Below are positions 1-64,000 of a stretch of 64,000 nucleotides of DNA, one piece after another. Positions within the stretch are counted from its first letter, which is position 1. Every line of letters begins with the position of its first letter. Both the position numbers and the translations under genes were made by a program. The notes below the pieces were generated by a model, which saw only the letters and a list, made by a program, of their open reading frames with translations, did not search any database and had not been told where the DNA came from. The DNA is from Lophium mytilinum (lineage: Eukaryota): NCBI GenBank assembly GCA_010093605.1, contig MU004204.1, positions 80,959 through 144,958 of the forward strand. Direction: 5' to 3'.

Positions 1-376
1 GTTGGCAGGCTGCGCTGGCGTTTCAAGATGTTGGCGTTGGTGTTGGATACCCAGAGGGATCAGCAAACATGGCGCTGGGGTCAGCTTGCATTCCACGAAG
101 TTTTCCTAGTGTTTTCTTTGCAGCATTTGCAGCAATGTCCTCCATGCGGAGACCAACAGGCCCTGAGTGGCAATAGTAGTCAGCCAGTGTGTGGTGGGCA
201 GGTGCCATCGCGCCGTCCCAGACACTAGTAACAGTGAATTGAAGGGCGCCTTCTAGTGCGTTAATACTACAACCGGCAGGCGGAATAAATAAGTTATGAC
301 GCAGAGCACTCCCTAGAGGGCATCTAACGTGACAGCTACTGCTGATGGATAGCCTTACCGCTGTGTTGGCGGTCAG

Positions 377-425
377 AATCAGCACGCTTCAAGCAGAGTC
401 AGCATATTTCAAGCAAAATCAGCAC
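377..425. repeat. Imperfect 20-bp tandem repeat (about 2.5 copies) upstream of mpkA
   Basis: agcacgcttcaagcagagtc / agcatatttcaagcaaaatc / agcac, starting at 381, 401 and 421. Confidence 0.6.
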
Positions 426-885
426 ACAGGCACGCTGCAAAGACTGGTCGTACCCAGGCCTCGCCGACGCCCTAACACCTGACACACCAGAGAAACTCGG
501 ACGCCCCGCTTGGCTCTCGGTCAGGGCTGAAAAAGCCGTGCGCCCAGAGGAGCCCCTCTAAACCTAGTCCACGACTTCACCCCTCCACGGGCTGTTGTCA
601 GCCTGCTACGCGCATCCAACACGCCCACCAACATCCTCGCCCGCACCAATTCTTGCTGCGGCCTCTAAATCCACAAAGACCCAGTATCTCTCGTTACGCC
701 TCTCCCGAGCACAGCCTGTCGAGCAGGATCCGTCTGTTGGGCCCCCCCAGCGCTCCACCACTCAGCGCTCGCTAGCCTCAGCCTCCGGCGCCTACATCAC
801 TTTAAAGCAACCTCGCTCTATCATCGCCGAGAGCACTTCTCCTACATCCTCACGCCGTCAGCTACAACCACGTCCAGCATCCACA

Positions 886-2477
<1,592 letters not shown>

Positions 2478-3011
2478 AGCCGTGCGTTCAACGCTAAGCC
2501 TTTCGAATAATCATCACGCGTGTATAGAGGTGAGGAAAATGAGTTCTACTAGGAGGTGGAAACAAATTCGTAGCGACTTTTTGTGGGAGGTCGCATGTAG
2601 GGATGGGTGGGTGGCATTATGACGCGAGTTTTTCTGCTTGAGCTGTGGTATGCTCGCTGCACTTATTGACTGATGAAGCAAACGCACAAGTCCGCTTTCT
2701 GCTTCTCAAAGCCTCATTTGTTCGCCCTTCTGGCATCTGCTAGGTAGATTGATTCAATTGATGGGTTGTTCTTTCTTTCAGAAATATTTGAAGTTCTAGA
2801 GAGTTCGGCGCATTGTTGTTTGCTGTTTATGCGCCTTTCTCTTGTCCCACACCAACTCATCTCTACTATTCTACTTTCTTTGTCCCCCGCCACTGTGGTC
2901 ATTCATCCAGATCCCAGGAACAGCCAAGACTGATCGTCCCACCCCTCACTCTTCTTCTCTCCGCTTCGTCATCTTGGAATACTCACATGAGTTTCTCTCA
3001 GCATCACAAAA

Positions 3012-3576
3012 ATGCACGTCCCAACGTCCACCCTCTTTCTCCCCCTCCTCCTCCTCTTCCTCCACATCTCCCTAACAACCGCCTTCCATCCCCGCCACCA
3101 CACCCACCGCCCCACATCCACCAGCCCGCACGCCCTCGCCGTCCGCGCCCCCGCACCCGTCCCCAACCTCCCCGGCCCGCCGCCGCCAACCCCACTCCCC
3201 TTCATGTTCTGCGACTGGTCCCACAAGCTGCACTGGGGGTGTCCGAACGCCAATAACGGAGGCGTGAAGCAGAAGTGCGACTCGCCGTGGATCTCGGAGA
3301 GGAAGAAGGGGAGCTGTGCGGGGGCGTGTCGGAGCTTGGCGAGTAAGGAGAGCAAGAGGAGGGGAGTGAAGGGGAAGGGGGGTGTTGGGGAGCCCGGGTG
3401 GGGGACGTGTTATTATTGCTATGATGGGCATTTGGAGGTGAGTTTTTGGTGGGCTAGTAGGCGGAGATGGGAAAGGGAGGGGGGTATGCGATTTGGGGAT
3501 AGTGCTAATAGCGTTTTAGGCGCTCGTGCAGCCGTTTTGGGATAAGGATTGCAATGGGAGGGACGATGATGGGTGA
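3012..3576 (+). CDS. Small secreted cysteine-rich protein, about 160 aa, exons 3012-3437 and 3520-3576
   Basis: Hydrophobic signal peptide (LFLPLLLLFLHISLTTA) and a His/Pro-rich pro-region. The intron GTGAGT...GCTAAT...TTTAG is canonical, and splicing it adds ALVQPFWDKDCNGRDDDG*, giving 8 Cys in total. Confidence 0.8.
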
Positions 3577-4125
3577 GGGGGGTCCAAATGGGGTAGGACG
3601 GATGTATAAGTGAGGAGGGGACGAAGAGGGTGGGGCTGTAGGATCAGGTTGGGTTTGGAGGGACGCACAATTTTCAATTTCGAGCTTTGGAGACGGATAC
3701 TGCTGAAATTTAGTAAATAACGTATTGGGCTGTAAGGTACTATGTTTCGCGGCGTAGAGTTGAAGAGAGTGACAAGCCAACGTTCCAATCTCCCTCCCAA
3801 TTGTTTGAAGTACAACTTAGATCTCGAAAATGAGAATGATGTCCTTTGTGTCAAATGAAACATGAAAAATCTAGTGATTCATTGATATTGGAGTGAATGA
3901 TCAATAAAGTGAAAGATTGGTTTGGAGTCACGTGATGAGGGGCCTGCTCCGTATCATTCCGAAGAATACCTCCACCGGGCCACGGGCCACTTTCCTGCCA
4001 AAACATCCAACTCTCTACTTCATGTACTCTAACTGCACCTAAGGTAGGCCTGCGATGACATCTCCCAGGTATCCCAAGCACCATTATAGCACAATGCCTA
4101 GAGGCTCCTACCTTCATGGTATCAT

Positions 4126-4170
4126 TCGGTGACTCGGTGACTCGGTATCCCGCGTAACCACTTGACGTCA
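4126..4170. promoter_or_regulatory. P450 promoter element: (TCGGTGAC)x2.7 direct repeat plus a TGACGTCA palindrome
   Basis: TCGGTGAC at 4126 and 4134, TCGGTA at 4142, and TGACGTCA at 4163-4170, all 120-160 bp upstream of the ATG. Confidence 0.35.
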
Positions 4171-4286
4171 GGAGATAATATTCATGAAGAAGTATTTCAG
4201 CAAGCTCTTACATTCAATTTCGCGATCAGACCTATCTTACTACTAAATCGCTATCTAGGCCAGAAACCTGAGACGTTGCTTCCAAC

Positions 4287-5989
4287 ATGTCTATCTTTTT
4301 AGTATGTTCAACCCTCGTCGGGGCCTTTATGGGTTACCTCCTCGTTTCAATCTTCAAAAACTATCATGCTGCGAAAGCTCTTGGCATACCAGTGATCCTA
4401 TCTCCATTTGATGTTTTCCATCCGCTATGGTATCTCCTAAGTCCGCCACTTAAGCCCTTGGTATCCCTTATCCCATATCGGTTTCGGAGGTGGTCATCAC
4501 TCTACACTGGCGACTGGCCTTTTCACGACAAGCGCCGTATACACCGCGAAGCCGGAGATGTCTTCGTCCTTGTTACCCCGTGGAACTATCATATAGTCGT
4601 TGCAGATCCTGTAGCTGCAGAAGCGATATACCATCGACGCAAGGATTTTATCAAAGGGGAAAATTACGCAATCTTCAACTTTTTCGGACGAAGCGTCTTC
4701 AGCGTGGACGGCGAAGACTGGTCACGGCAACGGAGAATCACTGCCCCGTGTTTCAACGAGAGGGTGAGCGGCTTGGTATGGGATGAATCGGTTCGACAGG
4801 CTCGTGCGGTGCTGAAGCACTGGACTTCGGATGACCAAGGAGAGGTGGGTTCCATGGTTGATAATACGAGAATGATTACCTTGCACGTTCTATCCGCCGT
4901 CGGTTTTGGGATTCGCCAGGATTTTGGCCACGGGATGGCAGACGTGAAACCTGGACACACGTTGGCATACCGAGATGCGCTACTAGGACTCCTTACTCAT
5001 TTCGTGTATCCATTGGTGTTCCCGAGATGGTTTCTAGAGATGCCTGGGCTTCCTGAATCATCTATGAAGACCGCCGGAACTTCGTTAAGAGAGCTCAATA
5101 GCTACATGGACGAGATGCTGAACGATGAGCGCACAGCCATTGAGAATGGAGAAGCTGCTCCATCGAAACCGAATCTCATGAGCGCATTGATCAGGTCTTC
5201 TGCTGAAGAGCGGAAGTCGAAGGAGAGGCTCACTGATGATGAGATCAAAGGAAATCTATTCATTTTCAATATTGCAGGCCACGATACCACTGCGAACACT
5301 TTCGCGTATGCAATCTCTCTACTAGCCCTACATCAGGACTGCCAGAGCTGGCTTCGTGAAGAGCTAGAACGATACGTCCATGAGTCAGGGTCAACCTACG
5401 AGGAGGCCTTTCCACACTTGCATCGATGTCAAGCTATCATGGTAAGCCGAACAAAACTTCTTTTACACGAAAGGCGCACTGAAAGCTGACGTACAATTCA
5501 TAGTGGGAAACACTCCGCCTCTACCCCCCGGTTCTCGCCGCTCCCCGCCTATCCCACGGGCCCCAATCAATCCCCCTTTCCAACGGCGAATCCATCTCCG
5601 TGCCCCCAGAAGCAAGGCTACATGTAAACCACTACGGTATTCACATTTCGCCCTCCGTGTGGTCTTCCGAAAACGCGCCAGCTCATGAATTTCATCCGCA
5701 ACGCTGGATCCATCCTTCAGAAACAGAGCCAAAAGAGGAGACGCTGCTTCACCCCAAACCAGGCACGTTCTTGGCTTGGTCAGCGGGACCGCGCTCGTGT
5801 CTTGGCCAGAAGTTCTCACAAGTTGAGTTTGTTGCTGTTATAAGTACATTGCTGTTGAAGTATGTCGTTGAGCCTGCCGTTTCGAGGGAGAGGCTGGAGG
5901 CGACATTGGCAGAGACGGGTGCAGGCAGCCCAGCGCTGACGATTGGGAGGAAAGAGGACATTGTGCTTCGATTGCGCAAGGTTGGCTAG
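4287..5989 (+). CDS. Cytochrome P450 monooxygenase, exons 4287-5441 and 5504-5989
   Basis: N-terminal membrane anchor, I-helix AGHDTT, ExxR motif (WETLR, formed after splicing GTAAGC...GCTGAC...TAG), PxRW (FHPQRW) and heme motif WSAGPRSCLG. Confidence 0.95.
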
Positions 5990-8900
5990 TATAGACGCGT
6001 TTGAACCTACAATTGGGGCTACTACGGTGTGCCTCTTGACTTCAAGTCGCGAAATTATGCAACGTCCTTATGGCGGCCGCGCGCGTGTATAACAGTATGA
6101 GACACTACTGATTATCTCTAAAGGTGAAAGAGATATCATTTTTTTCAGCCTCTGAATCAGGCCTCGGTCTCTGATATGCTGATATCTTGTCTCTACAGCC
6201 GAGCAACGCAGCTTGTAATTGTCCCTTGTTGTGTTGTTTTGCCAGCGTACGAAAACATCTGAAGACTCTCTAGCCCATGCGCTTTCAATTTCGCACGATA
6301 TCCTGACTACGAAGGCGTGATTGGACTATCCGGAGGTTCAAATCGCGTCGAATCAAGTATCATATTGTAGAGGACCTTAGACAGTTCCGAGAGGATGCAG
6401 GCTGGGTATGTCCCTCAACGTCGGAGAAGAGAGTGGTCCTAGGAGAGGGTTACCTACACTGGCTTCTGTGTCAGTGATTAACAAGATGCTTGTTTTGAGG
6501 GAGATTCTGCTTCTTATCGTCTTCGGAGGTCTAAGGCCACAGCAGGTATCCCATCTCCTATGGCGCAGTGCTGGTTCTCTAGGCTTGAAGGGGCTTTAAC
6601 CGGCTTCCGGAGAGGCCCAAAAGATGTCTTTGACCGACATAACGCAGCAGCAATGATGAGAGAGAGGAAAAGTTCCCACATAGGTAGCTCATTTGACTCA
6701 AAGACATCAAGGGTTTGCCATGCTTGAGAAACGAGCTTACTTAGGTAAGAGAAAAGGAGTGGTAAGATGCAGTGACCCTCCACCAGCTGCCAGCGATACC
6801 GGGGATCCACAACAGCGCATACAATGCCTTGCCAAAGCCTGTGCACGCTCGTATATCACTGCTTGGGGTGGTCCAATAGGCTTGCGACAAGCTAGACACC
6901 ACATAAAGGATGATGCAGTGAAAATTGGGATACCTTTTGGCTAACCGGATATCTAGCAGCTGGACTACTCTTCACACTCCCGTCTAGAAACTAGCAGTGG
7001 CACCAACTCCCATCCGACAAACTTCCAGTTCGCTCAGAACTTACAAGAGGTCAGCTCAAACACTGGGGCCAACCACGATCTCAACTTCGGTAAACAAATA
7101 AATCTAACCTCTGACTACATTACCGCTTGCCCTCATCACTTCACAAAACTCGAATCACCTCCGGTAACGCGCCTCCATTCACCCAATCATTCCCTTCCTC
7201 CGCCTTCCGCCATCCCCCCTACCTTCTCACCCCTTTTCATCCCGCCATCCCGCCATCACACCCCCGCGCTATAAGCGCCAACACACCGCTCACATATAGC
7301 CTATAATACCGCCCCCATAGCCATATGATATGATAGTAAGACAATTAACGCCCGCAAAACGCAGGCACCGTGGTTTATTATCCCTCACAGTGCATCGCAC
7401 CTCCACGCATCCCCCGGCCCCCGTTCTCGTTCCCTGAAATCTGCGTCTTGCCACTCAACGGCTGGGACCCTCGCGTCTAGCTGCTGTATTCAAGTGGCGA
7501 GTCTGTTATTCTGTGAGCTGCGACTCGCCTACTTTGTTGGCGAGGAGCGGGATTTGTGTATGATGCGTGATATGAATGGGCTTGGGGGGCGTTGCTTTGA
7601 CGTCGCGTAGAAAGGGAGGATCGTAGCAAGGCTATTAATAGATTCTGGGCCGGTATGATTTGGCGCATTGTTTTGTCTGATGGTTCGGAGGATTTGGAGG
7701 TTCCAAAGTAGCTTATTCTGGAAGGCTTTGGAGAGTGCGTCCCCAAAGCCAGCAAAGGCGTGAGGGGGGTTGCGAAGTGTCCGGGACCGTTGGTGATCGT
7801 GGTCTTCTGTTTCTCTGGTACAAAATAGCCTGACATCCCAGGGTCTCCTTGATGTAGGGTCGAGAGTTTGGACGGTTACGATCGATGAGGCATATTGATC
7901 TTCGTGGTTTCTGTAGCGGTAGCACGCGTGATGATCCTTGGTGGATGCGAAAGCCTGGGAGTCTTCAATAGTGGTACCTGCTTGCAGTCACCAGGTTGAA
8001 GCCGAAGCGTGAGATGACGGTCACTGCTCTAGAAATGAACCAAGTCATTCATCCTTCGATGGCACCTAGAAAAGCATCGTTTTAGCGAACATTCTTGACA
8101 ACATCGCACTTAAGACACTAGAAGTCGTGAGGACCCTCTGGGCTGATTCGATTTCACGATAGCAACGTGCCTCGTTCACTTACTTACCTAGCTACGTCCG
8201 TGCCGTGTTCGGTATAGCACCTCTACTATAACCACATCATTTGGACCGCCAATGTCGTGCAGAGACACTCACTACATCACCGGAAGTGCTCCCGTCGCAT
8301 CCGGCATCTCATGTCCCCGCATTCGATCGAATATATGCGCGTTATAATTTTCATCGCGCCCCATAGTACAAAGGGATGAGGGCGCGCAAGTTGCGTTGTG
8401 TCTAGGAGGCCAGGGCCAGGGCAGACTTCGGCTATGCAAGTCTTCTACAACACAAGAATCGCGAAACGAGTCGGACGAGCAGTTTTAGAAATAGCTGGGG
8501 TAATTTGCGACCTGTAACCGCCTCTATCAGCTGAAACGCATGTTGGTCAATGCAGGAGTTTGAGTATGTGGGTGACCCATGGATAAGATTAAGCAGGACT
8601 ACCGGATATTAAGCTATGCGATACGAGTACCATCAAGAAGCAATCGGTGTCTGCACCATAGAACCTTCCGTCCACACATTATAAGTAAATAGTCTATACA
8701 AAATAGCGAAGAGAAACAGCGATGATTAGGAGCGTAAGAAAATGATCTAAAGAATGTGATACAATAACGAAATGAAAGGACATGGAGGCTTGGAAAATTG
8801 AAGCCAAAGAAGTGACAAGGTAGATCGGCTCCAGGTATACTTCTAGGAGTTCCACCGGAACGGATAGCTTCGCTTGCTGTTTCAAGTGGCTGAGAAAGGT

Positions 8901-9694
8901 GTAGAAAAGGTGTCAGTCTTGGAGAATTGAATCTTAGTCCATCTCCCCGGGTATCTTTCCAACCCAGCAGCCGTCCCAATGCTGCCGTTCCCGACCATTC
9001 CCTTGCTCTGCTTTCCTGGCTCCTGGTTCTTTTAGTCTAGGATTTCCCGCAGGCAATTTGTATATAGAAACCCATCACCCTCAGACCGCAGCCCCTGCGT
9101 CGATGCTACTCCAGCCGTTCTAACCAGACCTTCCTCACCCCCGAAAGCAAATTTGACGTCGTAGAAAATAAATTGTATGTGTAGGGTGTGTTCCGAGATC
9201 CATGGAACTGTTAAAGCAAATCTTGTGTGCAACCCTCATGAACGCCGTTCCGCTATGCTGTTCCATCTTCCCCCGGCTCCCAGTCCTCGAGAGGTCAGGA
9301 TGGATTTGCGCCAGCAGTGCTCCCGTTTCGATGCTGTAGGAGAAATCATCCCAAAATGGTCGCGGTGACGGAAGGAGTGTCGAGAATTGAAGAATGATGA
9401 TGGCCCCTACTATGGCCTGCCCGTTTGCCCCGATGCCACCCATACCTGGAAATGCTAGCCCCCAAAACACCCCAAGACACCTCTCGCACCCCAGCCAGGT
9501 TATTCGTAGTCATTCGTGAGTTGTGAATAATGTTGATTAAATGTGGCTCCGGTAGATGTCGAAAACTCCACGAATTAGGCAGTGTGACCAGCACACCACG
9601 CTTCCTACTTCTCAGCAACACTAAGAAGCTCCCGCATACAAGTACCGCGACCCATAGATTAATACGTATGCAGGTCCTCGAATTGGTCAGATAG

Positions 9695-10879
9695 TCATTG
9701 GAAAGGCGGAGCCGGGTCGCTCGAGCTGCCAGCCATCTGCGATTGCGTGTAGGGGCCTTCATCCCCCTCCCCTTCTGCCTCCTCGGCCTCGGCGTCTAAC
9801 TCCATGGACTTGTCTTTGCACGCCGCTGCCGAGAATCCGCTGCCCACCTTGGACGAGATGATGCGCCACCGGTCGTTCTCGTACTCCTGCATGGCGGTGC
9901 GCAGCTTCTGGACCTATCACCAGATGTGGTTAGCCAAGTCCGTCGCCAAATATAAGGGTAGGGCGGGCGTTGTTCGCTTGAGGTCTCAAACACCAGACGT
10001 CGCGGATCTCAACGACACCCGCGCCTCTTCACTGCCGGCACTCACCATTTCATCGGTCCACACGGTCGTCTTCGCCTTCAGCTTCGTACAGTATCGAACC
10101 TGCAGCGTTCCGGAACTGCGCCCAGGGAAGAAATCGGCTATTTGCTTCCATGTAAGGTTCTTCTTCTCCTTGAGATCTACGAGTAGCCCGTCGTCCTCGG
10201 GCGTAAACTTTAGTTTGGGACCTCGCGGGCGCGGTGCCGGCGCTGGCATCCCCTCTTGCCCAACCACGCTGGGAGGGCCATGGTGGTGCGAGGGAGAAGA
10301 CGCCTGTTCGCCGTAGCGGGGCATCTTGTTGGGACGGCCGATGTTGGGCAAGTGATGATGATGTTCGCGCGGTAGAGAGAGCGGACCGGTCGGTTGCGGT
10401 TGGTAGTGAAGGGCAAGGCCCTGAGGCTGCGCGTGATGGCCACCAGGGGTTAGTTCGACCTGGACGTCGCTGGAGCCTTGCTGGACGTCTCCGGGGATTT
10501 CTTCCAGGCCTTGTAGATCTAGCTGGAGGTCCTCGTGCGGGCGGGAGCGCTTGCGGTTTTGCGCCTGGCCGTAGTCGAGATGGGGTTGTCGGGATCCGTA
10601 GGAAGAGGTTGGTGATGACTGCTGCATCGGCTGGTGGCGCAAGAGATGCGATTGATGTAAATTGGGGTGGCTCTCGATACTTGTGACCTGACCGAGGTGA
10701 TGATGTCCGCCATGGTGCTGGAGTGTTTGATGCTGCTGCTGTGGCTGCAGGAAGGGGTTCTGGGGCCCCAGGCCATAATGGAGGACATGTTGATTGTCGA
10801 CGTTTGAGGACGGAATCTGGTCTTCTCCCGGGTTTTCTTGCACGTAATCGAGGGAGAAGCCTCGATAGGAGCCCGCCAG
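9695..10879 (-). CDS. Myb/SANT two-repeat transcription factor with a His/Gln-rich N-terminus (here Myb-A). Exons 10879-10046 and 9913-9695; start codon uncertain (candidate CUG at 10879)
   Basis: KLKFTPEDDGLLVDLKEKKNLTWKQIADFFPGRSSGTLQVRYCTKL, then VWTDEM|VQKLRTAMQEYENDRWRIISSKVGSGFSAAACKDK across the intron GTGAGT...GCTAAC...TAG. The frame is open up to an in-frame TAG near 10901. Confidence 0.9.
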
Positions 10880-11393
10880 CGTTGCGAATATGCATGGAGA
10901 CTACCAGAGCTAGCTTGCTCTGGCAGGCCGCCGCAGTGAGACCTGAGCCAGAAGAGGATGTGGTTTGAGACGCGGTAGCGAGGGCCAGCAGCGGCGTATC
11001 GCACGTGTTTGGGAAGGTTCGTGTTTTGCTATATTGACAAATGTTGCAGCAGTAGTAGCCTGGGGCGACGCGCCATCCAGCGTGTGTGCTATCGTTGTGT
11101 TAAGCGTCAGGATGCCAGATATAGGCGCGAAGCAACAAAACCTTTCTCGAGGGCGAGTCGGGCGCGCAGTGCATTATAACCAGAGTCGCGCAAGGCAGGA
11201 GAGGCATTGAGATTTGGGGCGTGCTCATGGACATCAAAAGCGCCGGTCCTGTGCAATTGCCACACGGACACGGTCGTCCAAGCACGAGAGGCAATAGGTA
11301 CATCCACGAGACGGCCTTTGTTCCTGAAGGGTAGGGAGCTGGCTGAGTAGGGCAAGCCCAGGACGGATTCTACGTCAAGCATAATGCAGTGAT

Positions 11394-13206
11394 CAACTGC
11401 CGGGGGCCCAACCCAGCACTAGATCTGGACAGTAGTCGCAGTCATTTGCCCGTTGCAATGCGCCCGACGTCGTGTTTTGAGTGGCTGACGACTCAAATTG
11501 AGGGCTGTACTGAATAGGTTGAGCTGGTTCCAATTGAGCAGTCGCCCGAACACTGCTCGAGCCCGCAGAGGCTCCGCCCGCACGTATGCCAGCACACATA
11601 GAGGAGCCAGGAAGCCCATGGCCGGCTCTGCGGCCGTTGCAGGCCCTCCGCGGCGGCGTCAGCTAGGCCAGCCCTATTTCTAGAACGCCGCTCGAAGATC
11701 TCCAGCGCCGTTGGAGAGCGCCATGGCCGATCCCGGCAGCCATCGCCACACCAAGGATGCGCATAGAATCAATACCGGCAGGGAGATGAGCAGTTCGCAG
11801 CAGAAGCCAGTGCGCCGCCGAGGCCGCCCAACACTGACGGCCGACAAAACGGCATGCTGGCCGACGCCGTTGCTGGGAGCTGACGGGTGAGGTACTTACC
11901 GCGGCTTCAGCGCCAGCACAGGGCGGCGGGGGCACATGAGGCATAGGGGCTGACGGGGAGGATGAAAGGAGAGCACTTAGCCAGGCACGCAACGCGCCGG
12001 GAGGCTGCTGAGGACTCGCAATAGGTACGCTGTGCAGCCTCTGACGCATACACATCATGCCCTCTAGCGGTGGCTTCAGGTGCTCGGCTGCCGCATATGC
12101 GGTTTCAGTTGGTATATTCGAGGCCCATGTCTATATGCGCTTCGCCATGCCGGCAGCAGTGCGAGGATCGCCCGAGCCACAGCTGGAGACTTCCGACGGC
12201 CAGGTGCAGCCCAGAATGACGCACAAACAAATGCGGGCAGCCTGCGGTGGCAACTGTACGGCGGCGAATTTTGGGAACCTTTGGAAGTATTTTGGTGTTG
12301 TGGTGTTGCAGTGATGGTGGTGATTGATGGGCCCCGTTGAGGCATGAGGTTGGGATCAAACTGCCGGGCGGCGAAGAAGCGCGGGATGCGAAGGCTTGGC
12401 GAAGGGTGCGCCACGACTCCTGACAGTGCTCTATTTCTCAGCGACATCACTTCACCGCAACGATAAACTCGGTCCACCTGATCTATCGGCATGCCGCTTC
12501 CAGCCGCCAGTGCGATGGGCGACGAGGCGAAGGCTGTCCGCCCTCTGCAGCGCATCAGCATTCACATTTTCTACTCTCCGCCCCCGGCCTCAACGCGAAG
12601 CGCTTGCACGTGATGGGGACTCCCTGTGGGCTCAGTTGCTCCTTAGACTCGCTCTAAACGGCTCCCAGGAGGGTACCCCGGCGTTGCTGTCCCAGGGGCC
12701 CCCTCCCTGTACATTCGTCATGTCATCACCGCTCCGGCGGTGCTACTCGAGTGGCTCGCATTGCGCTGGGACGTTGCTTTGTCTCGTCGTCGCCGTGTCT
12801 GCTTTATCCATTTAGGCTGTTGCAGCAGCCCTCAGTGGCCTGGAATTCGGGCGAGATAACCTCTGCCGATTTGTCACCTCCCCTATGCTCTGCGCGTTTC
12901 GGCTACTGGGCCCTACGCCTGTTTCGACACGGCTCGTATCTCGTAGGCCTGGTGTTTCGTCCCGGCGCCAGGGCTCAGGAGCATGCGTCAAGCGAGCGGC
13001 CGCTGAATCGCACCATCACTCAATCTGCAAATCTCATCGCCATCTCGTCAGCATCCCGACTCCCGTCGCGCAACGGCGACTTCTCCACACCTCCACCACA
13101 TCGGCTCGGCAGCATAGCCGAATGGACTGCCCGCTCCCGTGCCGTTGCACCATCACTGACCGAGATTCGGCGGGCGGAATGGAACCAGCAGACCGCCAGC
13201 CAGTTG
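11394..13206. promoter_or_regulatory. Cluster of Myb-consensus hexamers (CAACGG/CAACTG on either strand) upstream of Myb-A
   Basis: CCGTTG at 11450, 11634, 11708, 11867, 12334 and 13142; CAACGG at 13071; CAACTG at 11394 and 12251; CAGTTG at 12106, 12633 and 13201. Confidence 0.45.
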
Positions 13207-13772
13207 GCAGTGGAGTAGCGGCGTACAGCGATACGCTGAGTCAAGCCGCATGGTGCTACTGGCCTCCGATCGGCGAATCCTAGTGATGGAAGGCATGCGT
13301 TTCGTCGAGCAGCGGTGGACAGCGAATGACCAAATTCGAAACAAAAGACTGATTAAACTGACCAATGGCTCCCGCTGGCCGGCCCAGCGCGCGGAGGGCC
13401 GTCCAAGTGCATCAAGGAGCGGGCTCCCCGGCAGGCGGTTGCCTATACTAAGCAAGCGGATATCATCCAGCAAGATTTTCCTCGACCTGATGACCCAGAA
13501 CCATGGAAAGACTCAAAAAAAGGACCAGACCCAGGAGATTACACGAGAGACGCACCCGAAGCACCAGACCGAAGGCCGAACGGAAATGCACATATGCCTC
13601 GACGACTCCTCCGCCAAGAGAGAACCGTGTCCAAAGAGCCCCAAGCAACAGACGGCTGCCGACAGGTCCTGCGATCGGCGGATGCTGCATGCAATACTCC
13701 ATTACAACCAAAGAGAGCTGGTATCATAAGCAAGACGCTAATCCGGAAACACGCAGGCTGTGCTCTTGAACC

Positions 13773-14743
13773 TCACAGCTTCCCACCAAAATGCTCTTTC
13801 GCATACGACTCGCACGCCTGTCCACCCGTTAGTTGGCTGCGGGCGACTTCCCAACACGGAAGAATGAGCTCGGCCTACTTTTGCAGGTTTTCCCACTTTC
13901 GTGCCAATGACTTTCCACTTGTTGGCGTCGTACTCCTTGATCGCCGCCAGCAGAGCTGCACTCTATATATCTGGTCAACGAGACACTGCTAATTGCCTCA
14001 GCCGGAAGAGGGACCCACCTCGTCTTCTCCAAACTCGGCATAGTGCATATCCTGGAGACAGTGTCGTCAGCATTGCAGTCCTACAAGTACCATCAATCGC
14101 CAAGTTTGCCCGTACCTTGTACCAGTGCTTTTTCACACTGCCCTCTGTTCGGTGCGGAAAGGTCTAAGGCACAGACATGCAAATCAGCGACCCCAGTTTC
14201 CAACGTATCCCTAGATCAAAAGTGTGGTGCGTCTGTCTCTCGAGTATGTTTGTCTACCTTTGCAATTTCGCTCCAGCTGTTTCCCGCATCTCTCATTTGC
14301 TTCAACGTCTGCTCCTCTTTTGCCGTCCACGGCGTGTTTGTCCGACCCTTCTTCACCACGGGCTGCTGCGGCGGCGGGTCGAGATCCGCCACAGGCGCGG
14401 TGGCCAGGCCATACCCGCTTGACGCGGCGGCCGTGGATGACGCTATAGGCTTAGCCTCGAAGTCAGAGCCCATGGAGGACTTTCGTTTTCTGGAGTTCCC
14501 GGGCGTGGGCGGAGGGCCGAATGCCGAGACGCTTGGATTGGCGGCAGGGAGCGCGTTAGAGGAGTCGGTCGAGATGTACTGAGTCGTGGGAGCGATGGGT
14601 GAGGGTTTCAGGTTGCGCTTCGCAGCGGGCGACGACCTGTGAAACGGAGAGTACCACGTCAGCACTCACGAGGTAGGAGGGGCAGAGAGTGGACTAAACG
14701 GGTCGGGGCATCCAGCAAGTGAGGTCGAGGGGACTCACGACAT
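13773..14743 (-). CDS. Myb/SANT two-repeat protein, about 197 aa (here Myb-B), 6 exons: 14743-14739, 14636-14258, 14163-14116, 14051-14019, 13962-13879, 13817-13773
   Basis: Spliced translation ...KKGRTNTPWTAKEEQTLKQMRDAGNSWSEIAK|TFPHRTEGSVKKHWYK|DMHYAEFGEDE|SAALLAAIKEYDANKWKVIGTKVGKPAK|ACESYAKEHFGGKL*. It shows the W-x18-19-W spacing of Myb repeats, and all junctions are GT-AG and in frame. Confidence 0.92.
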
Positions 14744-17090
14744 GACGGATTAGCCGTCGTTTATGCGGCAGGCGGCGTGGGGAGGTAGGTGGGCTTTTCA
14801 CTTGTCACGTCGAGGGCATCTGCAACCTTTGGGAGGAGGTCAAACCGGTTCACGAGCACTCAGAGTGACAAGCTGCCTGTATTGTGGTGGCAGTAGATCA
14901 TGATGATATTCAAGCAGGCAGATCATCAGTCGGGTGTAGGCGCTGATCCAGTACATGGATACAAGAGAGCTAGGTTCGCAGGCAGGCGAACGAATAGTAC
15001 AGCGCGTGTGGAGGAGGACAGCGGGGGCCTCTGGGGTTCATTGGGGCCGCGGACTCGCAGCCGGCTAGGGCTGTGTGGAGGGTGTTGAGCGGACGCATGA
15101 GGGCGTACAGCTACTTCAAACTCTATACAAAACCCCCAGCAGACAAAGTAGCAGTACCGGGAGGGAGAAAGCGGGGTAGGCGGGCGCAGATGAAAGCGGG
15201 TGGAGCCCTGGTGCGGGATTCGACGACGTCGTCACGCGGACCGCCTTGTTCATGCAAGTGATGCAGCAGGGCAGAAGCAGACGTGCTGGCCGGCCACTAC
15301 AGACTCTCGAGCAGCGCGGTGCGGCGTCGAGGTCAGCTTTGAGTGCAGCGCGGCGAAGTGTTGGCTGGTCTACGGAGCGGTGCCGCTGCAGACAGATATC
15401 GTCAGGCTGCAAGTGCTGCAGCTGTGCAGACTCGCTGCGGCCATCGGACGAACGAGAGCATCGATATAGATGCTGTGAGCAGAAGAACCCCGCCTGCCCA
15501 CATCGTTGGAGTCGTACGAAGTCGTGCTCGTGCTGCTCAGATACCATGCACTGCGCCGCACCGTCTCTCCCACACCCGGCCAGCTTGTGAGAATTCATCG
15601 GCGGGACGAATCAGCTCAGAAGCTAGCAGCATTATCATTGCGCTTTTCCCCGCGGTGGTGTCAGCATACCCCAGCCAGCGGTCGATGCGCCCAGAAGCAG
15701 TGAGTGTTGCAGATGGCGCGGACAGTTCCCTCGAATCACTGCTACAGCTGAGTACGGAGTCCGTATCCACCAACAGTGTACATACGACTACATGCACAGC
15801 GGCTGGCATGCACGTCAGTTCTCTGATCTCGCAGCTGGGGGAGAGCGTAGTCGCGACGATGGTGGTGGTGTTTCCCGCCGCCAAGCCTCTACCGTCCAAG
15901 CGCTGGACTTGACACATGAGGCGTGCCGGAGTGTCAGCCTCAGTGTTTGAGCCGGATTTCAACTCCCCCATCGTGTTAGAACATCGCCGACCGCCTCCAG
16001 CAGCTCTGCGAAGCGCGGGACGGCGCTGTTCCGAGCCATGTTTGCAGTTTGCACCTCTGACAGCCGTTCCAGCTGGTGCCCATGGTTTCGACGGCTCGAC
16101 CGAGTGCTCCTCGACGACGACACCTCGACGCCATCAGACAAGCGGCGCCGCAGAGTACCACCAGCTGCAGTCAGACAGGGCTTTTGAGTGCCATCTTTCC
16201 GCATGCCAGCTCTCCGGTACTCACTACCAGCACAAGCCTCGACATATCGACAACAAGCCTCCCACACAAGGTCCTATTGACAACAAGCTCCGACTAACCC
16301 ACAACCCCAGCGGCAAAATAGGGCCCTCTACAACTCTATCCGCGTTCTGGCCACTCCTTGCGCAGAGCCAGATCCTACTGTTAGCGCCCGCTATCGCCGC
16401 TCCTCTAAGGCTTGTTTCTGCTCTCCCCGCCTGATACACGGCCGCCGCTGCTCCAGCAATCACAGAGCGTGGATTTCCCCCCCTCGTTGCGAGTTTTGAA
16501 ACCCGTTTCTAGCAAGGCTGCTTCGGGGGGCACTTTCATGCACTCGTGCCTCTGATCTGTCCCAGATCCCGTGCCCGCTTCTCCGCCAAGCCGCTGCTCC
16601 GGCCCGATGCGGCATGGTGCGTCTCGCATCGCGGGTTTCCAAAACAGATGGCCCAAGGTGCCGCTCCTCCACCATGGCGACGATCAAAACTTAGCCTGCA
16701 GGAGGGGGTTTGAAAACGCTGTCAACACGCCTTCCAGCCACTCCAATCATCATGCTTTCGCCGCGTAGACCGCCTGCCGCTAGAAGGGTGCTAACTATAT
16801 ATCCACCGTCCCAAGGCCCCGATTGTTGACGCCTCATCCGCTATTGTGCTCTCGGCTTCAGTCTTTTTCTCTTAGCAGCCTTGTAATACTTTCCTTCACT
16901 TCCCACTGGTTGGGCTGCCTTACATTCTTTAATCGACATTGCTGAGCAATACGACTGTTGTGTCTACCGCACACTTAATCCATTCTTTCACATATACCAG
17001 TTTTTGCAATAACGTCAGGCACGAATCCTAACGACTTGAACATTGGACCTCTTTACACAATCTCTACAACACAACAACGAATCAAGCATC

Positions 17091-18147
17091 ATGCTTCATC
17101 ACCACTCTTCTCAGGCGCTCTCTCCTCTGACCGAAGTGGACTCCAACTCGTCTGGCCTCCGGGCACGCAAGATGTCCTCCACAGGCGGCAACAGGTCCTG
17201 GTCTGAGGAAGAGGTGAGTTGAAGCTACAGTTTGGCCCAAGAACATTGCTGACAGCATCAAGGAAAACTATCTCCTTCAGACTCGCATGCAGAAGATGCC
17301 CTATAAGCACATCGCTGCTCACCTTAAGAAGACGGAGTTGGCCTGCCGCCTCCACTACCACCAGCTCTCTCACGGAAGCCATCGCCGCAAGCGGACCGCT
17401 TCTGTCTCTTCCACGGCCTCTTCCCACTCCGCTGGCCAATCTCCGCATCCTCACTACTCCATGCCTAACGACCGCGACGACTATTTGGAGTCATCTCGCC
17501 ACGCTTCTCCGGTCAACTACGCCAGCAATAGCCCTCAAGTCCGTCCGGCTCCTCTCAACACCTCGCCCAATCGCAGCCAACATAAGATTCTCCTCCCTAA
17601 GCCTCGTCCCTTGACACCCCGCCACTCCCCGGAACCCCACAACGCTCTCCGAATCAATACCGCCGACATCCATCACCACAAAGTCATTGACACCGAACGC
17701 CTCCGCGCCATCTACGAAGGTCGCCGTGCACAATTTTGGGCCACTGTCGCTGCTGACTACGGAGCTGATGTTTCTCCTGCCCAGCTAGAGGAAATATGGC
17801 GCACCGGTACGAATATCGCTCGCCCACCTACCCCGGATGCCTCCCCAGATGGCAGCATCATGGCTCATCCCATGTTGAAGCCTTCTCCCTTCGCCTACCC
17901 TTCCACCTCCGCGTCTGCCACCGACCCCTGCAAGAACTTCTCCCCATTCCATAACATCAGCGCCATTTCCGCCCCGGACCGCTTGCCGTTCGTCCTGCCC
18001 ATGCCCGTGCAGACACCCATTCAGGGCCGTCTGTCTCGTGCCTCGACATGGGGATCAAACAGCTCCGGGGGTAACAACGTCCCGATCGCAGCACTCTTGA
18101 CCGAAGATCGGGAACCCAGGGGTGAAGATGCTGGCATGAGGGATTAG
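17091..18147 (+). CDS. Single-repeat Myb-like protein (here Myb-C), exons 17091-17213 and 17263-18147
   Basis: NRSWSEEE|ENYLLQTRMQKMPYKHIAAHLKKTELACRLHYHQL followed by a basic HRRKR patch. Intron GTGAGT...GCTGAC...AAG; TATATA at about 16797. Confidence 0.88.
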
Positions 18148-20120
18148 ATTCCCTCGTCCTCTTTTCATTTATTCACAAGATCTCGGTTTTGATTGAGAAA
18201 GACTAAGACCACCGGTGCGTTTGTGTTTGCTGGGCTATACCCCTTGACTCTACAGATTACTCTTTTATCTTGACGGCCTCCTCCCTATTTCCTTATCTAT
18301 ATTTCCTTCCGTCGTGGTCTCTTTATTATTTTCGTATTCTCTCCTTAAAACACTACACCGTTTCTGGCAAGAAGCCGTGTATTTGGTGGGCTGAGTTTGG
18401 AGTTGTGACACTGTCGCTTGTGATGCTGCGGATATTCTATTGTCATGATGATCTGACAATCCGGATCGTGGGGATTGGGATATGGGGATGCTTGTACGAT
18501 AAGCCGATGATTACTTTTACTTTTACCAGCCCGTCTTTAGACATGGGACCCAGGCAACCATCTGCTGGTGCCGCGCGCACGGCTGGGCTGAAATAGGAAT
18601 TGCTTTATGTTACATTTTTCCTGGCTGCCTTTGCCTCTGTCCCGAATACCATAACTCGGTGACTCGTATTCTTTACCCGGACTACGACATATAAGACACG
18701 GACTTCAACTGGGATGCCAACTGTCGGTATGACCCGTGGAAGTGGGAAGTGGGTTCAGAAGGTCATAGCATTGCTTTCGATATCCGATATACGAACTCTA
18801 GCTTCACAATCAGACACCGCTTTGACCGATGACGAGTGCTATTAGGTACCCGCCATTACCGACCCGGTGGAGAAGCGGATTGGGCCTGCTATACGGGCGT
18901 GGAGGCTCGTACGTAGACAGTAGAATTACGCATCACGTCTGTCAGAGCTTCACGCTTCTCACTCGCTGCTTTGAGAAATTCGTTTATGCAACAGACCCAG
19001 ATACGGTCGCGATCGACAACCGCAGGATCTGTAGAACGGGATAAACCCTGAAGTCGTCCATTGCATGGCCCTTTTCTGCTCGCCGCCGCACGCACTCTTA
19101 TACGGCGAACACTTACAGTAGCGGGGATATACTTTAGCACCTTGCAATACGAGTCGTAATTCCAGCGGGATGATGCCAGGAGCGGAGTGGTGGGAGCTCG
19201 AAAGCAACGACCGTAAAAGCTCGAGCATCGAACACGTCGACATCGTCTAGCCAGGCCCCCACGGCCCCTCGTGAGACTACTCGGGAAGCTGTCATTTGCG
19301 CAGGGCTGACGCTCACGCGCGGGAGCAGATGGGCGGGCATGAACGCATAAAGCCGCGGTGATTTGGGTCGTACGAGGCGCCCATGCGTGGGGAGCTCTCG
19401 GATATAGGCGAGCCCGTTGCATGAAGGGGGCGGCATGGGTGCCCGGCGGAAGGTTTGAGGCGCGGTTGATGTGCCGTACCTGGCTGTTGGGTTCGCGGTT
19501 TTATAGGATCGAGGCGGGGTTGCCGGGTCTTGTTTGGGACCGTCTCCCTACATCATTAGGGCTGGCTGGGATTTTGCTACCCTAAAATCTTTTTCTGAAA
19601 TGTCAGGATTCTCATGTCTACCTTTTCCTCTTGCATCCTCAGCTCTGAAGTCCGATAAAGTGTTGTCTAACCACTGGAAGTATGGTTAGTAGAAGGCCGG
19701 CGTATAGGTAGGTGGATTGGGGCGTGCACTGGATGGGTGAGTTGGTGGGTAGATCAAGGGTTGCGGGGACGATGCTGGTCGAAGTGTTTGAGGTCGTCGG
19801 ATTGGGGTTGTGGCGGTTGGTGCACGTGCATGTGGCGCAGCTAGCGGATCCGGGTAGTGTATGCTCCCGTCATGTGACTCACATCAATTGAGCGGTAGGT
19901 TTGAAAATATTCAGTTCAAGGCGGGAGGACTGAGGGGTGAAGAAGATGTCTAGACTCTAGAATACACAAGAAGCATGTTATTTCAATTTGTGGTTGAGAC
20001 CTTCTGTGATCAAAAACTCCCTTTATTCACATCTCAAGTCCATCCTACCTCCTAGTAGCCGGTAAGATGAGGCCGATGTTCAAATGAATCCGTTCACCCG
20101 CACCCAACATCTATGTCCAA

Positions 20121-20696
20121 TCATTCGGATCTAGCCCGGACGTAGTAGTATCCCCTATCCTTCCTCTTATGAAAGTCGTAGTACGCCTTGTCAAAGTCGA
20201 GAAGCCTTTTGATCCCACGGCAAGCCTTTTCGTGTCCCTTGCCGAAATGGGTCGTCCGACACCGTTTGGAGCAATAGTAGTTCAAGCGACTGCTCGAGCA
20301 CGAGAAAGGAAGATCCGTCTCGTTACAGGCGGGAGCGGCACAGGTAACCGGCGAGGTCGCAGCTGGTAAGGGATGTCGTGTCACACGGGTTGGGACCCCG
20401 TTGACTTCGATTTCGTCGTCCTTAGAAGCTGGATCAGACTTCAAGTCCGCAGCCATGTCATTCGCAAGATCCTCGCTCTTCATTTCGATCACCCACTCAT
20501 TGAAGTTGAGGCTCAGGGTTTTCCCACTAACGAAAGCACCAACCCGGTTCAGTTCATCAATACTAACTTCAAACGATTCCAAACCGTCAGCGGAGTCTTC
20601 TCCCAGCTGTTGCATCGCTTCGACGTCGAATGATCGGCTCAAAACTTTGTTCAGTCTAAATACACGTATAGAAGATTCGTTCAACAGTGTACTCAT
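20121..20696 (-). CDS. Hypothetical protein with a degenerate C-terminal MYND-type zinc finger
   Basis: CAAPAC-x8-CSSS-x4-YCSKRC-x8-HEKAC follows MYND ligand spacing. The first ATG of the ORF is at 20696. Confidence 0.65.
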   Translation of the reverse strand: MSTLLNESSIRVFRLNKVLSRSFDVEAMQQLGEDSADGLESFEVSIDELNRVGAFVSGKTLSLNFNEWVIEMKSEDLANDMAADLKSDPASKDDEIEVNGVPTRVTRHPLPAATSPVTCAAPACNETDLPFSCSSSRLNYYCSKRCRTTHFGKGHEKACRGIKRLLDFDKAYYDFHKRKDRGYYYVRARSE

Positions 20697-21273
20697 CTCT
20701 GCTGACTTGGTTTTTGGGCGTGAGAGTAACACTAGTCTGACGTGGGGATGAACAATTGCCAAAGCTGGGAACAGAAGTAATTAGATTGCAGCTTCAAAAG
20801 AGTCCGATGCCATATCTATGCAGTGCTCAACAGCTCCTTTTGATGGTCAGTGATTGTTATAACTACGTAAAAGAAGTTTCAAGTTTGGACGCTCTGCATT
20901 GGAGCTGCACAAACGATATAAACGAAGACAATGCCACCCAAAACACGTTCCGTATATACACTAAGCGCAAACCTTAGCGGTTTCATTGCTTTAGTCAGTC
21001 TGACTCAAATCGTAGAGATTTCTGACACGTATCTTAAGTACTAAGGCTTCTATTAGAATAGGTCTCATCACCAGGTGTCTCAGTGAGAATGTAGAAGACA
21101 GGAGAAAAGCTGGAAGTGAAGACTCTAAGTAAGTATATGAAAATAAAACCGAAATGTAATTAGTACTGAGTATTATTATCCATCAAAAATCCAAAATTGC
21201 ACTACGACTTGAGTATCTTGCATTCCCACATAACAATCTGGTTCCTAAACAAGTAGCTCCATATCACGGCAAT

Positions 21274-24200
21274 TCATCTTCTTGCAGTTCCACTACCACT
21301 TCCGCTTCCTCCACCCCGCCTAGGACGACTTTCAGACCCACCATAAGCTGGGTTTTGGCCCGCGCCCGGTGTAGACCTGGCAGCCCAACCAGGATTTCCA
21401 CCCATATCCATGGCATCGGGGTTGTGGATATCGAGGTGCGCAGGGACATCTCCGTAATGCGGGATCGCCTCCTGAAGCGACGGAAGGGAAGCGCTATGCG
21501 GTGGATATGGTGCTAGCGGACGCAGCGGCGCCCTCGACTGGGCCTCATATGTGTAGAAGGGCTGCGGGTTGAATTGTGGTGAAGGGGATGGTTGGTACTG
21601 CTGGGAAGGAGAAAGCTGGTAGTGGTACTGGTTCTGCATTTCCTGGGGGTTTTGATGCGGTAGTTGCACACTCGGCATTCTAGATGCTCTGAACTCACTC
21701 ATTGGTTGCGTATTATCCTCTCTGAAAGGCGCGAATGGCGCGGATGGTTGAGGAGTGTAGAACGGCGACACAGGGGGCTGTTGCTGTGGAGGTGCTTGTC
21801 TGGATTGTCGCAAGTCTCGTCCAGCCATGTTCCATCCTAGAGGCTGGAAGCTCTCGGAAACGAAAGACTGCAGGCCTGGGTCTTCAAGAAGAAACATGCC
21901 CGTGTTGCCCATCACCGTGTCTGAAGGACTATGTTCCGATATGTCGAGACCCGGCCGTTTGCAACCCTCCGCAGCACCACTTCCGCTTTCCTCCTCCATT
22001 GCAGCTTCCTGGCTAGCCTCTGCTCTTTGCCATCTTTGTCTCTTTCCTAGCTCTACTAAGCCCCAGCTGACTCTCTCGACTGCGAGGCCTGCCAACTTAT
22101 GTATGCCTAGCTTTTCGAGCTCCACAAAGACAGCATATGCACGCTCGACTTGCGGTACATTGGCCAAGCTCCCTGTTTCGAGGGCGTCAGTGAGTAGGAT
22201 CATACAACTGTTGAAAGCTTGTTGGCCCATGGTCCAGCATATAAGTGCGGCCGGAACGCGATGGTAAAAGAAGAGAAAGGCATCGATAAGAGACCGAGAA
22301 GAGGTAATGACGAGAGAACGACCACGTTCGCCAGCCTTAGGTCTTGCAGACCTAGACTTAGGTTCGGTAGGATTGTCCTTGGTTGACGGCGTCTGCGTAG
22401 GGAGGGGTGGTGGTGGCATGCGGGTTCGATCGGAGGGGCTGTGGTGCGTGATAGGCGCATTTATAGGGGTGAAAGAGGTGTCGGAGACATGGAACGGGTT
22501 GGCTGCATCCTGTGGAGACTTAGGCGGGTCAGAGGTGTCTATCTCAGGCTCGATTCTTTGGCGGTTGAGAAGTATCAGGTAGTTCTGAGTTTTGGCGAAG
22601 AAAACTTTTCAGCGTTAGTAGGACGTACGGTCTTATTCGATTACATGGACATGCATACCTGCCCCCATGGCATCAAGTGGCCACTCCGGGATCTGCTTGT
22701 CCTTCTCCAGCCAGGTTTCATCGAATTGGAGCATCTCTGGAACCGTATCCCATAGGGCAAGTAGTCTATCTGTGAACCAATCGATCTTTGTAACAGTCAG
22801 TCGATCACTGCTAAGGATCTGTCTCGCGAGAACAGTGTATTGGTTTATGTACTCGCTCAGACGCACGATAACCGGGTTAGTAGTCAGGGGTTCAGCGGGA
22901 GGACAGTCTCCAATGCCACTGATTCCGAGCGGACGTCCGAGGGTCATGGAGTATTGCTGGTCCATGTGAAGCATCCACCACCAAAGAGTCTGCCTTATTC
23001 CACATTCTTTTAGGGGCGGAGCGGGGTCGAGATATTTTGGGTTTCGGTGGAGGCCGATGGAGTGAGCGAGGCGGATAGTGGTTCCAAACAGTGTCCAAGC
23101 ATCGAGAAAGCGGCCACTGTTAGTCAAATAAGGTCCCATCATGATGAGTGTTTGTATGCCTAAGAGCGTTGGTCGGTTCATGAAAGAGGCCATACGGAGC
23201 GCTTGCATCGCTGCAGCAACTAGTGCAATGTTAGCATTTCTATGCCACATAATAAGCCTCCATGCAAACTTACTGTAAATATCTCCAAACTTCTTTTGCT
23301 CAGTCTCCATAGCACCTTCCACCCATTTCCCGTTACACTTATCATAGACTCCATTCTGAGATCCTAGAGCTAGGGCGGCAAATATCAAGGCGAGCATATC
23401 GGGGAACATCTCAGCATTGGTTTGCACATCCGAGAGAAACCTCTCGATTTCGGTCGTAGTGATCTCGTCTGGTACGTGAGGGAACGAGCAACTCTGAGCA
23501 CGATGCTGAAATGCATCCAAGTACCGAAACAGGTCCTCTTTGGGAGGTAAACATCGTAGCAAAGCAGGTATTCCCCCATCAGATTGAGGTGTGGCCACTG
23601 CCAGCCACATCGTGGCGAAGGGATACGCCGGCGTGTTTTGAGAAGTATACATGTCTGCTCCTCTCGGCATAGAGTGACTGAGAGAGTGGGACCCAACATG
23701 GAGGCTTGCGAACTAGAATACTATCAGCAACCACAACAAACAAGAAGGGAGATACCCACATCATTGACAATACTGGCAAGCCCTGGACTACCAAAGTATA
23801 GACTCTCAGACTTGTTGTCTTTGAAGCGCTTTTGTTTCACTACGGGCCTCTTCGCTCTCGCTCCTGGCCGATCGCCCAGTGGCTGGCTTGGGGATGGGAC
23901 ATCTTGCTGTTCGTCATCCACTGACTGCTTTGCAGCCCGCAGGCGTTCCTTGAGACGCAAGTTCTCAGCACGAAGCTTTCGGAGCTCGTAAGACTGCAGG
24001 ACAGGCTCGTATGTACTGCCCTCTGCGATGACGAAGTGACATTCTTTCGGCACCCCTCGAGCACAGCAAGAGCTGCAGGGCTTGGTCCGATCGCACTAGG
24101 AGCAGATCAGTCTTATGCCAGCAGCGGAAAGCGTCATTGTCCGATCTGATGATAAGCTTACTTTGACTTTGCGTTCACGGCATCTTGTGCACGAGAGTGG

Positions 24201-24332
24201 TTGGCGGGTTTCTTTCTGCGTCTTCTTTTTGCCAGTGTTCTGGGTTAATCCAGGCCCGTGAATTCCGAGGACATTCTCGGTCGACGAGGATGAGCTAGGA
24301 ATATGCGGCCAGGACGGGCCTTCTTGGCTCAT
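21274..24332 (-). CDS. Zn(II)2Cys6 transcription factor with a fungal-specific TF (middle homology) domain, about 5 exons
   Basis: RQPLSCTRCRERKVK|CDRTKPCSSCCARGVPKEC across intron 24161-24096, plus IRLAHSIGLHR...RQTLWWWMLHMDQQYSMTLGRP. TATATAA at about 24465-24471 on the minus strand. Confidence 0.92.
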
Positions 24333-26148
24333 GATGGACGAGACGGGCAGCAAGTAGTATAGTGAGGGCAAATTAGGCTCTAGTGGATGATGATGTTGGG
24401 ACTATTAGTGGTCTGAGAGGAGATGGTTGGTCGCTCCGAGAAGCAGGACCTAAGGCGCTGATCCTTATATATCCATGATCTTGCCGGAACTGCGGCGCCT
24501 TCTGCTTCTCTCCATTCGAGTAGTGCTCCTTTTTCGATTCCCTTCTCCCACCTACCTCAAGAGTCAGGACATCCCACTGATCTCCGCGCTTACCGACGAG
24601 AATTCCGACAGGCTGGCTCCTTATTGCACACTGCTGCGCAGCGGCGTCACCTTCGAGATCTGACAGCCAGTGGATTCTTGAGGCGCGACTTGAAGGCGCA
24701 CATTCTCATCGGCGAGGTGATGAAGCACTGGGACATGTGTGGCTAGGTATCCAAGGTTGTGAAGGTGGCGCGCGACATGTACCCACCCACCACGCCATCT
24801 TAACGAGCTCCGGATCCGTCATACCGCGTTCTGTTAGCAGATAGCACGGCCGCGGTAGTACAGGAGTATCGCCAAGCCGGGCCAGTTTATCCACCTGGGC
24901 ACCCAGAGACCAAGGATTAGGAACAGGATGGGCAGATCTCTTTGAGATGGCCCACGCTGGCGGGCCGATCCCCCATACTCGGGCGCTAGGGGCCGCAATG
25001 AACGCTCGGCACTATCCGATAGTTCCAATTGCTCACTGCGCAAGCCGAAGGACTTAGAAAAGCCGGAGGCCTCCTTCTGAATGTCTCAAGTCAATGTCGT
25101 TTACAGCTAGTGATAGACAGCTGTCAGGCGTCACCAATCTACGGGGGCCAAGGAGCGTCGTTCCGGGAACCCTAAAGACGCCACTACTCCATGTGCCGCT
25201 TCCAAGTCGCCGTCACCCCGTAGTCCGATCTGGGCTAGATTGCTGATCTCCTGTAGCGGGCGCTTCGATGTCCACTACCTTGGTGGCTGCATCTCAGGGT
25301 CTAGAACTGCCCTTGACATCGCATTCTCGATCTGTCATACAGGGGAAGTATTCCTAATGTCTAAGGTGCTGCATTGAGTGCATCGAGGGCATTGGCATAG
25401 CATTAAGTGATCAGTGAGTATTATTGCGGCTTGATAAATTCAACATCTACCAATATCAAGTAAGAGACGCAGATCCGTGCTGCTCCAAGACTAGCACAAT
25501 AGAGAAGAATATTCCAAATCGACCTGCACCCACGTGCTGGAGCCCGAGAATTGGGGTCGCAAGCGAGAAGATCGGCTGCTACGATTACTCAACATCATGG
25601 CCAATGACGTGAGCCGCGACATGTATTTGGCGAGAAATGACGAGCGAGCCGCATGCGCAATCGTCAAAATAGACACAGCGGAAACGCCTCATTCTACCCG
25701 GCCGACCGGGAACCCGAGATTCCAGTGAGATGCACTTGCATGTCTTAGATACCCGATCGAGCCTTTTGCAGGTAGCTCCGATCTTCCTTTCCCACGTTCT
25801 CTCATAAGAATAACTGGCCGTCGGCCAGCTGTGCGATTCTTGAGGCTCCTTCGCGTACAAAAAGTAAACAACGGCATACGATTCGATCTTAGTGTGTGAA
25901 CCTGATTCCAGCCCACCCAATATCAAGTTCCAGCCCATAACTTACAACCGCACTAACCCATATAGTGTACATGTATTTACAGCTCCCCTACGCCACTAAT
26001 TATCGTACAACATCCATTGATCTTCGTACCACGCTTCCCAAAACATCATCCGGGGACATCGAGCGCGAGCCTAGGCAGAAACCCCCACCAGCTCGTGTCG
26101 GTCGGGATCGATCATCAAGCGCCTGCGCGAGAAATGTGACACCGATCT

Positions 26149-29100
26149 CTAGACCCCTGTCTCATCCTCCCTCTCGATCAACCTTATCGGAGTTACCTTA
26201 ACCTCCCAAAAATACAAGTCGACCTCCTGGATCTTGACTTCCCATCGATCGCCAATGCGGGCTTCCGGCTGGCCGTTTGGTGGCCGATCCATCATCATGG
26301 GTATTGACGAATCTTCCGCTCGTGCCCAGCAGGAATTGTTTTTGTAATTGTGCGAGTGGATCTTCACTACCAAGCTTTCGGGCAAAGGTGCTTCGTTGAA
26401 GTAGAATGCCCGGAAATAGTAGTGAGCATACCAGAACCTGAGCGACTTTTCCTTGGTCTGCGAGATGATGCGCTCGCGCGGTTGGATTGTCGTGCACAGA
26501 CGTTTGATCTGAGGCTCTGAAAAGGTGAGATAGTCTTGGTTCTTGCTGCCAACAAGACTCTTGCCAGTCTTGGCCTCCTCTAGCAAGGCCGCTCCAATTT
26601 GCCAATGTGTAACCATGTCACCGTACCGACGCAGCGGGCTTGTGACCTTGGCGTAGTGGCTCATGCCAAGGAAGACGTGCGGAAGAGCCTTACTGGTCGT
26701 TACAGTAACGCCCATCGTCTCCATGTACTTGATTCCTATACCGAGGGGTAGAACGCCTTGATGTTTTTCAGAGGCTGGATCAATAACATTGCGTTTGAAC
26801 TCCTTGAGCGACACACTCTGAGGATGCCGAACAGAGCCTCTGAAGATTGTGGGCATGTTGCGCTCTGAACACCAGGCCGCGCCAATCTCGCACCCAAGCA
26901 ACATCATCTCTTGCACCAGGATACTCTTGAGAGCCGCTTTCTCATTGAACATATTGAGAAGCGGTTCAGGCTTCACCTCAATGACTGGATCGCCTCTGAC
27001 AAAGCGTGCCGTTCCGTGAGAAGGCTGGGTCCAACCAAGTCCGCTTCGACGATAGCTTTCATACACTTTGACATCGGCCCTGCTTTGGTCGAGGAAAAGG
27101 CCGCCGGCGTCCTTTCGAAGCTGAGCACGTGCGTTGGCTAGCGTGTTAATATCGTCTAGATTCTGAAGATCAAGTTCGTCAAGTTCATCAGTCATCTTGC
27201 GTGTTGCTCGTACTTCCTGTGGCGTGCCACCAACGATCCAACGCTCAGAGTCCTTTTCAGGTTCGACATCAAAATAGCGAGATATGGTATCCGGGGCGAC
27301 GTATTTCACGTTTCGTAAGAAGGTGGGCTGGATTTTCTTCTCGAGTATTTCTCCTTCCCTGCTAAGTCTAGCGCTAAAGGTAAGAGCAGGACGATTTGGA
27401 CCAAGACTGAAGTGTTTGTTCGTAGCCCAGGCCGGCATCATGGGATAATTGCGCTCCGGCATATAGACAGTCTCGGTCATATGCGCGGCTAGCTTTGCCA
27501 GAACATGGTTCTGATCAAAAAACGCGGTAGGGTTCGCGACGTGAATGCTAACCCAAAATTCTGAAGAGTCGGGAATTCTCGCGATTGACAGACCGTCATC
27601 AATCTCCTGTGCGCTAGGATCATCAACACAGTAAATTCTCGTGTCCCCCAGGTCCTGTCGTAGACTGACGAGTGAATCTGTGAACCCAGGCTTTTCCCTC
27701 GCGGTGAATGCTTCTTTGCTGATAAGCTCGAGTTGGCGAGAGAACCGAGACGTTGGGAGCATCAATCCTTCATCGTACGCCAGTCTGTTCTCATAGGGAA
27801 CAAGTACCCCAATTTCCTGCAAAAAGACCTGCCCGGACCCTCTGTCGCAGGGCTGGTCATCGGGATAGCACCCTACAGTGTTGAGGATAAATGCTGCGGC
27901 GGAATGCAGCTGACCGAATTTCGCAAACTTGCTGGCGAGAGTCCAAGACTCTAAGAACGCAATGATGAGAGTATCTGCGTCGGTGAAGTCTTCAGCGAAC
28001 TTCGGGCGCATCGCTGACGAGGAGTCGGAGATGGGGAACCGTTCTTTGCTTGGGCCGATGTTTCCGTGTGCGGTTGGCTGGCGAGTCTCGCGACTCAGAG
28101 CAACTAAAGCTCTCGCCTTGTCTGCAAACTTTGAAATATACCCCGCGCCTTGACTATGTCGCTCGGCACTTGCGGAATTGGCAGGCAAGACCTTCTTATG
28201 TGCAACGCGACTTGCGAGATACTCTTGGTATTCACGAACCCAGTCGAGGCACAGTTGCATGGCCTCAACCTCTTTGCTAGGTCGGACCATGTAGGTGCCT
28301 GTCCTACGTAAATCCTTCTCGTCTGAATATATCTTGAAGCCTGAGCGGTCAATCGCCTTCCGAATCGCGAGCAATAGAGCCGGCGGTACCTCGTACAGGT
28401 CTTGGTTCGATCCGCGGGGCGCAAATAGCTTGCGCGCAATGCTTTCCAAGGTGATGAAGATTGTATTGCTTGGATGGCAAAACGAGTCGTAGATGTTATC
28501 GAGAACAGCGGCGTTCTCGCGGTACAGCTTTTCCGATTGGTTCCACAGCCCCAAAAGAGTGTGAACAATCGGCGCGCCAAAATCCCGCGGAACGTCAACC
28601 TTTCCTGCAATTGCCTGGCTGGCCTCTTGAGTTACGGGCTTGGTGGGAAGATACGGCAGGACCTTCTCAATAAGAGATGTGTCGATGATGCCGGGGATCA
28701 CGAATTTGACGTGTGAAATAGGTATATGGGTGTAAGCCCCGTCCATAAGATAGAACTGCATTTCCCGCTCTATTTGTTGGGTGTAAACGGCGAGTTTATG
28801 TTGGCCGGCTCTGCGGCCACTGGAAGATTTAGCTAAATCAACGCGACGATGAAGTCATTACTTACGAAACTTCAACTACATCACCAGGATTCAAGAAGAT
28901 GGAAGAAATGTATGGATCCTCTAGAAACTCTCTCTCATCATCCGCCTCTTCCATAGCCTCCCTGAATTCGTCATTGGATGAAGCGAGCTTCACAAGCGAG
29001 TTCATAGTATCTCCTTTGACAATAGGATGCCTCTCAAAAGGATCAAGCTGTTCAGCATTTGGCACACCGAACTCTTCATTCCAGAGCTCCAGACGTTTTC

Positions 29101-30199
29101 TTATTGGCAGATTATTATCGGAGATTTGATCTGGTGAGGCCAGCGGTACTTGGTCAGTCCGCAGAGCGGTGACGGCCTCTTGAGAGTCCTAAATTAAGTA
29201 TTGTTAGAATATTGACAGAGTGAAGGCATAAGTTAAACGCACTCTTGCAGAGGTGTGATATGATCTATTGTGCTTTGCTTGGTGGAGAGACAAGAGGCTT
29301 GAAAGATTTCTATCTTCACTATTGATCAAGAAATGTTTCCGGAAAGGATGTCTGGGGGGCCCCTCTGGCTTCCAGACAGTAGATCGTACGGGGTGGTCAT
29401 CATACTTCCGGACAACAGGTCGTAAGGTGGTCTTCCGGACAAGAGGGCGGGCTTCATACTTCCGGAGTCGTTTCCTGACTGGAGAACCTTTAATGGGGGC
29501 CTGACTGTCGAGTTGGCCGCTATTTGGTATATCTTGGACATCTATAGCTGATGCTGATTGGTCTTCGTCGAGGAAGGATGGCTTAGGGTATTGCTGCCAT
29601 GTTTCCAGAAGCCTGCTTACGTCTGCGATACTTTGGGTAGGAGGTGAGTTGTAGTTTCGAGTAGCGTCTACCATATGAACTAGATTTCGCGAGGAACGTG
29701 AGTGTCGGATCTGGACATCTCCAGGAATCTTTGTAATTGTGAGTTGGATACGGGGAGGTGCAGGAATGTTTCGAATTGAGTGTTTGACCTGGGAATCTAC
29801 AGAAATCTTTCCAAATCTTCGCCTACTGCTACCGTCCGGAGGCAAGAAAAGTGGGTGTGCGACATGGGGATCTCCAGGAATCGGTCGAAATATGTAGTCC
29901 CTCCCGCCTGCCGCTTCCTGCCTGTTGCTTGACCGCTCCTTGCGCGCCCACTCGGGGATTGTATTTTTTAATTCCTCAACGTCACCAGCAATATCTGCGG
30001 GCGCTTCGTCGCATGCTGCAGATCGAGATTCGGATTGTGATGGGTCCTCAGAGGGTGAATCGCGGGCGGGACGGGAATGAAACGGGAGAGAAGTCAAGGT
30101 CCTGATGGGTTGGGTTTTTCGACGCTGCTCGATGATGCAGCTCCGACAGACTGTGGAAAGCTGTGTCGTCCGTGGAATTTGTATCGTGGGAATGGACAT
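26149..30199 (-). CDS. cyt-4: Mitochondrial RNase II/RNB-family exoribonuclease (Cyt-4/Dss1-like), 3 exons
   Basis: RNB motifs CVDDPSAQEIDDGLS, IHVANPT, ETVYMPE and YAKVTSPLRRYGDM. The N-terminus is Arg-rich and presequence-like (CRSCIIEQRRK). Two introns (about 29242-29190 and 28865-28820) join the three ORFs in frame. Confidence 0.88.
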
Positions 30200-30614
30200 G
30201 GCGCATTGAGCGGTGCTGTCGAGCTTGACGTGTTATAAAAAGTCGGCAGGAGGTCGTTGCTCAATAAATGCCAAGCCGCAAACCTCCGCGGCGAAATATA
30301 AGGTTTCAATCATGGGTTTTCACCACAACCTCTCACGTTCCACCCCAACCACCAACATCAGCTCTATCAGCTACATAAAGGCCTCCACGGTCTCTTCGTT
30401 GCATTAGTGGCTTTCCGGGCTCGCCCGGGTCACAGTGCCGATATCCAATTCAGACATTTACTAGGAGTGTTTCTGGGTGCATAGTCTTTCTGGCCAAGGT
30501 ATTTGCCTCTTGTCTCCTGTCCATCCCTTGCACCCCTATCATGATGATCCATTAGAAAAAGCATGTATTATCCGAACAACTCCCTTGGGACGCGTACTGC
30601 GGAGAACATCTACA

Positions 30615-30989
30615 ATGACTGACTCAGATCCCACAACGTTCTATCTTTCGAAGTCTTGTCGCGGATCCTGGCTAACCATGCGCAATAGATCCTTTCACAT
30701 GGCCTCCAACCGGCCTCCTCCTGGCCACTTTGAACTGCTGTACTTTGCAGCCGCCTCAGACTTTGCCGGGAGAAACACGGAGAATATACCCGCTCCCATC
30801 GTTGCGACGGACCTCTTCGGAGTCCTTGAACAGAGATATCCTGGCATAACAGAGAAGGTGTTGAGCAGCTGTGCAGTCACTGTGAATTTGCAATACGTCG
30901 ACCTGGAGGGTGAAGACGCGGCGGACAAAGATCTGATTATCCAAGAGGGCGACGAAGTCGCTATCATCCCGCCCGTGAGCTCGGGCTGA
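30615..30989 (+). CDS. cnxG: Molybdopterin synthase sulfur-carrier (small) subunit, MoaD/MOCS2A family; start at 30615 or 30699
   Basis: LLYFAAASD...L..RYPG...VLSSCAVTVNLQYVD...GDEVAIIPPVSSG, a ThiS/MoaD ubiquitin-like signature. Confidence 0.9.
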   Translation: MTDSDPTTFYLSKSCRGSWLTMRNRSFHMASNRPPPGHFELLYFAAASDFAGRNTENIPAPIVATDLFGVLEQRYPGITEKVLSSCAVTVNLQYVDLEGEDAADKDLIIQEGDEVAIIPPVSSG

Positions 30990-32099
30990 AGTTCTGTCTC
31001 TTGTTGAGCTCGTGATAAACCAACTTACACGACACATCTATGTCGTATACAGACGATTGCTTTGTGAAGTGGTAGGGTTAGGAACGTTGCGTGTTCACAA
31101 CAAGCCCCACTGGGAATTTGTCTCTAGAGAGGATCGAGAGTGGTTTCCCGACCCCTTCCACCTGGTTGTTTCGTCCATTGTCATCTCTGGATCTTCTAGG
31201 TCTGTCTCCAAGGCTCCTGTGGACACTTACAGCGCCCGGGTGTTCCAACATCCGTACAAACTGGCGTGCTCGTGGTCTCCCGCAGTCCGTCACGTGTCAA
31301 AACAAGTCATTCGCCGCAAAGGCCACTGAGCCGTTGAAAGTGCGGCCTCCCTCACATCTGATGTTGTTTATAATGGCGCAATTTTGCAAAACCGAATGCC
31401 ATGTGGAAGCTTGACTCGAAATGAACATATATATCCAAGAAGGGCGTCTAGCCGTTGCTCCTCGGGATCTGGTCGTGAACTGATGGCTTTTGTACTCCAG
31501 TCGATTGACGTCCGCCCCTGAGTCAAGGACATCCCACTGCACTACTAATGAGCCACCCGAGGAACTTTGGCACGCATTTTGGTCTATCAATTACAATTGC
31601 CGGGGCAGTCAATCGTCACTGCTGTCTAACGGCGTTCACATATGTTTTAGTGGCACAATGCAGCTGGCGAAGGGATAGCATCCTGTCTACCTATATCAGA
31701 CCTGTACCTGACTCCGTGGACTTGGGCTGCGAATGTGAGCACGACATGCGAACAAGGTGTTGACAATGGCGTGAGAGCTCTGCTGGAGTTTTCCCTGACT
31801 TCATCGCGCCGGCCGTGCAGCACCCCTCCCCCTCACCACTTGCGTCTGATGCCGTCGGACAGATAGCCACCACTGCGTGAGCGACTGCTTGATACTCGAC
31901 GCCTGCATCGCCTCAGGCGGACCTCGTGCTGCGGAGCCTCGAGTCCGTTCTTTGTTGCTCATCTCATCCTCGCCGTCCGCGCGCCAAGCAATCTCCGTCC
32001 GACAGGTCGGAGGCAGGCACCCCTCCCACACGCACCTCCGCCGCCATAACGCGCCGACGGACTGCCCTGCGACCGACCACCGACTCGACGAGCTTTGGT

Positions 32100-35067
32100 A
32101 TGTCCAACCCGATAGATCCTCGCCTCTACGGTGCAGCACTGCACTCTGCACCGCCGGGCTACTCCAACAACGCTGGTCCGCAGAACAATGGAGCTGCCCA
32201 GCAGCCCTACTATCTGCCTCCGACGACAGCGCAGCAGCACCAGCCTGCCCTCAGCGCCCTAGATCCCGCTCTCGAAGGGCCGTCTCCAAGTGTACGAGAG
32301 CCGTCGACGGATCTGGAGAACAGTGTCGAAGGCGACAGCCACGATAGGTGTGTTTCCGCGACAATAGCCAGCACTCGTGCGACGGCGTGCCCATTGCTGC
32401 TTAAGCCTCAATCGATTATCCAAGATCGCTAATACTATGGCTCAGGTCGAATGGCAGGTCTCCCGGTGACCTCAAACGGCCACGCGCCTGCGACTCGTGC
32501 AGAGGACTGAAGGTACGCGGCTGCGTTTGCTGTCAAGTTTCCTCAGCAACTAAACAGCAGCAGGTTCGATGCGATCAAGAGCGCCCTGATATTCCCTGCA
32601 AGCGCTGTGCGAAAGCGAATAGGCAATGGTGTGTTCTAGTTGATGCGCCGATGGATACAAGCTGAGACTGACATCTGTGACAGTGTCACCACCCCTCCTA
32701 CACGGAAGCGGACCAAAAAAGCGGACAGTCGGGTTGCCGAGCTCGAGAGGAAAATAGACGCTCTGACGGCAAGCTTGGAGGCGCAGAAGAGTCGCGGTCC
32801 GCCAGAGGGCCGACCATATGGGCACTTGAGCTCGCCCTACGACGTACCGTCTGTCCAGAGTCATGGCGAACATAGCGCATATGGCGCTCCACCTCACGAC
32901 TGGCAAGGCACGCCAACTTCATACGGTCATACTCGTCCTGCCAGTGGGGGGCCAGATACAAAACGTCGGCGTCTCGATAACGGACATGGCCAGGTACGCA
33001 CGATATGCCCCCTCGACTACTATGTTGGCTGACGGATTTAGACTACTATCCCCGAAGACATGGATGATATACACAAAGACATGGCCGAAATCCCAAATGC
33101 CGATACAATCCAACAAGATCATCCCTGGGCCGTGCCAAAGAAAGAACGTTGCAAGAAAAAGGGACCTAATACCGACCATTCCTACATCAACGGTCTGATT
33201 GATAAACTAATGAGTCGCGAAGCTGCGGAGAAAATATTCGCTCGATATGTGAATGAAATCTCCCCACATTTCCCAGCCGTCCCTCTTGTTCCAGGGACTC
33301 CCGCAGCTCAGATACGGGAGAAGCAGCCCCTTTTGTTTCTGGCTATTATGGCTGGGTCCTGCCACGGCAGCGCCGAGCAGATTGTTCCTCAGGAGGTCCA
33401 AAAGGAGCTGACTACGCTTCTAAAAGACGAGTTCGCGAACATCATCTGGAGAAATGGCGAAAAGTCCCTCGAGATCGTCCAAGCTCTTCATCTCGGTGTC
33501 TTGTGGTACGTCCATTTTTCAGTCTTGTCACCTGCAGTACATTGACACCCTCTAGGTATCGCCCTCCGCTGCACTATGAGCAGCACAATTTCTATATGAT
33601 GGTCAACTGTGCAGCAGTCATGGCGCTTGACCTCGGTCTCGATCGGCGAACTACTCCTAACGTAATGAAGATGGGCGTTGGTCCCTTCAACCGTCGTAAC
33701 AGCCCGAATACCAACAGTGTTGAGGCTCGTCGAACATTCCTTGTTTGTTACTACCTCTGCATGAGTATTACCATGGTCCTAAGGCGTCCGATCCTCATCC
33801 GCTGGACGAAGTTCATGGAGGAAAGTGTTCAGATTCTAGAGACATCCCCGGAGGCTTTGCCCTCTGACCGAGTTTTGTGCCATCATATCCGGTTGGCACA
33901 CATCGGAGAACAAGTATCCGTCGCATTTTCCATGGATGATCCTTCTATGGATATCGCCATTTCAGAGCCGCAGGTCATATACCAGTTGAAGACTTACGAG
34001 AATGACCTGAAGCTGTTGAAAGAGGCAAGGCCGGTAGATAACGGTGATCGTAAGTTGACTCCAGGCGTCTTCAAAGTTTAAACATGTCCTAATCTACGTT
34101 AGCCGCAATCCGCCTTGGAGAGCACGTTACCAACCTCTACATCCACGAGATTGCTTTACACCACAACCAAAGTCCAGCTAATTTCCAGCCTCCGTTTTCC
34201 AATGACGCTTTTGCAAAATCCGGCAGACAAGATATTGTGGGGCCTGATCACATCACTGCCCTCGGCGAGTGTCTCACTGCTACACACGGCATCCTCGATA
34301 CTATACTCGGAGTTCCTCTCAATACTCTGTTGACGCTTCCTGTTATTTTCTGTAAGCCCTTCCTTCTGTTCCATGTGCGTCCTCTGACCTCGCTAGGTGT
34401 ACGCGCAATTTATGCGATCGTCTGCCTTATGAAAATGTGGGTTGCCGTTTCGAGCCCCGGAAACATGTCCAGCATTGTCAAGAAAGAAGATCTGAAGATT
34501 GAGGCCTATACCGAGGAACTTGTCAAGATGTTCATGTCCATCGTCGCCAGTGACGCGCAGAGCCCTCACGGCAAATTCTACTACGTCGCTAGACGTCTCC
34601 AGGACAAGTTTGTGCAGATCCGGGAGGGTGCTGCGAAAGGCAACCTGGATGTGCAGTCCGAGAACTCAAAGGAAGAGCAACTATCAGCGATCGCCCCAGA
34701 ATTGAGATCCTACCCATCTAGTTCAAGGGCCCCTGCCGATCCGACACCCCTTCACCTACTCTCCGAGGCTGCGATTACTGGTAGCAGAAATATGGCGTCG
34801 ACACCGCATATCCAGCAGGCAATACGGGCTCAAATGCAGCAGCCTGCTCAACAGATGTCCCAGCCTCAGGAGCCGTGGTACAATGCTACTGGAATTGCAA
34901 CAACGCAATCTCTCGCTCCCAGCTTCGACCAAAACTTCGACATTGGCAACTTCGACTTCAATTTAGGCCTCGACGCGGACATGTCTGCGTACTTCCTTCC
35001 AGACGGCGCACTCTGGAACTTTACTGAACCGGGCGCGGGTTTCCAGAATTACGATGGGACGTTTTAA
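32100..35067 (+). CDS. Zn(II)2Cys6 transcription factor, multi-exon (about 8 exons)
   Basis: KRPRACDSCRGLK|VRCDQERPDIPCKRCAKANRQC|VTTPPTRKRTKKADSRVAELERKIDAL from exons 32446-32512, 32564-32628 and 32684 onward. Later motifs include AVMALDLGL and EARRTFLVCYYL...LRRP. Confidence 0.93.
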
Positions 35068-35312
35068 GCAGCTGTGTCCTGATCTTTCCGCCGCTCACGT
35101 CCAACGAGCAATTGCGAGAAAATGCTTTGGGTTAATACAAGTCTTTGGACTTTGCCAAGCAACATCGTAGTAATGCGTTCACCCCTCTTCGTTGTACACT
35201 ATTATAGACGATTTCTGCTTTTGTCGATCGACCTGCGCTAGCAAGAAACGATCTGAGCTTTTTCTGGTGTTCGACTAAAATTGGTTTGACAATGAACGAG
35301 GCCTTGCTGGCA

Positions 35313-35552
35313 CCGGATTGAAGCCGGATTGAAGCCGGACTGGACGATTCATGAGGATCTTGGAATCATCGAGGAAATGGATTAGGAACAGACTCAGGTG
35401 AGACCTGAGTAGGTCCCGGTTGAGATTCTGCTAGTACTCCGCCCAGAACTGGACTGGGAACTACAATCGACCACAGGCTGACTAGACTCAGGCCTAGGCT
35501 GGACTGAAATACTGGAAAGTACTCGGACTGGACTGGGACTCAGCATACTGGG
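35313..35552. repeat. 11-bp tandem repeat (CCGGATTGAAG x2.5) followed by a degenerate (GACTG/ACTGG)n tract
   Basis: ccggattgaag ccggattgaag ccggac at 35313, then repeated actgg/gactg units across 35447-35552. Confidence 0.5.
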
Positions 35553-35806
35553 TTTGATGCAGTCGATGAACTCGTGTAGCAAAAAAGGTTGCAAGACCCA
35601 CTCTACTCTAACAGAACCACATCATGCAAAATTGGCGCCCTGTGAGTGACACTACGTGCGTGTGCATGCGTTCTAGGAACTCCTCTCTTCAACTTTGGCA
35701 TACTGTGCTGCTCATTACTTAAAAGACTTATCACGTTCTCCGCTCCGTAAACATCATTACGCGGCAACCAATACCGCTTCGCACACCCTCCAAACCCCCC
35801 CTCCAT

Positions 35807-36301
35807 CTACGGCGCCTTACACAAATCCAGCGCCAACACCGCATCACTCCCACACGCCAACGTCCCTACCCGCTCCTCGCCCTCCTCCGGCACGCCCTCC
35901 GGCCACCTCACGCTCCCGCACCCCGCCGGCGCCTTCAGCACCACCGTGTACCCCTCCAACAACGCGCCGTTCACGTTAACAAGGTCATAGTACACCAAAC
36001 CCCCCGCTTCGTCGATCGCGTAGTTCACCTCCAGCAGCGGCGAGCCGTCAAAGGGCCCGTTGTTGTGGTCCGCGACTTGGATCGAGACGCCGTGGCCCGT
36101 CTGGAAGGCGTGGTGGAACTGCTCGCCCGGCGCGCTGACGCCGATGATGCGTGTGTAGGTGTCGCTTTGGGCGATGTAGGCGGGGATGAGGCGGGTCAGG
36201 GGCGGCGAGATGGAGTAGCAGTTGTTGTTTATGAAGAGGCCGCCGAGGGCGAGGGTGGTGAGCGGAAGGAGGGCGGTGGTTAGGAGGGGGAGGAAGTGCA
36301 T
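35807..36301 (-). CDS. Secreted Bys1-like (thaumatin-related) protein, copy 1
   Basis: Signal peptide, NNC near the mature N-terminus, GVSIQV, LEVNY...VYYDLVNVNG, C.SVRW..G, terminal LACGSDAVLALDLC; 4 Cys. The pattern matches my recollection of the Bys1 family. Confidence 0.8.
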   Translation of the reverse strand: MHFLPLLTTALLPLTTLALGGLFINNNCYSISPPLTRLIPAYIAQSDTYTRIIGVSAPGEQFHHAFQTGHGVSIQVADHNNGPFDGSPLLEVNYAIDEAGGLVYYDLVNVNGALLEGYTVVLKAPAGCGSVRWPEGVPEEGEERVGTLACGSDAVLALDLCKAP

Positions 36302-36930
36302 TTTGGATTTGAGAGTGGATTTGGGGTGGTAGAGTGGAGGGGGTGTTGATGGGGGGGAGGGGAGGGCTGGAGAGGTCGTGATATATGAGATTTCTGGGGG
36401 TTGTGGTACGGCAGTATGTCATTGTGGATCTCAGATGATCAAGCAAGCGGGAGTAACGTGGCGCAGGTTGGTGGATCTTGGACACAAGGTCGTGGTCTTT
36501 AGGAGGCGGCACGTGAGAAGGTAAGGGATGGTGGTTGAGCTGTTAGACAGTGGTTACACGAGGCGGAAACGCACTGTATGTGGTACTTGGGACAGTCTAC
36601 AATGTTGGGATGAGAGGTTTGTCTAACGTCTTGGTAGATGGCTCATCGTACTAGTAGGGCTCCCGTAACGGCTCAATCTTTTCTTTAAACGAGCAAGAGG
36701 CATGATTCTGATGGCATATAGGTCTCGGGCATCAGAAGGGTGTCAGTAAAAAGATAATCAAGTCTCGAAAGGCTGGCGCCCTAGTACTGTATATCATTGG
36801 AGCCATGAGTCCCACCAGCGTTGGTGTCTTTCCTCCACAACATTTGTACATGATTGAGCTGATCACCAATGCTAGGGATGCGAGCAGATCTACCCACCCC
36901 CCACAGAAGATCCAGCGAAATCCCCCCTCA

Positions 36931-37440
36931 TCACCCACCGAACGGCCGCCTCCGATGAATCCTCCCCACCCCCCTCCGTGGCCAATAATCCGTCCCACAA
37001 AAGCTCAACACCAAACTCGCACCCCCCTCACAACTCAACGTCCCCACCCCCTCCCCGCTCCCCTTCAGCCAAGACACCCCCGGACACCCCGGCACCCTTA
37101 ACTCCACCAACCTTCCGTCAAACAGCGCCCCATTAACATTCTCCAGCGTGTAGAACACCCGCCCCGCGGCGTCGTCGACGTTGTAGTTGAGCTCCAGATG
37201 CGGCTGCCCGGCCTCGAAGTCGCCGAACTTTAGCGAGACACCGCCGGTGACAGCGTCGTGGTGGAGGGGGAGGTGGGTCCATTCTTCCCACAGGCTCATG
37301 CCTTCGAAGCGGGTGGTGGCGCCGACGGTATAGATGGGAATGGCGCCGAGGGGGTTGGAGCCGCAGGCGTTGTAGATCCAGAGGTCGGCGGCGAGGGTGG
37401 AGGGGGCGAGGAGGAGTGGGAGGAGGAAGGTGAAGCGCAT
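36931..37440 (-). CDS. Secreted Bys1-like protein, copy 2 (tandem paralogue)
   Basis: Aligns by eye with copy 1: YNAC, GVSLKF, LELNYNVDDAAGRVFYTLENVNGALFDG, GCPGVSW, GVGTLSCEGGASLVLSFC. Confidence 0.8.
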   Translation of the reverse strand: MRFTFLLPLLLAPSTLAADLWIYNACGSNPLGAIPIYTVGATTRFEGMSLWEEWTHLPLHHDAVTGGVSLKFGDFEAGQPHLELNYNVDDAAGRVFYTLENVNGALFDGRLVELRVPGCPGVSWLKGSGEGVGTLSCEGGASLVLSFCGTDYWPRRGVGRIHRRRPFGG

Positions 37441-37788
37441 TTCGGGCGGTTGGGAAAGATAAGGATTAGGATAATAGAGGTTTTGGAGAAGTTTGAGGTC
37501 GGATTTGGGATGAGGAAGTCAGTGGAAATTGGACTTATAGAAAGATTGAGCTATGAAACTACTTGTGAGTTGGGCTTCTTAGGTTTTAGTCGGCTGAAGA
37601 GGCAACGCTGCAGGTACGTCTCGAACACGACCGCTTCAAACCACAGGCATCTCACCTGCTTCCCTTTAGGCTGTCCACATCCGCTGTTTGCGGGGCTTAG
37701 CATAGCAGCTATTTACGTGGCGAGGAGTGTATAAAGCTTAGCATGACATGGCTACTTAGCGTTGGACATGTTAGGGAAAGGTCTTGCT

Positions 37789-37830
37789 GAGTTGTAGCTG
37801 GATGAGTTGTAGCTACACGAGCTGTAGCGA
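37789..37830. repeat. Imperfect 15-bp tandem repeat x3
   Basis: gagttgtagctggat / gagttgtagctacac / gagctgtagc. Confidence 0.55.
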
Positions 37831-38609
37831 GAGCATCGTAGTGGTTCTGCGGTGTTTCCTGTCAGCTTGACTATGGTGATGAGGTTGAGAGTGCCATTGG
37901 ACATCCAAACAAGCCAATAAAGACCTCCTTTAGCCACCACTTGCACAATGGTTGTCGATCCGTGTTTTGTTTGCCCACTTGTGCATTCTACATGTGCTAC
38001 CGCGATGACAACGATCTTGATCTCGTGGCATGCCGTCACACCTGTCGTGCCTGTGTCGGGACGCTGTGGGACGACGGGAGACGTCAGGAACGGGCGGCGA
38101 TTGCCGACGACTGTTAGGCAAGGAAGTGGGTATTGAAGATGTTCGCATCTCTCAGCCGCCACGGGCAACACTGCGAGATGGTGGAAGGCGTTGTTTGATG
38201 AGAAGGGCGTAACTTGTGATCTTATGGACGTGGATTTCGCAGCCGCAGCTTAGGTCTATGTGACGAAGAGGGAGAGTATTGAGGAATATGAAGCTTGCGT
38301 AGTAGAGAAATGTAGAAGGTTAGTGCTTAGATTCTAGTAGACACTGAACACATCGCGCACCAAGACACTGCAGCAGCCCTACGAGGTGTCTTTGCCCAAG
38401 CGACGGATCTTCCCCCGAATCTCCTCACTTTCAAGCGTCTAACGGCGAATCGCGCCAAAAGTCTCCCCAGACAGCCGAGATAACGCCTTTTCGCGTCTCT
38501 TGCTCCCGGAAGGCGCGCTAGCTAACAAATCGGGCGCGTTAAGGTGATATCATCGGCGGCCACTCTCCGCTGCTAGGCGACAGCCTAAGACTTCGCATAC
38601 CTTCTGCCA

Positions 38610-38800
38610 CCCTCCTATAGACTTTGTTCTAATAATTAATATCTCCTCTACCAGCCTTACTGTAACTATACTTACTTACTTGCTCGCTCCTATATATACT
38701 AATACACATATTTAAATAAGCTAGTCTTCCTAGGTTATACTTAATAAGCCTTAATACTACTATCCGCTATAGCTACTACTACCTCTACTCTAGTGTACTC
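38610..38800. other. Short RIP-like degenerate relic (TpA-rich, CpA/TpG-poor)
   Basis: About 40 TA dinucleotides in about 190 bp by hand count, with only a handful of CA/TG and many TAA/TAG stop codons. The flanks are GC-rich. Confidence 0.6.
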
Positions 38801-39060
38801 GCGTGACTTCCACTGCAAGTCTAAGGCTCTTGCACTCCCGTTTGCGAGCGTTACCAGCTTCTAAGTATACTTTCACCTCCTCTTCTTCCCTTTTCCTACC
38901 TCTCTCCTTAGCAGCGGGAACTTATATGCCACTGTCCGGGGTGCCTCGATGCCAGTCTCACATTCCCAAGCTCTGCTATCCAGCGCTCCCAGCCGGAACG
39001 CGCAAAAGCTCAAGTCCAACACTCAACCAAACCTCGAATGCGCACCCACCTCAGCGTCAC

Positions 39061-40464
39061 CTAAACCTCCACCTCCCGCCCACTCGCCTCCTTCATCCCA
39101 CTCTTCTCCTGAACCGCCTGCCCCAGCCGCGCCCTTGCCCTCAACCCCTCCCGAATCCCCTCAACCCCCTTATCCGACCACTGCTCAAACCCCCCCTGAC
39201 TCAGCGGGAAAAGCGGCAAATTCAACGCACTCTTAACATAATCCCCCGGCCGCGGCGGCGCCTTGCTCGTAATCACAGCCACATCCCGCATCAGCTCCTC
39301 GTAGAAGGTCTCCAACGGGAGATCATTAACATCATTGCCAAAGGGGTTCTCGATTTCGTTGCCGATAAGCGCGATGCCTAGGATTATGTACGCGGCGACC
39401 ATAGTAGCGGGAATCGTAACCCATTCGAGGGTTTTGTAGAGCTGGAAGGGGAGCATGCAGACGTAGACCCAAGTGACTTGGCTGATGGCGATGGAGTAGG
39501 CGATGGGGAGGGGGGTGTTAAGGACGCGGTCGGTGCCGGTGAGGACGTCGTTGAGGGTGCTTAGGTTGTTGAGGGCTTGGGTTTGGTAGATGGAGACTTT
39601 GAAGGTGCCGTTGTTGAAGAGGTCTTTGATGTAGGCGCTGAGGTTGGAGAGGATCTCGAGAGGTAGGTTTCCGAGGGGTGCGGGGGCGCGCTTTAGTTCT
39701 TTGCGAGGGTTCGATATGGCCATAGGCACACCGAGAAATTCGCCGGTTGTTTTTAGTGGGTTGGGGGGCTTCTGGTGGCTCGTGTTAGGGGCTCCAGCTG
39801 CCTGTGCAAAGGTGTCGAGGTGGCCGATAAGGGACTGTAGGTCGTCGTAGTGTGCGTATGGCTCGAAGCGCAGCTTGTGCTTCAAGGCTACGGCGAAGGC
39901 TACGATCAAGTTGCATGCTGTGATCTTGCCTAGGAGATCCTCCTTGCCCAGGTCACCCTCTCGTTCGTCCGCGTGGATCCAGATGAGGCGAACCAAATTC
40001 TGCGATGTTAATACGAGAGTGGCCCAGTACCTCCTACCCTCCATATAACGTTCGTAGGCTGAGGAAGAGCGAAAAGACAGGCCAAGGCCAACGACGAAAC
40101 CCAGGACAGTCAGGAGGACGGAATTAATGCCCACTGGAAACTGTCAGCCTTGTATCTTGCAACTTGCTTGATCAAATAAAAGAATAGAAGGTCCTACAAT
40201 TATGCACGAACTTGCAGAGGCACGTTATCAGCGTCGCCCAACCCCCAACAAAGAGCAGCGGGAGAGCCATCTCAGGCAGCACGCTCCCATGCATTCGAAG
40301 CCACATCGGCCAGCGCGAATGATGCGACATATCGCGAGGACCGACCTGCCAATTGTGAGCCCTTCTTACATCTCCAGAAGCACGCGACCAAAAAAGATCA
40401 ATATCCTTACGAAATAATCGTCAAGATCCTTAGACTTGTCCTCCGTCATACTTTTCGTCGCCAT
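39061..40464 (-). CDS. Bestrophin-like (UPF0187/YneE family) membrane channel, 3 exons
   Basis: DLDDYF|VGPRDMSHHSRWPMWLRMHGSVLP...|LGINSVLLTVLGFVVGLGLSFRSSSAYERYMEGRRYW...TPLPIAY...EIENPFGNDVNDLPL. Confidence 0.92.
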
Positions 40465-41203
40465 CGTGTCTCGCAGGCCAAATCAAACCAGAATCAAACG
40501 ACAAAACCTTTTCAAACCTGCCATAGGCATGGGGTGCCTCAAAGATATATACCATCCCGCAGCCGCTCAGCTACACTCTTTCAGTCTGAGCCCCCTGCCC
40601 CCAGCTCCTGGCAGCCCTGCAAATCGACGCCTCCGGCTGCACGGCGTCCGATTGAGGCCGGGTCAGCGCGCTTCATGGGGCATGGTTGGCCGCCTCTGGG
40701 AGAGAGCTGTCGTGGAAGCAGGCTATTGAGTCTTGGGGTTTTCTTGGTGTAGCTGGGCAACGTGACGATTAGGGAAATGGGTCGGCAAGCCGAGCGGGAT
40801 GGCCCCTGATCTAGGCATCTGGGCTTCATGCCAAGCATGCTTCGTATGGGCCAGCTTGTCTGTCAACACCTCCGCAAACGGGGTCAGATCTCGGAGCTCA
40901 AGATCTGCGGCAGCGAGATCAGTTCAATTCACGTGCTACCTATTATTACATCGCGTGGAGTCGTGTGCCACGACCATGACCCATTGAGGACAGGCAGACA
41001 GTGTCAGAGAGGAGACAGAGTGAAGCAAATAACCGACCCAAATAGGGCTTCTCCCTTGGGTATCTATGAGGAGTGTGGAAATCGGAACAGAGCAAAAATC
41101 TACGCCACAAACACCCGAATTCAGCACCGAAACCCCAGCCCTCGGCCGCCCAGACACCCCCTTCAGAAGGCACCCAAGGAGCCACCCACCCACGCCAACT
41201 CCA

Positions 41204-43310
41204 CTACACCTGGAGCTGGTGTGTGGGGCAGCTCCCTGGGCCCTTGACAGCCCACCATTGTGCGATGCAAGCCTGTGAACTGTTAGTAAGAGACTCTAAG
41301 GCGCGTTATGGAGGAAGGACTCACGTTGTGGAACTTGCACAGGCACGCCAAGCGCGCCAACTCCTCCCCCTCCTCGTACTCCTCGAAGCACACAATGCAC
41401 TCCCCCTCGCAGTCCTTTTCGGTGGCCTTCCAGGTGAGCTTCTGGTAGTTCATGTTGGTTTGACGGCCGGAACCCGACGCCGAGGCCGCGTTTCCGGCCG
41501 GAGATCCACTCATTCGGTCCGTGATGCAGGCCGCCACGTGCTCCTCTCGGGCGGTAGTTCTGTCCACGCCAGCGGGCAGTGGGGGCAGCTCCCGGCCGCA
41601 AACCGGGCACATCTCGTCCTCGGTGAGTTCGTTGCGGGCACGCGGCGTGGGAGCAGGAGAGACGCGGCCTACGGACCTATCGTCCTCGAATGCTGGAAAT
41701 ATGAGCGAATCCGCGGGAGAGTGGACGCGGGGTGCCGAGCTGTGGGCGCTTGCGGTGGACGACGGGCTCTGGTGCGGGAAGAGGTGGCCATGTCGGCCGG
41801 CGGAGAACGAACTGTGGGCTTCTTGTGACCGATCTAGCAGACGCTGTCGGGCAATGGCTTGCAGCGGCTGGGAGCTACCCTGGGGTGCCTCTTGACGGCG
41901 TGGTGGTGGACTAAAGTTGGGGTCTGGGACGCATGGATTGCAGACTCGAACTTCCTCTCCGCCTCCGAGAGCGGGATTCAGGGCGGATGGGCTGAACGTC
42001 TCTGGAACAGCATCGAAATCAGACTCTCCAGCTGATGTGGCTGCGTGCGGTGATAAGGCGTCGAGGTCCTCCGCTGGGGGGTGGACAATGAATTGGCGCG
42101 GTATCGTGATTCTGTGTGGAGAGCACCGCGCGCACACGACTCGTCCGCATTTCCTATAGAGAACGAAAATTAGCTACTGACACACAGAACACACCAAAAT
42201 CGAGTAAACATTGACGAAGTGACGAGACTGCGAGAGGAGACACAGTAGACAAGCCACTCCATCAAGCGGCTCGAGCGATGGGTGTGATTTGAAGCCAAAA
42301 AGTGCGCAGAGACGTGAAACAATCCACACTGAGAGGAGACTGAAGATATAGACGTACCGACAGTGATGTTTGCGCGTGAAGAACGTGAAACTGGCGCTAC
42401 AGACAGGGCATTGAGTCACTTCAGAGTCTGGTTGCCACGGAGGGAGCATGATGTCGTTGCTGTCTTGAGCAGGGTTGTTTTGAAAGTAGTCGAGCTGTGG
42501 ATTGAGGGATGAGAAACGCCGCGGTGGCTGCTGTGAATGTGGAGGGAGAGGTGGAAGCGGAGGCTGTCGGTGGTGTGAAGCGTAGAGATTGAGGTTGGAA
42601 GACGGCAGGACGGAAGCAGACGCAGAATGTGCGTGACTGCGATGGCGAGGAGGGCGCGGCAGTGGAAGTGGTGAACGCGTGAACGAGACACTGTTGTGAC
42701 CTCTGTAGTGACCGGACTGCGCGGTGGGAGGAGGTTCAGGTGCGGTTGAGCGTCGTTTTCTGTCTGATGACGCTAGCGTTGTTGGTGGTTGAGGTAATGG
42801 TCGAGGGTTCGCCGACTCCACATAAGAAAGCCTCGACGACCGACGGCGAGGTTGATCGAGAAAAGGAGGGTACGGACCCTCCGCAGCATCACCTCCGGAC
42901 TCTCTCAAGAAATCATGCCAGGTCTGACCCCTCGAGCTCTGCGCGCCTTGTCCTCGATTGTGCGGGTACGTAGCCCCATCACTGTAAGTGTGTCCACCGC
43001 TTGGCCGGGCCCTAATGGTCCCTTGACTACTAGCTACGACTGTATCATCCGAACTAACAGAGCTACTAAGTTGTAGAGCAGGCATCGGGGAGCTGTAAGA
43101 GTGGGCGCGAGCGTGAGACGCCGCAACGCCCTCAGTGCTACTATGCCCACGACCAACCTCAGTAGTCAACCGGAACCTTTCACTTCCGTCCCCGGTCTCT
43201 AGAAGTATAGGGTTCGAGCTGTCAACGTTCACGAATGGTGGAGGTAAGGTGGGAGTACTGCGAGAGTGGCCGCGAGCGTGGCCGCCCTGGGAGTATGAGG
43301 GTGGGTCCAT
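41204..43310 (-). CDS. FYVE + RING finger protein (Pib1-like E3 ligase), exons 43310-42358, 42153-41325, 41272-41204
   Basis: WQPD..VTQCPVC...FTRKHHCR|KCGRVVCARC (FYVE signature) and C-terminal CIVCFEEY...ARLACLCKFHN|ACIAQWW...SCPTH. Confidence 0.92.
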
Positions 43311-44430
43311 GGCAACAGCTTTTGATCCAGGACACGGCCCGTAGGAAGAGAAGGTTCACGGATTATGAGAGTCTCTCTACGGAGATGTTTATGGGGGAGG
43401 ACGGTGGCAAAGACGACGCTGGAGATATTTAATCAGCACATGATGTGGCGGGGAGTCGAGCTTCGAAAGTCTACCTACCCACGACAGAGCTCTCAAGCAC
43501 CGACTTTCAACGCCAGAGCTGCTTAGCTCGCACAGGATCTATTACAATCATTTGTACAGGAAAGAGCACAAGGTGGAGGGCAGAAGGCTGAAGTTAAGGT
43601 ATGCACAGCCTGGGTCATGGACGTATGACCTCGAAGCCTGAGGGAGAGAGCGAGTGCACTGTGGGGGAATTTTGAAGAGTTCTATCCGACAGATGCGGAA
43701 TCAAGGCGAGTGTACTGAACCGAGGGGTTTCCCATGGATGCAGGGCGCAGAATGAAGAGTCAGCGAGGGATGGTGGGTGGCCAGATGAGGTTCCACGGTT
43801 GTTGTTCAGGTCGCGAATGCCTTATCGCCGATTCGCTCCTCCACTGTCCGGCGGCGGTGAGGGCAGCTTGTGGTGGGGGCTCACGCGATCATAGTACCAA
43901 AGATTTCAACTCTTCTGTGAGTACATGTAACCTTAATTCGGAAGTCTCCACGCTGGATTCCACATTAACAACATCTAGCAGAGTTTCATTATTTGTATTG
44001 GTTTGTATTTTTAACCAAAGCTCTCGATTACTTAGAATCCAATATGGGATCCAAGCGCATAAGCACTGCATATTATAGTACACCCAAACCGGCGATGAGC
44101 CAACAAGACCTCTGTGAAGTCGCAGTGGTTCCATGAAGCCCAACGCTATTCAACCCAGTATGAATCGTCCCGTTCGATTCAATGCAGCATGACCCACCCG
44201 AAGGCCGACTCCATTACTCAACTAGCCAACCAGGCGCCCAAATCGCCTGTGAATGATGCCGCCCACTTTTGCTGTACAAAAAGAGATTCGTTGCCGCTTC
44301 ATAGCAAGTATGCAAAAAGACCAAAACATAAGAAAAAGGCCAGGTTAAATGATGCTAGGGGATTAGGCAAAAAGGTTACATCGAATGTGAAAGAGAAAAG
44401 CTAGTAGGAGTATCAAGCTGTCACAGAAGA

Positions 44431-47400
44431 TTACGAGTGACCACTTCTGTTAGTACTGATGCTCCTGGATCTGGCGTCAACGAGCTCTGCGGCGCTTTCG
44501 AGGTGCGAACCGATACTATAGTCCCCTTGCTGGATACTGTCGCTGGCGATACGCTGATGAACGTAGCCAGTGCTGACAGGTCGATCACCCTGAGTATTGG
44601 CAGCGGCAGGCGGCAGCAAGGTGTTGGGTGTTTGTCCCGGGTCGGTGCCCTCGCTTCTTGGGTAAAGGCTAGAAGCGGCCGAATGGCCTGGCGTACGCTC
44701 TGGCGATGGGTCTGAAGACCCAAACGGTAGACGAGGGGTCAGAATGTTCGGCTGCAAGTGTTGGTCTGCGGGTACCTGCATCGACATCGAAGGCATACCG
44801 GGAGTTCCAGGAGGGGACGCGACAACGGTAGATAGTCGCTGGGATTGCTCCAAGATAGCTCGGTCAGTCGAAGCAGTGCGTCTAGAACTCTTACGAGGGA
44901 TGGTTGGAGCGCGGTGGGTAGTGGTGGCACGCGAAGCCTTGGAAGCTCGGGAGCCAATCCGACTGGGAAGTTCGATGCCACCTCCAGTCTCAATCGGTAG
45001 TAACATAGGAGGAATATCGGAGACTCGGTTCGTCTGATGATCGAAAGGATCATCGTCACTGACCATACTATAACCAGACGCATTGTCCATAATCGACGGC
45101 TCATGGTGATCGGCACTGCCTAGGTCCCTGCCACGCTCTTCATGCAGAGATATACTAGCAGCTGCGCCCGCTTCGACATCGGGGCTGTCCTGATAGGGCA
45201 CCGGGCTCGTCTCCTCGTCCTCGCCGAGAGGTACCATTTGTGGAGGCATTCTAGTACTCCTGACAACCTCGAAACCCTTGCCCTTCTCCTTGCGCTTCCC
45301 ACCTAACAGAGTCTTGAACCAACCGGAGGCTGAGGAAACAGGTCCCATGGGATCCGCGGGCCCAGTCTTGAGCTTACGGGTAGGCAGAGTTGACAGAGCC
45401 GGCCCTCGAATACCGTAGTAGAAATCCGATTCGCGCACAGTGTAGTCCGTAGTCTTTCGGTGCTCACTCAACGTCGGGTCGGAGTCCTCTCTATTCATGC
45501 GAAGGTATGCAGGGGCAATCGAGCTTCGTCCGGGCGAAAAGGAAGACGGTCCTTCTCCAGCATCGCCTTCTTCGGCCTGATCTATAGAGTCCGCATACGG
45601 TGTATTTGCCAACTCAGCGCTGGCTGCTGAACCTCGACTCCGGTTACCAGGTGCCGAGGGATCTATGGGATTCGTAGGTCGGCGGGCACGGGGTGGACGA
45701 TAGTATGGGTCCATAGCCTCGATATTTGTGCCTAGGGTGGGTCGTCGAGAACCTTGAGCAGAGCTACCCCCGAGATACGAGAATGGTGTTGGACCACCTG
45801 GAGTTCCTGGTGTCGGACTAGGTGCTCCAAACGCGTTCAAATCGCCTCCTTGACTCAACTGATCAAAGCCAACGCTCCCGCGGTGGCTGCCCGTGAGTTG
45901 CTGATTGAGCAAGATGGCAGAGCTCTGAGATAGGCTCCTGGATCGACCTCCCATGAGTCTGACTGACTTCGAATCGATTTCGGGAGAAAGCATAGCAGCG
46001 GTAGAGTTTAGACTACTCCTCTGGTTCTTACGATGGGTGTGACGATTGCGCCTGGAAAGCTCTCGCATGCCAAACACCTTGCTCAAACCGCCTCTTGATT
46101 CACCACCAGCGCCCGCAAGCCTCGCAGCAACCTCGATCAAGGTTTGGAGTGAATTGAGAAAGAAGCCAAAAACTAAAACAGAGGCATGGAGGAGCAATAT
46201 TATGTACCCAATCCAACCTTTCGGCCCTTCCGAGATTCCTAGCGTAGGAACAAATGCAACGCTCAGAAGGGTAGTAGCGAGCCGGACCGTCGAAAAGAAC
46301 GTATGATACGCGTTCATCGAGGTATTTGATTGAAATGGTCGGAAAGCGTGAAGCGTCAGAATCAGGATGACTTCAGAAATGGCGAGCATTATAACTTGAG
46401 CAATTCCCGAGGGCTGGATAGCACCGATTGCGACTCCGCGAATAGTATTTACGAGGACAGGTATGAATGCGAAGGGTGCTGCGTCATCCGAGTACGTGTT
46501 GTAGAGCGGACCATAAGCCAAAACCGTGGGAAGATCATCGAAGAGGAAAGCGCGCGGCCGGGTCGTGAAGATGAACCAAGATATCCACGTGGCGAGGCAG
46601 GTGACAGCAATGATCAGAATGACGGCTCCGGCTACGACCGATGCGGGAGAGTGAGGCGCGACAACGAGCTGAAAGAAGGAGAGAGCCAGTATTGGAAGCA
46701 GGAAGAAGTTGAGGAGGATGCGCACGATGTTTCCGCCTGTAAAAGGCAGGTTCTTGCTGCGCAGATCCGATCCTTGAGTGTGAGATATCCTGCGGACTAG
46801 CAAGCGCAACAAGAAGCCAAATTGGCAAATAACGACAACAACAGCGATGAGACCCAACAGCCAAACTGTAAAGCCGGCCCAGATGTCTATTTCTTCCGTC
46901 ATTCCGACGAGCTCGCCGAGACGTGACAGCCCGTAAGTGCCGTTGACGACATATATCCCATCAACGAGGCTTCTTGAACCGTTGCCATGGCTCACGAGGC
47001 TCTGATTGAACAGTAGTACCGACCAACTTGCCTGGCTGACAACTGGCTGATAGAATCCAGGATAGTCTAGATTGAGACTTCCGGCAAGGACGATAAACTG
47101 GATGTATTGCAGACAGTCCCCAAAGCCAGGCGTGACTAATCGTAGCAAATCTTCGTCGCGACCAAAGTTGCTCGTCCAGCGAAATGGGTCGGACGAGCCC
47201 CATGGGCAGAAAATCGCTGCGAATATTGTGGCGATGGCAACCAATGCCAAGACCGCCGCAGGGAGGTAGGTCAAGGTATCTGAAATTGTGTCTCCCAAGT
47301 CCGGGGTAATGTTGGCCGACACACAAGCCAAGTGAGGCGCGCCGACGTCTCCGGAATCGACCCTTATTGTGGTAGCGAAGGTCGTAAAGGAGTATGAGCT

Positions 47401-48237
47401 GAGGAAGTTATGCCCGACTGTGTATCCTGGTAGTGAATACGGGTCGCTAGCGTTGCCCTTGAAAGAGGGGGCTATAGGGCAAGACGCGTTGACAGTCGAC
47501 AAGCAGAATTCGCTGCCCTTGTCGGCATACGGTGTGTAGCTGGCCACATTGAACGTTGAATAGAGGGTGGTAAGTTTAGGATTGGTCGGGCTTTCGTCTA
47601 CAATCTTGCCGAAATCCACTTTAGGGTCCGACCAAGCCGGGTCATCTGGTGGAGGATACGGCCCCATGGTCGCTTGTCCGGAAACATTGCCGTAAATTGT
47701 GATGTTCATGTTATAGTTCTCCGTGGATGTGTTGAATCGAGCGTCGAAGAAAAATGGCGTGAACTGAAGGACCAAGGTTCCATCGCCCGGGTCGCGAATA
47801 GAGGCATCCAGGCAGTTCTCAAAGTTGATGAAGACCCCAGACGTGAGAACCGGGAAGGCGATAAGGATTATGACCATCAGCATTGCTGCTGTTGGTGAGA
47901 AGGGCCTCGAAGCTCGCTGCTTCACCCTGGGCCGACGAGGAAGGTAGCGCTGGAGCCAGCACAGGAGTTCCTTCAATCGGTAGCAGTTCGTGCCTGCGTA
48001 CCTCACGATGGGAATCATGACATAGATCAGGATGTGTTCCAAAAGATGAATCTTAGAGACTGGGACTAGGCCAAGTAGTAGCATATGAACCAGGAGATGG
48101 GCCAAAGTGTGGATCATGCCAGTCTGCAGGTAGTCGACGATACGTTCACCCATCGTTTGGTCTTCATGATGGTGGCCTTCAGGATCGTGGGCACGCCTTC
48201 GTGATGGAGGGCTGACGGAAACACCTCTGGCATCCAT
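44431..48237 (-). CDS. FLC/TRP-like integral membrane protein (luminal ML-like domain, multi-TM TRP domain, long disordered tail); start 48237, 48153 or 47883
   Basis: Single 1283-codon ORF with FINFENCL...CPIAP...LACVSANITP, PGFGDCLQYIQFIVLAGSLNLDYPGFYQP, YGPLYNTY and RPF..NTSMN, plus about 8-9 hydrophobic segments. Confidence 0.9.
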   Translation of the reverse strand: MDARGVSVSPPSRRRAHDPEGHHHEDQTMGERIVDYLQTGMIHTLAHLLVHMLLLGLVPVSKIHLLEHILIYVMIPIVRYAGTNCYRLKELLCWLQRYLPRRPRVKQRASRPFSPTAAMLMVIILIAFPVLTSGVFINFENCLDASIRDPGDGTLVLQFTPFFFDARFNTSTENYNMNITIYGNVSGQATMGPYPPPDDPAWSDPKVDFGKIVDESPTNPKLTTLYSTFNVASYTPYADKGSEFCLSTVNASCPIAPSFKGNASDPYSLPGYTVGHNFLSSYSFTTFATTIRVDSGDVGAPHLACVSANITPDLGDTISDTLTYLPAAVLALVAIATIFAAIFCPWGSSDPFRWTSNFGRDEDLLRLVTPGFGDCLQYIQFIVLAGSLNLDYPGFYQPVVSQASWSVLLFNQSLVSHGNGSRSLVDGIYVVNGTYGLSRLGELVGMTEEIDIWAGFTVWLLGLIAVVVVICQFGFLLRLLVRRISHTQGSDLRSKNLPFTGGNIVRILLNFFLLPILALSFFQLVVAPHSPASVVAGAVILIIAVTCLATWISWFIFTTRPRAFLFDDLPTVLAYGPLYNTYSDDAAPFAFIPVLVNTIRGVAIGAIQPSGIAQVIMLAISEVILILTLHAFRPFQSNTSMNAYHTFFSTVRLATTLLSVAFVPTLGISEGPKGWIGYIILLLHASVLVFGFFLNSLQTLIEVAARLAGAGGESRGGLSKVFGMRELSRRNRHTHRKNQRSSLNSTAAMLSPEIDSKSVRLMGGRSRSLSQSSAILLNQQLTGSHRGSVGFDQLSQGGDLNAFGAPSPTPGTPGGPTPFSYLGGSSAQGSRRPTLGTNIEAMDPYYRPPRARRPTNPIDPSAPGNRSRGSAASAELANTPYADSIDQAEEGDAGEGPSSFSPGRSSIAPAYLRMNREDSDPTLSEHRKTTDYTVRESDFYYGIRGPALSTLPTRKLKTGPADPMGPVSSASGWFKTLLGGKRKEKGKGFEVVRSTRMPPQMVPLGEDEETSPVPYQDSPDVEAGAAASISLHEERGRDLGSADHHEPSIMDNASGYSMVSDDDPFDHQTNRVSDIPPMLLPIETGGGIELPSRIGSRASKASRATTTHRAPTIPRKSSRRTASTDRAILEQSQRLSTVVASPPGTPGMPSMSMQVPADQHLQPNILTPRLPFGSSDPSPERTPGHSAASSLYPRSEGTDPGQTPNTLLPPAAANTQGDRPVSTGYVHQRIASDSIQQGDYSIGSHLESAAELVDARSRSISTNRSGHS

Positions 48238-50524
48238 CGACGGACCGCTACCCAAAGCTGATGCCCGGTAGCTCCAACTCAATAGACCCCAGCTGGTATT
48301 GCGAACTCCAAACAGCCTGCGCTGCCACCAGGAGAGGGCCAGACGTTGTGTGGACAGCCGACGTGGACAGCCTGCGCTATCGACAACGCAGCAGCTGTGT
48401 TTTTGCTCGGACTGCTGGCGCGAAAACGAGAGAGCGCCGACGGGCTTTGTCGGACTAGGCGTGGCGTGCTGTCATGACACAATTGCCCGTCGATGATGGC
48501 TGAGCGAGTGTGGAGGGGAGGTGTAGGTGAATGGAGGAGCGAGGGCGTCGGTGGTGGTGAGTGGTGGTGAAGGCTCGCGGAAATCTCCTGGCGTGCAGCG
48601 GGCGGCGGGCGGCGGGCGTCAGATGCCGAGCGAGGGCACCAAAGCGAGAGAGCAGCAGCAGGGGTGCACCTCGAAGAAGAGAAAGGCCGTGATGGGGTCG
48701 GGAGAGAGGTCGGGGGAGAGGGAGGTGAGCGGTGGCTTGGGGTTTTTTCTGGCGCGCGCAAGTGTCACTCGTAGCTTGCCGCCTCTGGCGGATTTATGGT
48801 GTGGAGGTGGCTCAAGGCTAATAAATGGCATGCATCAAGCATTTGGGCGTCGGCATCAACCCACACCAGGCGGGCAACCCTGCCCTTCGGGTATAACAAA
48901 GCTTCCTATTCCCCGGGACTCTCTACAGCGTCATCGTCCATTGCGTTCTTCGAGAAGAAAGTAACGTTACTTTGGCTCGCACGTCGCTTGCAGTGCAGGA
49001 GGCGGTTACTTCGGAGCATCTCACTATCTCAGCCAGGCCAAATACAGCCGAATACGAATCAGAGCGCTTCTCGAGTGGCGATCAAAGCTGCTCGCTGAAT
49101 ACGAAGAAGTCCCGGTCGCTTGGCTGTATTCTGAAGTCTTCAGGCATCACGCCAGGGCCAGAAACAGCAGAGACGGGCCTTCGCAGCGTCCAGCTAGCAT
49201 TGAGTTATCGTCATGGCAGTCTGAAGCCGCGACATGAAACGCACTTGGGGTTAGACCGAGCGTCAGATAAGGCAAGGCGTCAACGTTGTGGCAGTGCTGA
49301 TCGTCTTCCGGCAAGCCTATTCTATTTTTACCTTTTCCATCCGCTTCTCATTGGCTTGATGCCTCGTTATTGAAACCTCTCCATTTTTACTGGCGAGGAT
49401 GACATTGGTGAATAGGGTTTCGAAGCCATGTTGAAGAAAGGATGGCCGATCATATCCAGATCCTGCTTGGCGTGGGCGAATGTCTGTGAGGCTCTTTTGC
49501 TTGTGTATTCAAACGCTGTAGATACCATTATGTCAAGCCAATTCATATCAGCAGAAGAACCTCTTTCAGGGAGGGCGAACCGAAAGCTGGTATTTTGTGA
49601 TACAGAACTTTACGTGAGCCGTAACTAAGCGCTGAGCATCAGATGAAACATGCCCTGTTCGTATCAAGTTAGAAACCGCATCAGGTTCTGAAGACCTCGT
49701 CCAGCTCACGAAATCCTCAACAGTTGCTACCATCAGTAATCCCTTGCTGCTGACCAACACAAGCGTTTCGAAGCTGACGCACTGCCGGATCCGGCTTTAG
49801 ATCTAGGCGGCTGTCTCAGCAGCAGTCCTTGTTGAGTTTCGACGCAGGTCCCTCTATATACTATTTCGCAACGGTTGGCCGACTTTGGGAAGCCTAGATG
49901 CGGTGTAAATGGGTTCCATCGACCATCTTGATACGTCAATGGGCTACCTCAGATAGCGCCGTTACTGAGTTTACTTTTTTGTAAGGTGCATTTCCAGGTA
50001 CAAAAGCTTTTTATATGATAGATTTTCCAACTTAAAGGCACACTACTTACAGGCGTTCTCTCGTAGTTCAAAGCAGTTGTTCTTTTTTGCGAAGGAAGAG
50101 ACGATATGGACGTCAAGAACACGCCGACATAATGTCAAGCGGACCAAAGTCTGCTTTTGTGAGTTCTGATAGCACCCTAATGCCATCGAAACGTCCGTCT
50201 TTGCAATAGCTTAGACGTACATTCTCACTGTCCACTATGACACGATGATACCAAGCAGCGTCTTGACTGAACGTGTAATTTTGTCCACTTTGGCAAGTCT
50301 TTTTAACTTTACGTGTTCGAGCGTATCCCTAATCGACCCAATGTGTGGGCCCGTTGGCGCCTGACAACTCAGATCCGGGGCCCACTATATCGCTGATGAG
50401 TTAATGGATCTACTAGCATGTCAAGGTTGGCGTATCTATGTTCAGTCAAGACGGAATGTCAGGACACGCCGCTGTAAAGGGGCTGATGAACGCAATGTTG
50501 AAGCTTGATATTTGGTCCTGTAAA

Positions 50525-50641
50525 CACGTGACGTACAATGCCAAGCCATACTATTGAAATAATCCAGCAGTCACGTGATATGTATCTCTGATATGAGCCT
50601 CAGGCAGTACAGGAAGGTAGCTGGAGCTGAGCGTCACGTGA
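50525..50641. promoter_or_regulatory. Three CACGTG E-boxes within 117 bp
   Basis: CACGTGA at 50525, TCACGTGA at 50571 and TCACGTGA at 50634, in the divergent intergenic region. Confidence 0.4.
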
Positions 50642-52234
50642 ATGGATTAAAGCTTTGCAGAGAATATGCACAGGCTGGATATGTATTAAGAAGACAAGGA
50701 CGGAAGCAAACACACGTTCCCGGATGCACATGATTCATTAATAGAAACTGGACATACCTTTACTATACATGGCAACTGCACACGTTGAGGAGCAAGGCAA
50801 TACGACTGGTAGGGGCTAGTAAAACTGTCTTAACGTCAGGGTTTCAGTACATAACTGAGAGATATCCCAAGAGTGAAGTTGTGGCGGCCGATAACAGATT
50901 GAAATATCACCTGTTTATTGAACCGTTACCAGGTAGATGGCTAACATGCAATGCCGCTGACCAAAAGTAAACCCCTGTTTACTGCAGATGGAATAGCTGC
51001 CCGCAGGTCCTCGAAGGGTGAGCCTTGCGGCAGCTTCAGCCGCAGCTAGGACACAGTGGCTGAGGCGTGCAACATGGCTAGCTGGATCCCCCAGTCTTCG
51101 AGATGAATCGAAGCAGAAGACTGTGAAGCGCCGGAGATCCGAGAGTAGTTCAAGCAGCCGCAAACTGGCCACTTACCGGGCGTGTGAGCCTGAGAAAGGA
51201 AGGTCGCTTCATGCGGGGTTGGTGTGCACATGACGGCGACGATATGCAGTGTGCTCCATCGCAATCACTAAACGCTGCATGATCTCGCCCTTGGGTGGAG
51301 GATAGAATGTTCCATCGCCGTCGGTCCAGCGCGGGAGGGGCCTCTACGCTGCAAGAGGATGGAAGAGAGCAAAAAGCAAGCAGCTCGGTCGAGATTGGAA
51401 GCGCAACTGGGGGCCGGAGAGCTTCGACGGCGTGTGGTTGGACTGCTGGACTGCGTCATCTACTGGAACGACTGGCAGCCGCTGCTCTGGCCTGCTTCGG
51501 TCGCTACCTCCTACCCTGTCGTCGCAAGATCGCATCTCCTCAGTCCGCGCTGCTGAGACTCTGCCTCTTCAACTCTACCGCTTCATCCCATCTGCTGCGC
51601 CCCGAGTCGCAGTCGCACGCTTGCTGCTTCGCAAACTTTTCCTGTGCCTGCGGCGTTGTGCTGTGCATTGCCATCTCGCTGCCGCCGTGTGCTCTCTCTC
51701 CCCGTACGCGCAAGCGACCTCTGCTATTCGACACCTTGCGCCGGCCCTCCAACCACCGCATTTTGGCTCCCTACTGGTCCCTTCCATCGCCCGCCAAAAC
51801 GCTTTTCTGAGTCCACCTGAAACGTCCTGTTTTCTGAGCCTTAGGAGTCGACGGCGACCTGCTTGACGGCTGTGAACTGCGAACTGCGCCCAGCATCTAC
51901 CCGCAGCCTTGGACGGCCCTTTATCGAGTCCCGCAGCGCTCCTGCAATCCCATCTCAACGTTCGCAGATACCACTACTTTCGAGCGCCTGGATACCTCTG
52001 TGCAGCGTTTCTGGACTTGTACAGTCGACATATCGGTGCGAGGAATACGTTGGACTAGCTGGTGGAATTCTGGATAGCTCCTACTCGCCACTCACGGACG
52101 AGCGATGACTCTCGACATTGGAGAGTTATGAAAACCGGCATATTTGGCATCTGATTGGAGACTGGAGACTGGAAACATAGGCGTCCGTCAGCTGAAGCTC
52201 CGAGGCGCATTGCACGTTGCTTGGCTCCTGGACT

Positions 52235-55200
52235 ATGTTAAGCATCACCAACATGCCCCGTTCGGACCAGGCCTACTCCCTACTCGAATCCTCTTTCCTG
52301 GACGCACCCAAGTTGAGAGCCCACAAGACTCTGCCACGAAGAAGTGACGATTTTCGGACCGTCTTTCCCGCCGCCGCTCCAATCAAAGCTCAAGCTTCAT
52401 TCACAGACGACGAGACCCCAACCGCGCTTGACGACGAATATCCCACCCTGGAGCCTTCACCGGGCGTGTTAGCAAGAGTAGACTCAAATCTACCTCCAAC
52501 ACCACCCACAAATGGGCAGGAAGATACTCAACACACCGACTTCGGCCAGCCGACGCTTGCGAATGGTACGATGCCCACCCTAACGTCCAACAAATCCTCA
52601 TTTAGCACTCCGATCAACCAGCGGAGTCCGCCCACTCCAGATCCTAGCCCTCCGAGGACCACCGAGTCCCTGGGCTCTCTCGAACGACCTCCCTTGTTTC
52701 CATACCCATCCTCCTCGAGGGCCGAGTCCTTCAAAACTGCTAAAGAGGAGCAATCAACAGCGGGGGATAGCAGATCACATCTCCCGATAGGCAATACTTG
52801 GGAACACCAGTATAATGAGCGATCTGCGTTCGTAGACCAGGACGAGAGTGGATTGGGGCTAGCGTTTGAGTATGAAGATGGCGATTCCACGCCGACGGCA
52901 CGTAAGCCATCTTCTGATTATGTCGCGGACAAGAAACCTTATGAAGGTGAAGAGCAGGGCAGGGGCTTTGATGACATCCCGAATCGGGAATGGGACACAA
53001 ATCTAATGAGGAATGTCACTGTCCGCAGGAAGCGGCGAGCCACGAGTCCGCCTAAACAACAAAGACTGGACGCCATCGATACTACGTCAACTGGCACTGG
53101 CTCCACCGTGAGAAGGACTTCGAGCTTGAGAGAACGGGTGGAATCAAGCAAAGAGAGCCCCCACACACCATCCATGGAGAGGTTTGCCCAAGACATTGGG
53201 TGGCCGACTGAAGTTAATCACGCACTCAACTCGCACCTGCGAGAGTCCGAGTCCCGACGGCACTCTGGAATGTCTGTATCATCCACAGTGGTCGAGGCAG
53301 TAGTGATTGTTACCCCGCCCCAGCGTCGGCAGACTCTTCGTCACACTGGAAAAAACCTTGTTCGGCGTGCAGATGGCACCTCTTCCACTGAACGCAGCCC
53401 AATCTCTCAATCAAACCGAAACTCGTTAAACTCTGACGATCTTCCACTCCACCGACTGGTACACCGAAAATCACGAATTCCAGAGAGGAAGCACATGTTG
53501 AATGGAGAATCAGATGTGCTTGGACTGGAAACACCATCCGCTCCCACATCAGCCGGAACGTCTCGCGGCGTGACTAGACATGTGGCGCCAATACAACACA
53601 ACGATGCGTTAGCTCTTCACACTGCACTAGAGTCACCAAATGGCATGTCGAAACGATCAACCTCGAACCCGAAGACTAGCAGAGGTGCTGGAAGCTATCA
53701 AAAGCGAGTGTTCTCTGCACCCGAAGCTACAAGGGATATTCCAACCCCTCAGTCGCCTCTCAGGACGTTCTTCGAAGTTACTCCACCGGAAAGCCCTAAC
53801 GAAGAGACTCATTTTGTTCCCAGATATAAGTATGCGAGCAGAATCGCGCCGAGGAACGTGCCTGTATTAGACACCGCCTTTTCTTCGAGGGCCGGCCTTG
53901 GATCTCAAGATGCTTCTCCAACATCTCCGAGGCTCAGGAGAATGAAACGCACGTCCGATCAATTCTCCAGTCCCCTGTCGAGTCCAGCTGATACATCAAA
54001 GGCGCTTCCAGCAATTCCTACAGCCCCGCATTTTCAAACGGCTAAGCTGCAACGAGGATTAGTACCGAAGCAATCCCCATCCCCTCAACTGGATGTTGCC
54101 AAGGCTCGTCGAAATAGCCAAGCAGAGAGCTATCACTCTCCCTCTTTTGATCTGGCAATGCAGGATATAAAGCCTCACCAGCGTAGAGGTTCGGACGGTC
54201 AAGCCGAACGCCGGAGAACATCGTCGTCAGAAACAGTGCCGACGGTCAAGGAACCACAATCCTCAGCGCCAGAGCACCCGGAGGAGAGACATCTGAGCTC
54301 TACACCCAATCACTCATCGACGTCCCAGGACGGCTTCCTGCATCCCGCCCTCGACAGAATACCCACAGAGGAGCTTCCTCATCCTCATCGGAGCTCCAAC
54401 GGCTCCTTGTTGCATCCAGATGACCGCAGAAGGATAAGCTTTGATAGATCTACAACCCGCACAGAGGAGCATGCTATGGCGCGCCACCTGTACGCTCAGT
54501 CCACGCCCTTCTCGCAGTTCTCCGATACGACTCCAGACGCCTTGGAAGTCAGCGAAGCCACAGCCGTCAGCATTTATCCTCACAACAATCATTCTCTGCT
54601 TGTGGTCCAGCAACTGTCGCGTTCGAATACGCTTCCTATCACTCGCCGCGAGCTTACCCCAGATTCTGTGCACACCTCTCGGCTGTCTGTTGATACTCGC
54701 AGCCGCGAACAGCACAACACACAGCCCTCATTGACCTTCGAGCCATCCACCCCAACCCAGCCAGTCGGTCTCCCAGAACTAGGTATCGTTGACTCTCCCC
54801 TCAAGAACCCACGGGAGGCCCCCATACCTCCAGTGATCAAGTTCATCCCGCCCACCCCCGCCGAAGAACTCGATCGCCAGCTCCACCCTGGCCCACCACT
54901 ACACACCAACTCGCTCCCCGTGCGCCGTCTCAGCCTCCGCCAGCGCGCCCGCCGCTACTCCGACACCCTCATCGCGCCCCTCCTCGCACGCAACCCGAGC
55001 CTCAAAGCGCGCGCGACTAGCAGCGGCACCCCCCGCCACGCCGCCTTCACCGACCACGCCGTGCCGACCGTCAGCGAGGACGAGGGCAACCTGCACCCCT
55101 TCTGGCGCCCGCGCGGCTTCTGGGACGGCTTCGAGGACTCGGACTCAGACTCGGACAGCGACTTTGGCGATACGCGCCTGCCTTCGGGCGGCGACACCAG

Positions 55201-55732
55201 CGACGTGCACCTCGAGCAGCAAAAGCCGGCCGCGAGGCCCAACGGCGGCCTCGGCACGCTCGGCCGCCGCCTCACCAACGGCTTCAAGGGCTCCGGCGGG
55301 TTTCTGATTGGGAATTCGCTGGGTGTGCAGCGCGCCGGCACGAATCGGAGGAGGCATTATGTTGATGTGCCGGTGCGGGCGAGGTCGCCGCCGACGAGGG
55401 CGAGGACGCCGCCGGCGGTGCCGAAGCTGGTGGTGCAGCGGCCGACTTTCCCGCGCAAGAATGGGGTGAGGAGGGCGGGGAGCCAGAGCACGTTGAGGAG
55501 CCAGCCGAGTTTTGAGAGAGGGGTAGGAGGGGGGCGGCGGGATGAGTGGCGCAAGGGGAAGAAGATCCCCGGGCTGGGGATGCAGGTGCAGTATATTGGG
55601 TTTAGCGGGGTTAAGGAGAAGATTCGGGAGCGGCGGGAGAAGAAGTGGGAGAGGGAGAGGGAGGGGAGGAGGGAGGAGATTCGGAAGAGTATTGGGCCGA
55701 AGTTTTTGGTGGAGGGGTCGAGAGTGGTGTAG
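52235..55732 (+). CDS. Large Ser/Pro/Arg-rich hypothetical protein (single exon, about 1165 aa)
   Basis: Uninterrupted 3.5-kb ORF, mostly low complexity, with ordered-looking islands (EWDTNLMRNVTVRRKR; TPFSQFSD..LEVSEATAVSIYPHNNHSLLVVQQ; LHPFWRPRGFWD). Confidence 0.85.
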   Translation: MLSITNMPRSDQAYSLLESSFLDAPKLRAHKTLPRRSDDFRTVFPAAAPIKAQASFTDDETPTALDDEYPTLEPSPGVLARVDSNLPPTPPTNGQEDTQHTDFGQPTLANGTMPTLTSNKSSFSTPINQRSPPTPDPSPPRTTESLGSLERPPLFPYPSSSRAESFKTAKEEQSTAGDSRSHLPIGNTWEHQYNERSAFVDQDESGLGLAFEYEDGDSTPTARKPSSDYVADKKPYEGEEQGRGFDDIPNREWDTNLMRNVTVRRKRRATSPPKQQRLDAIDTTSTGTGSTVRRTSSLRERVESSKESPHTPSMERFAQDIGWPTEVNHALNSHLRESESRRHSGMSVSSTVVEAVVIVTPPQRRQTLRHTGKNLVRRADGTSSTERSPISQSNRNSLNSDDLPLHRLVHRKSRIPERKHMLNGESDVLGLETPSAPTSAGTSRGVTRHVAPIQHNDALALHTALESPNGMSKRSTSNPKTSRGAGSYQKRVFSAPEATRDIPTPQSPLRTFFEVTPPESPNEETHFVPRYKYASRIAPRNVPVLDTAFSSRAGLGSQDASPTSPRLRRMKRTSDQFSSPLSSPADTSKALPAIPTAPHFQTAKLQRGLVPKQSPSPQLDVAKARRNSQAESYHSPSFDLAMQDIKPHQRRGSDGQAERRRTSSSETVPTVKEPQSSAPEHPEERHLSSTPNHSSTSQDGFLHPALDRIPTEELPHPHRSSNGSLLHPDDRRRISFDRSTTRTEEHAMARHLYAQSTPFSQFSDTTPDALEVSEATAVSIYPHNNHSLLVVQQLSRSNTLPITRRELTPDSVHTSRLSVDTRSREQHNTQPSLTFEPSTPTQPVGLPELGIVDSPLKNPREAPIPPVIKFIPPTPAEELDRQLHPGPPLHTNSLPVRRLSLRQRARRYSDTLIAPLLARNPSLKARATSSGTPRHAAFTDHAVPTVSEDEGNLHPFWRPRGFWDGFEDSDSDSDSDFGDTRLPSGGDTSDVHLEQQKPAARPNGGLGTLGRRLTNGFKGSGGFLIGNSLGVQRAGTNRRRHYVDVPVRARSPPTRARTPPAVPKLVVQRPTFPRKNGVRRAGSQSTLRSQPSFERGVGGGRRDEWRKGKKIPGLGMQVQYIGFSGVKEKIRERREKKWEREREGRREEIRKSIGPKFLVEGSRVV

Positions 55733-56159
55733 GCTGAGGGGAAGACTTTGTTTCTTGCGCGGTGTTTTGGGTGTGTTGTTTTGGGATTTGTTTGGGCTTG
55801 AGGGAGCTTCTTCGATGGTGGATGGGCGGATTTCTTGATGAATATCACGAGACTCATGGTATACGAGGGTTATGGCTTGCTGGTCATGCTTTTTCTTGGT
55901 TCGTTGCTGTAAGTGGAAGAGGGGAGCGTAGATTGTGGGGGGATGGGAGGGTATTGTGTACTACTACTACTACTGGAATGGATGGAGGGGGAAGCAGATG
56001 CTTGGATGAGTATATGAATGGAGACTATGAGTTCCATCACCTTGGAATTGAGCGGGATTGGAGAGTGAAATCTCGTACTCGATAACACCATATTTTTCTG
56101 AGGCGAATGAAGACTTCTAATAGAGTTTGAGAGGGAGGAAAATTGGTGCGATACTGATG

Positions 56160-56456
56160 TCACGTGCCAATCTCGTTTCCCAAACTTTCTGTTCCTCCGC
56201 TAACATTAGACGACCCCGCGCAATCAGAGGAGCTGGAGGCCTTGTCCGAGTCACGAATGGAGGCTCTAAATTCACTATCAGACTTAGCGTCGCTGACGTC
56301 ACGTGCAAGCTAGTCCTGCATCTTCACTAAGGTCAGGCAACCTGCATCAGGATTGAATCTCTTAGAAGGAGATAAAGACTTAGACTCCTATTACAGCTTT
56401 GGAGACGAACGTATACAGTACCTGATAGTGTTTCAAATTACGCTAATATCACGTGC
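56160..56456. promoter_or_regulatory. Three TCACGTGC sites in the same orientation
   Basis: TCACGTGC at 56160, 56299 and 56449. Confidence 0.35.
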
Positions 56457-57892
56457 AAACCATTACCAATCCGTGCCTGAGGCTCTTCGCCAACCCCGCA
56501 TTTACACCTCAAACATCGCCGTCGCACAAGAAAAGAAACTGAAATACGAGAAGATCCCTACCATGCGTACACGGCTACAGGACCGGTACCCCATCGCCCA
56601 CCACGCATCAGCACTTGCGACAATCCCGTCGCAGAGGCTGTGGAGGCTAACTCTATCCACGGATCTGCGCTGCAAGTCCGCCTGCAACTTGCACACGCAG
56701 AGCTGATGCCAAGGCCCCGCCAGTGGCGGAAGATAAGGTGGAGAACGCACGCCCGAGGTCGCAGGTGGAACGGGGCCCGCGTCTCATTGGGCAGCAGCAT
56801 GCAGCTAGAGGGCGGGATAGTCAACTACGTCTGTGGGGGCCTAGGTAGGGGGGTCGTATTTTTGGCATTTTCTACCTAGATGGTATGTAGGGCCGTAGTA
56901 GACGGAGGCGAGCGCTATTCCGGCCGCAGCTTATTTAGGGATTGGGCGACTTGCGGCGTTGCACGTTTTAGGGCAGCCTGGAATAGATTTGGCTGGGCCG
57001 CCCTGTGTTGTATGGGGTATATGTGGTGACTTGTACAGTACTTGTGATGCTTTGCTGGTGTGTCTGTCTGGGGCAGTTTCGTCATGAGGGATTGCGCAAC
57101 GGGGTGGGCGACGTGGCGGCGGGAATGGGGGCTTTTGATGGTGGGGATGGGCAGGTGGTGGCGGGCGACGTTATTCGGCAGGGTGAGACGGCGGAGCATT
57201 GCTGAAACAAGTTGCGGGTATGGTTTGAAGGGCTTTTGCCTCTGTGGTGTGATTGGTGCGTATGGGGAAAAGGCGTGGCTGAATGCGATGGCATTGAGTT
57301 GTGGGTAAGGATGTAATTGCTGGAGGAGCTGGAGATCGTCGCCTCCTTCACCGTTTCTCTTGCGTAGGTTGTAGCTGCTGTCACCGTTACTTTGCTACCT
57401 ACGCTTCTCCACCCGCAGCTGGAAATCGTTGCATCACGGCCGCCTATTCTCATCAGCCTCGGCCGTGCCTACCTGGAAGTTACCAGTGAGTAAGCGCCAT
57501 ATGTGCCGCATTTGACATCTCGCCGCCCCTCATCTGGTTAGGTGTGTGCGCTTTACGAGCACCTCGTTTAGAAACCTAGGGCACTGCTAAGATCCTCAGG
57601 GCTGGGACGTGCAGCCTTGACCCACGATAACGCACCTGGGCACCCACTTGGTGGTTAGAGACCCCCGAGCAATCCCCCGGCGTCACCTATCCAACCTAAA
57701 CACCACGTCTCTCAACCTTCACTACCACAATTCCTCTTGCCGATACCCTCTTCTCTCGCACGCCGCATGAGAGCCTCCATCCACTCCCTCGAACCACCGT
57801 CCGTCCTCTCCTTCGACCCCACCCCCGTCGCGTGCCTAATTACCTAGCCGCCGCCGCCCTCTCAACCCTCACCCTCCCCAACCACGACCACA

Positions 57893-60800
57893 ATGGACGA
57901 CCCAGCGAGCATCAGCAAGGCGAACAAGTTCCTCAGCAAGTCGCGCTGGGGGCGCAAGATTGGCGGCAGCTCCAAGGAAACGCCCGACGACGCCCTCGCG
58001 AGGGAGGCCCAGAAGCTCCAGGTCCAGCAAGACGTCGACGACTTCCTGAAACCCTCTACCCAGAAATCCCACCCATCCCTCCCTAAACCGCGCATTGACA
58101 TTGCTGCCGCTCAACGATGGCCCAGTGCAAAAGAAATCCTGTCCGCTGCTCGCTCCCCCGGTGCGGGGCTGGCGACGGCAGGCCTCACGAGCTCATTGCG
58201 GGGCAGCGAGAACGCGAAGCCGAAGCGGGCCAAGGGCCTCTCTGTGTCCTTCGCGCGGACGGCGCCGGAGATTGTTGGCCACGGCGGCGACGAGACCGAG
58301 GAGGCGCCAATCGAGGTCTCGAAGCGGAAGAACAGCGTGTCGAGCGCGGTGCCAGCGCGACCAGAGGTACATCAAGACGACAGCGTGCTGGGGATGCGCA
58401 CGCCGGACTTCAATGGCTGGAGGGGCGATCAGGGGCAAACTACTGGTGTCGAGAGGCCGGTGATTCCCAAGAGGTCGACTACTTCGCATGGAGAGATTTC
58501 CCCGCCGTTGCAGGCCAAGATGGAGATGGGGAATATCACTTCGCAGGCGCAGCCTCCACCGCCTCCGCCGCGGGGGGTGGGGCCAATGGGGCTGGGAGAG
58601 CGTCCGAAACCGCTGCAAAGGGCTCCGACCGGATTCGGAGATGTTGATGATGGTGTTTCGAGGCCGAGCTTTGATTCTACCTTTTCGAGGGATTCGGACG
58701 ATTTCAATTCTTTACAGCGTGGACCGAGTGTGCGCACGGTAGAATCGGTGGCTGAAGAAAATGAGGAGGAGGATTTCGTGCCTCGACCTATGCTGCGGAC
58801 TCAGACAGGATTTGCCAATGAGCAGATATCGGATCAACATCCGAGCTTGCCTGATTTCAATTTTGGGGACGATTCCCCAATCATGTCCAAGAAACACTTC
58901 CTGGAGAGCGAGCCTTCGGATCCCAGCTCCTTCGCGGCGAGGGTTCAGCACCAGATGAGGGCCGAGGAGGGGAGGGCGTTGCATGCGGGCGTGACGCAAC
59001 CCGCTACTGATTCTGATGGCAGGCCTTCATTAGACAGTGGGAGTTCGTACTCCAATACAACATCACCGGAGTCGTATCGATCACCCCCTTTTCCTGCTGC
59101 ACAGGATCAATTCCAAAGACGGCCAACTAACACCACACGACCTTCTCACGAGCCTGCACCACCGCAAGGACAACTCCAGTCCAGGCCGTCGAACGCTACA
59201 CGGCCTTCGTACGAGCCTGCGCCGCCAAAAGGTCAACTTCAACCGCGCCCATCGAATGCTACCCGACCTTCTTATGAGCCTGCGCCATCACAGGGGCAAC
59301 TCCAGCCACAGCCATCAAACGCTGGATCTATCACTCCGAGCAGAACGCCTGAACCTCGTGTGGCTGTGCAATTAGAATCCGAACCACATCGCTCGCATGC
59401 CCGAAAGCCATCTCAAGATCCTCCTATCAGGAAGCCCCTTCCTTCGCCTGTTCCTGGTAGTGAAGGCGTTGATTCGTATTTCAATGGTCGTCCAGGTTCC
59501 AATTCGTCGAATTATGCCACCCCCCTGACCACGCCTATGGTACAAGGCTCTTCTCTCTCCCCCAAGAAGGGCCAATTCAGCAATGTTCCTTCTCGCAACA
59601 ACTCTCTGCGCCCAGCGCCCCCATCCCCGCGGCGTAGCTCTCCCGGTCACGCCGCTTCTCATTCGCTCAACCAGATTGACTTTGGTCAGTCGTTACAGTC
59701 TCCCCAGGCTCCGGCCTTTCAAAACGCCGGACCTCAGGTCCCCATTCATCGATCCGATACAAGATCTCAAGGCAATGCTGCCCTGGTGGACTTTGCGGAC
59801 CGTGTTACTCATATGCAAGGAATTTTCCGGCTCACAGCTGAGATGGAGAAGCCGCTTTATGAGGCAACACCTATGCAATGGTTAAGAGCTAGTATCTGGT
59901 GGTTCCTTCGAGGCCGATCTGGTATGGAAGCCCTGATTCGTGCTAAACCTCGTGGTGATGCAGCGGCGGAAGGACGTGCTCAATTACTAGCACAGCCTCA
60001 CGTTGATTTGGCTAAGACGTGGTGGATCGTTGCCGAAGTGTTGAGGAACCATCCGGGGCTAAGGAAGTACGGCGACATGCAGATGGAGTCGCAGGCTCTT
60101 GCGGCGCGTCAGGCAGGAGATACCACGATGGCCGACATATACGATACGCACGATGTTGTACTGTCGTACTTGAAGCTACTCCTAGCCTCGATGAAGCGAC
60201 ATCAAGTCATGCCGCCCCGACAGTCACTAATACAGGGCCAGGACCAGACCATCTGGCAGAAGTATCCCAATTTCTCCCTCGATGCTCAGGCGATCTTGTC
60301 CGCTCAAGCATTGCATCCTGCGAGCTGCATGCCGGTCGGCGATACGAAAGCGGATTTCGTTTATGCGCGCATGTTCGTCACGGCTTCGCTCACGACCGAG
60401 GAGGCAGAGACAGACCGTGTGCCCATGACTTGTGTTCTCTCAGTCATGCGCCCACACAACGACCTCTCTGTCAAGATCACGATATGCAGCATGACCGAAC
60501 TCGTCAACATAACCGTCCAGAACGACGCCAAGGCTCGTCCGACCTGGGAAGATGTCCAATGGAAGGTGAAGACACGCGGTCTGTATGTCACCCTTCCTCG
60601 TGGCTACACTCTCAGCGTAGAGCTCAATGAGCAAGACTTCCGTCAGCTATGGGCTATCGTGGACCACACGAACAAGGTTGCCTCTCGGCTCCGCTCCCAT
60701 GGGGACGAACGTGTTGTTTACGATCAAACCCTCCGCGACCTGAAGTACACCGACCCGACGAACCCTCAAGCCTTCCCAGCAGAGCGTGTGAAGCGGTGTA

Positions 60801-62236
60801 GGACTATCGTGTTCGAGAGGTGTGTGAAAAGCAATGAGGGAACTGGGAAGCGGCGCCTCCATCGCGGGTTCCGGATTGTTGTGGTGACGAATCCAAAGAG
60901 CAGAACATTGAGTTGCGTCAGCCACGATCTCGGTCTGCAGAAGCCTATGAACTTTGAAATCCTGGCGGATGCAGAAGAAGGCGGATTCCCGGCAATGGTG
61001 CTACGGCCTGATGAGGTGGTTGACGGCAAGCCGAAGCAGTGCACCATGTTCCTTGTTTTCAACGACGGCAAGGACAGGAATTCGCTCTATGGCACGCTCA
61101 CGGGCTCGAATGTGACGCCCGACGAGACAGTGTTCGCGCAGGTTCCGTTGAAGAATCTCGTCGTAGAAAACCTAGATCAAGCTGAGGGTTTCACGCAATC
61201 TGGCCATGCTGTGCTGCAGAGGCTTCATTGGAACGATCTCAAAGCTCTGAACATGGACCCTGAAATCGGGAATATGGATGGCGCACAGGTCGTGCTATCG
61301 GAGAGCCTGAGAGTCGTAGCGAGGCATTCGGCGGGAGCCTTGACGGATCGAATGAATATGAGTGAGTTTGCTATTCTCCCCCCTCTCTGCGCTCCACTGG
61401 TCCCAACTACCATGACATGAAACTGACCGCCCTGCAGCCCCCGGCGAATTCCGCCTCCGCCTCCAAACCAGCGGCAGCGCCGAAATCATCATTCTCCGCA
61501 ACCCACAGGAAGACATGAGCGCGGCCATCGACGCCAAACACTGCGAGCCCGACATCCCCGACGAGCTCGCCGAGCTCCTCCGCACCGTCGCCACGGCCTC
61601 AACCCTCCGCACCTACTCCTTCCACAACCTCAAAGACCTGCACACCTTCCAGCTAGCCACAACAGGCTTCTTCGTCAAGTTCGATGGCATCGCCGCCTCC
61701 TTCGCCATCGCGCGCCGCCGCATGGTCGTGCCCATCTACAAGCGGTGGGAGTCGGCGCAGGTGCGCATCCAGGTGGTGCAGCAGGACAACATCATCCAGC
61801 TGCTCGCCTTCTTTGAGGAATTTTCGCACGCCGACGCGATGAATTTCCAGCTGAAGAGCATGGATACGTTTGAGAAGCATGAGAAGGGGGGGAAGTTTTT
61901 GCTGAAGCTGGTGGATGCGAAGTTTGCGCTGCCGGTGGAGGAGCGCAAGGGGGAGGGGAAGATTGGGCAGGCGGAGGGGAAGCAGGGGGGCTGGGCGGGC
62001 GCGCGGAGAAGGTTTGTGTGTTTGGATGTGATTGAGTATCCCGGGGAGCATGATGATGTTACGGTGGGGTTTGAGAGTGCTGTTGGTATGTTTTAGTTTC
62101 TTCCCCCTCCCCCCTTTTTCCCCGGCACATGAGGAGGAATAAGGCTAACACGCAAGCAGAGCGCGACCGTTTCGCCGAAGCCCTGCCAGCGGCATCGCAG
62201 ATCGGCCGCCAGATCACCTTCAAGCGCAAGATCTGA
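57893..62236 (+). CDS. Large hypothetical protein with a disordered N-terminal half and a globular C-terminal half; exons 57893-61361, 61438-62085, 62160-62236
   Basis: The 1175-aa and 193-aa ORFs join in frame through introns GTGAGT...ACTGAC...CAG and GTATGT...GCTAAC...CAG, ending ERDRFAEALPAASQIGRQITFKRKI*. Confidence 0.88.
59120..59320 (+). repeat. Coding 63-bp (21-aa) tandem repeat, about 3.2 copies
   Basis: RPTNTTRPSHEPAPPQGQLQS / RPSNATRPSYEPAPPKGQLQP / RPSNATRPSYEPAPSQGQLQP / QPSNA, with units starting at 59120, 59183, 59246 and 59309. Confidence 0.9.
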
Positions 62237-62348
62237 AAGAAGAAGAGAAAAAAGAAACATGGCGTGGTTAGCTGGTTGCTGGTTCACTTTCTACCAATCA
62301 TCGGAGTTCTGTTAAGGCTTTTTTTCTTTGTATACCCTTTTCTGTTTT

Positions 62349-62364
62349 CTCTCTCTCTCTCTCT
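62349..62364. repeat. (CT)n microsatellite in a 3' UTR
   Basis: About 8 CT units. Confidence 0.7.
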
Positions 62365-63655
62365 TATATCCGGTAAGGGTAAGGGTTGCGGGCATAGCGC
62401 ATAGCGCATCAGCGGGGCATTTCTGTGAGCGGTATGTGCGTGTGGTCTGGTAGTAAGTGCGGGGATTAGGGGCGGATGGGATGGCGTTCACTGTAGGCTT
62501 AGGACGATAAAGGAAGGGTGATGAGCTGTGATCTGCTATGCTTCTGCGAGCCATGGAGTGCAACAAACCCTAAGTCTATTCCCACCCGTTTATTTACACC
62601 GCCTGGGGTACCCCCATAGGGTTTAAAAAACTAAGCGCGATGTCAAGTTCCAGGCAGTTCAAATCAGACTGCTGTTTGACCAACTGCTGCTTAGCTAGCC
62701 GGGCTACCCCTTCCAGTGGTGTCAAGTGAGCAAGATTGAGGCTACTCGAACGCTTGGGTGCTCTGAGGAGCTAGCTTCGAATACCCACAAATCAATCCAG
62801 AACTTGGACTCAAGTGCCTGACGTACTCTCCTTGTGCACAAGAAATATAATCTGGAGCAGACATGCTAACTGGAGTCTTAAACCAGGGAACGCTAACTAT
62901 TTCTCGGGATTAAAGCTCAGCAACCAACATCAAGAGAAGGAAAGAAGTCAAAGATATGAGGAGAGATACTCTGCAAGCATATTAGTCTCTTGACCCCCCA
63001 GAGCAAATCCTGCACCGCCTCCCGCGACGCGTAGATCTAAGCGAACCGCCCAATCACAGCGTCTCCTGTACGCAACCATCTTTAGCTTGCAGCCCAAGGT
63101 TCAAAGTCCTTGCTGGCTCGTGGAAAATCAGCCTTACGAGACGGGTGCTGCCGTTCAGCGAGCTCTGTAAATGGCTCGCTTGGTGGGTAGTACGCCCGGG
63201 CTCTCGGAAAGGTGGACCTTGCGAAGTCGTGGTGCGGTGATGCGGCGTTTGGATATAGCATTTGCCTGTAGCGGGGATGCAGGTAAGCAAAAACTTGTGA
63301 GACGGTTCTATGATTAGGACTGTTAGGGAAGAGTTTACGAAAGACTTGGTGCGGTGGTTGGCTGGGGAGGGCGTCGTCATAGGCGATGGGGATACGAGGA
63401 ACGCACCCAGGCTTTTCGGGTTCGAGGGTTCGGGTTTGGATGGAGGATGGTGGTGGCTATGGGGGATTTGGATGACGGGGTGGGTTGAGTGGTCGGGAGG
63501 TTCTTCTCTACTACTTAACCTGGTCTGTCCCGTCTAGTCTAAGGGTATATCTCGAAGCCGTTCTTCTTACATCTACTCTACTTTCCTTCTTCCCGGTCTT
63601 GTTGTGCTATTCCCATCTTCTTTTTTCCCGTTTATCTGTAAAGACTCGAGTAGAG

Positions 63656-64000
63656 ATGGCTTCGACTACTCTAGCGATGATGGTCGTTCGAGCGACCCCA
63701 TCGATCACCCTCCCCTCCCTCCCCTCTGCCTTTCACACCGCAACAGCATCAGCCTCCTGCACGACGGCCGTCCCAGGAAAGCATGGCTACGTCTCGGACC
63801 CGATGGCGTGCAACGCGTACTGGAGCTACAACCCCTCCTTCGCCGCGGCCGTCCTATTCTCCGTTCTCTTCGGCCTACTTCTCGTCACCCACATCGCTCA
63901 AGCCTTTCTCTACAAAAAGGTACTCTACCCCTCCCACCATTCCCTCAATCACATAGCCGCTAACCCCCCTACGCAGAGCTACACCTGGGTCCTCCTCATG
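63656..64000 (+). CDS. RTA1-like (lipid-translocating exporter family) membrane protein, 5' part only; runs off the window
   Basis: Not in the supplied ORF track. MASTTLAMMVVRAT...CTTAVPGKHGYVSDPMACNAYWSYNPSFAAAVLFSVLFGLLLVTHIAQAFLYKK|SYTWVLLM, with intron GTACTC...GCTAAC...CAG at 63920-63976. The Y.PS.AAA..F..LF......H..Q pattern is typical of RTA1 TM1. Confidence 0.85.
   Translation, partial: MASTTLAMMVVRATPSITLPSLPSAFHTATASASCTTAVPGKHGYVSDPMACNAYWSYNPSFAAAVLFSVLFGLLLVTHIAQAFLYKKVLYPSHHSLNHIAANPPTQSYTWVLLM

Follow-up and report, generated by a model that had tools for sequence, protein, structure and literature searches.

A conserved CUG codon as the probable start of a fungal Myb gene, behind a conserved hairpin and a poor-context upstream AUG

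Conserved near-cognate starts are already known in fungal bZIP genes (cpc-1, and IDI-4 via PMC5487733). As described in the accessible parts of PMC5487733, Neurospora crassa cpc-1 is a Pezizomycotina transcription factor gene in which an optimal-context near-cognate codon is conserved in frame, the N-terminal extension is under purifying selection and a −1-frame uORF is inhibitory, and in all of these it resembles Myb-A, the Myb gene of Lophium mytilinum described here. It differs in having several near-cognates that lie upstream of uORF2 and bypass it, together with a conserved main AUG, and near-cognate reporter output in vivo is below 1% of that of the main AUG; Myb-A, in contrast, has one CUG, 16 nt downstream of an upstream AUG (uAUG) and after a conserved hairpin, as its apparent main start. 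The Podospora anserina bZIP factor IDI-4, for which a conserved CUG start has been proposed (as cited in PMC5487733), is likewise a fungal transcription factor, although of another family, and the citing passage makes no mention of a uAUG/hairpin module. The mRNA of eIF5 shares an inhibitory uAUG in conserved poor context (PMC3326321 and PMC7049704, in the sections available), but its main start is a strong AUG, so that low stringency represses eIF5, whereas the Myb-A main start is itself weak and both terms move together. Low stringency has been reported, in the same available text on human cells, to raise the use of poor AUGs and of non-AUG codons (PMC3326321). According to the available text of PMC9743702, which concerns synthetic AUG pairs in yeast, an out-of-frame AUG competes in a context-dependent manner with a main start lying no more than about 17 nt away, while the pair studied here is a natural, conserved AUG/CUG pair. 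All spacings at the Myb-A loci are 4-16 nt. Delayed reinitiation of the GCN4/ATF4 type involves a short first upstream ORF (uORF1) in good context and a long spacing from the inhibitory uAUG to the main start, unlike these loci; the uORF1 seen in 13 of 19 Dothideomycete representatives has 15 codons and a pyrimidine at −3.

Fusarium MYT1, MYT2 and MYT3, Cochliobolus BZcon1, and Aspergillus MylA and MybA are, like Myb-A, fungal Myb-domain factors. MYT3 (2304 aa) and BZcon1 (N-terminal repeats) were rejected as orthologues, each being a different gene, and the identity of MYT1 and MYT2 with Myb-A was not established, as their primer-derived peptides matched neither the start nor the end of any of the homologues collected. 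No characterised orthologue was identified in the available text of PMC3184970, PMC3359310 (both including primer tables), PMC3983115, PMC4132175, PMC13630534 and PMC8660761, and a literature search with most subscription journals outside its coverage turned up no fungal Myb gene reported to start at CUG.

Gene structure and the start codon of Myb-A

The analysed window is a 64,000-nt stretch of L. mytilinum DNA, and Myb-A, with all its features given below, lies on its minus strand. The gene encodes a two-repeat Myb transcription factor of 350 aa counted from the CUG, with the end of the stop codon at 9695. Coding exon 1 (10046..10879) carries the first Myb repeat at its end and matches PF13921 in Pfam (44 bits against a cut-off of 22.9, E 2.5e-11), coding exon 2 (9695..9913) contains the second repeat, an acidic tail and the stop, and a full-length homologue (P0018) shows two PF13921 stretches. 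Two public runs contain the stretch (X1, and X2 from a related strain or species), neither recorded as RNA, yet the contigs of both skip the 132-nt intron (9914..10045) exactly. By its homologues and a rough tree the gene groups with those of Dothideomycetes, and its own genome holds one paralogue-level match (34% identity). The first-pass annotation had proposed that the Myb frame, lacking an in-frame AUG ahead of 10627, is opened by a CUG with out-of-frame AUGs on either side. Re-reading the sequence returned each of the sites on which this proposal was built, namely TAG 10901, ATG 10895, CTG 10879, ATG 10788 and ATG 10627. The CUG (10877..10879) stands in the context GCAACG CUG GC, within gcaacgCTGgcg, and opens an 84-codon N-terminal extension (10628..10879), beginning (M)AGSYRGFSLDY, that AUG-only annotation skips.

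Orthologues were collected by a scan anchored on two Myb-domain peptides, which confirmed 220 loci; the best 80 were taken by likeness to the whole query, a ranking that tilts the sample towards loci keeping the extension, and many of them are close kin. The start position could be located in 66 of the best 80 out of 220 (12 of the 14 omitted loci are cut at the 5' end, while L053 and L058 are rearranged or chimeric), and the codon there was CTG in 52, ATG in 12 and CTA in 2. Collapse at 93% identity gave 48 representatives covering the compared region: 31 are of the CUG type, 8 have AUG in its place, and 9 belong to one clade, called MAS, whose in-frame AUG precedes the CUG position by 6-7 codons. 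Two of them (L059 and L043) joined later and are absent from the codon, context and uORF-stop counts, which comprise 30 CUG-type and 7 AUG-replacement loci. Separately, at about 3100-3550 of L058 the start of a third Myb gene is fused to the end of Myb-A exon 1, reflecting either a chimeric assembly or a deletion.

The codon was CTG in 30/30 CUG-type representatives, compared with a CTG share of 22% (143 of 654) among all Leu codons of these exons and only 4-12 of 30 at seven near-invariant leucines of the Myb domain; since the search pattern required Leu, this comparison measures synonymous invariance. The context was equally constant (A at −3 in 29 loci and G there in one; +4 G in 30/30), and L059 agrees with the pattern in both codon and context. 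The residue at −1 differs among loci (T, S, K, I, N or A) while the −3 purine stays, which reflects selection on the context and not on the residue. Across 10 disjoint pairs, dN/dS in the Myb frame was 0.30 for codons 1-30, 0.18 for codons 31-80 and 0.12 further down, although synonymous change is itself low in codons 1-30 (pS 0.25 vs about 0.6); these values indicate that the extension is under purifying selection, and Helotiales have it as their annotated N-terminus. Three X2 variants fall in the extension, all non-synonymous in the Myb frame, a small count that speaks against such selection. An in-frame stop occurs within 15 codons upstream of the start in 18/39 representatives. ACG 10882 and ATA 10891 were rejected as starts, both codons varying among orthologues. 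The proposed start thus kept its place on the strength of the CTG, the −3 purine, the +4 G and an upstream peptide that orthologues conserve, where its absence would have favoured a downstream start. An invariant near-cognate codon in optimal context, with coding selection downstream and AUG in its place in some lineages, is what the class of non-AUG starts displays, and we consider it very probable, from these comparisons of sequence, that Myb-A initiates at the CUG. By comparison, CUG 10879 is also shown as the likely ancestral start in Dothideomycetes and Sordariomycetes, the two classes in which CUG-type loci were found.

Several lineages have replaced or relaxed the codon. In Helotiales and Erysiphales, annotated proteins begin with an AUG where the CUG would stand (MSGYRPG), and AUG is also found there in L031 (a Pleosporales locus), L043 and L082, which sit on separate branches of a low-resolution tree. 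The change in L082 is exactly CTG to ATG at the start position, and an exact replacement of this kind marks the codon as a start. Five proteins (P0262, P0347, P0357, P0383 and P0387; P0262 from protein sequence only) have Met at the Leu or 2-4 residues before it, and a protein group with the N-terminus MSAT-LADPY presumably represents Eurotiomycetes. The lineages that went from CUG to AUG retain the hairpin, the uAUG and a weak start context; their main AUG has a pyrimidine at −3, which is forced by overlap where the uAUG is at −4 and free where it is at −7. Within the MAS clade, where a real AUG is in charge, the codon has relaxed (CTG 7, CTA 1, ATG 1; +4 G in 5/9), and all 9 representatives live without the module of hairpin, uAUG and CUG, whose features are relaxed there; L033, sister of this clade, has retained the CUG and the −16 uAUG and lacks a stable hairpin. 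As a separate observation, the extension of L059 (about 2900-4150) is apparently split by small introns, while the CUG, the −16 uAUG and the hairpin persist.

The upstream AUG, the hairpin and the downstream AUGs

The poor-context AUG at 10895 that had been reported to open 281 out-of-frame codons is real: it has T at −3, lies 16 nt upstream of the CUG and begins the overlapping uORF2 (10050..10895). An out-of-frame uAUG stands 13-16 nt upstream in 30/31 CUG-type representatives (at −16 in 28, at −13 in one and at −14, in the other frame, in L074), the exception being L064. Its −3 position is a pyrimidine in 30/30 CUG-type loci, a conserved poor context as also known from eIF5 mRNA, and the AUG-replacement loci keep it in the same frame in 8/8, at −4 (6 loci) or −7 (2 loci). 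uORF2 always overruns the start, with a length of 24-295 codons (median 183). Under synonymous resampling, stops in the uORF frame over codons 1-80 numbered 8 against 59 expected in the CUG group and 1 against 20 in the 7 AUG-replacement loci, compared with 18 against 21.5 in the MAS clade, where the uAUG has moved in frame; this count, like that of third-frame AUGs below, treats kin as independent and so overstates significance, and with 26 stops against 55 expected in the Myb domain of the CUG group, about half, part of the depletion is generic.

A conserved uORF2 peptide was rejected, as dN/dS in the uORF frame is 1.36-2.87 down to the Myb domain and the length varies; the uORF2 product had no Pfam match. 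The features under selection are apparently the uAUG, its poor context and the open overlapping frame, and not the uORF peptide. The first-pass annotation had further noted that uORF2 ends just before the intron donor, which holds in L. mytilinum (10050, 4 nt away) and does not generalise: among 38 representatives with an out-of-frame uAUG only 3 have the end 4 nt from the donor and 6 have it within 31 nt, and in the others it can lie as far as 995 nt upstream, so that a stop positioned at the donor was rejected as a general feature and is species-specific. In the uORF frame, at −28, many loci carry a near-cognate CTG, GTG or TTG (CCG in L037 and L047), which the hairpin arm explains equally well. 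A divergent copy, L064 (about 2500-3500), has kept the CUG and its context, lacks both uAUG and hairpin, and forms a natural control.

Beyond the features noted in the first pass, a conserved RNA hairpin lies at 10901..10926, seen by folding and alignment, with a 10-bp stem (10926-10917 pairing with 10910-10901) that ends 5 nt before the uAUG and contains the in-frame TAG (10903-10901) in its 3' arm. With 40 shuffles per locus for the z scores, the 30 CUG loci gave a mean dG of −20.1 kcal/mol for the 50 nt preceding the uAUG, 20 of them having z below −2; the same 50 nt folded at −25.2 in AUG-replacement loci (8/8 below −2) and at −13.5 in MAS loci (4/8 below −2), compared with −6 to −8 in upstream control windows; a fold of a 141-nt window gave z −1.83. 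Aligned across 30 of the 39 non-MAS representatives, the hairpin has 90% of its cells paired, a level reached by 9/500 shuffles, and slid controls gave 22-54%; RNAalifold retains 7 of the pairs. The changes are mostly G-C to G-U with only 2 double changes, and covariation is weak, its score being reached by 76/500 shuffles. Because an in-frame stop falls within the element in Dothideomycetes, it is not a peptide. An Rfam search of positions 9300-13500 gave no match to the hairpin (0 at E up to 1). Another candidate hairpin, downstream at +14 (dG −9.0, z −2.2), was rejected, being unconserved (median z −0.4; 4/31 below −2). In Sordariomycetes (L056, L065, L078 and proteins), a pyrimidine-rich tract ending in CAG directly precedes the hairpin, and several Sordariomycete database models switch sequence at this tract, their upstream peptides being unlike one another; these are probably invented exons, and a real leader intron is possible.

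Downstream of the CUG, the strong-context third-frame AUG at 10788 described in the first pass is present (atcaacATGtcc, opening 89 codons), and two more follow at 10776 and 10713 in the same third-frame ORF (10519..10788). Third-frame AUGs with a purine at −3 numbered 71 against 40 expected over codons 1-80, compared with 43 against 47 further down; they were not enriched in the AUG-replacement group (10 against 16 expected) and were mildly so in MAS (22 against 14). The first in-frame AUG (10625..10627, cagccgATGcag) has a poor context and may give a minor short isoform of 266 aa.

Leader, promoter and neighbouring genes

uORF1 (11029..11076, AUG with T at −3 and G at +4) lies 133 nt before the uAUG and has equal length in 13 of the 19 Dothideomycete representatives examined; its last codons are nearly invariant even at silent sites, so they may overlap a nucleotide motif. 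An alignment of 16 loci revealed a TATA-like block, TTATAATG (11172..11179), a possible proximal promoter, and its position at 11179 suggests that a shorter leader may also exist. Contigs cover 10900-12337 on the minus strand, which would allow a 1.4-kb leader; 22 AUGs fall between 12200 and 11000, so translation of an mRNA with the full length of the X1 contig would be inefficient, and such a long isoform might coexist with a shorter one. Contigs reveal neither strand nor transcription start, and the contig ends (X1 12337; X2 11152 and 12285) were accordingly rejected as transcription starts. Conserved non-coding islands occur across 11170-12150 (minus strand) in Dothideomycetes, with CGCATATAG near 12140, CAACGG near 11713, TTCTAGAAATA near 11685 and TGACGTAG near 11376; we take CAACGG to resemble a Myb site, and auto- or cross-regulation is possible.

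Two further Myb-like genes, at approximately 13836-14683 (minus) and 17172-18147 (plus), flank Myb-A with seemingly ordinary ATG starts, and in many Dothideomycete loci the first of them is a tandem neighbour 2.2-4.5 kb upstream, which points to a conserved Myb cluster. Over this neighbouring Myb (12991-14900) the X1 contig is unspliced at a depth of 24.5, while X2 contigs skip two introns; the X1 contig may reflect intron retention, an antisense transcript or DNA.

Alternative readings and the proposed start module

Three other origins of the Myb protein have to be weighed against initiation at the CUG. An unseen upstream exon might supply the AUG, for instance ATG 12058 spliced from donor 11899 to acceptor 10901 in frame; the phase would fit, an acceptor AG is present in 24/39 representatives and rare isoforms are lost from contigs. 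Yet the single 3561-nt X1 contig is unbroken from 10044 to 12337 with no differing letter, one X2 contig extends from 10044 to 11152 and another bridges 11899, with 10901 bridged too, and no splice joint into 10945-10900 appears in the contigs of either run, so that both runs are continuous here, allowing for rare isoforms that contigs may drop. The donor is also missing at the aligned position in 7/7 other loci, no CTRAY branch motif occurs within 45 nt of the putative acceptor in any of 39 representatives, and the acceptor AG is replaced in 15 of them (TAG 14, CAG 10, CGG 9, other 6 at this triplet), the TAG/CAG alternation arising because the site is a G-U or G-C hairpin pair. The splice of 11899 into 10901 that the first pass had raised against its own proposal was therefore not borne out, and an upstream exon, which cannot account for the invariance of the CTG, deserves hardly any weight. 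The other doubt raised there, an assembly error hiding an ATG at 10879, found no such variant among those listed for the X1 and X2 contigs, and the CTG stands. Only slightly less improbable is that ribosomes start at the uAUG and reach the Myb frame by frameshifting, a possibility raised for cpc-1 uORF2 in the accessible text of PMC5487733; nearly every uAUG sits in the −1 frame, and in one clade it has itself turned into the in-frame start, but apart from Kozak positions the 13-nt spacer between uAUG and CUG varies freely, and the exact CUG-to-AUG replacement speaks for a start at that codon. Production of the main protein from AUG 10627, as annotated in many orthologues, with the CUG form minor as in cpc-1, seems unlikely, though less so than either of these. 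Pleosporales repeatedly have a Met at about +84 to +88, many named proteins begin at a downstream Met, and the extended cpc-1 forms are minor in vivo (PMC5487733, accessible text). Against this, the first in-frame Met is scattered from +24 to +209 codons among CUG-type loci with a mostly pyrimidine −3 in Pleosporales, it is covered by the uORF in 23/30, a purine −3 out-of-frame AUG lies within codons 1-80 in 30/30 CUG loci, and Helotiales have no Met in codons 1-60 (0/480 codons, AUG-replacement group).

We favour, with a probability of roughly 0.8, a CUG-initiated Myb-A whose start is weakened by the hairpin/uAUG module. In this model three parts, the hairpin, the poor-context uAUG and the CUG, would together hold the start weak. 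Scanning ribosomes would melt the hairpin (about −20 kcal/mol) and then meet the uAUG, where a fraction would be diverted into the long out-of-frame ORF with no return to the Myb frame; the remainder would sample the optimal-context CUG 16 nt on, and those passing it would mostly be caught by third-frame AUGs. Myb-A output would then be approximately the fraction passing the uAUG multiplied by the fraction taking the CUG, hence low and presumably tunable by the state of initiation factors. That the module is a selected throttle on Myb-A appears probable from its conservation.

What the throttle does is a separate matter, and the module could sense, band-pass or buffer. With the CUG real, it may act only as a fixed dampener or buffer that keeps Myb-A at a constant low level and senses nothing, a reading to which we give nearly even odds. 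The poor uAUG and the CUG would both gain when stringency falls, with opposing effects (PMC3326321, available text, human cells), so that the net result could be buffering, and at least one clade has dropped the module. The −16 spacing (28/31), the poor uAUG context and the weak start that persists after CUG-to-AUG replacement suggest tuning instead, although a fixed dampener is still compatible with them. Regulated sensing of stringency, which the first pass had suggested, is plausible and somewhat less favoured. More speculatively, and in our view doubtful, hairpin, uAUG and CUG might form one ancient start-codon competition switch, spread over three fungal classes, that converts initiation-factor state (stringency or ternary-complex level) into Myb dose; in it the hairpin may refold behind a 40S with the CUG in its P site and block back-sliding to the uAUG.

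Collectively, Myb-A is a further, deeply conserved example of a fungal transcription factor whose main start seems to be a non-AUG codon. Gene models are corrected as well: numerous database entries lack part of the protein, and named Dothideomycete and Sordariomycete ones begin further downstream, are flagged as partial or have dissimilar upstream peptides, so tagging or overexpression from the annotated AUG would yield a truncated protein. The natural series of loci (16-, 13-, 7- and 4-nt spacing; CUG or weak AUG; hairpin or module lost) makes close-start competition and bidirectional scanning testable on a native gene, and the conserved hairpin and decoy suggest a built-in brake on the amount of this protein.

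Follow-up and report, generated by a model that had tools for sequence, protein, structure and literature searches.

A block of three related Myb-type genes conserved in part of the Dothideomycetes

The window (the whole stretch of 64,000 nucleotides of Lophium mytilinum DNA that was analysed) holds three Myb/SANT genes in a row, A and B on the minus strand and C on the plus strand (Table 1). The trio is a conserved microsyntenic block within part of the Dothideomycetes, with flanking genes that change. On sequence comparison all three genes encode related Myb regulators, A and B with two repeats and C probably so, predicted to bind DNA. On balance the block is probably an old, lineage-restricted one whose genes are kept adjacent by shared or interleaved cis-elements and by long UTRs, rather than a closed self-regulating circuit. 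Dothideomycete genomes reshuffle fast, and conserved clusters made up solely of related transcription factors are, to our knowledge, rare in fungi. A block that has lasted across several orders therefore marks shared regulation that is worth testing.

Table 1. Genes and putative control features of the trio (positions in the window).
Feature	Position	Strand	Description
Gene A	9695..10879	-	exons 10879-10046, 9913-9695; 350 aa from CUG start
Predicted CUG start of A	10877..10879	-	putative translation start; purine at -3, G at +4
Conserved out-of-frame upstream AUG	10893..10895	-	weak context, 16 nt before CUG
Conserved 10-bp hairpin	10901..10926	-	ends 5 nt before upstream AUG
A leader/promoter	10880..12337	-	several conserved non-coding blocks
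Conserved block upstream of A	11678..11716	-	heat-shock-element-like TTCTAGAA and YAACNG hexamer
Probable long 3' UTR of B	12763..13772	-	B contig of a relative (run X2) runs past the stop codon
Gene B	13773..14743	-	minimal two-repeat Myb, 197 aa; six exons, 14743-14739, 14636-14258, 14163-14116, 14051-14019, 13962-13879, 13817-13773
Divergent B-C spacer	14744..17090		10 invariant runs of at least 7 nt in 6/6 aligned sequences
Paired dyad GTTT-NN-AAAC	16493-16502 and 16708-16717		spacing of about 214 nt; C side of the spacer
Highly conserved element before C	16870..16950	+	just past TATA-like box; probable 5' UTR
Gene C	17091..18147	+	exons 17091-17213, 17263-18147; 335 aa

Three related genes in a row

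A sequence-only reading had described three consecutive Myb/SANT genes with long GC-rich spacers and no further gene between them, and all of this is confirmed. The A-B spacer is 2893 nt long (59.5% GC) and the B-C spacer 2347 nt (57.6% GC), compared with 54.1% GC for the window. None of the 13 spacer, flanking or overlapping ORFs tested at the trio has a Pfam match, and tRNA and Rfam searches of the region gave none either; a hidden gene within either spacer was rejected on these searches. Each gene is present once in the L. mytilinum genome. The introns of A and C, together with B introns 1, 3, 4 and 5, are seen spliced in contigs of RNA type. The RNA nature of these runs (one per organism) is a guess; none is recorded as RNA, and contig depths were therefore left out of the gene ranking. 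A family search gave at least 12 other Myb matches scattered over the 43 Mb genome, so the three genes are unlikely to lie side by side by chance.

The same reading took the three genes to be dissimilar, which does not hold for A and B. Both repeats of A align with those of B (hhalign 94.7% and 97.0%; 0/100 shuffles each), and repeat 2 of each is the other's best match when compared with 16 other Myb-type loci of the genome (24 bits against at most 6). A and B share a phase-0 intron four residues past the first aromatic of repeat 2. The first repeat of C holds an intron at this same offset, which is found in none of the six other repeats of Myb-type loci shown. From their repeats and intron we assign A and B as ancient head-to-tail paralogues. 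Two repeats had been counted in each of them, correctly, but C, which had been given one, appears to have a split and degenerate second repeat following its N-terminal repeat. A-type and B-type proteins each have two stretches above the Pfam Myb cut-off, and C has one above that of PF13921 (23.9 vs 22.9 bits).

The A protein has a long Q/H-rich region followed by two C-terminal Myb repeats that equal the printed repeats of MoMYB9 (MGG_05240) almost residue for residue. With near-identical repeats and a single copy, A is assigned as the MoMYB9 orthologue. FGSG_02538 (GzMyb007), NCU07834 (Neurospora rcn-1), AN4524 and Afu2g03020 are tied to A by orthologue table or synteny, the members besides MoMYB9 being assigned through a published orthologue table or adjacency to PRP8. 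PRP8 lies beside A in the outgroup loci L040, L045-L047 and L078; in the window, by contrast, A sits in a row with B and C, and PRP8 lies on a different contig.

The repeats of B are near-identical to the printed repeats of MoMYB8 (MGG_01133), and B, also single-copy, is assigned as its orthologue; it corresponds to FGSG_02719 (GzMyb008) by orthologue table. AN4527 is probably the B orthologue in turn, an assignment based solely on its length, the position of its domain and its locus number. B differs from MoMYB8 in being far shorter (197 vs 390 aa) and in its linkage to A. Its structure model has six helices, with top matches to Myb/Cef1, all at E > 0.001, and its profile matches c-Myb at E 1.5e-12.

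C ends in a conserved I-x-x-L-L motif, kept in 106 of 111 homologues. A further conserved helical block of C, at about residues 185-222 (pLDDT 86), weakly resembles the second repeat both of A and of the MYT1-like protein, at E of about 4e-4 to 5e-4, above all shuffles; in the full-length comparison E is 0.14, and Pfam scores nothing there in C. The model of the full protein is poor (pLDDT 53), so fold searches with it gave no useful match. For each of the two blocks of C the best alignment is to the MYT1-like protein of this genome (scores 35.8 and 20.6; 0/60 shuffles each). We place C on these alignments as a MYT1-related, probably split-repeat Myb, and not as the orthologue of MYT1. About 100 residues separate its repeats, in contrast to Fusarium MYT1 and MoMYB5, and the true MYT1-like gene is on contig C15. 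The Atlas range for C is given only as Ascomycota.

A link of the trio to Fusarium MYT1 and MYT3, suggested earlier from nearby locus numbers, fails on several counts. MYT3, at 2304 aa, is a different kind of protein, and A and B match MoMYB9 and MoMYB8. MoMYB5, the MYT1 orthologue by published table, matches locus L083 on contig C15 and not the trio. Neither the MYT1-like nor the MYT2-like gene of L. mytilinum shares a contig with the trio. Orthology to MYT1 or MYT3 was rejected on MYT3 size, orthologue table, repeat matches and the C15 location. Short peptides derived from MYT1 and MYT2 primers gave no match among the 500 proteins compared.

Linkage of the trio across fungi

Of the 13 metagenome loci with at least 8 kb upstream of A, 5 have the trio in the same order (C-B-A), orientation and spacing; these five represent only about three independent lineages. 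In these five loci A and B are 4.1-4.3 kb apart and A and C 7.3-7.4 kb. Among named Dothideomycetes 29 of 30 informative species (a tally counted by eye) are consistent with linkage, all listed members being on a contig of the same size or on consecutive tags. The immediate neighbours in the window recur beside the trio in none of 18 loci compared, and even in the closest relative the flanking genes have changed while the trio has not. Four loci have B-A without an adjacent C, and C is not adjacent in loci L057 and L072. Locus L056, where C and A look fused, is probably an assembly chimera and was left out.

Outside the Dothideomycetes synteny was judged from published locus numbers and the sequence loci compared. 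The Aspergillus A and B candidates are three locus numbers apart, with two unrelated genes between them, and the Fusarium orthologues are 181 locus numbers apart. Neurospora rcn-1 has no Myb neighbour, among 17 Neurospora Myb genes. The ancient linkage that had been proposed stands within much of the Dothideomycetes, but it is not universal, since the Magnaporthe orthologues are on chromosomes 3 and 5. Across the Pezizomycotina as a whole the block is not preserved, the Sordariomycete and Aspergillus loci being broken or loosened.

The available parts of Ohm et al. 2012 (PMC3516569) give 502 syntenic blocks common to Pleosporales, so that much of the trio sample is ordinary microsynteny, and only two blocks kept across 18 Dothideomycetes. 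They describe gene order held despite frequent inversions, as in the trio, and blocks of Mycosphaerellaceae enriched in transcription regulators; the trio differs in consisting of related transcription factors only. Myb has no occurrence in the main text, and the supplementary block tables may list the trio unnamed. In the literature that we searched, mostly without subscription papers, we found a description neither of the linkage nor of the CUG start of A.

The linkage might be a historical remnant, in which a tandem duplication produced A and B, an inversion brought in C, the genes have not yet been separated and each element serves the nearest gene only. The break-up or loosening in Sordariomycetes and Aspergillus would fit this, as would the many blocks that persist in Pleosporales. 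Moreover, PRP8, an unrelated gene, has remained adjacent to A in several lineages, which shows that genes can stay neighbours for long without sharing a function. Yet the spacers present a large inversion target of 5.2 kb, and it is the flanks, not the trio, that changed in the closest relative. The near-constant spacer lengths, and the survival of just two blocks in the wider comparison, also argue against it, and we consider a mere remnant rather unlikely. Were the linkage no more than historical, what remains of value in the trio would be an annotation fix and the CUG control element. The changing flanks point instead to shared control sequences as the reason why the trio stays adjacent.

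Start codon and leader of gene A

The sequence-only reading had proposed start-codon control of A, and at the level of sequence this is supported by the CUG, the conserved weak upstream AUG and the hairpin. The first in-frame AUG, at 10627, lies 84 codons past the CUG and after four out-of-frame AUGs. The upstream AUG has a pyrimidine at -3 in all 27 distinct contexts found. In these same contexts the start is CUG at +16 in 21, CUG at +13 in one, GUG in one and a weak AUG at +4 in four; at locus L074 an AUG stands at the CUG position. The CUG of the window contrasts with the weak in-frame AUG of the PRP8-adjacent type (L045, L049, L062, L065). With a near-cognate codon in good context, AUG substitutes and downstream coding conservation, A is predicted to be a conserved non-AUG-initiated gene.

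In the window the upstream AUG opens an overlapping frame of 281 codons. Its length is not conserved among homologues (27-295 codons) and it has no Pfam match, and a coding role was rejected. The hairpin is paired in 92% of cells (0/500 shuffles), with only two pairs showing two-sided change (32/500 shuffles); the surrounding 101-nt region, taken whole, is not unusually stable (z -0.85). Two RNA-type contigs, which show neither strand nor transcript start, cover the leader. X3 ends at 11152 and X1 reaches 12337, and neither has an intron. An upstream intron that would give A an in-frame AUG was rejected, since X1 has no joint within 10044-12337 and X3 none up to 11152. It is also contradicted by a spliced transcript-type homologue whose upstream sequence is that of its genomic twin (P0121, P0122).

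Conserved non-AUG initiation is described for Neurospora cpc-1 in the available part of PMC5487733. Like A, cpc-1 encodes a transcription factor, its near-cognate start is conserved and an upstream AUG takes part in its control. A differs in that translation seems to begin mainly at the CUG, which is coupled to a hairpin and a weak out-of-frame AUG upstream, at a fixed distance. Many database models of A begin at a downstream AUG and are thus about 85-95 N-terminal residues short, which is relevant to tagging and complementation. Start-codon stringency sensing offers a further comparison for A.

Spacer elements and explanations of the linkage

Both spacers, which RNA-type contigs largely cover, hold conserved non-coding blocks, and the spacer lengths are nearly constant among the loci compared. 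The divergent promoter that had been proposed for B and C is borne out by the conserved elements of their spacer. The dyad GTTT-NN-AAAC has three matches in the window against 0.52 expected, and occurs as a pair in all seven loci holding that stretch. For the element before C covariation was not seen and an Rfam match was absent; a structured RNA in the C leader was rejected, covariation being absent. In the block upstream of A the sequence TTCTAGAA is present in 11 of 12 aligned sequences and YAACNG in 10 of 12; from consensus sequences we take these to be a heat-shock-like element and a Myb-like site. YAACNG occurs 15 times in the A-B spacer of the window against a shuffled mean of 9.0. There is no clear excess over the shuffled mean in nine orthologous spacers, nor in the B-C spacer (3 vs 8.3). 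For the control of A by Myb sites that had been proposed, a clear enrichment is thus confined to the window's own A-B spacer.

In the shared-control explanation an inversion breakpoint in either spacer would cut a gene from its elements, and this would be why the block survives. A would be the signal-responsive member, induced by heat through the HSF-type site, with translation throttled by the hairpin, the weak out-of-frame AUG and the CUG start. The A. fumigatus A candidate is heat-induced by about 2.3 log2 and HsfA-dependent (published table, on our reading of its columns), and the presumed B candidate goes up when HsfA is repressed. From its MoMYB8 orthology B would be a vegetative cell-wall and melanin regulator, and C is probably a repressor working through its C-terminal motif. 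A and B may tend to be active in different states; the expression clades to which MoMYB9 and MoMYB8 belong are opposite ones. In lineages such as Magnaporthe, in which the block came apart, the individual genes would have kept their own control regions.

We regard as doubtful a self-regulating module, in which the trio proteins would bind both spacers and control each other, for example with A repressing B, or with the paired dyad as the target of B or C. It could draw on the conserved hexamer upstream of A, the inverted AAAC halves of the dyad pair, the opposite shifts of A and B orthologues and the retention of the C terminal motif. However, YAACNG clearly exceeds shuffles in one spacer only, and regulation in trans would need no linkage. 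Distinctly unlikely is a small Hox-like fungal cluster, a single developmental and stress switch with required linkage. Here A would be gated by heat and by start-codon stringency, the hairpin refolding behind the scanning ribosome and so giving the CUG an advantage over the weak AUG upstream of it; B would be turned off by read-through or antisense transcription while A and C are active, and the dyad would be the site through which C represses. Very improbable is transcriptional interference, in which B would be switched off, while A and C are active, by a long plus-strand transcript that crosses B in the direction of C, or else by a long leader of A, so that physical linkage would be necessary: in run X1, identical to the window, a single contig (12991-19750) has the C intron spliced and all five B introns retained, and X2 has four B introns spliced, but the contigs are strandless and from single runs of guessed RNA nature, a contig over two genes proves no single transcript, and unspliced B pre-mRNA would give the same picture.

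Under shared control, the preferred explanation, the spacers of the trio supply specific elements to mutate. The block also connects C, an uncharacterised regulator, with two genes for which there are knockout data elsewhere. Counting against shared control, other lineages do without the block, deletion of AN4527 was not singled out for any phenotype and knockouts of A orthologues are mild or silent; MoMYB8 influences growth, chitin synthase expression and dark melanisation.

Gene structures and kinship

The window holds three Myb/SANT genes, A, B and C, all with introns and each single-copy in the genome. Splicing was followed in three public sequencing runs, presumed to be RNA, of which X1 matches the window and X2 is from a relative. 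Contigs have the A intron spliced out in X1 and X3, and the C intron in X1, X2 and X3. Introns 1, 3, 4 and 5 of B are spliced out in X2, and 3 and 4 also in X3; no joint spliced across intron 2 is among those listed for the three runs, and in X2 and X3 cover of that intron was observed. Exon 3 of B (48 nt) codes the last helix of repeat 1, and is absent from 11 predicted B-family proteins and present in 100. Intron retention or exon skipping could give non-binding forms of B, or these may be prediction errors.

Coordinates of the three Myb genes and associated features in the window
Feature	Position	Strand	Remarks
Gene A	10879-10046, 9913-9695	-	Myb/SANT
Gene B	14743-13773 (six exons)	-	197 aa
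Gene C	17091-17213, 17263-18147	+	335 aa
B intron 2 and exon 3	14116-14258		
TTCTAGAA	11678-11685		upstream of A
Invariant 10-mer	15169-15178		in B leader
X1 contig	12991-19750		runs through B into spliced C
Genes around the trio	1824-5486, 20124-30986		protein kinase, cytochrome P450, MYND-finger protein, fungal-specific transcription factor, cyt-4-like RNB protein, ThiS-family protein

The A-B spacer is 2893 nt long (59.5% GC) and the B-C spacer 2347 nt (57.6% GC). Of the ORFs in or next to them, 13 were tested against Pfam without a single match, and tRNA and Rfam searches of the spacers returned nothing. Contigs span most of both, extending on the A side to 11152 or 12337 and at B from 12763 to 15434.

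The sequence-only reading took the genes to be dissimilar, a description that does not suit A and B. Judged from their sequences these are paralogues, related through both repeats and a common phase-0 intron four residues past the first aromatic of repeat 2. Profile comparison of A with B gave a probability of 96.5% overall, 94.7% for repeat 1 and 97.0% for repeat 2, and none of 100 column shuffles reached the score for either repeat. The intron offset was found in none of six other printed repeats. C has an intron at this offset, but inside repeat 1, which could be convergent. By Pfam scoring, A-type and B-type proteins have two repeats and C has one, as the earlier reading had it, but in C another conserved helical block follows the first at a distance of about 100 residues. 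This block matches A repeat 2 above all of 100 shuffles (E = 5e-4), although the full-length comparison gives only E = 0.14. Both C blocks match best a MYT1-like gene on contig C15 of the same genome (scores 35.8 and 20.6; 0/60 shuffles each). The trio is therefore an A/B pair plus a split-repeat, MYT1-related gene. Three distant Q-rich proteins (P0489, P0491 and P0494) bear B-type tandem repeats, which suggests that the B family predates filamentous ascomycetes.

Orthologues and conservation of linkage

The link to Fusarium MYT1 and MYT3 suggested in the sequence-only reading is wrong. The printed repeats of Magnaporthe MoMYB9 match A and those of MoMYB8 match B, with FGSG_02538 and FGSG_02719 as their respective Fusarium orthologues (Lee et al. 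2021, PMC8660761). MYT3 has 2304 aa (PMC3983115), and MYT1 and MYT2 are FGSG_00318 and FGSG_07546 (PMC3184970, PMC3359310). MylA is likewise a gene distinct from the trio (PMC13630534). In A. nidulans AN4527, of 188 aa with two C-terminal repeats, fits a candidate B orthologue by size and position only. The L. mytilinum genome (G000) also has two near-identical MYT2-like Myb genes on separate contigs (L090 and L091; C2 and C22).

Among the best 120 of 1011, 918 and 493 matches, counted by eye, 33 named species had at least two members; three were dropped as their records came from different strains. In 29 of the remaining 30 all listed members lie at consecutive tags or on a contig of the same size, contig size being only a proxy for linkage. 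The exception is Delitschia, with A on a 16.5-kb contig. All three genes have consecutive tags in Kalmusia and Plenodomus lindquistii; five species show this for C-B and one for A-B, and in Verruconis the tags of A and C differ by two.

The best 80 of 207 metagenome loci included 13 with at least 8 kb upstream of the A Myb region. Five, from about three independent lineages, keep the C-B-A order and orientation, at A-B distances of 4.1-4.3 kb and A-C of 7.3-7.4 kb. Four have B-A with C not within reach, and four PRP8-A without B, three of these from one organism. PRP8 lies upstream of A in L040, L045-L047 and L078. L057 also has it, upstream of B-A; there and in L072 B has a DUF498 gene on its upstream side, without C in between. 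As a control, no immediate neighbour of the trio recurs in 18 compared loci, the only recurring flank gene (4/18) being one from 52-55 kb of the window. In L056 (2990-3900) the first repeat of C is fused out of frame to the A Myb region at a short common word, probably an assembly chimera. L040 has a partial second copy of the A Myb region (7423-7584), 2.4 kb downstream of A.

In several lineages and in published genomes A has long had PRP8 as a neighbour, but in L. mytilinum PRP8 is on a different contig, C14. In published tables a Myb gene adjoins PRP8 in Fusarium (PRP8 FGSG_02536; PMC4825928), A. nidulans (AN4523 beside AN4524; PMC11199622), A. fumigatus (Afu2g03030 beside Afu2g03020; PMC8062887) and Neurospora (PRP8 NCU07832, PMC5940138; rcn-1 NCU07834, PMC5592922).

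The linkage is not universal. MoMYB9 and MoMYB8 occupy different chromosomes, 3 and 5 (PMC8660761), none of 17 Neurospora Myb genes is numbered adjacent to rcn-1 (PMC5592922), and in Aspergillus the A and B candidates have two unrelated genes between them (PMC11199622, PMC8062887). Since Ohm et al. 2012 (PMC3516569) found 502 blocks common within Pleosporales and just two spanning 18 Dothideomycetes, the Pleosporales part of the linkage is ordinary, and its reach into Mytilinidiales, Venturiales and Aulographales is notable. We consider it unlikely that the linkage is a historical remnant.

Spacer elements and the start of A

Several conserved blocks lie upstream of A. TTCTAGAA is present in 11 of 12 aligned sequences, and 10 of the 12 have a YAACNG hexamer at a distance of 30 nt from it; we take these to be heat-shock-type and Myb-type respectively. 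Cross-regulation among A, B and C is a doubtful alternative. YAACNG occurs 15 times in the A-B spacer of the window against a shuffled mean of 9.0, is not clearly above the shuffled mean in nine orthologous spacers, and falls short in the B-C spacer (3 against 8.3). Within the B-C spacer 10 runs are invariant in 6/6 sequences; they include the dyad GTTT-NN-AAAC, which occurs twice, about 214 nt apart, in all seven loci covering it. The spacer also has an 80-nt conserved element ahead of C, in which covariation was looked for and none found. The invariant 10-mer of the B leader holds an SYGGRG word, presumably CreA-like.

Non-AUG starts are already known in fungi. The first in-frame AUG of A is 84 codons into a conserved region, behind four out-of-frame AUGs. 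The 27 distinct contexts found share an out-of-frame AUG that has a pyrimidine at -3; after it comes CUG at +16 in 21, CUG at +13 in one, GUG in one and a weak AUG at +4 in four. A further 21 loci did not fit, two of which carry the upstream AUG on inspection. Also among the 21 is a group, L042, L048, L052, L053, L059, L067 and L074 included, with an AUG in frame and without a clear stem. A hairpin of 10 bp stops 5 nt short of the upstream AUG, with 92% of cells pairing (0/500 shuffles); two-sided change affects only two pairs (32/500 shuffles), in a test inflated by related sequences.

Proposed working of the block

The block of related regulators is real and lineage-restricted, with testable control elements; the self-regulation proposed earlier is unproven. 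Alongside the A/B paralogy, kept order, spacer elements and splicing that we observe, we lean slightly towards a block that persists because its elements and long UTRs would leave few harmless breakpoints. A would be heat-responsive and throttled at translation. C may act as a repressor through a terminal I-x-x-L-L motif, present in 106 of 111 homologues, a role we presume for this motif. By analogy with MoMYB8, which regulates vegetative wall and pigment, B may do the same.

MoMYB9 and MoMYB8 fall in opposite expression clades, so alternation fits better than co-expression. With column order inferred, Afu2g03020 rises by about 2.3 log2 on heat in wild type and is about 2 log2 lower with HsfA repressed, when Afu2g02990, assigned to B by its position only, is up by 1.6 log2 at 15 min (PMC8062887). 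Knockouts of A orthologues are mild: conidiation is reduced for rcn-1 (PMC5592922), and the MoMYB9 mutant has no defect in the published table (PMC8660761). AN4527 deletion is not singled out for a phenotype in the available preprint text (bioRxiv 10.1101/2021.03.09.434684).

A and B in other fungi, and conserved blocks as a kind, are already known; literature searches gave no account of the trio linkage, C or the A start, although Tables S8-S9 of Ohm et al. may carry the block unnamed. Transcriptional interference across B is very improbable, its evidence being a single contig of X1 that spans B, in which the five B introns are all kept and the C intron is spliced out. That contig is possibly an antisense or read-through transcript, or pre-mRNA.
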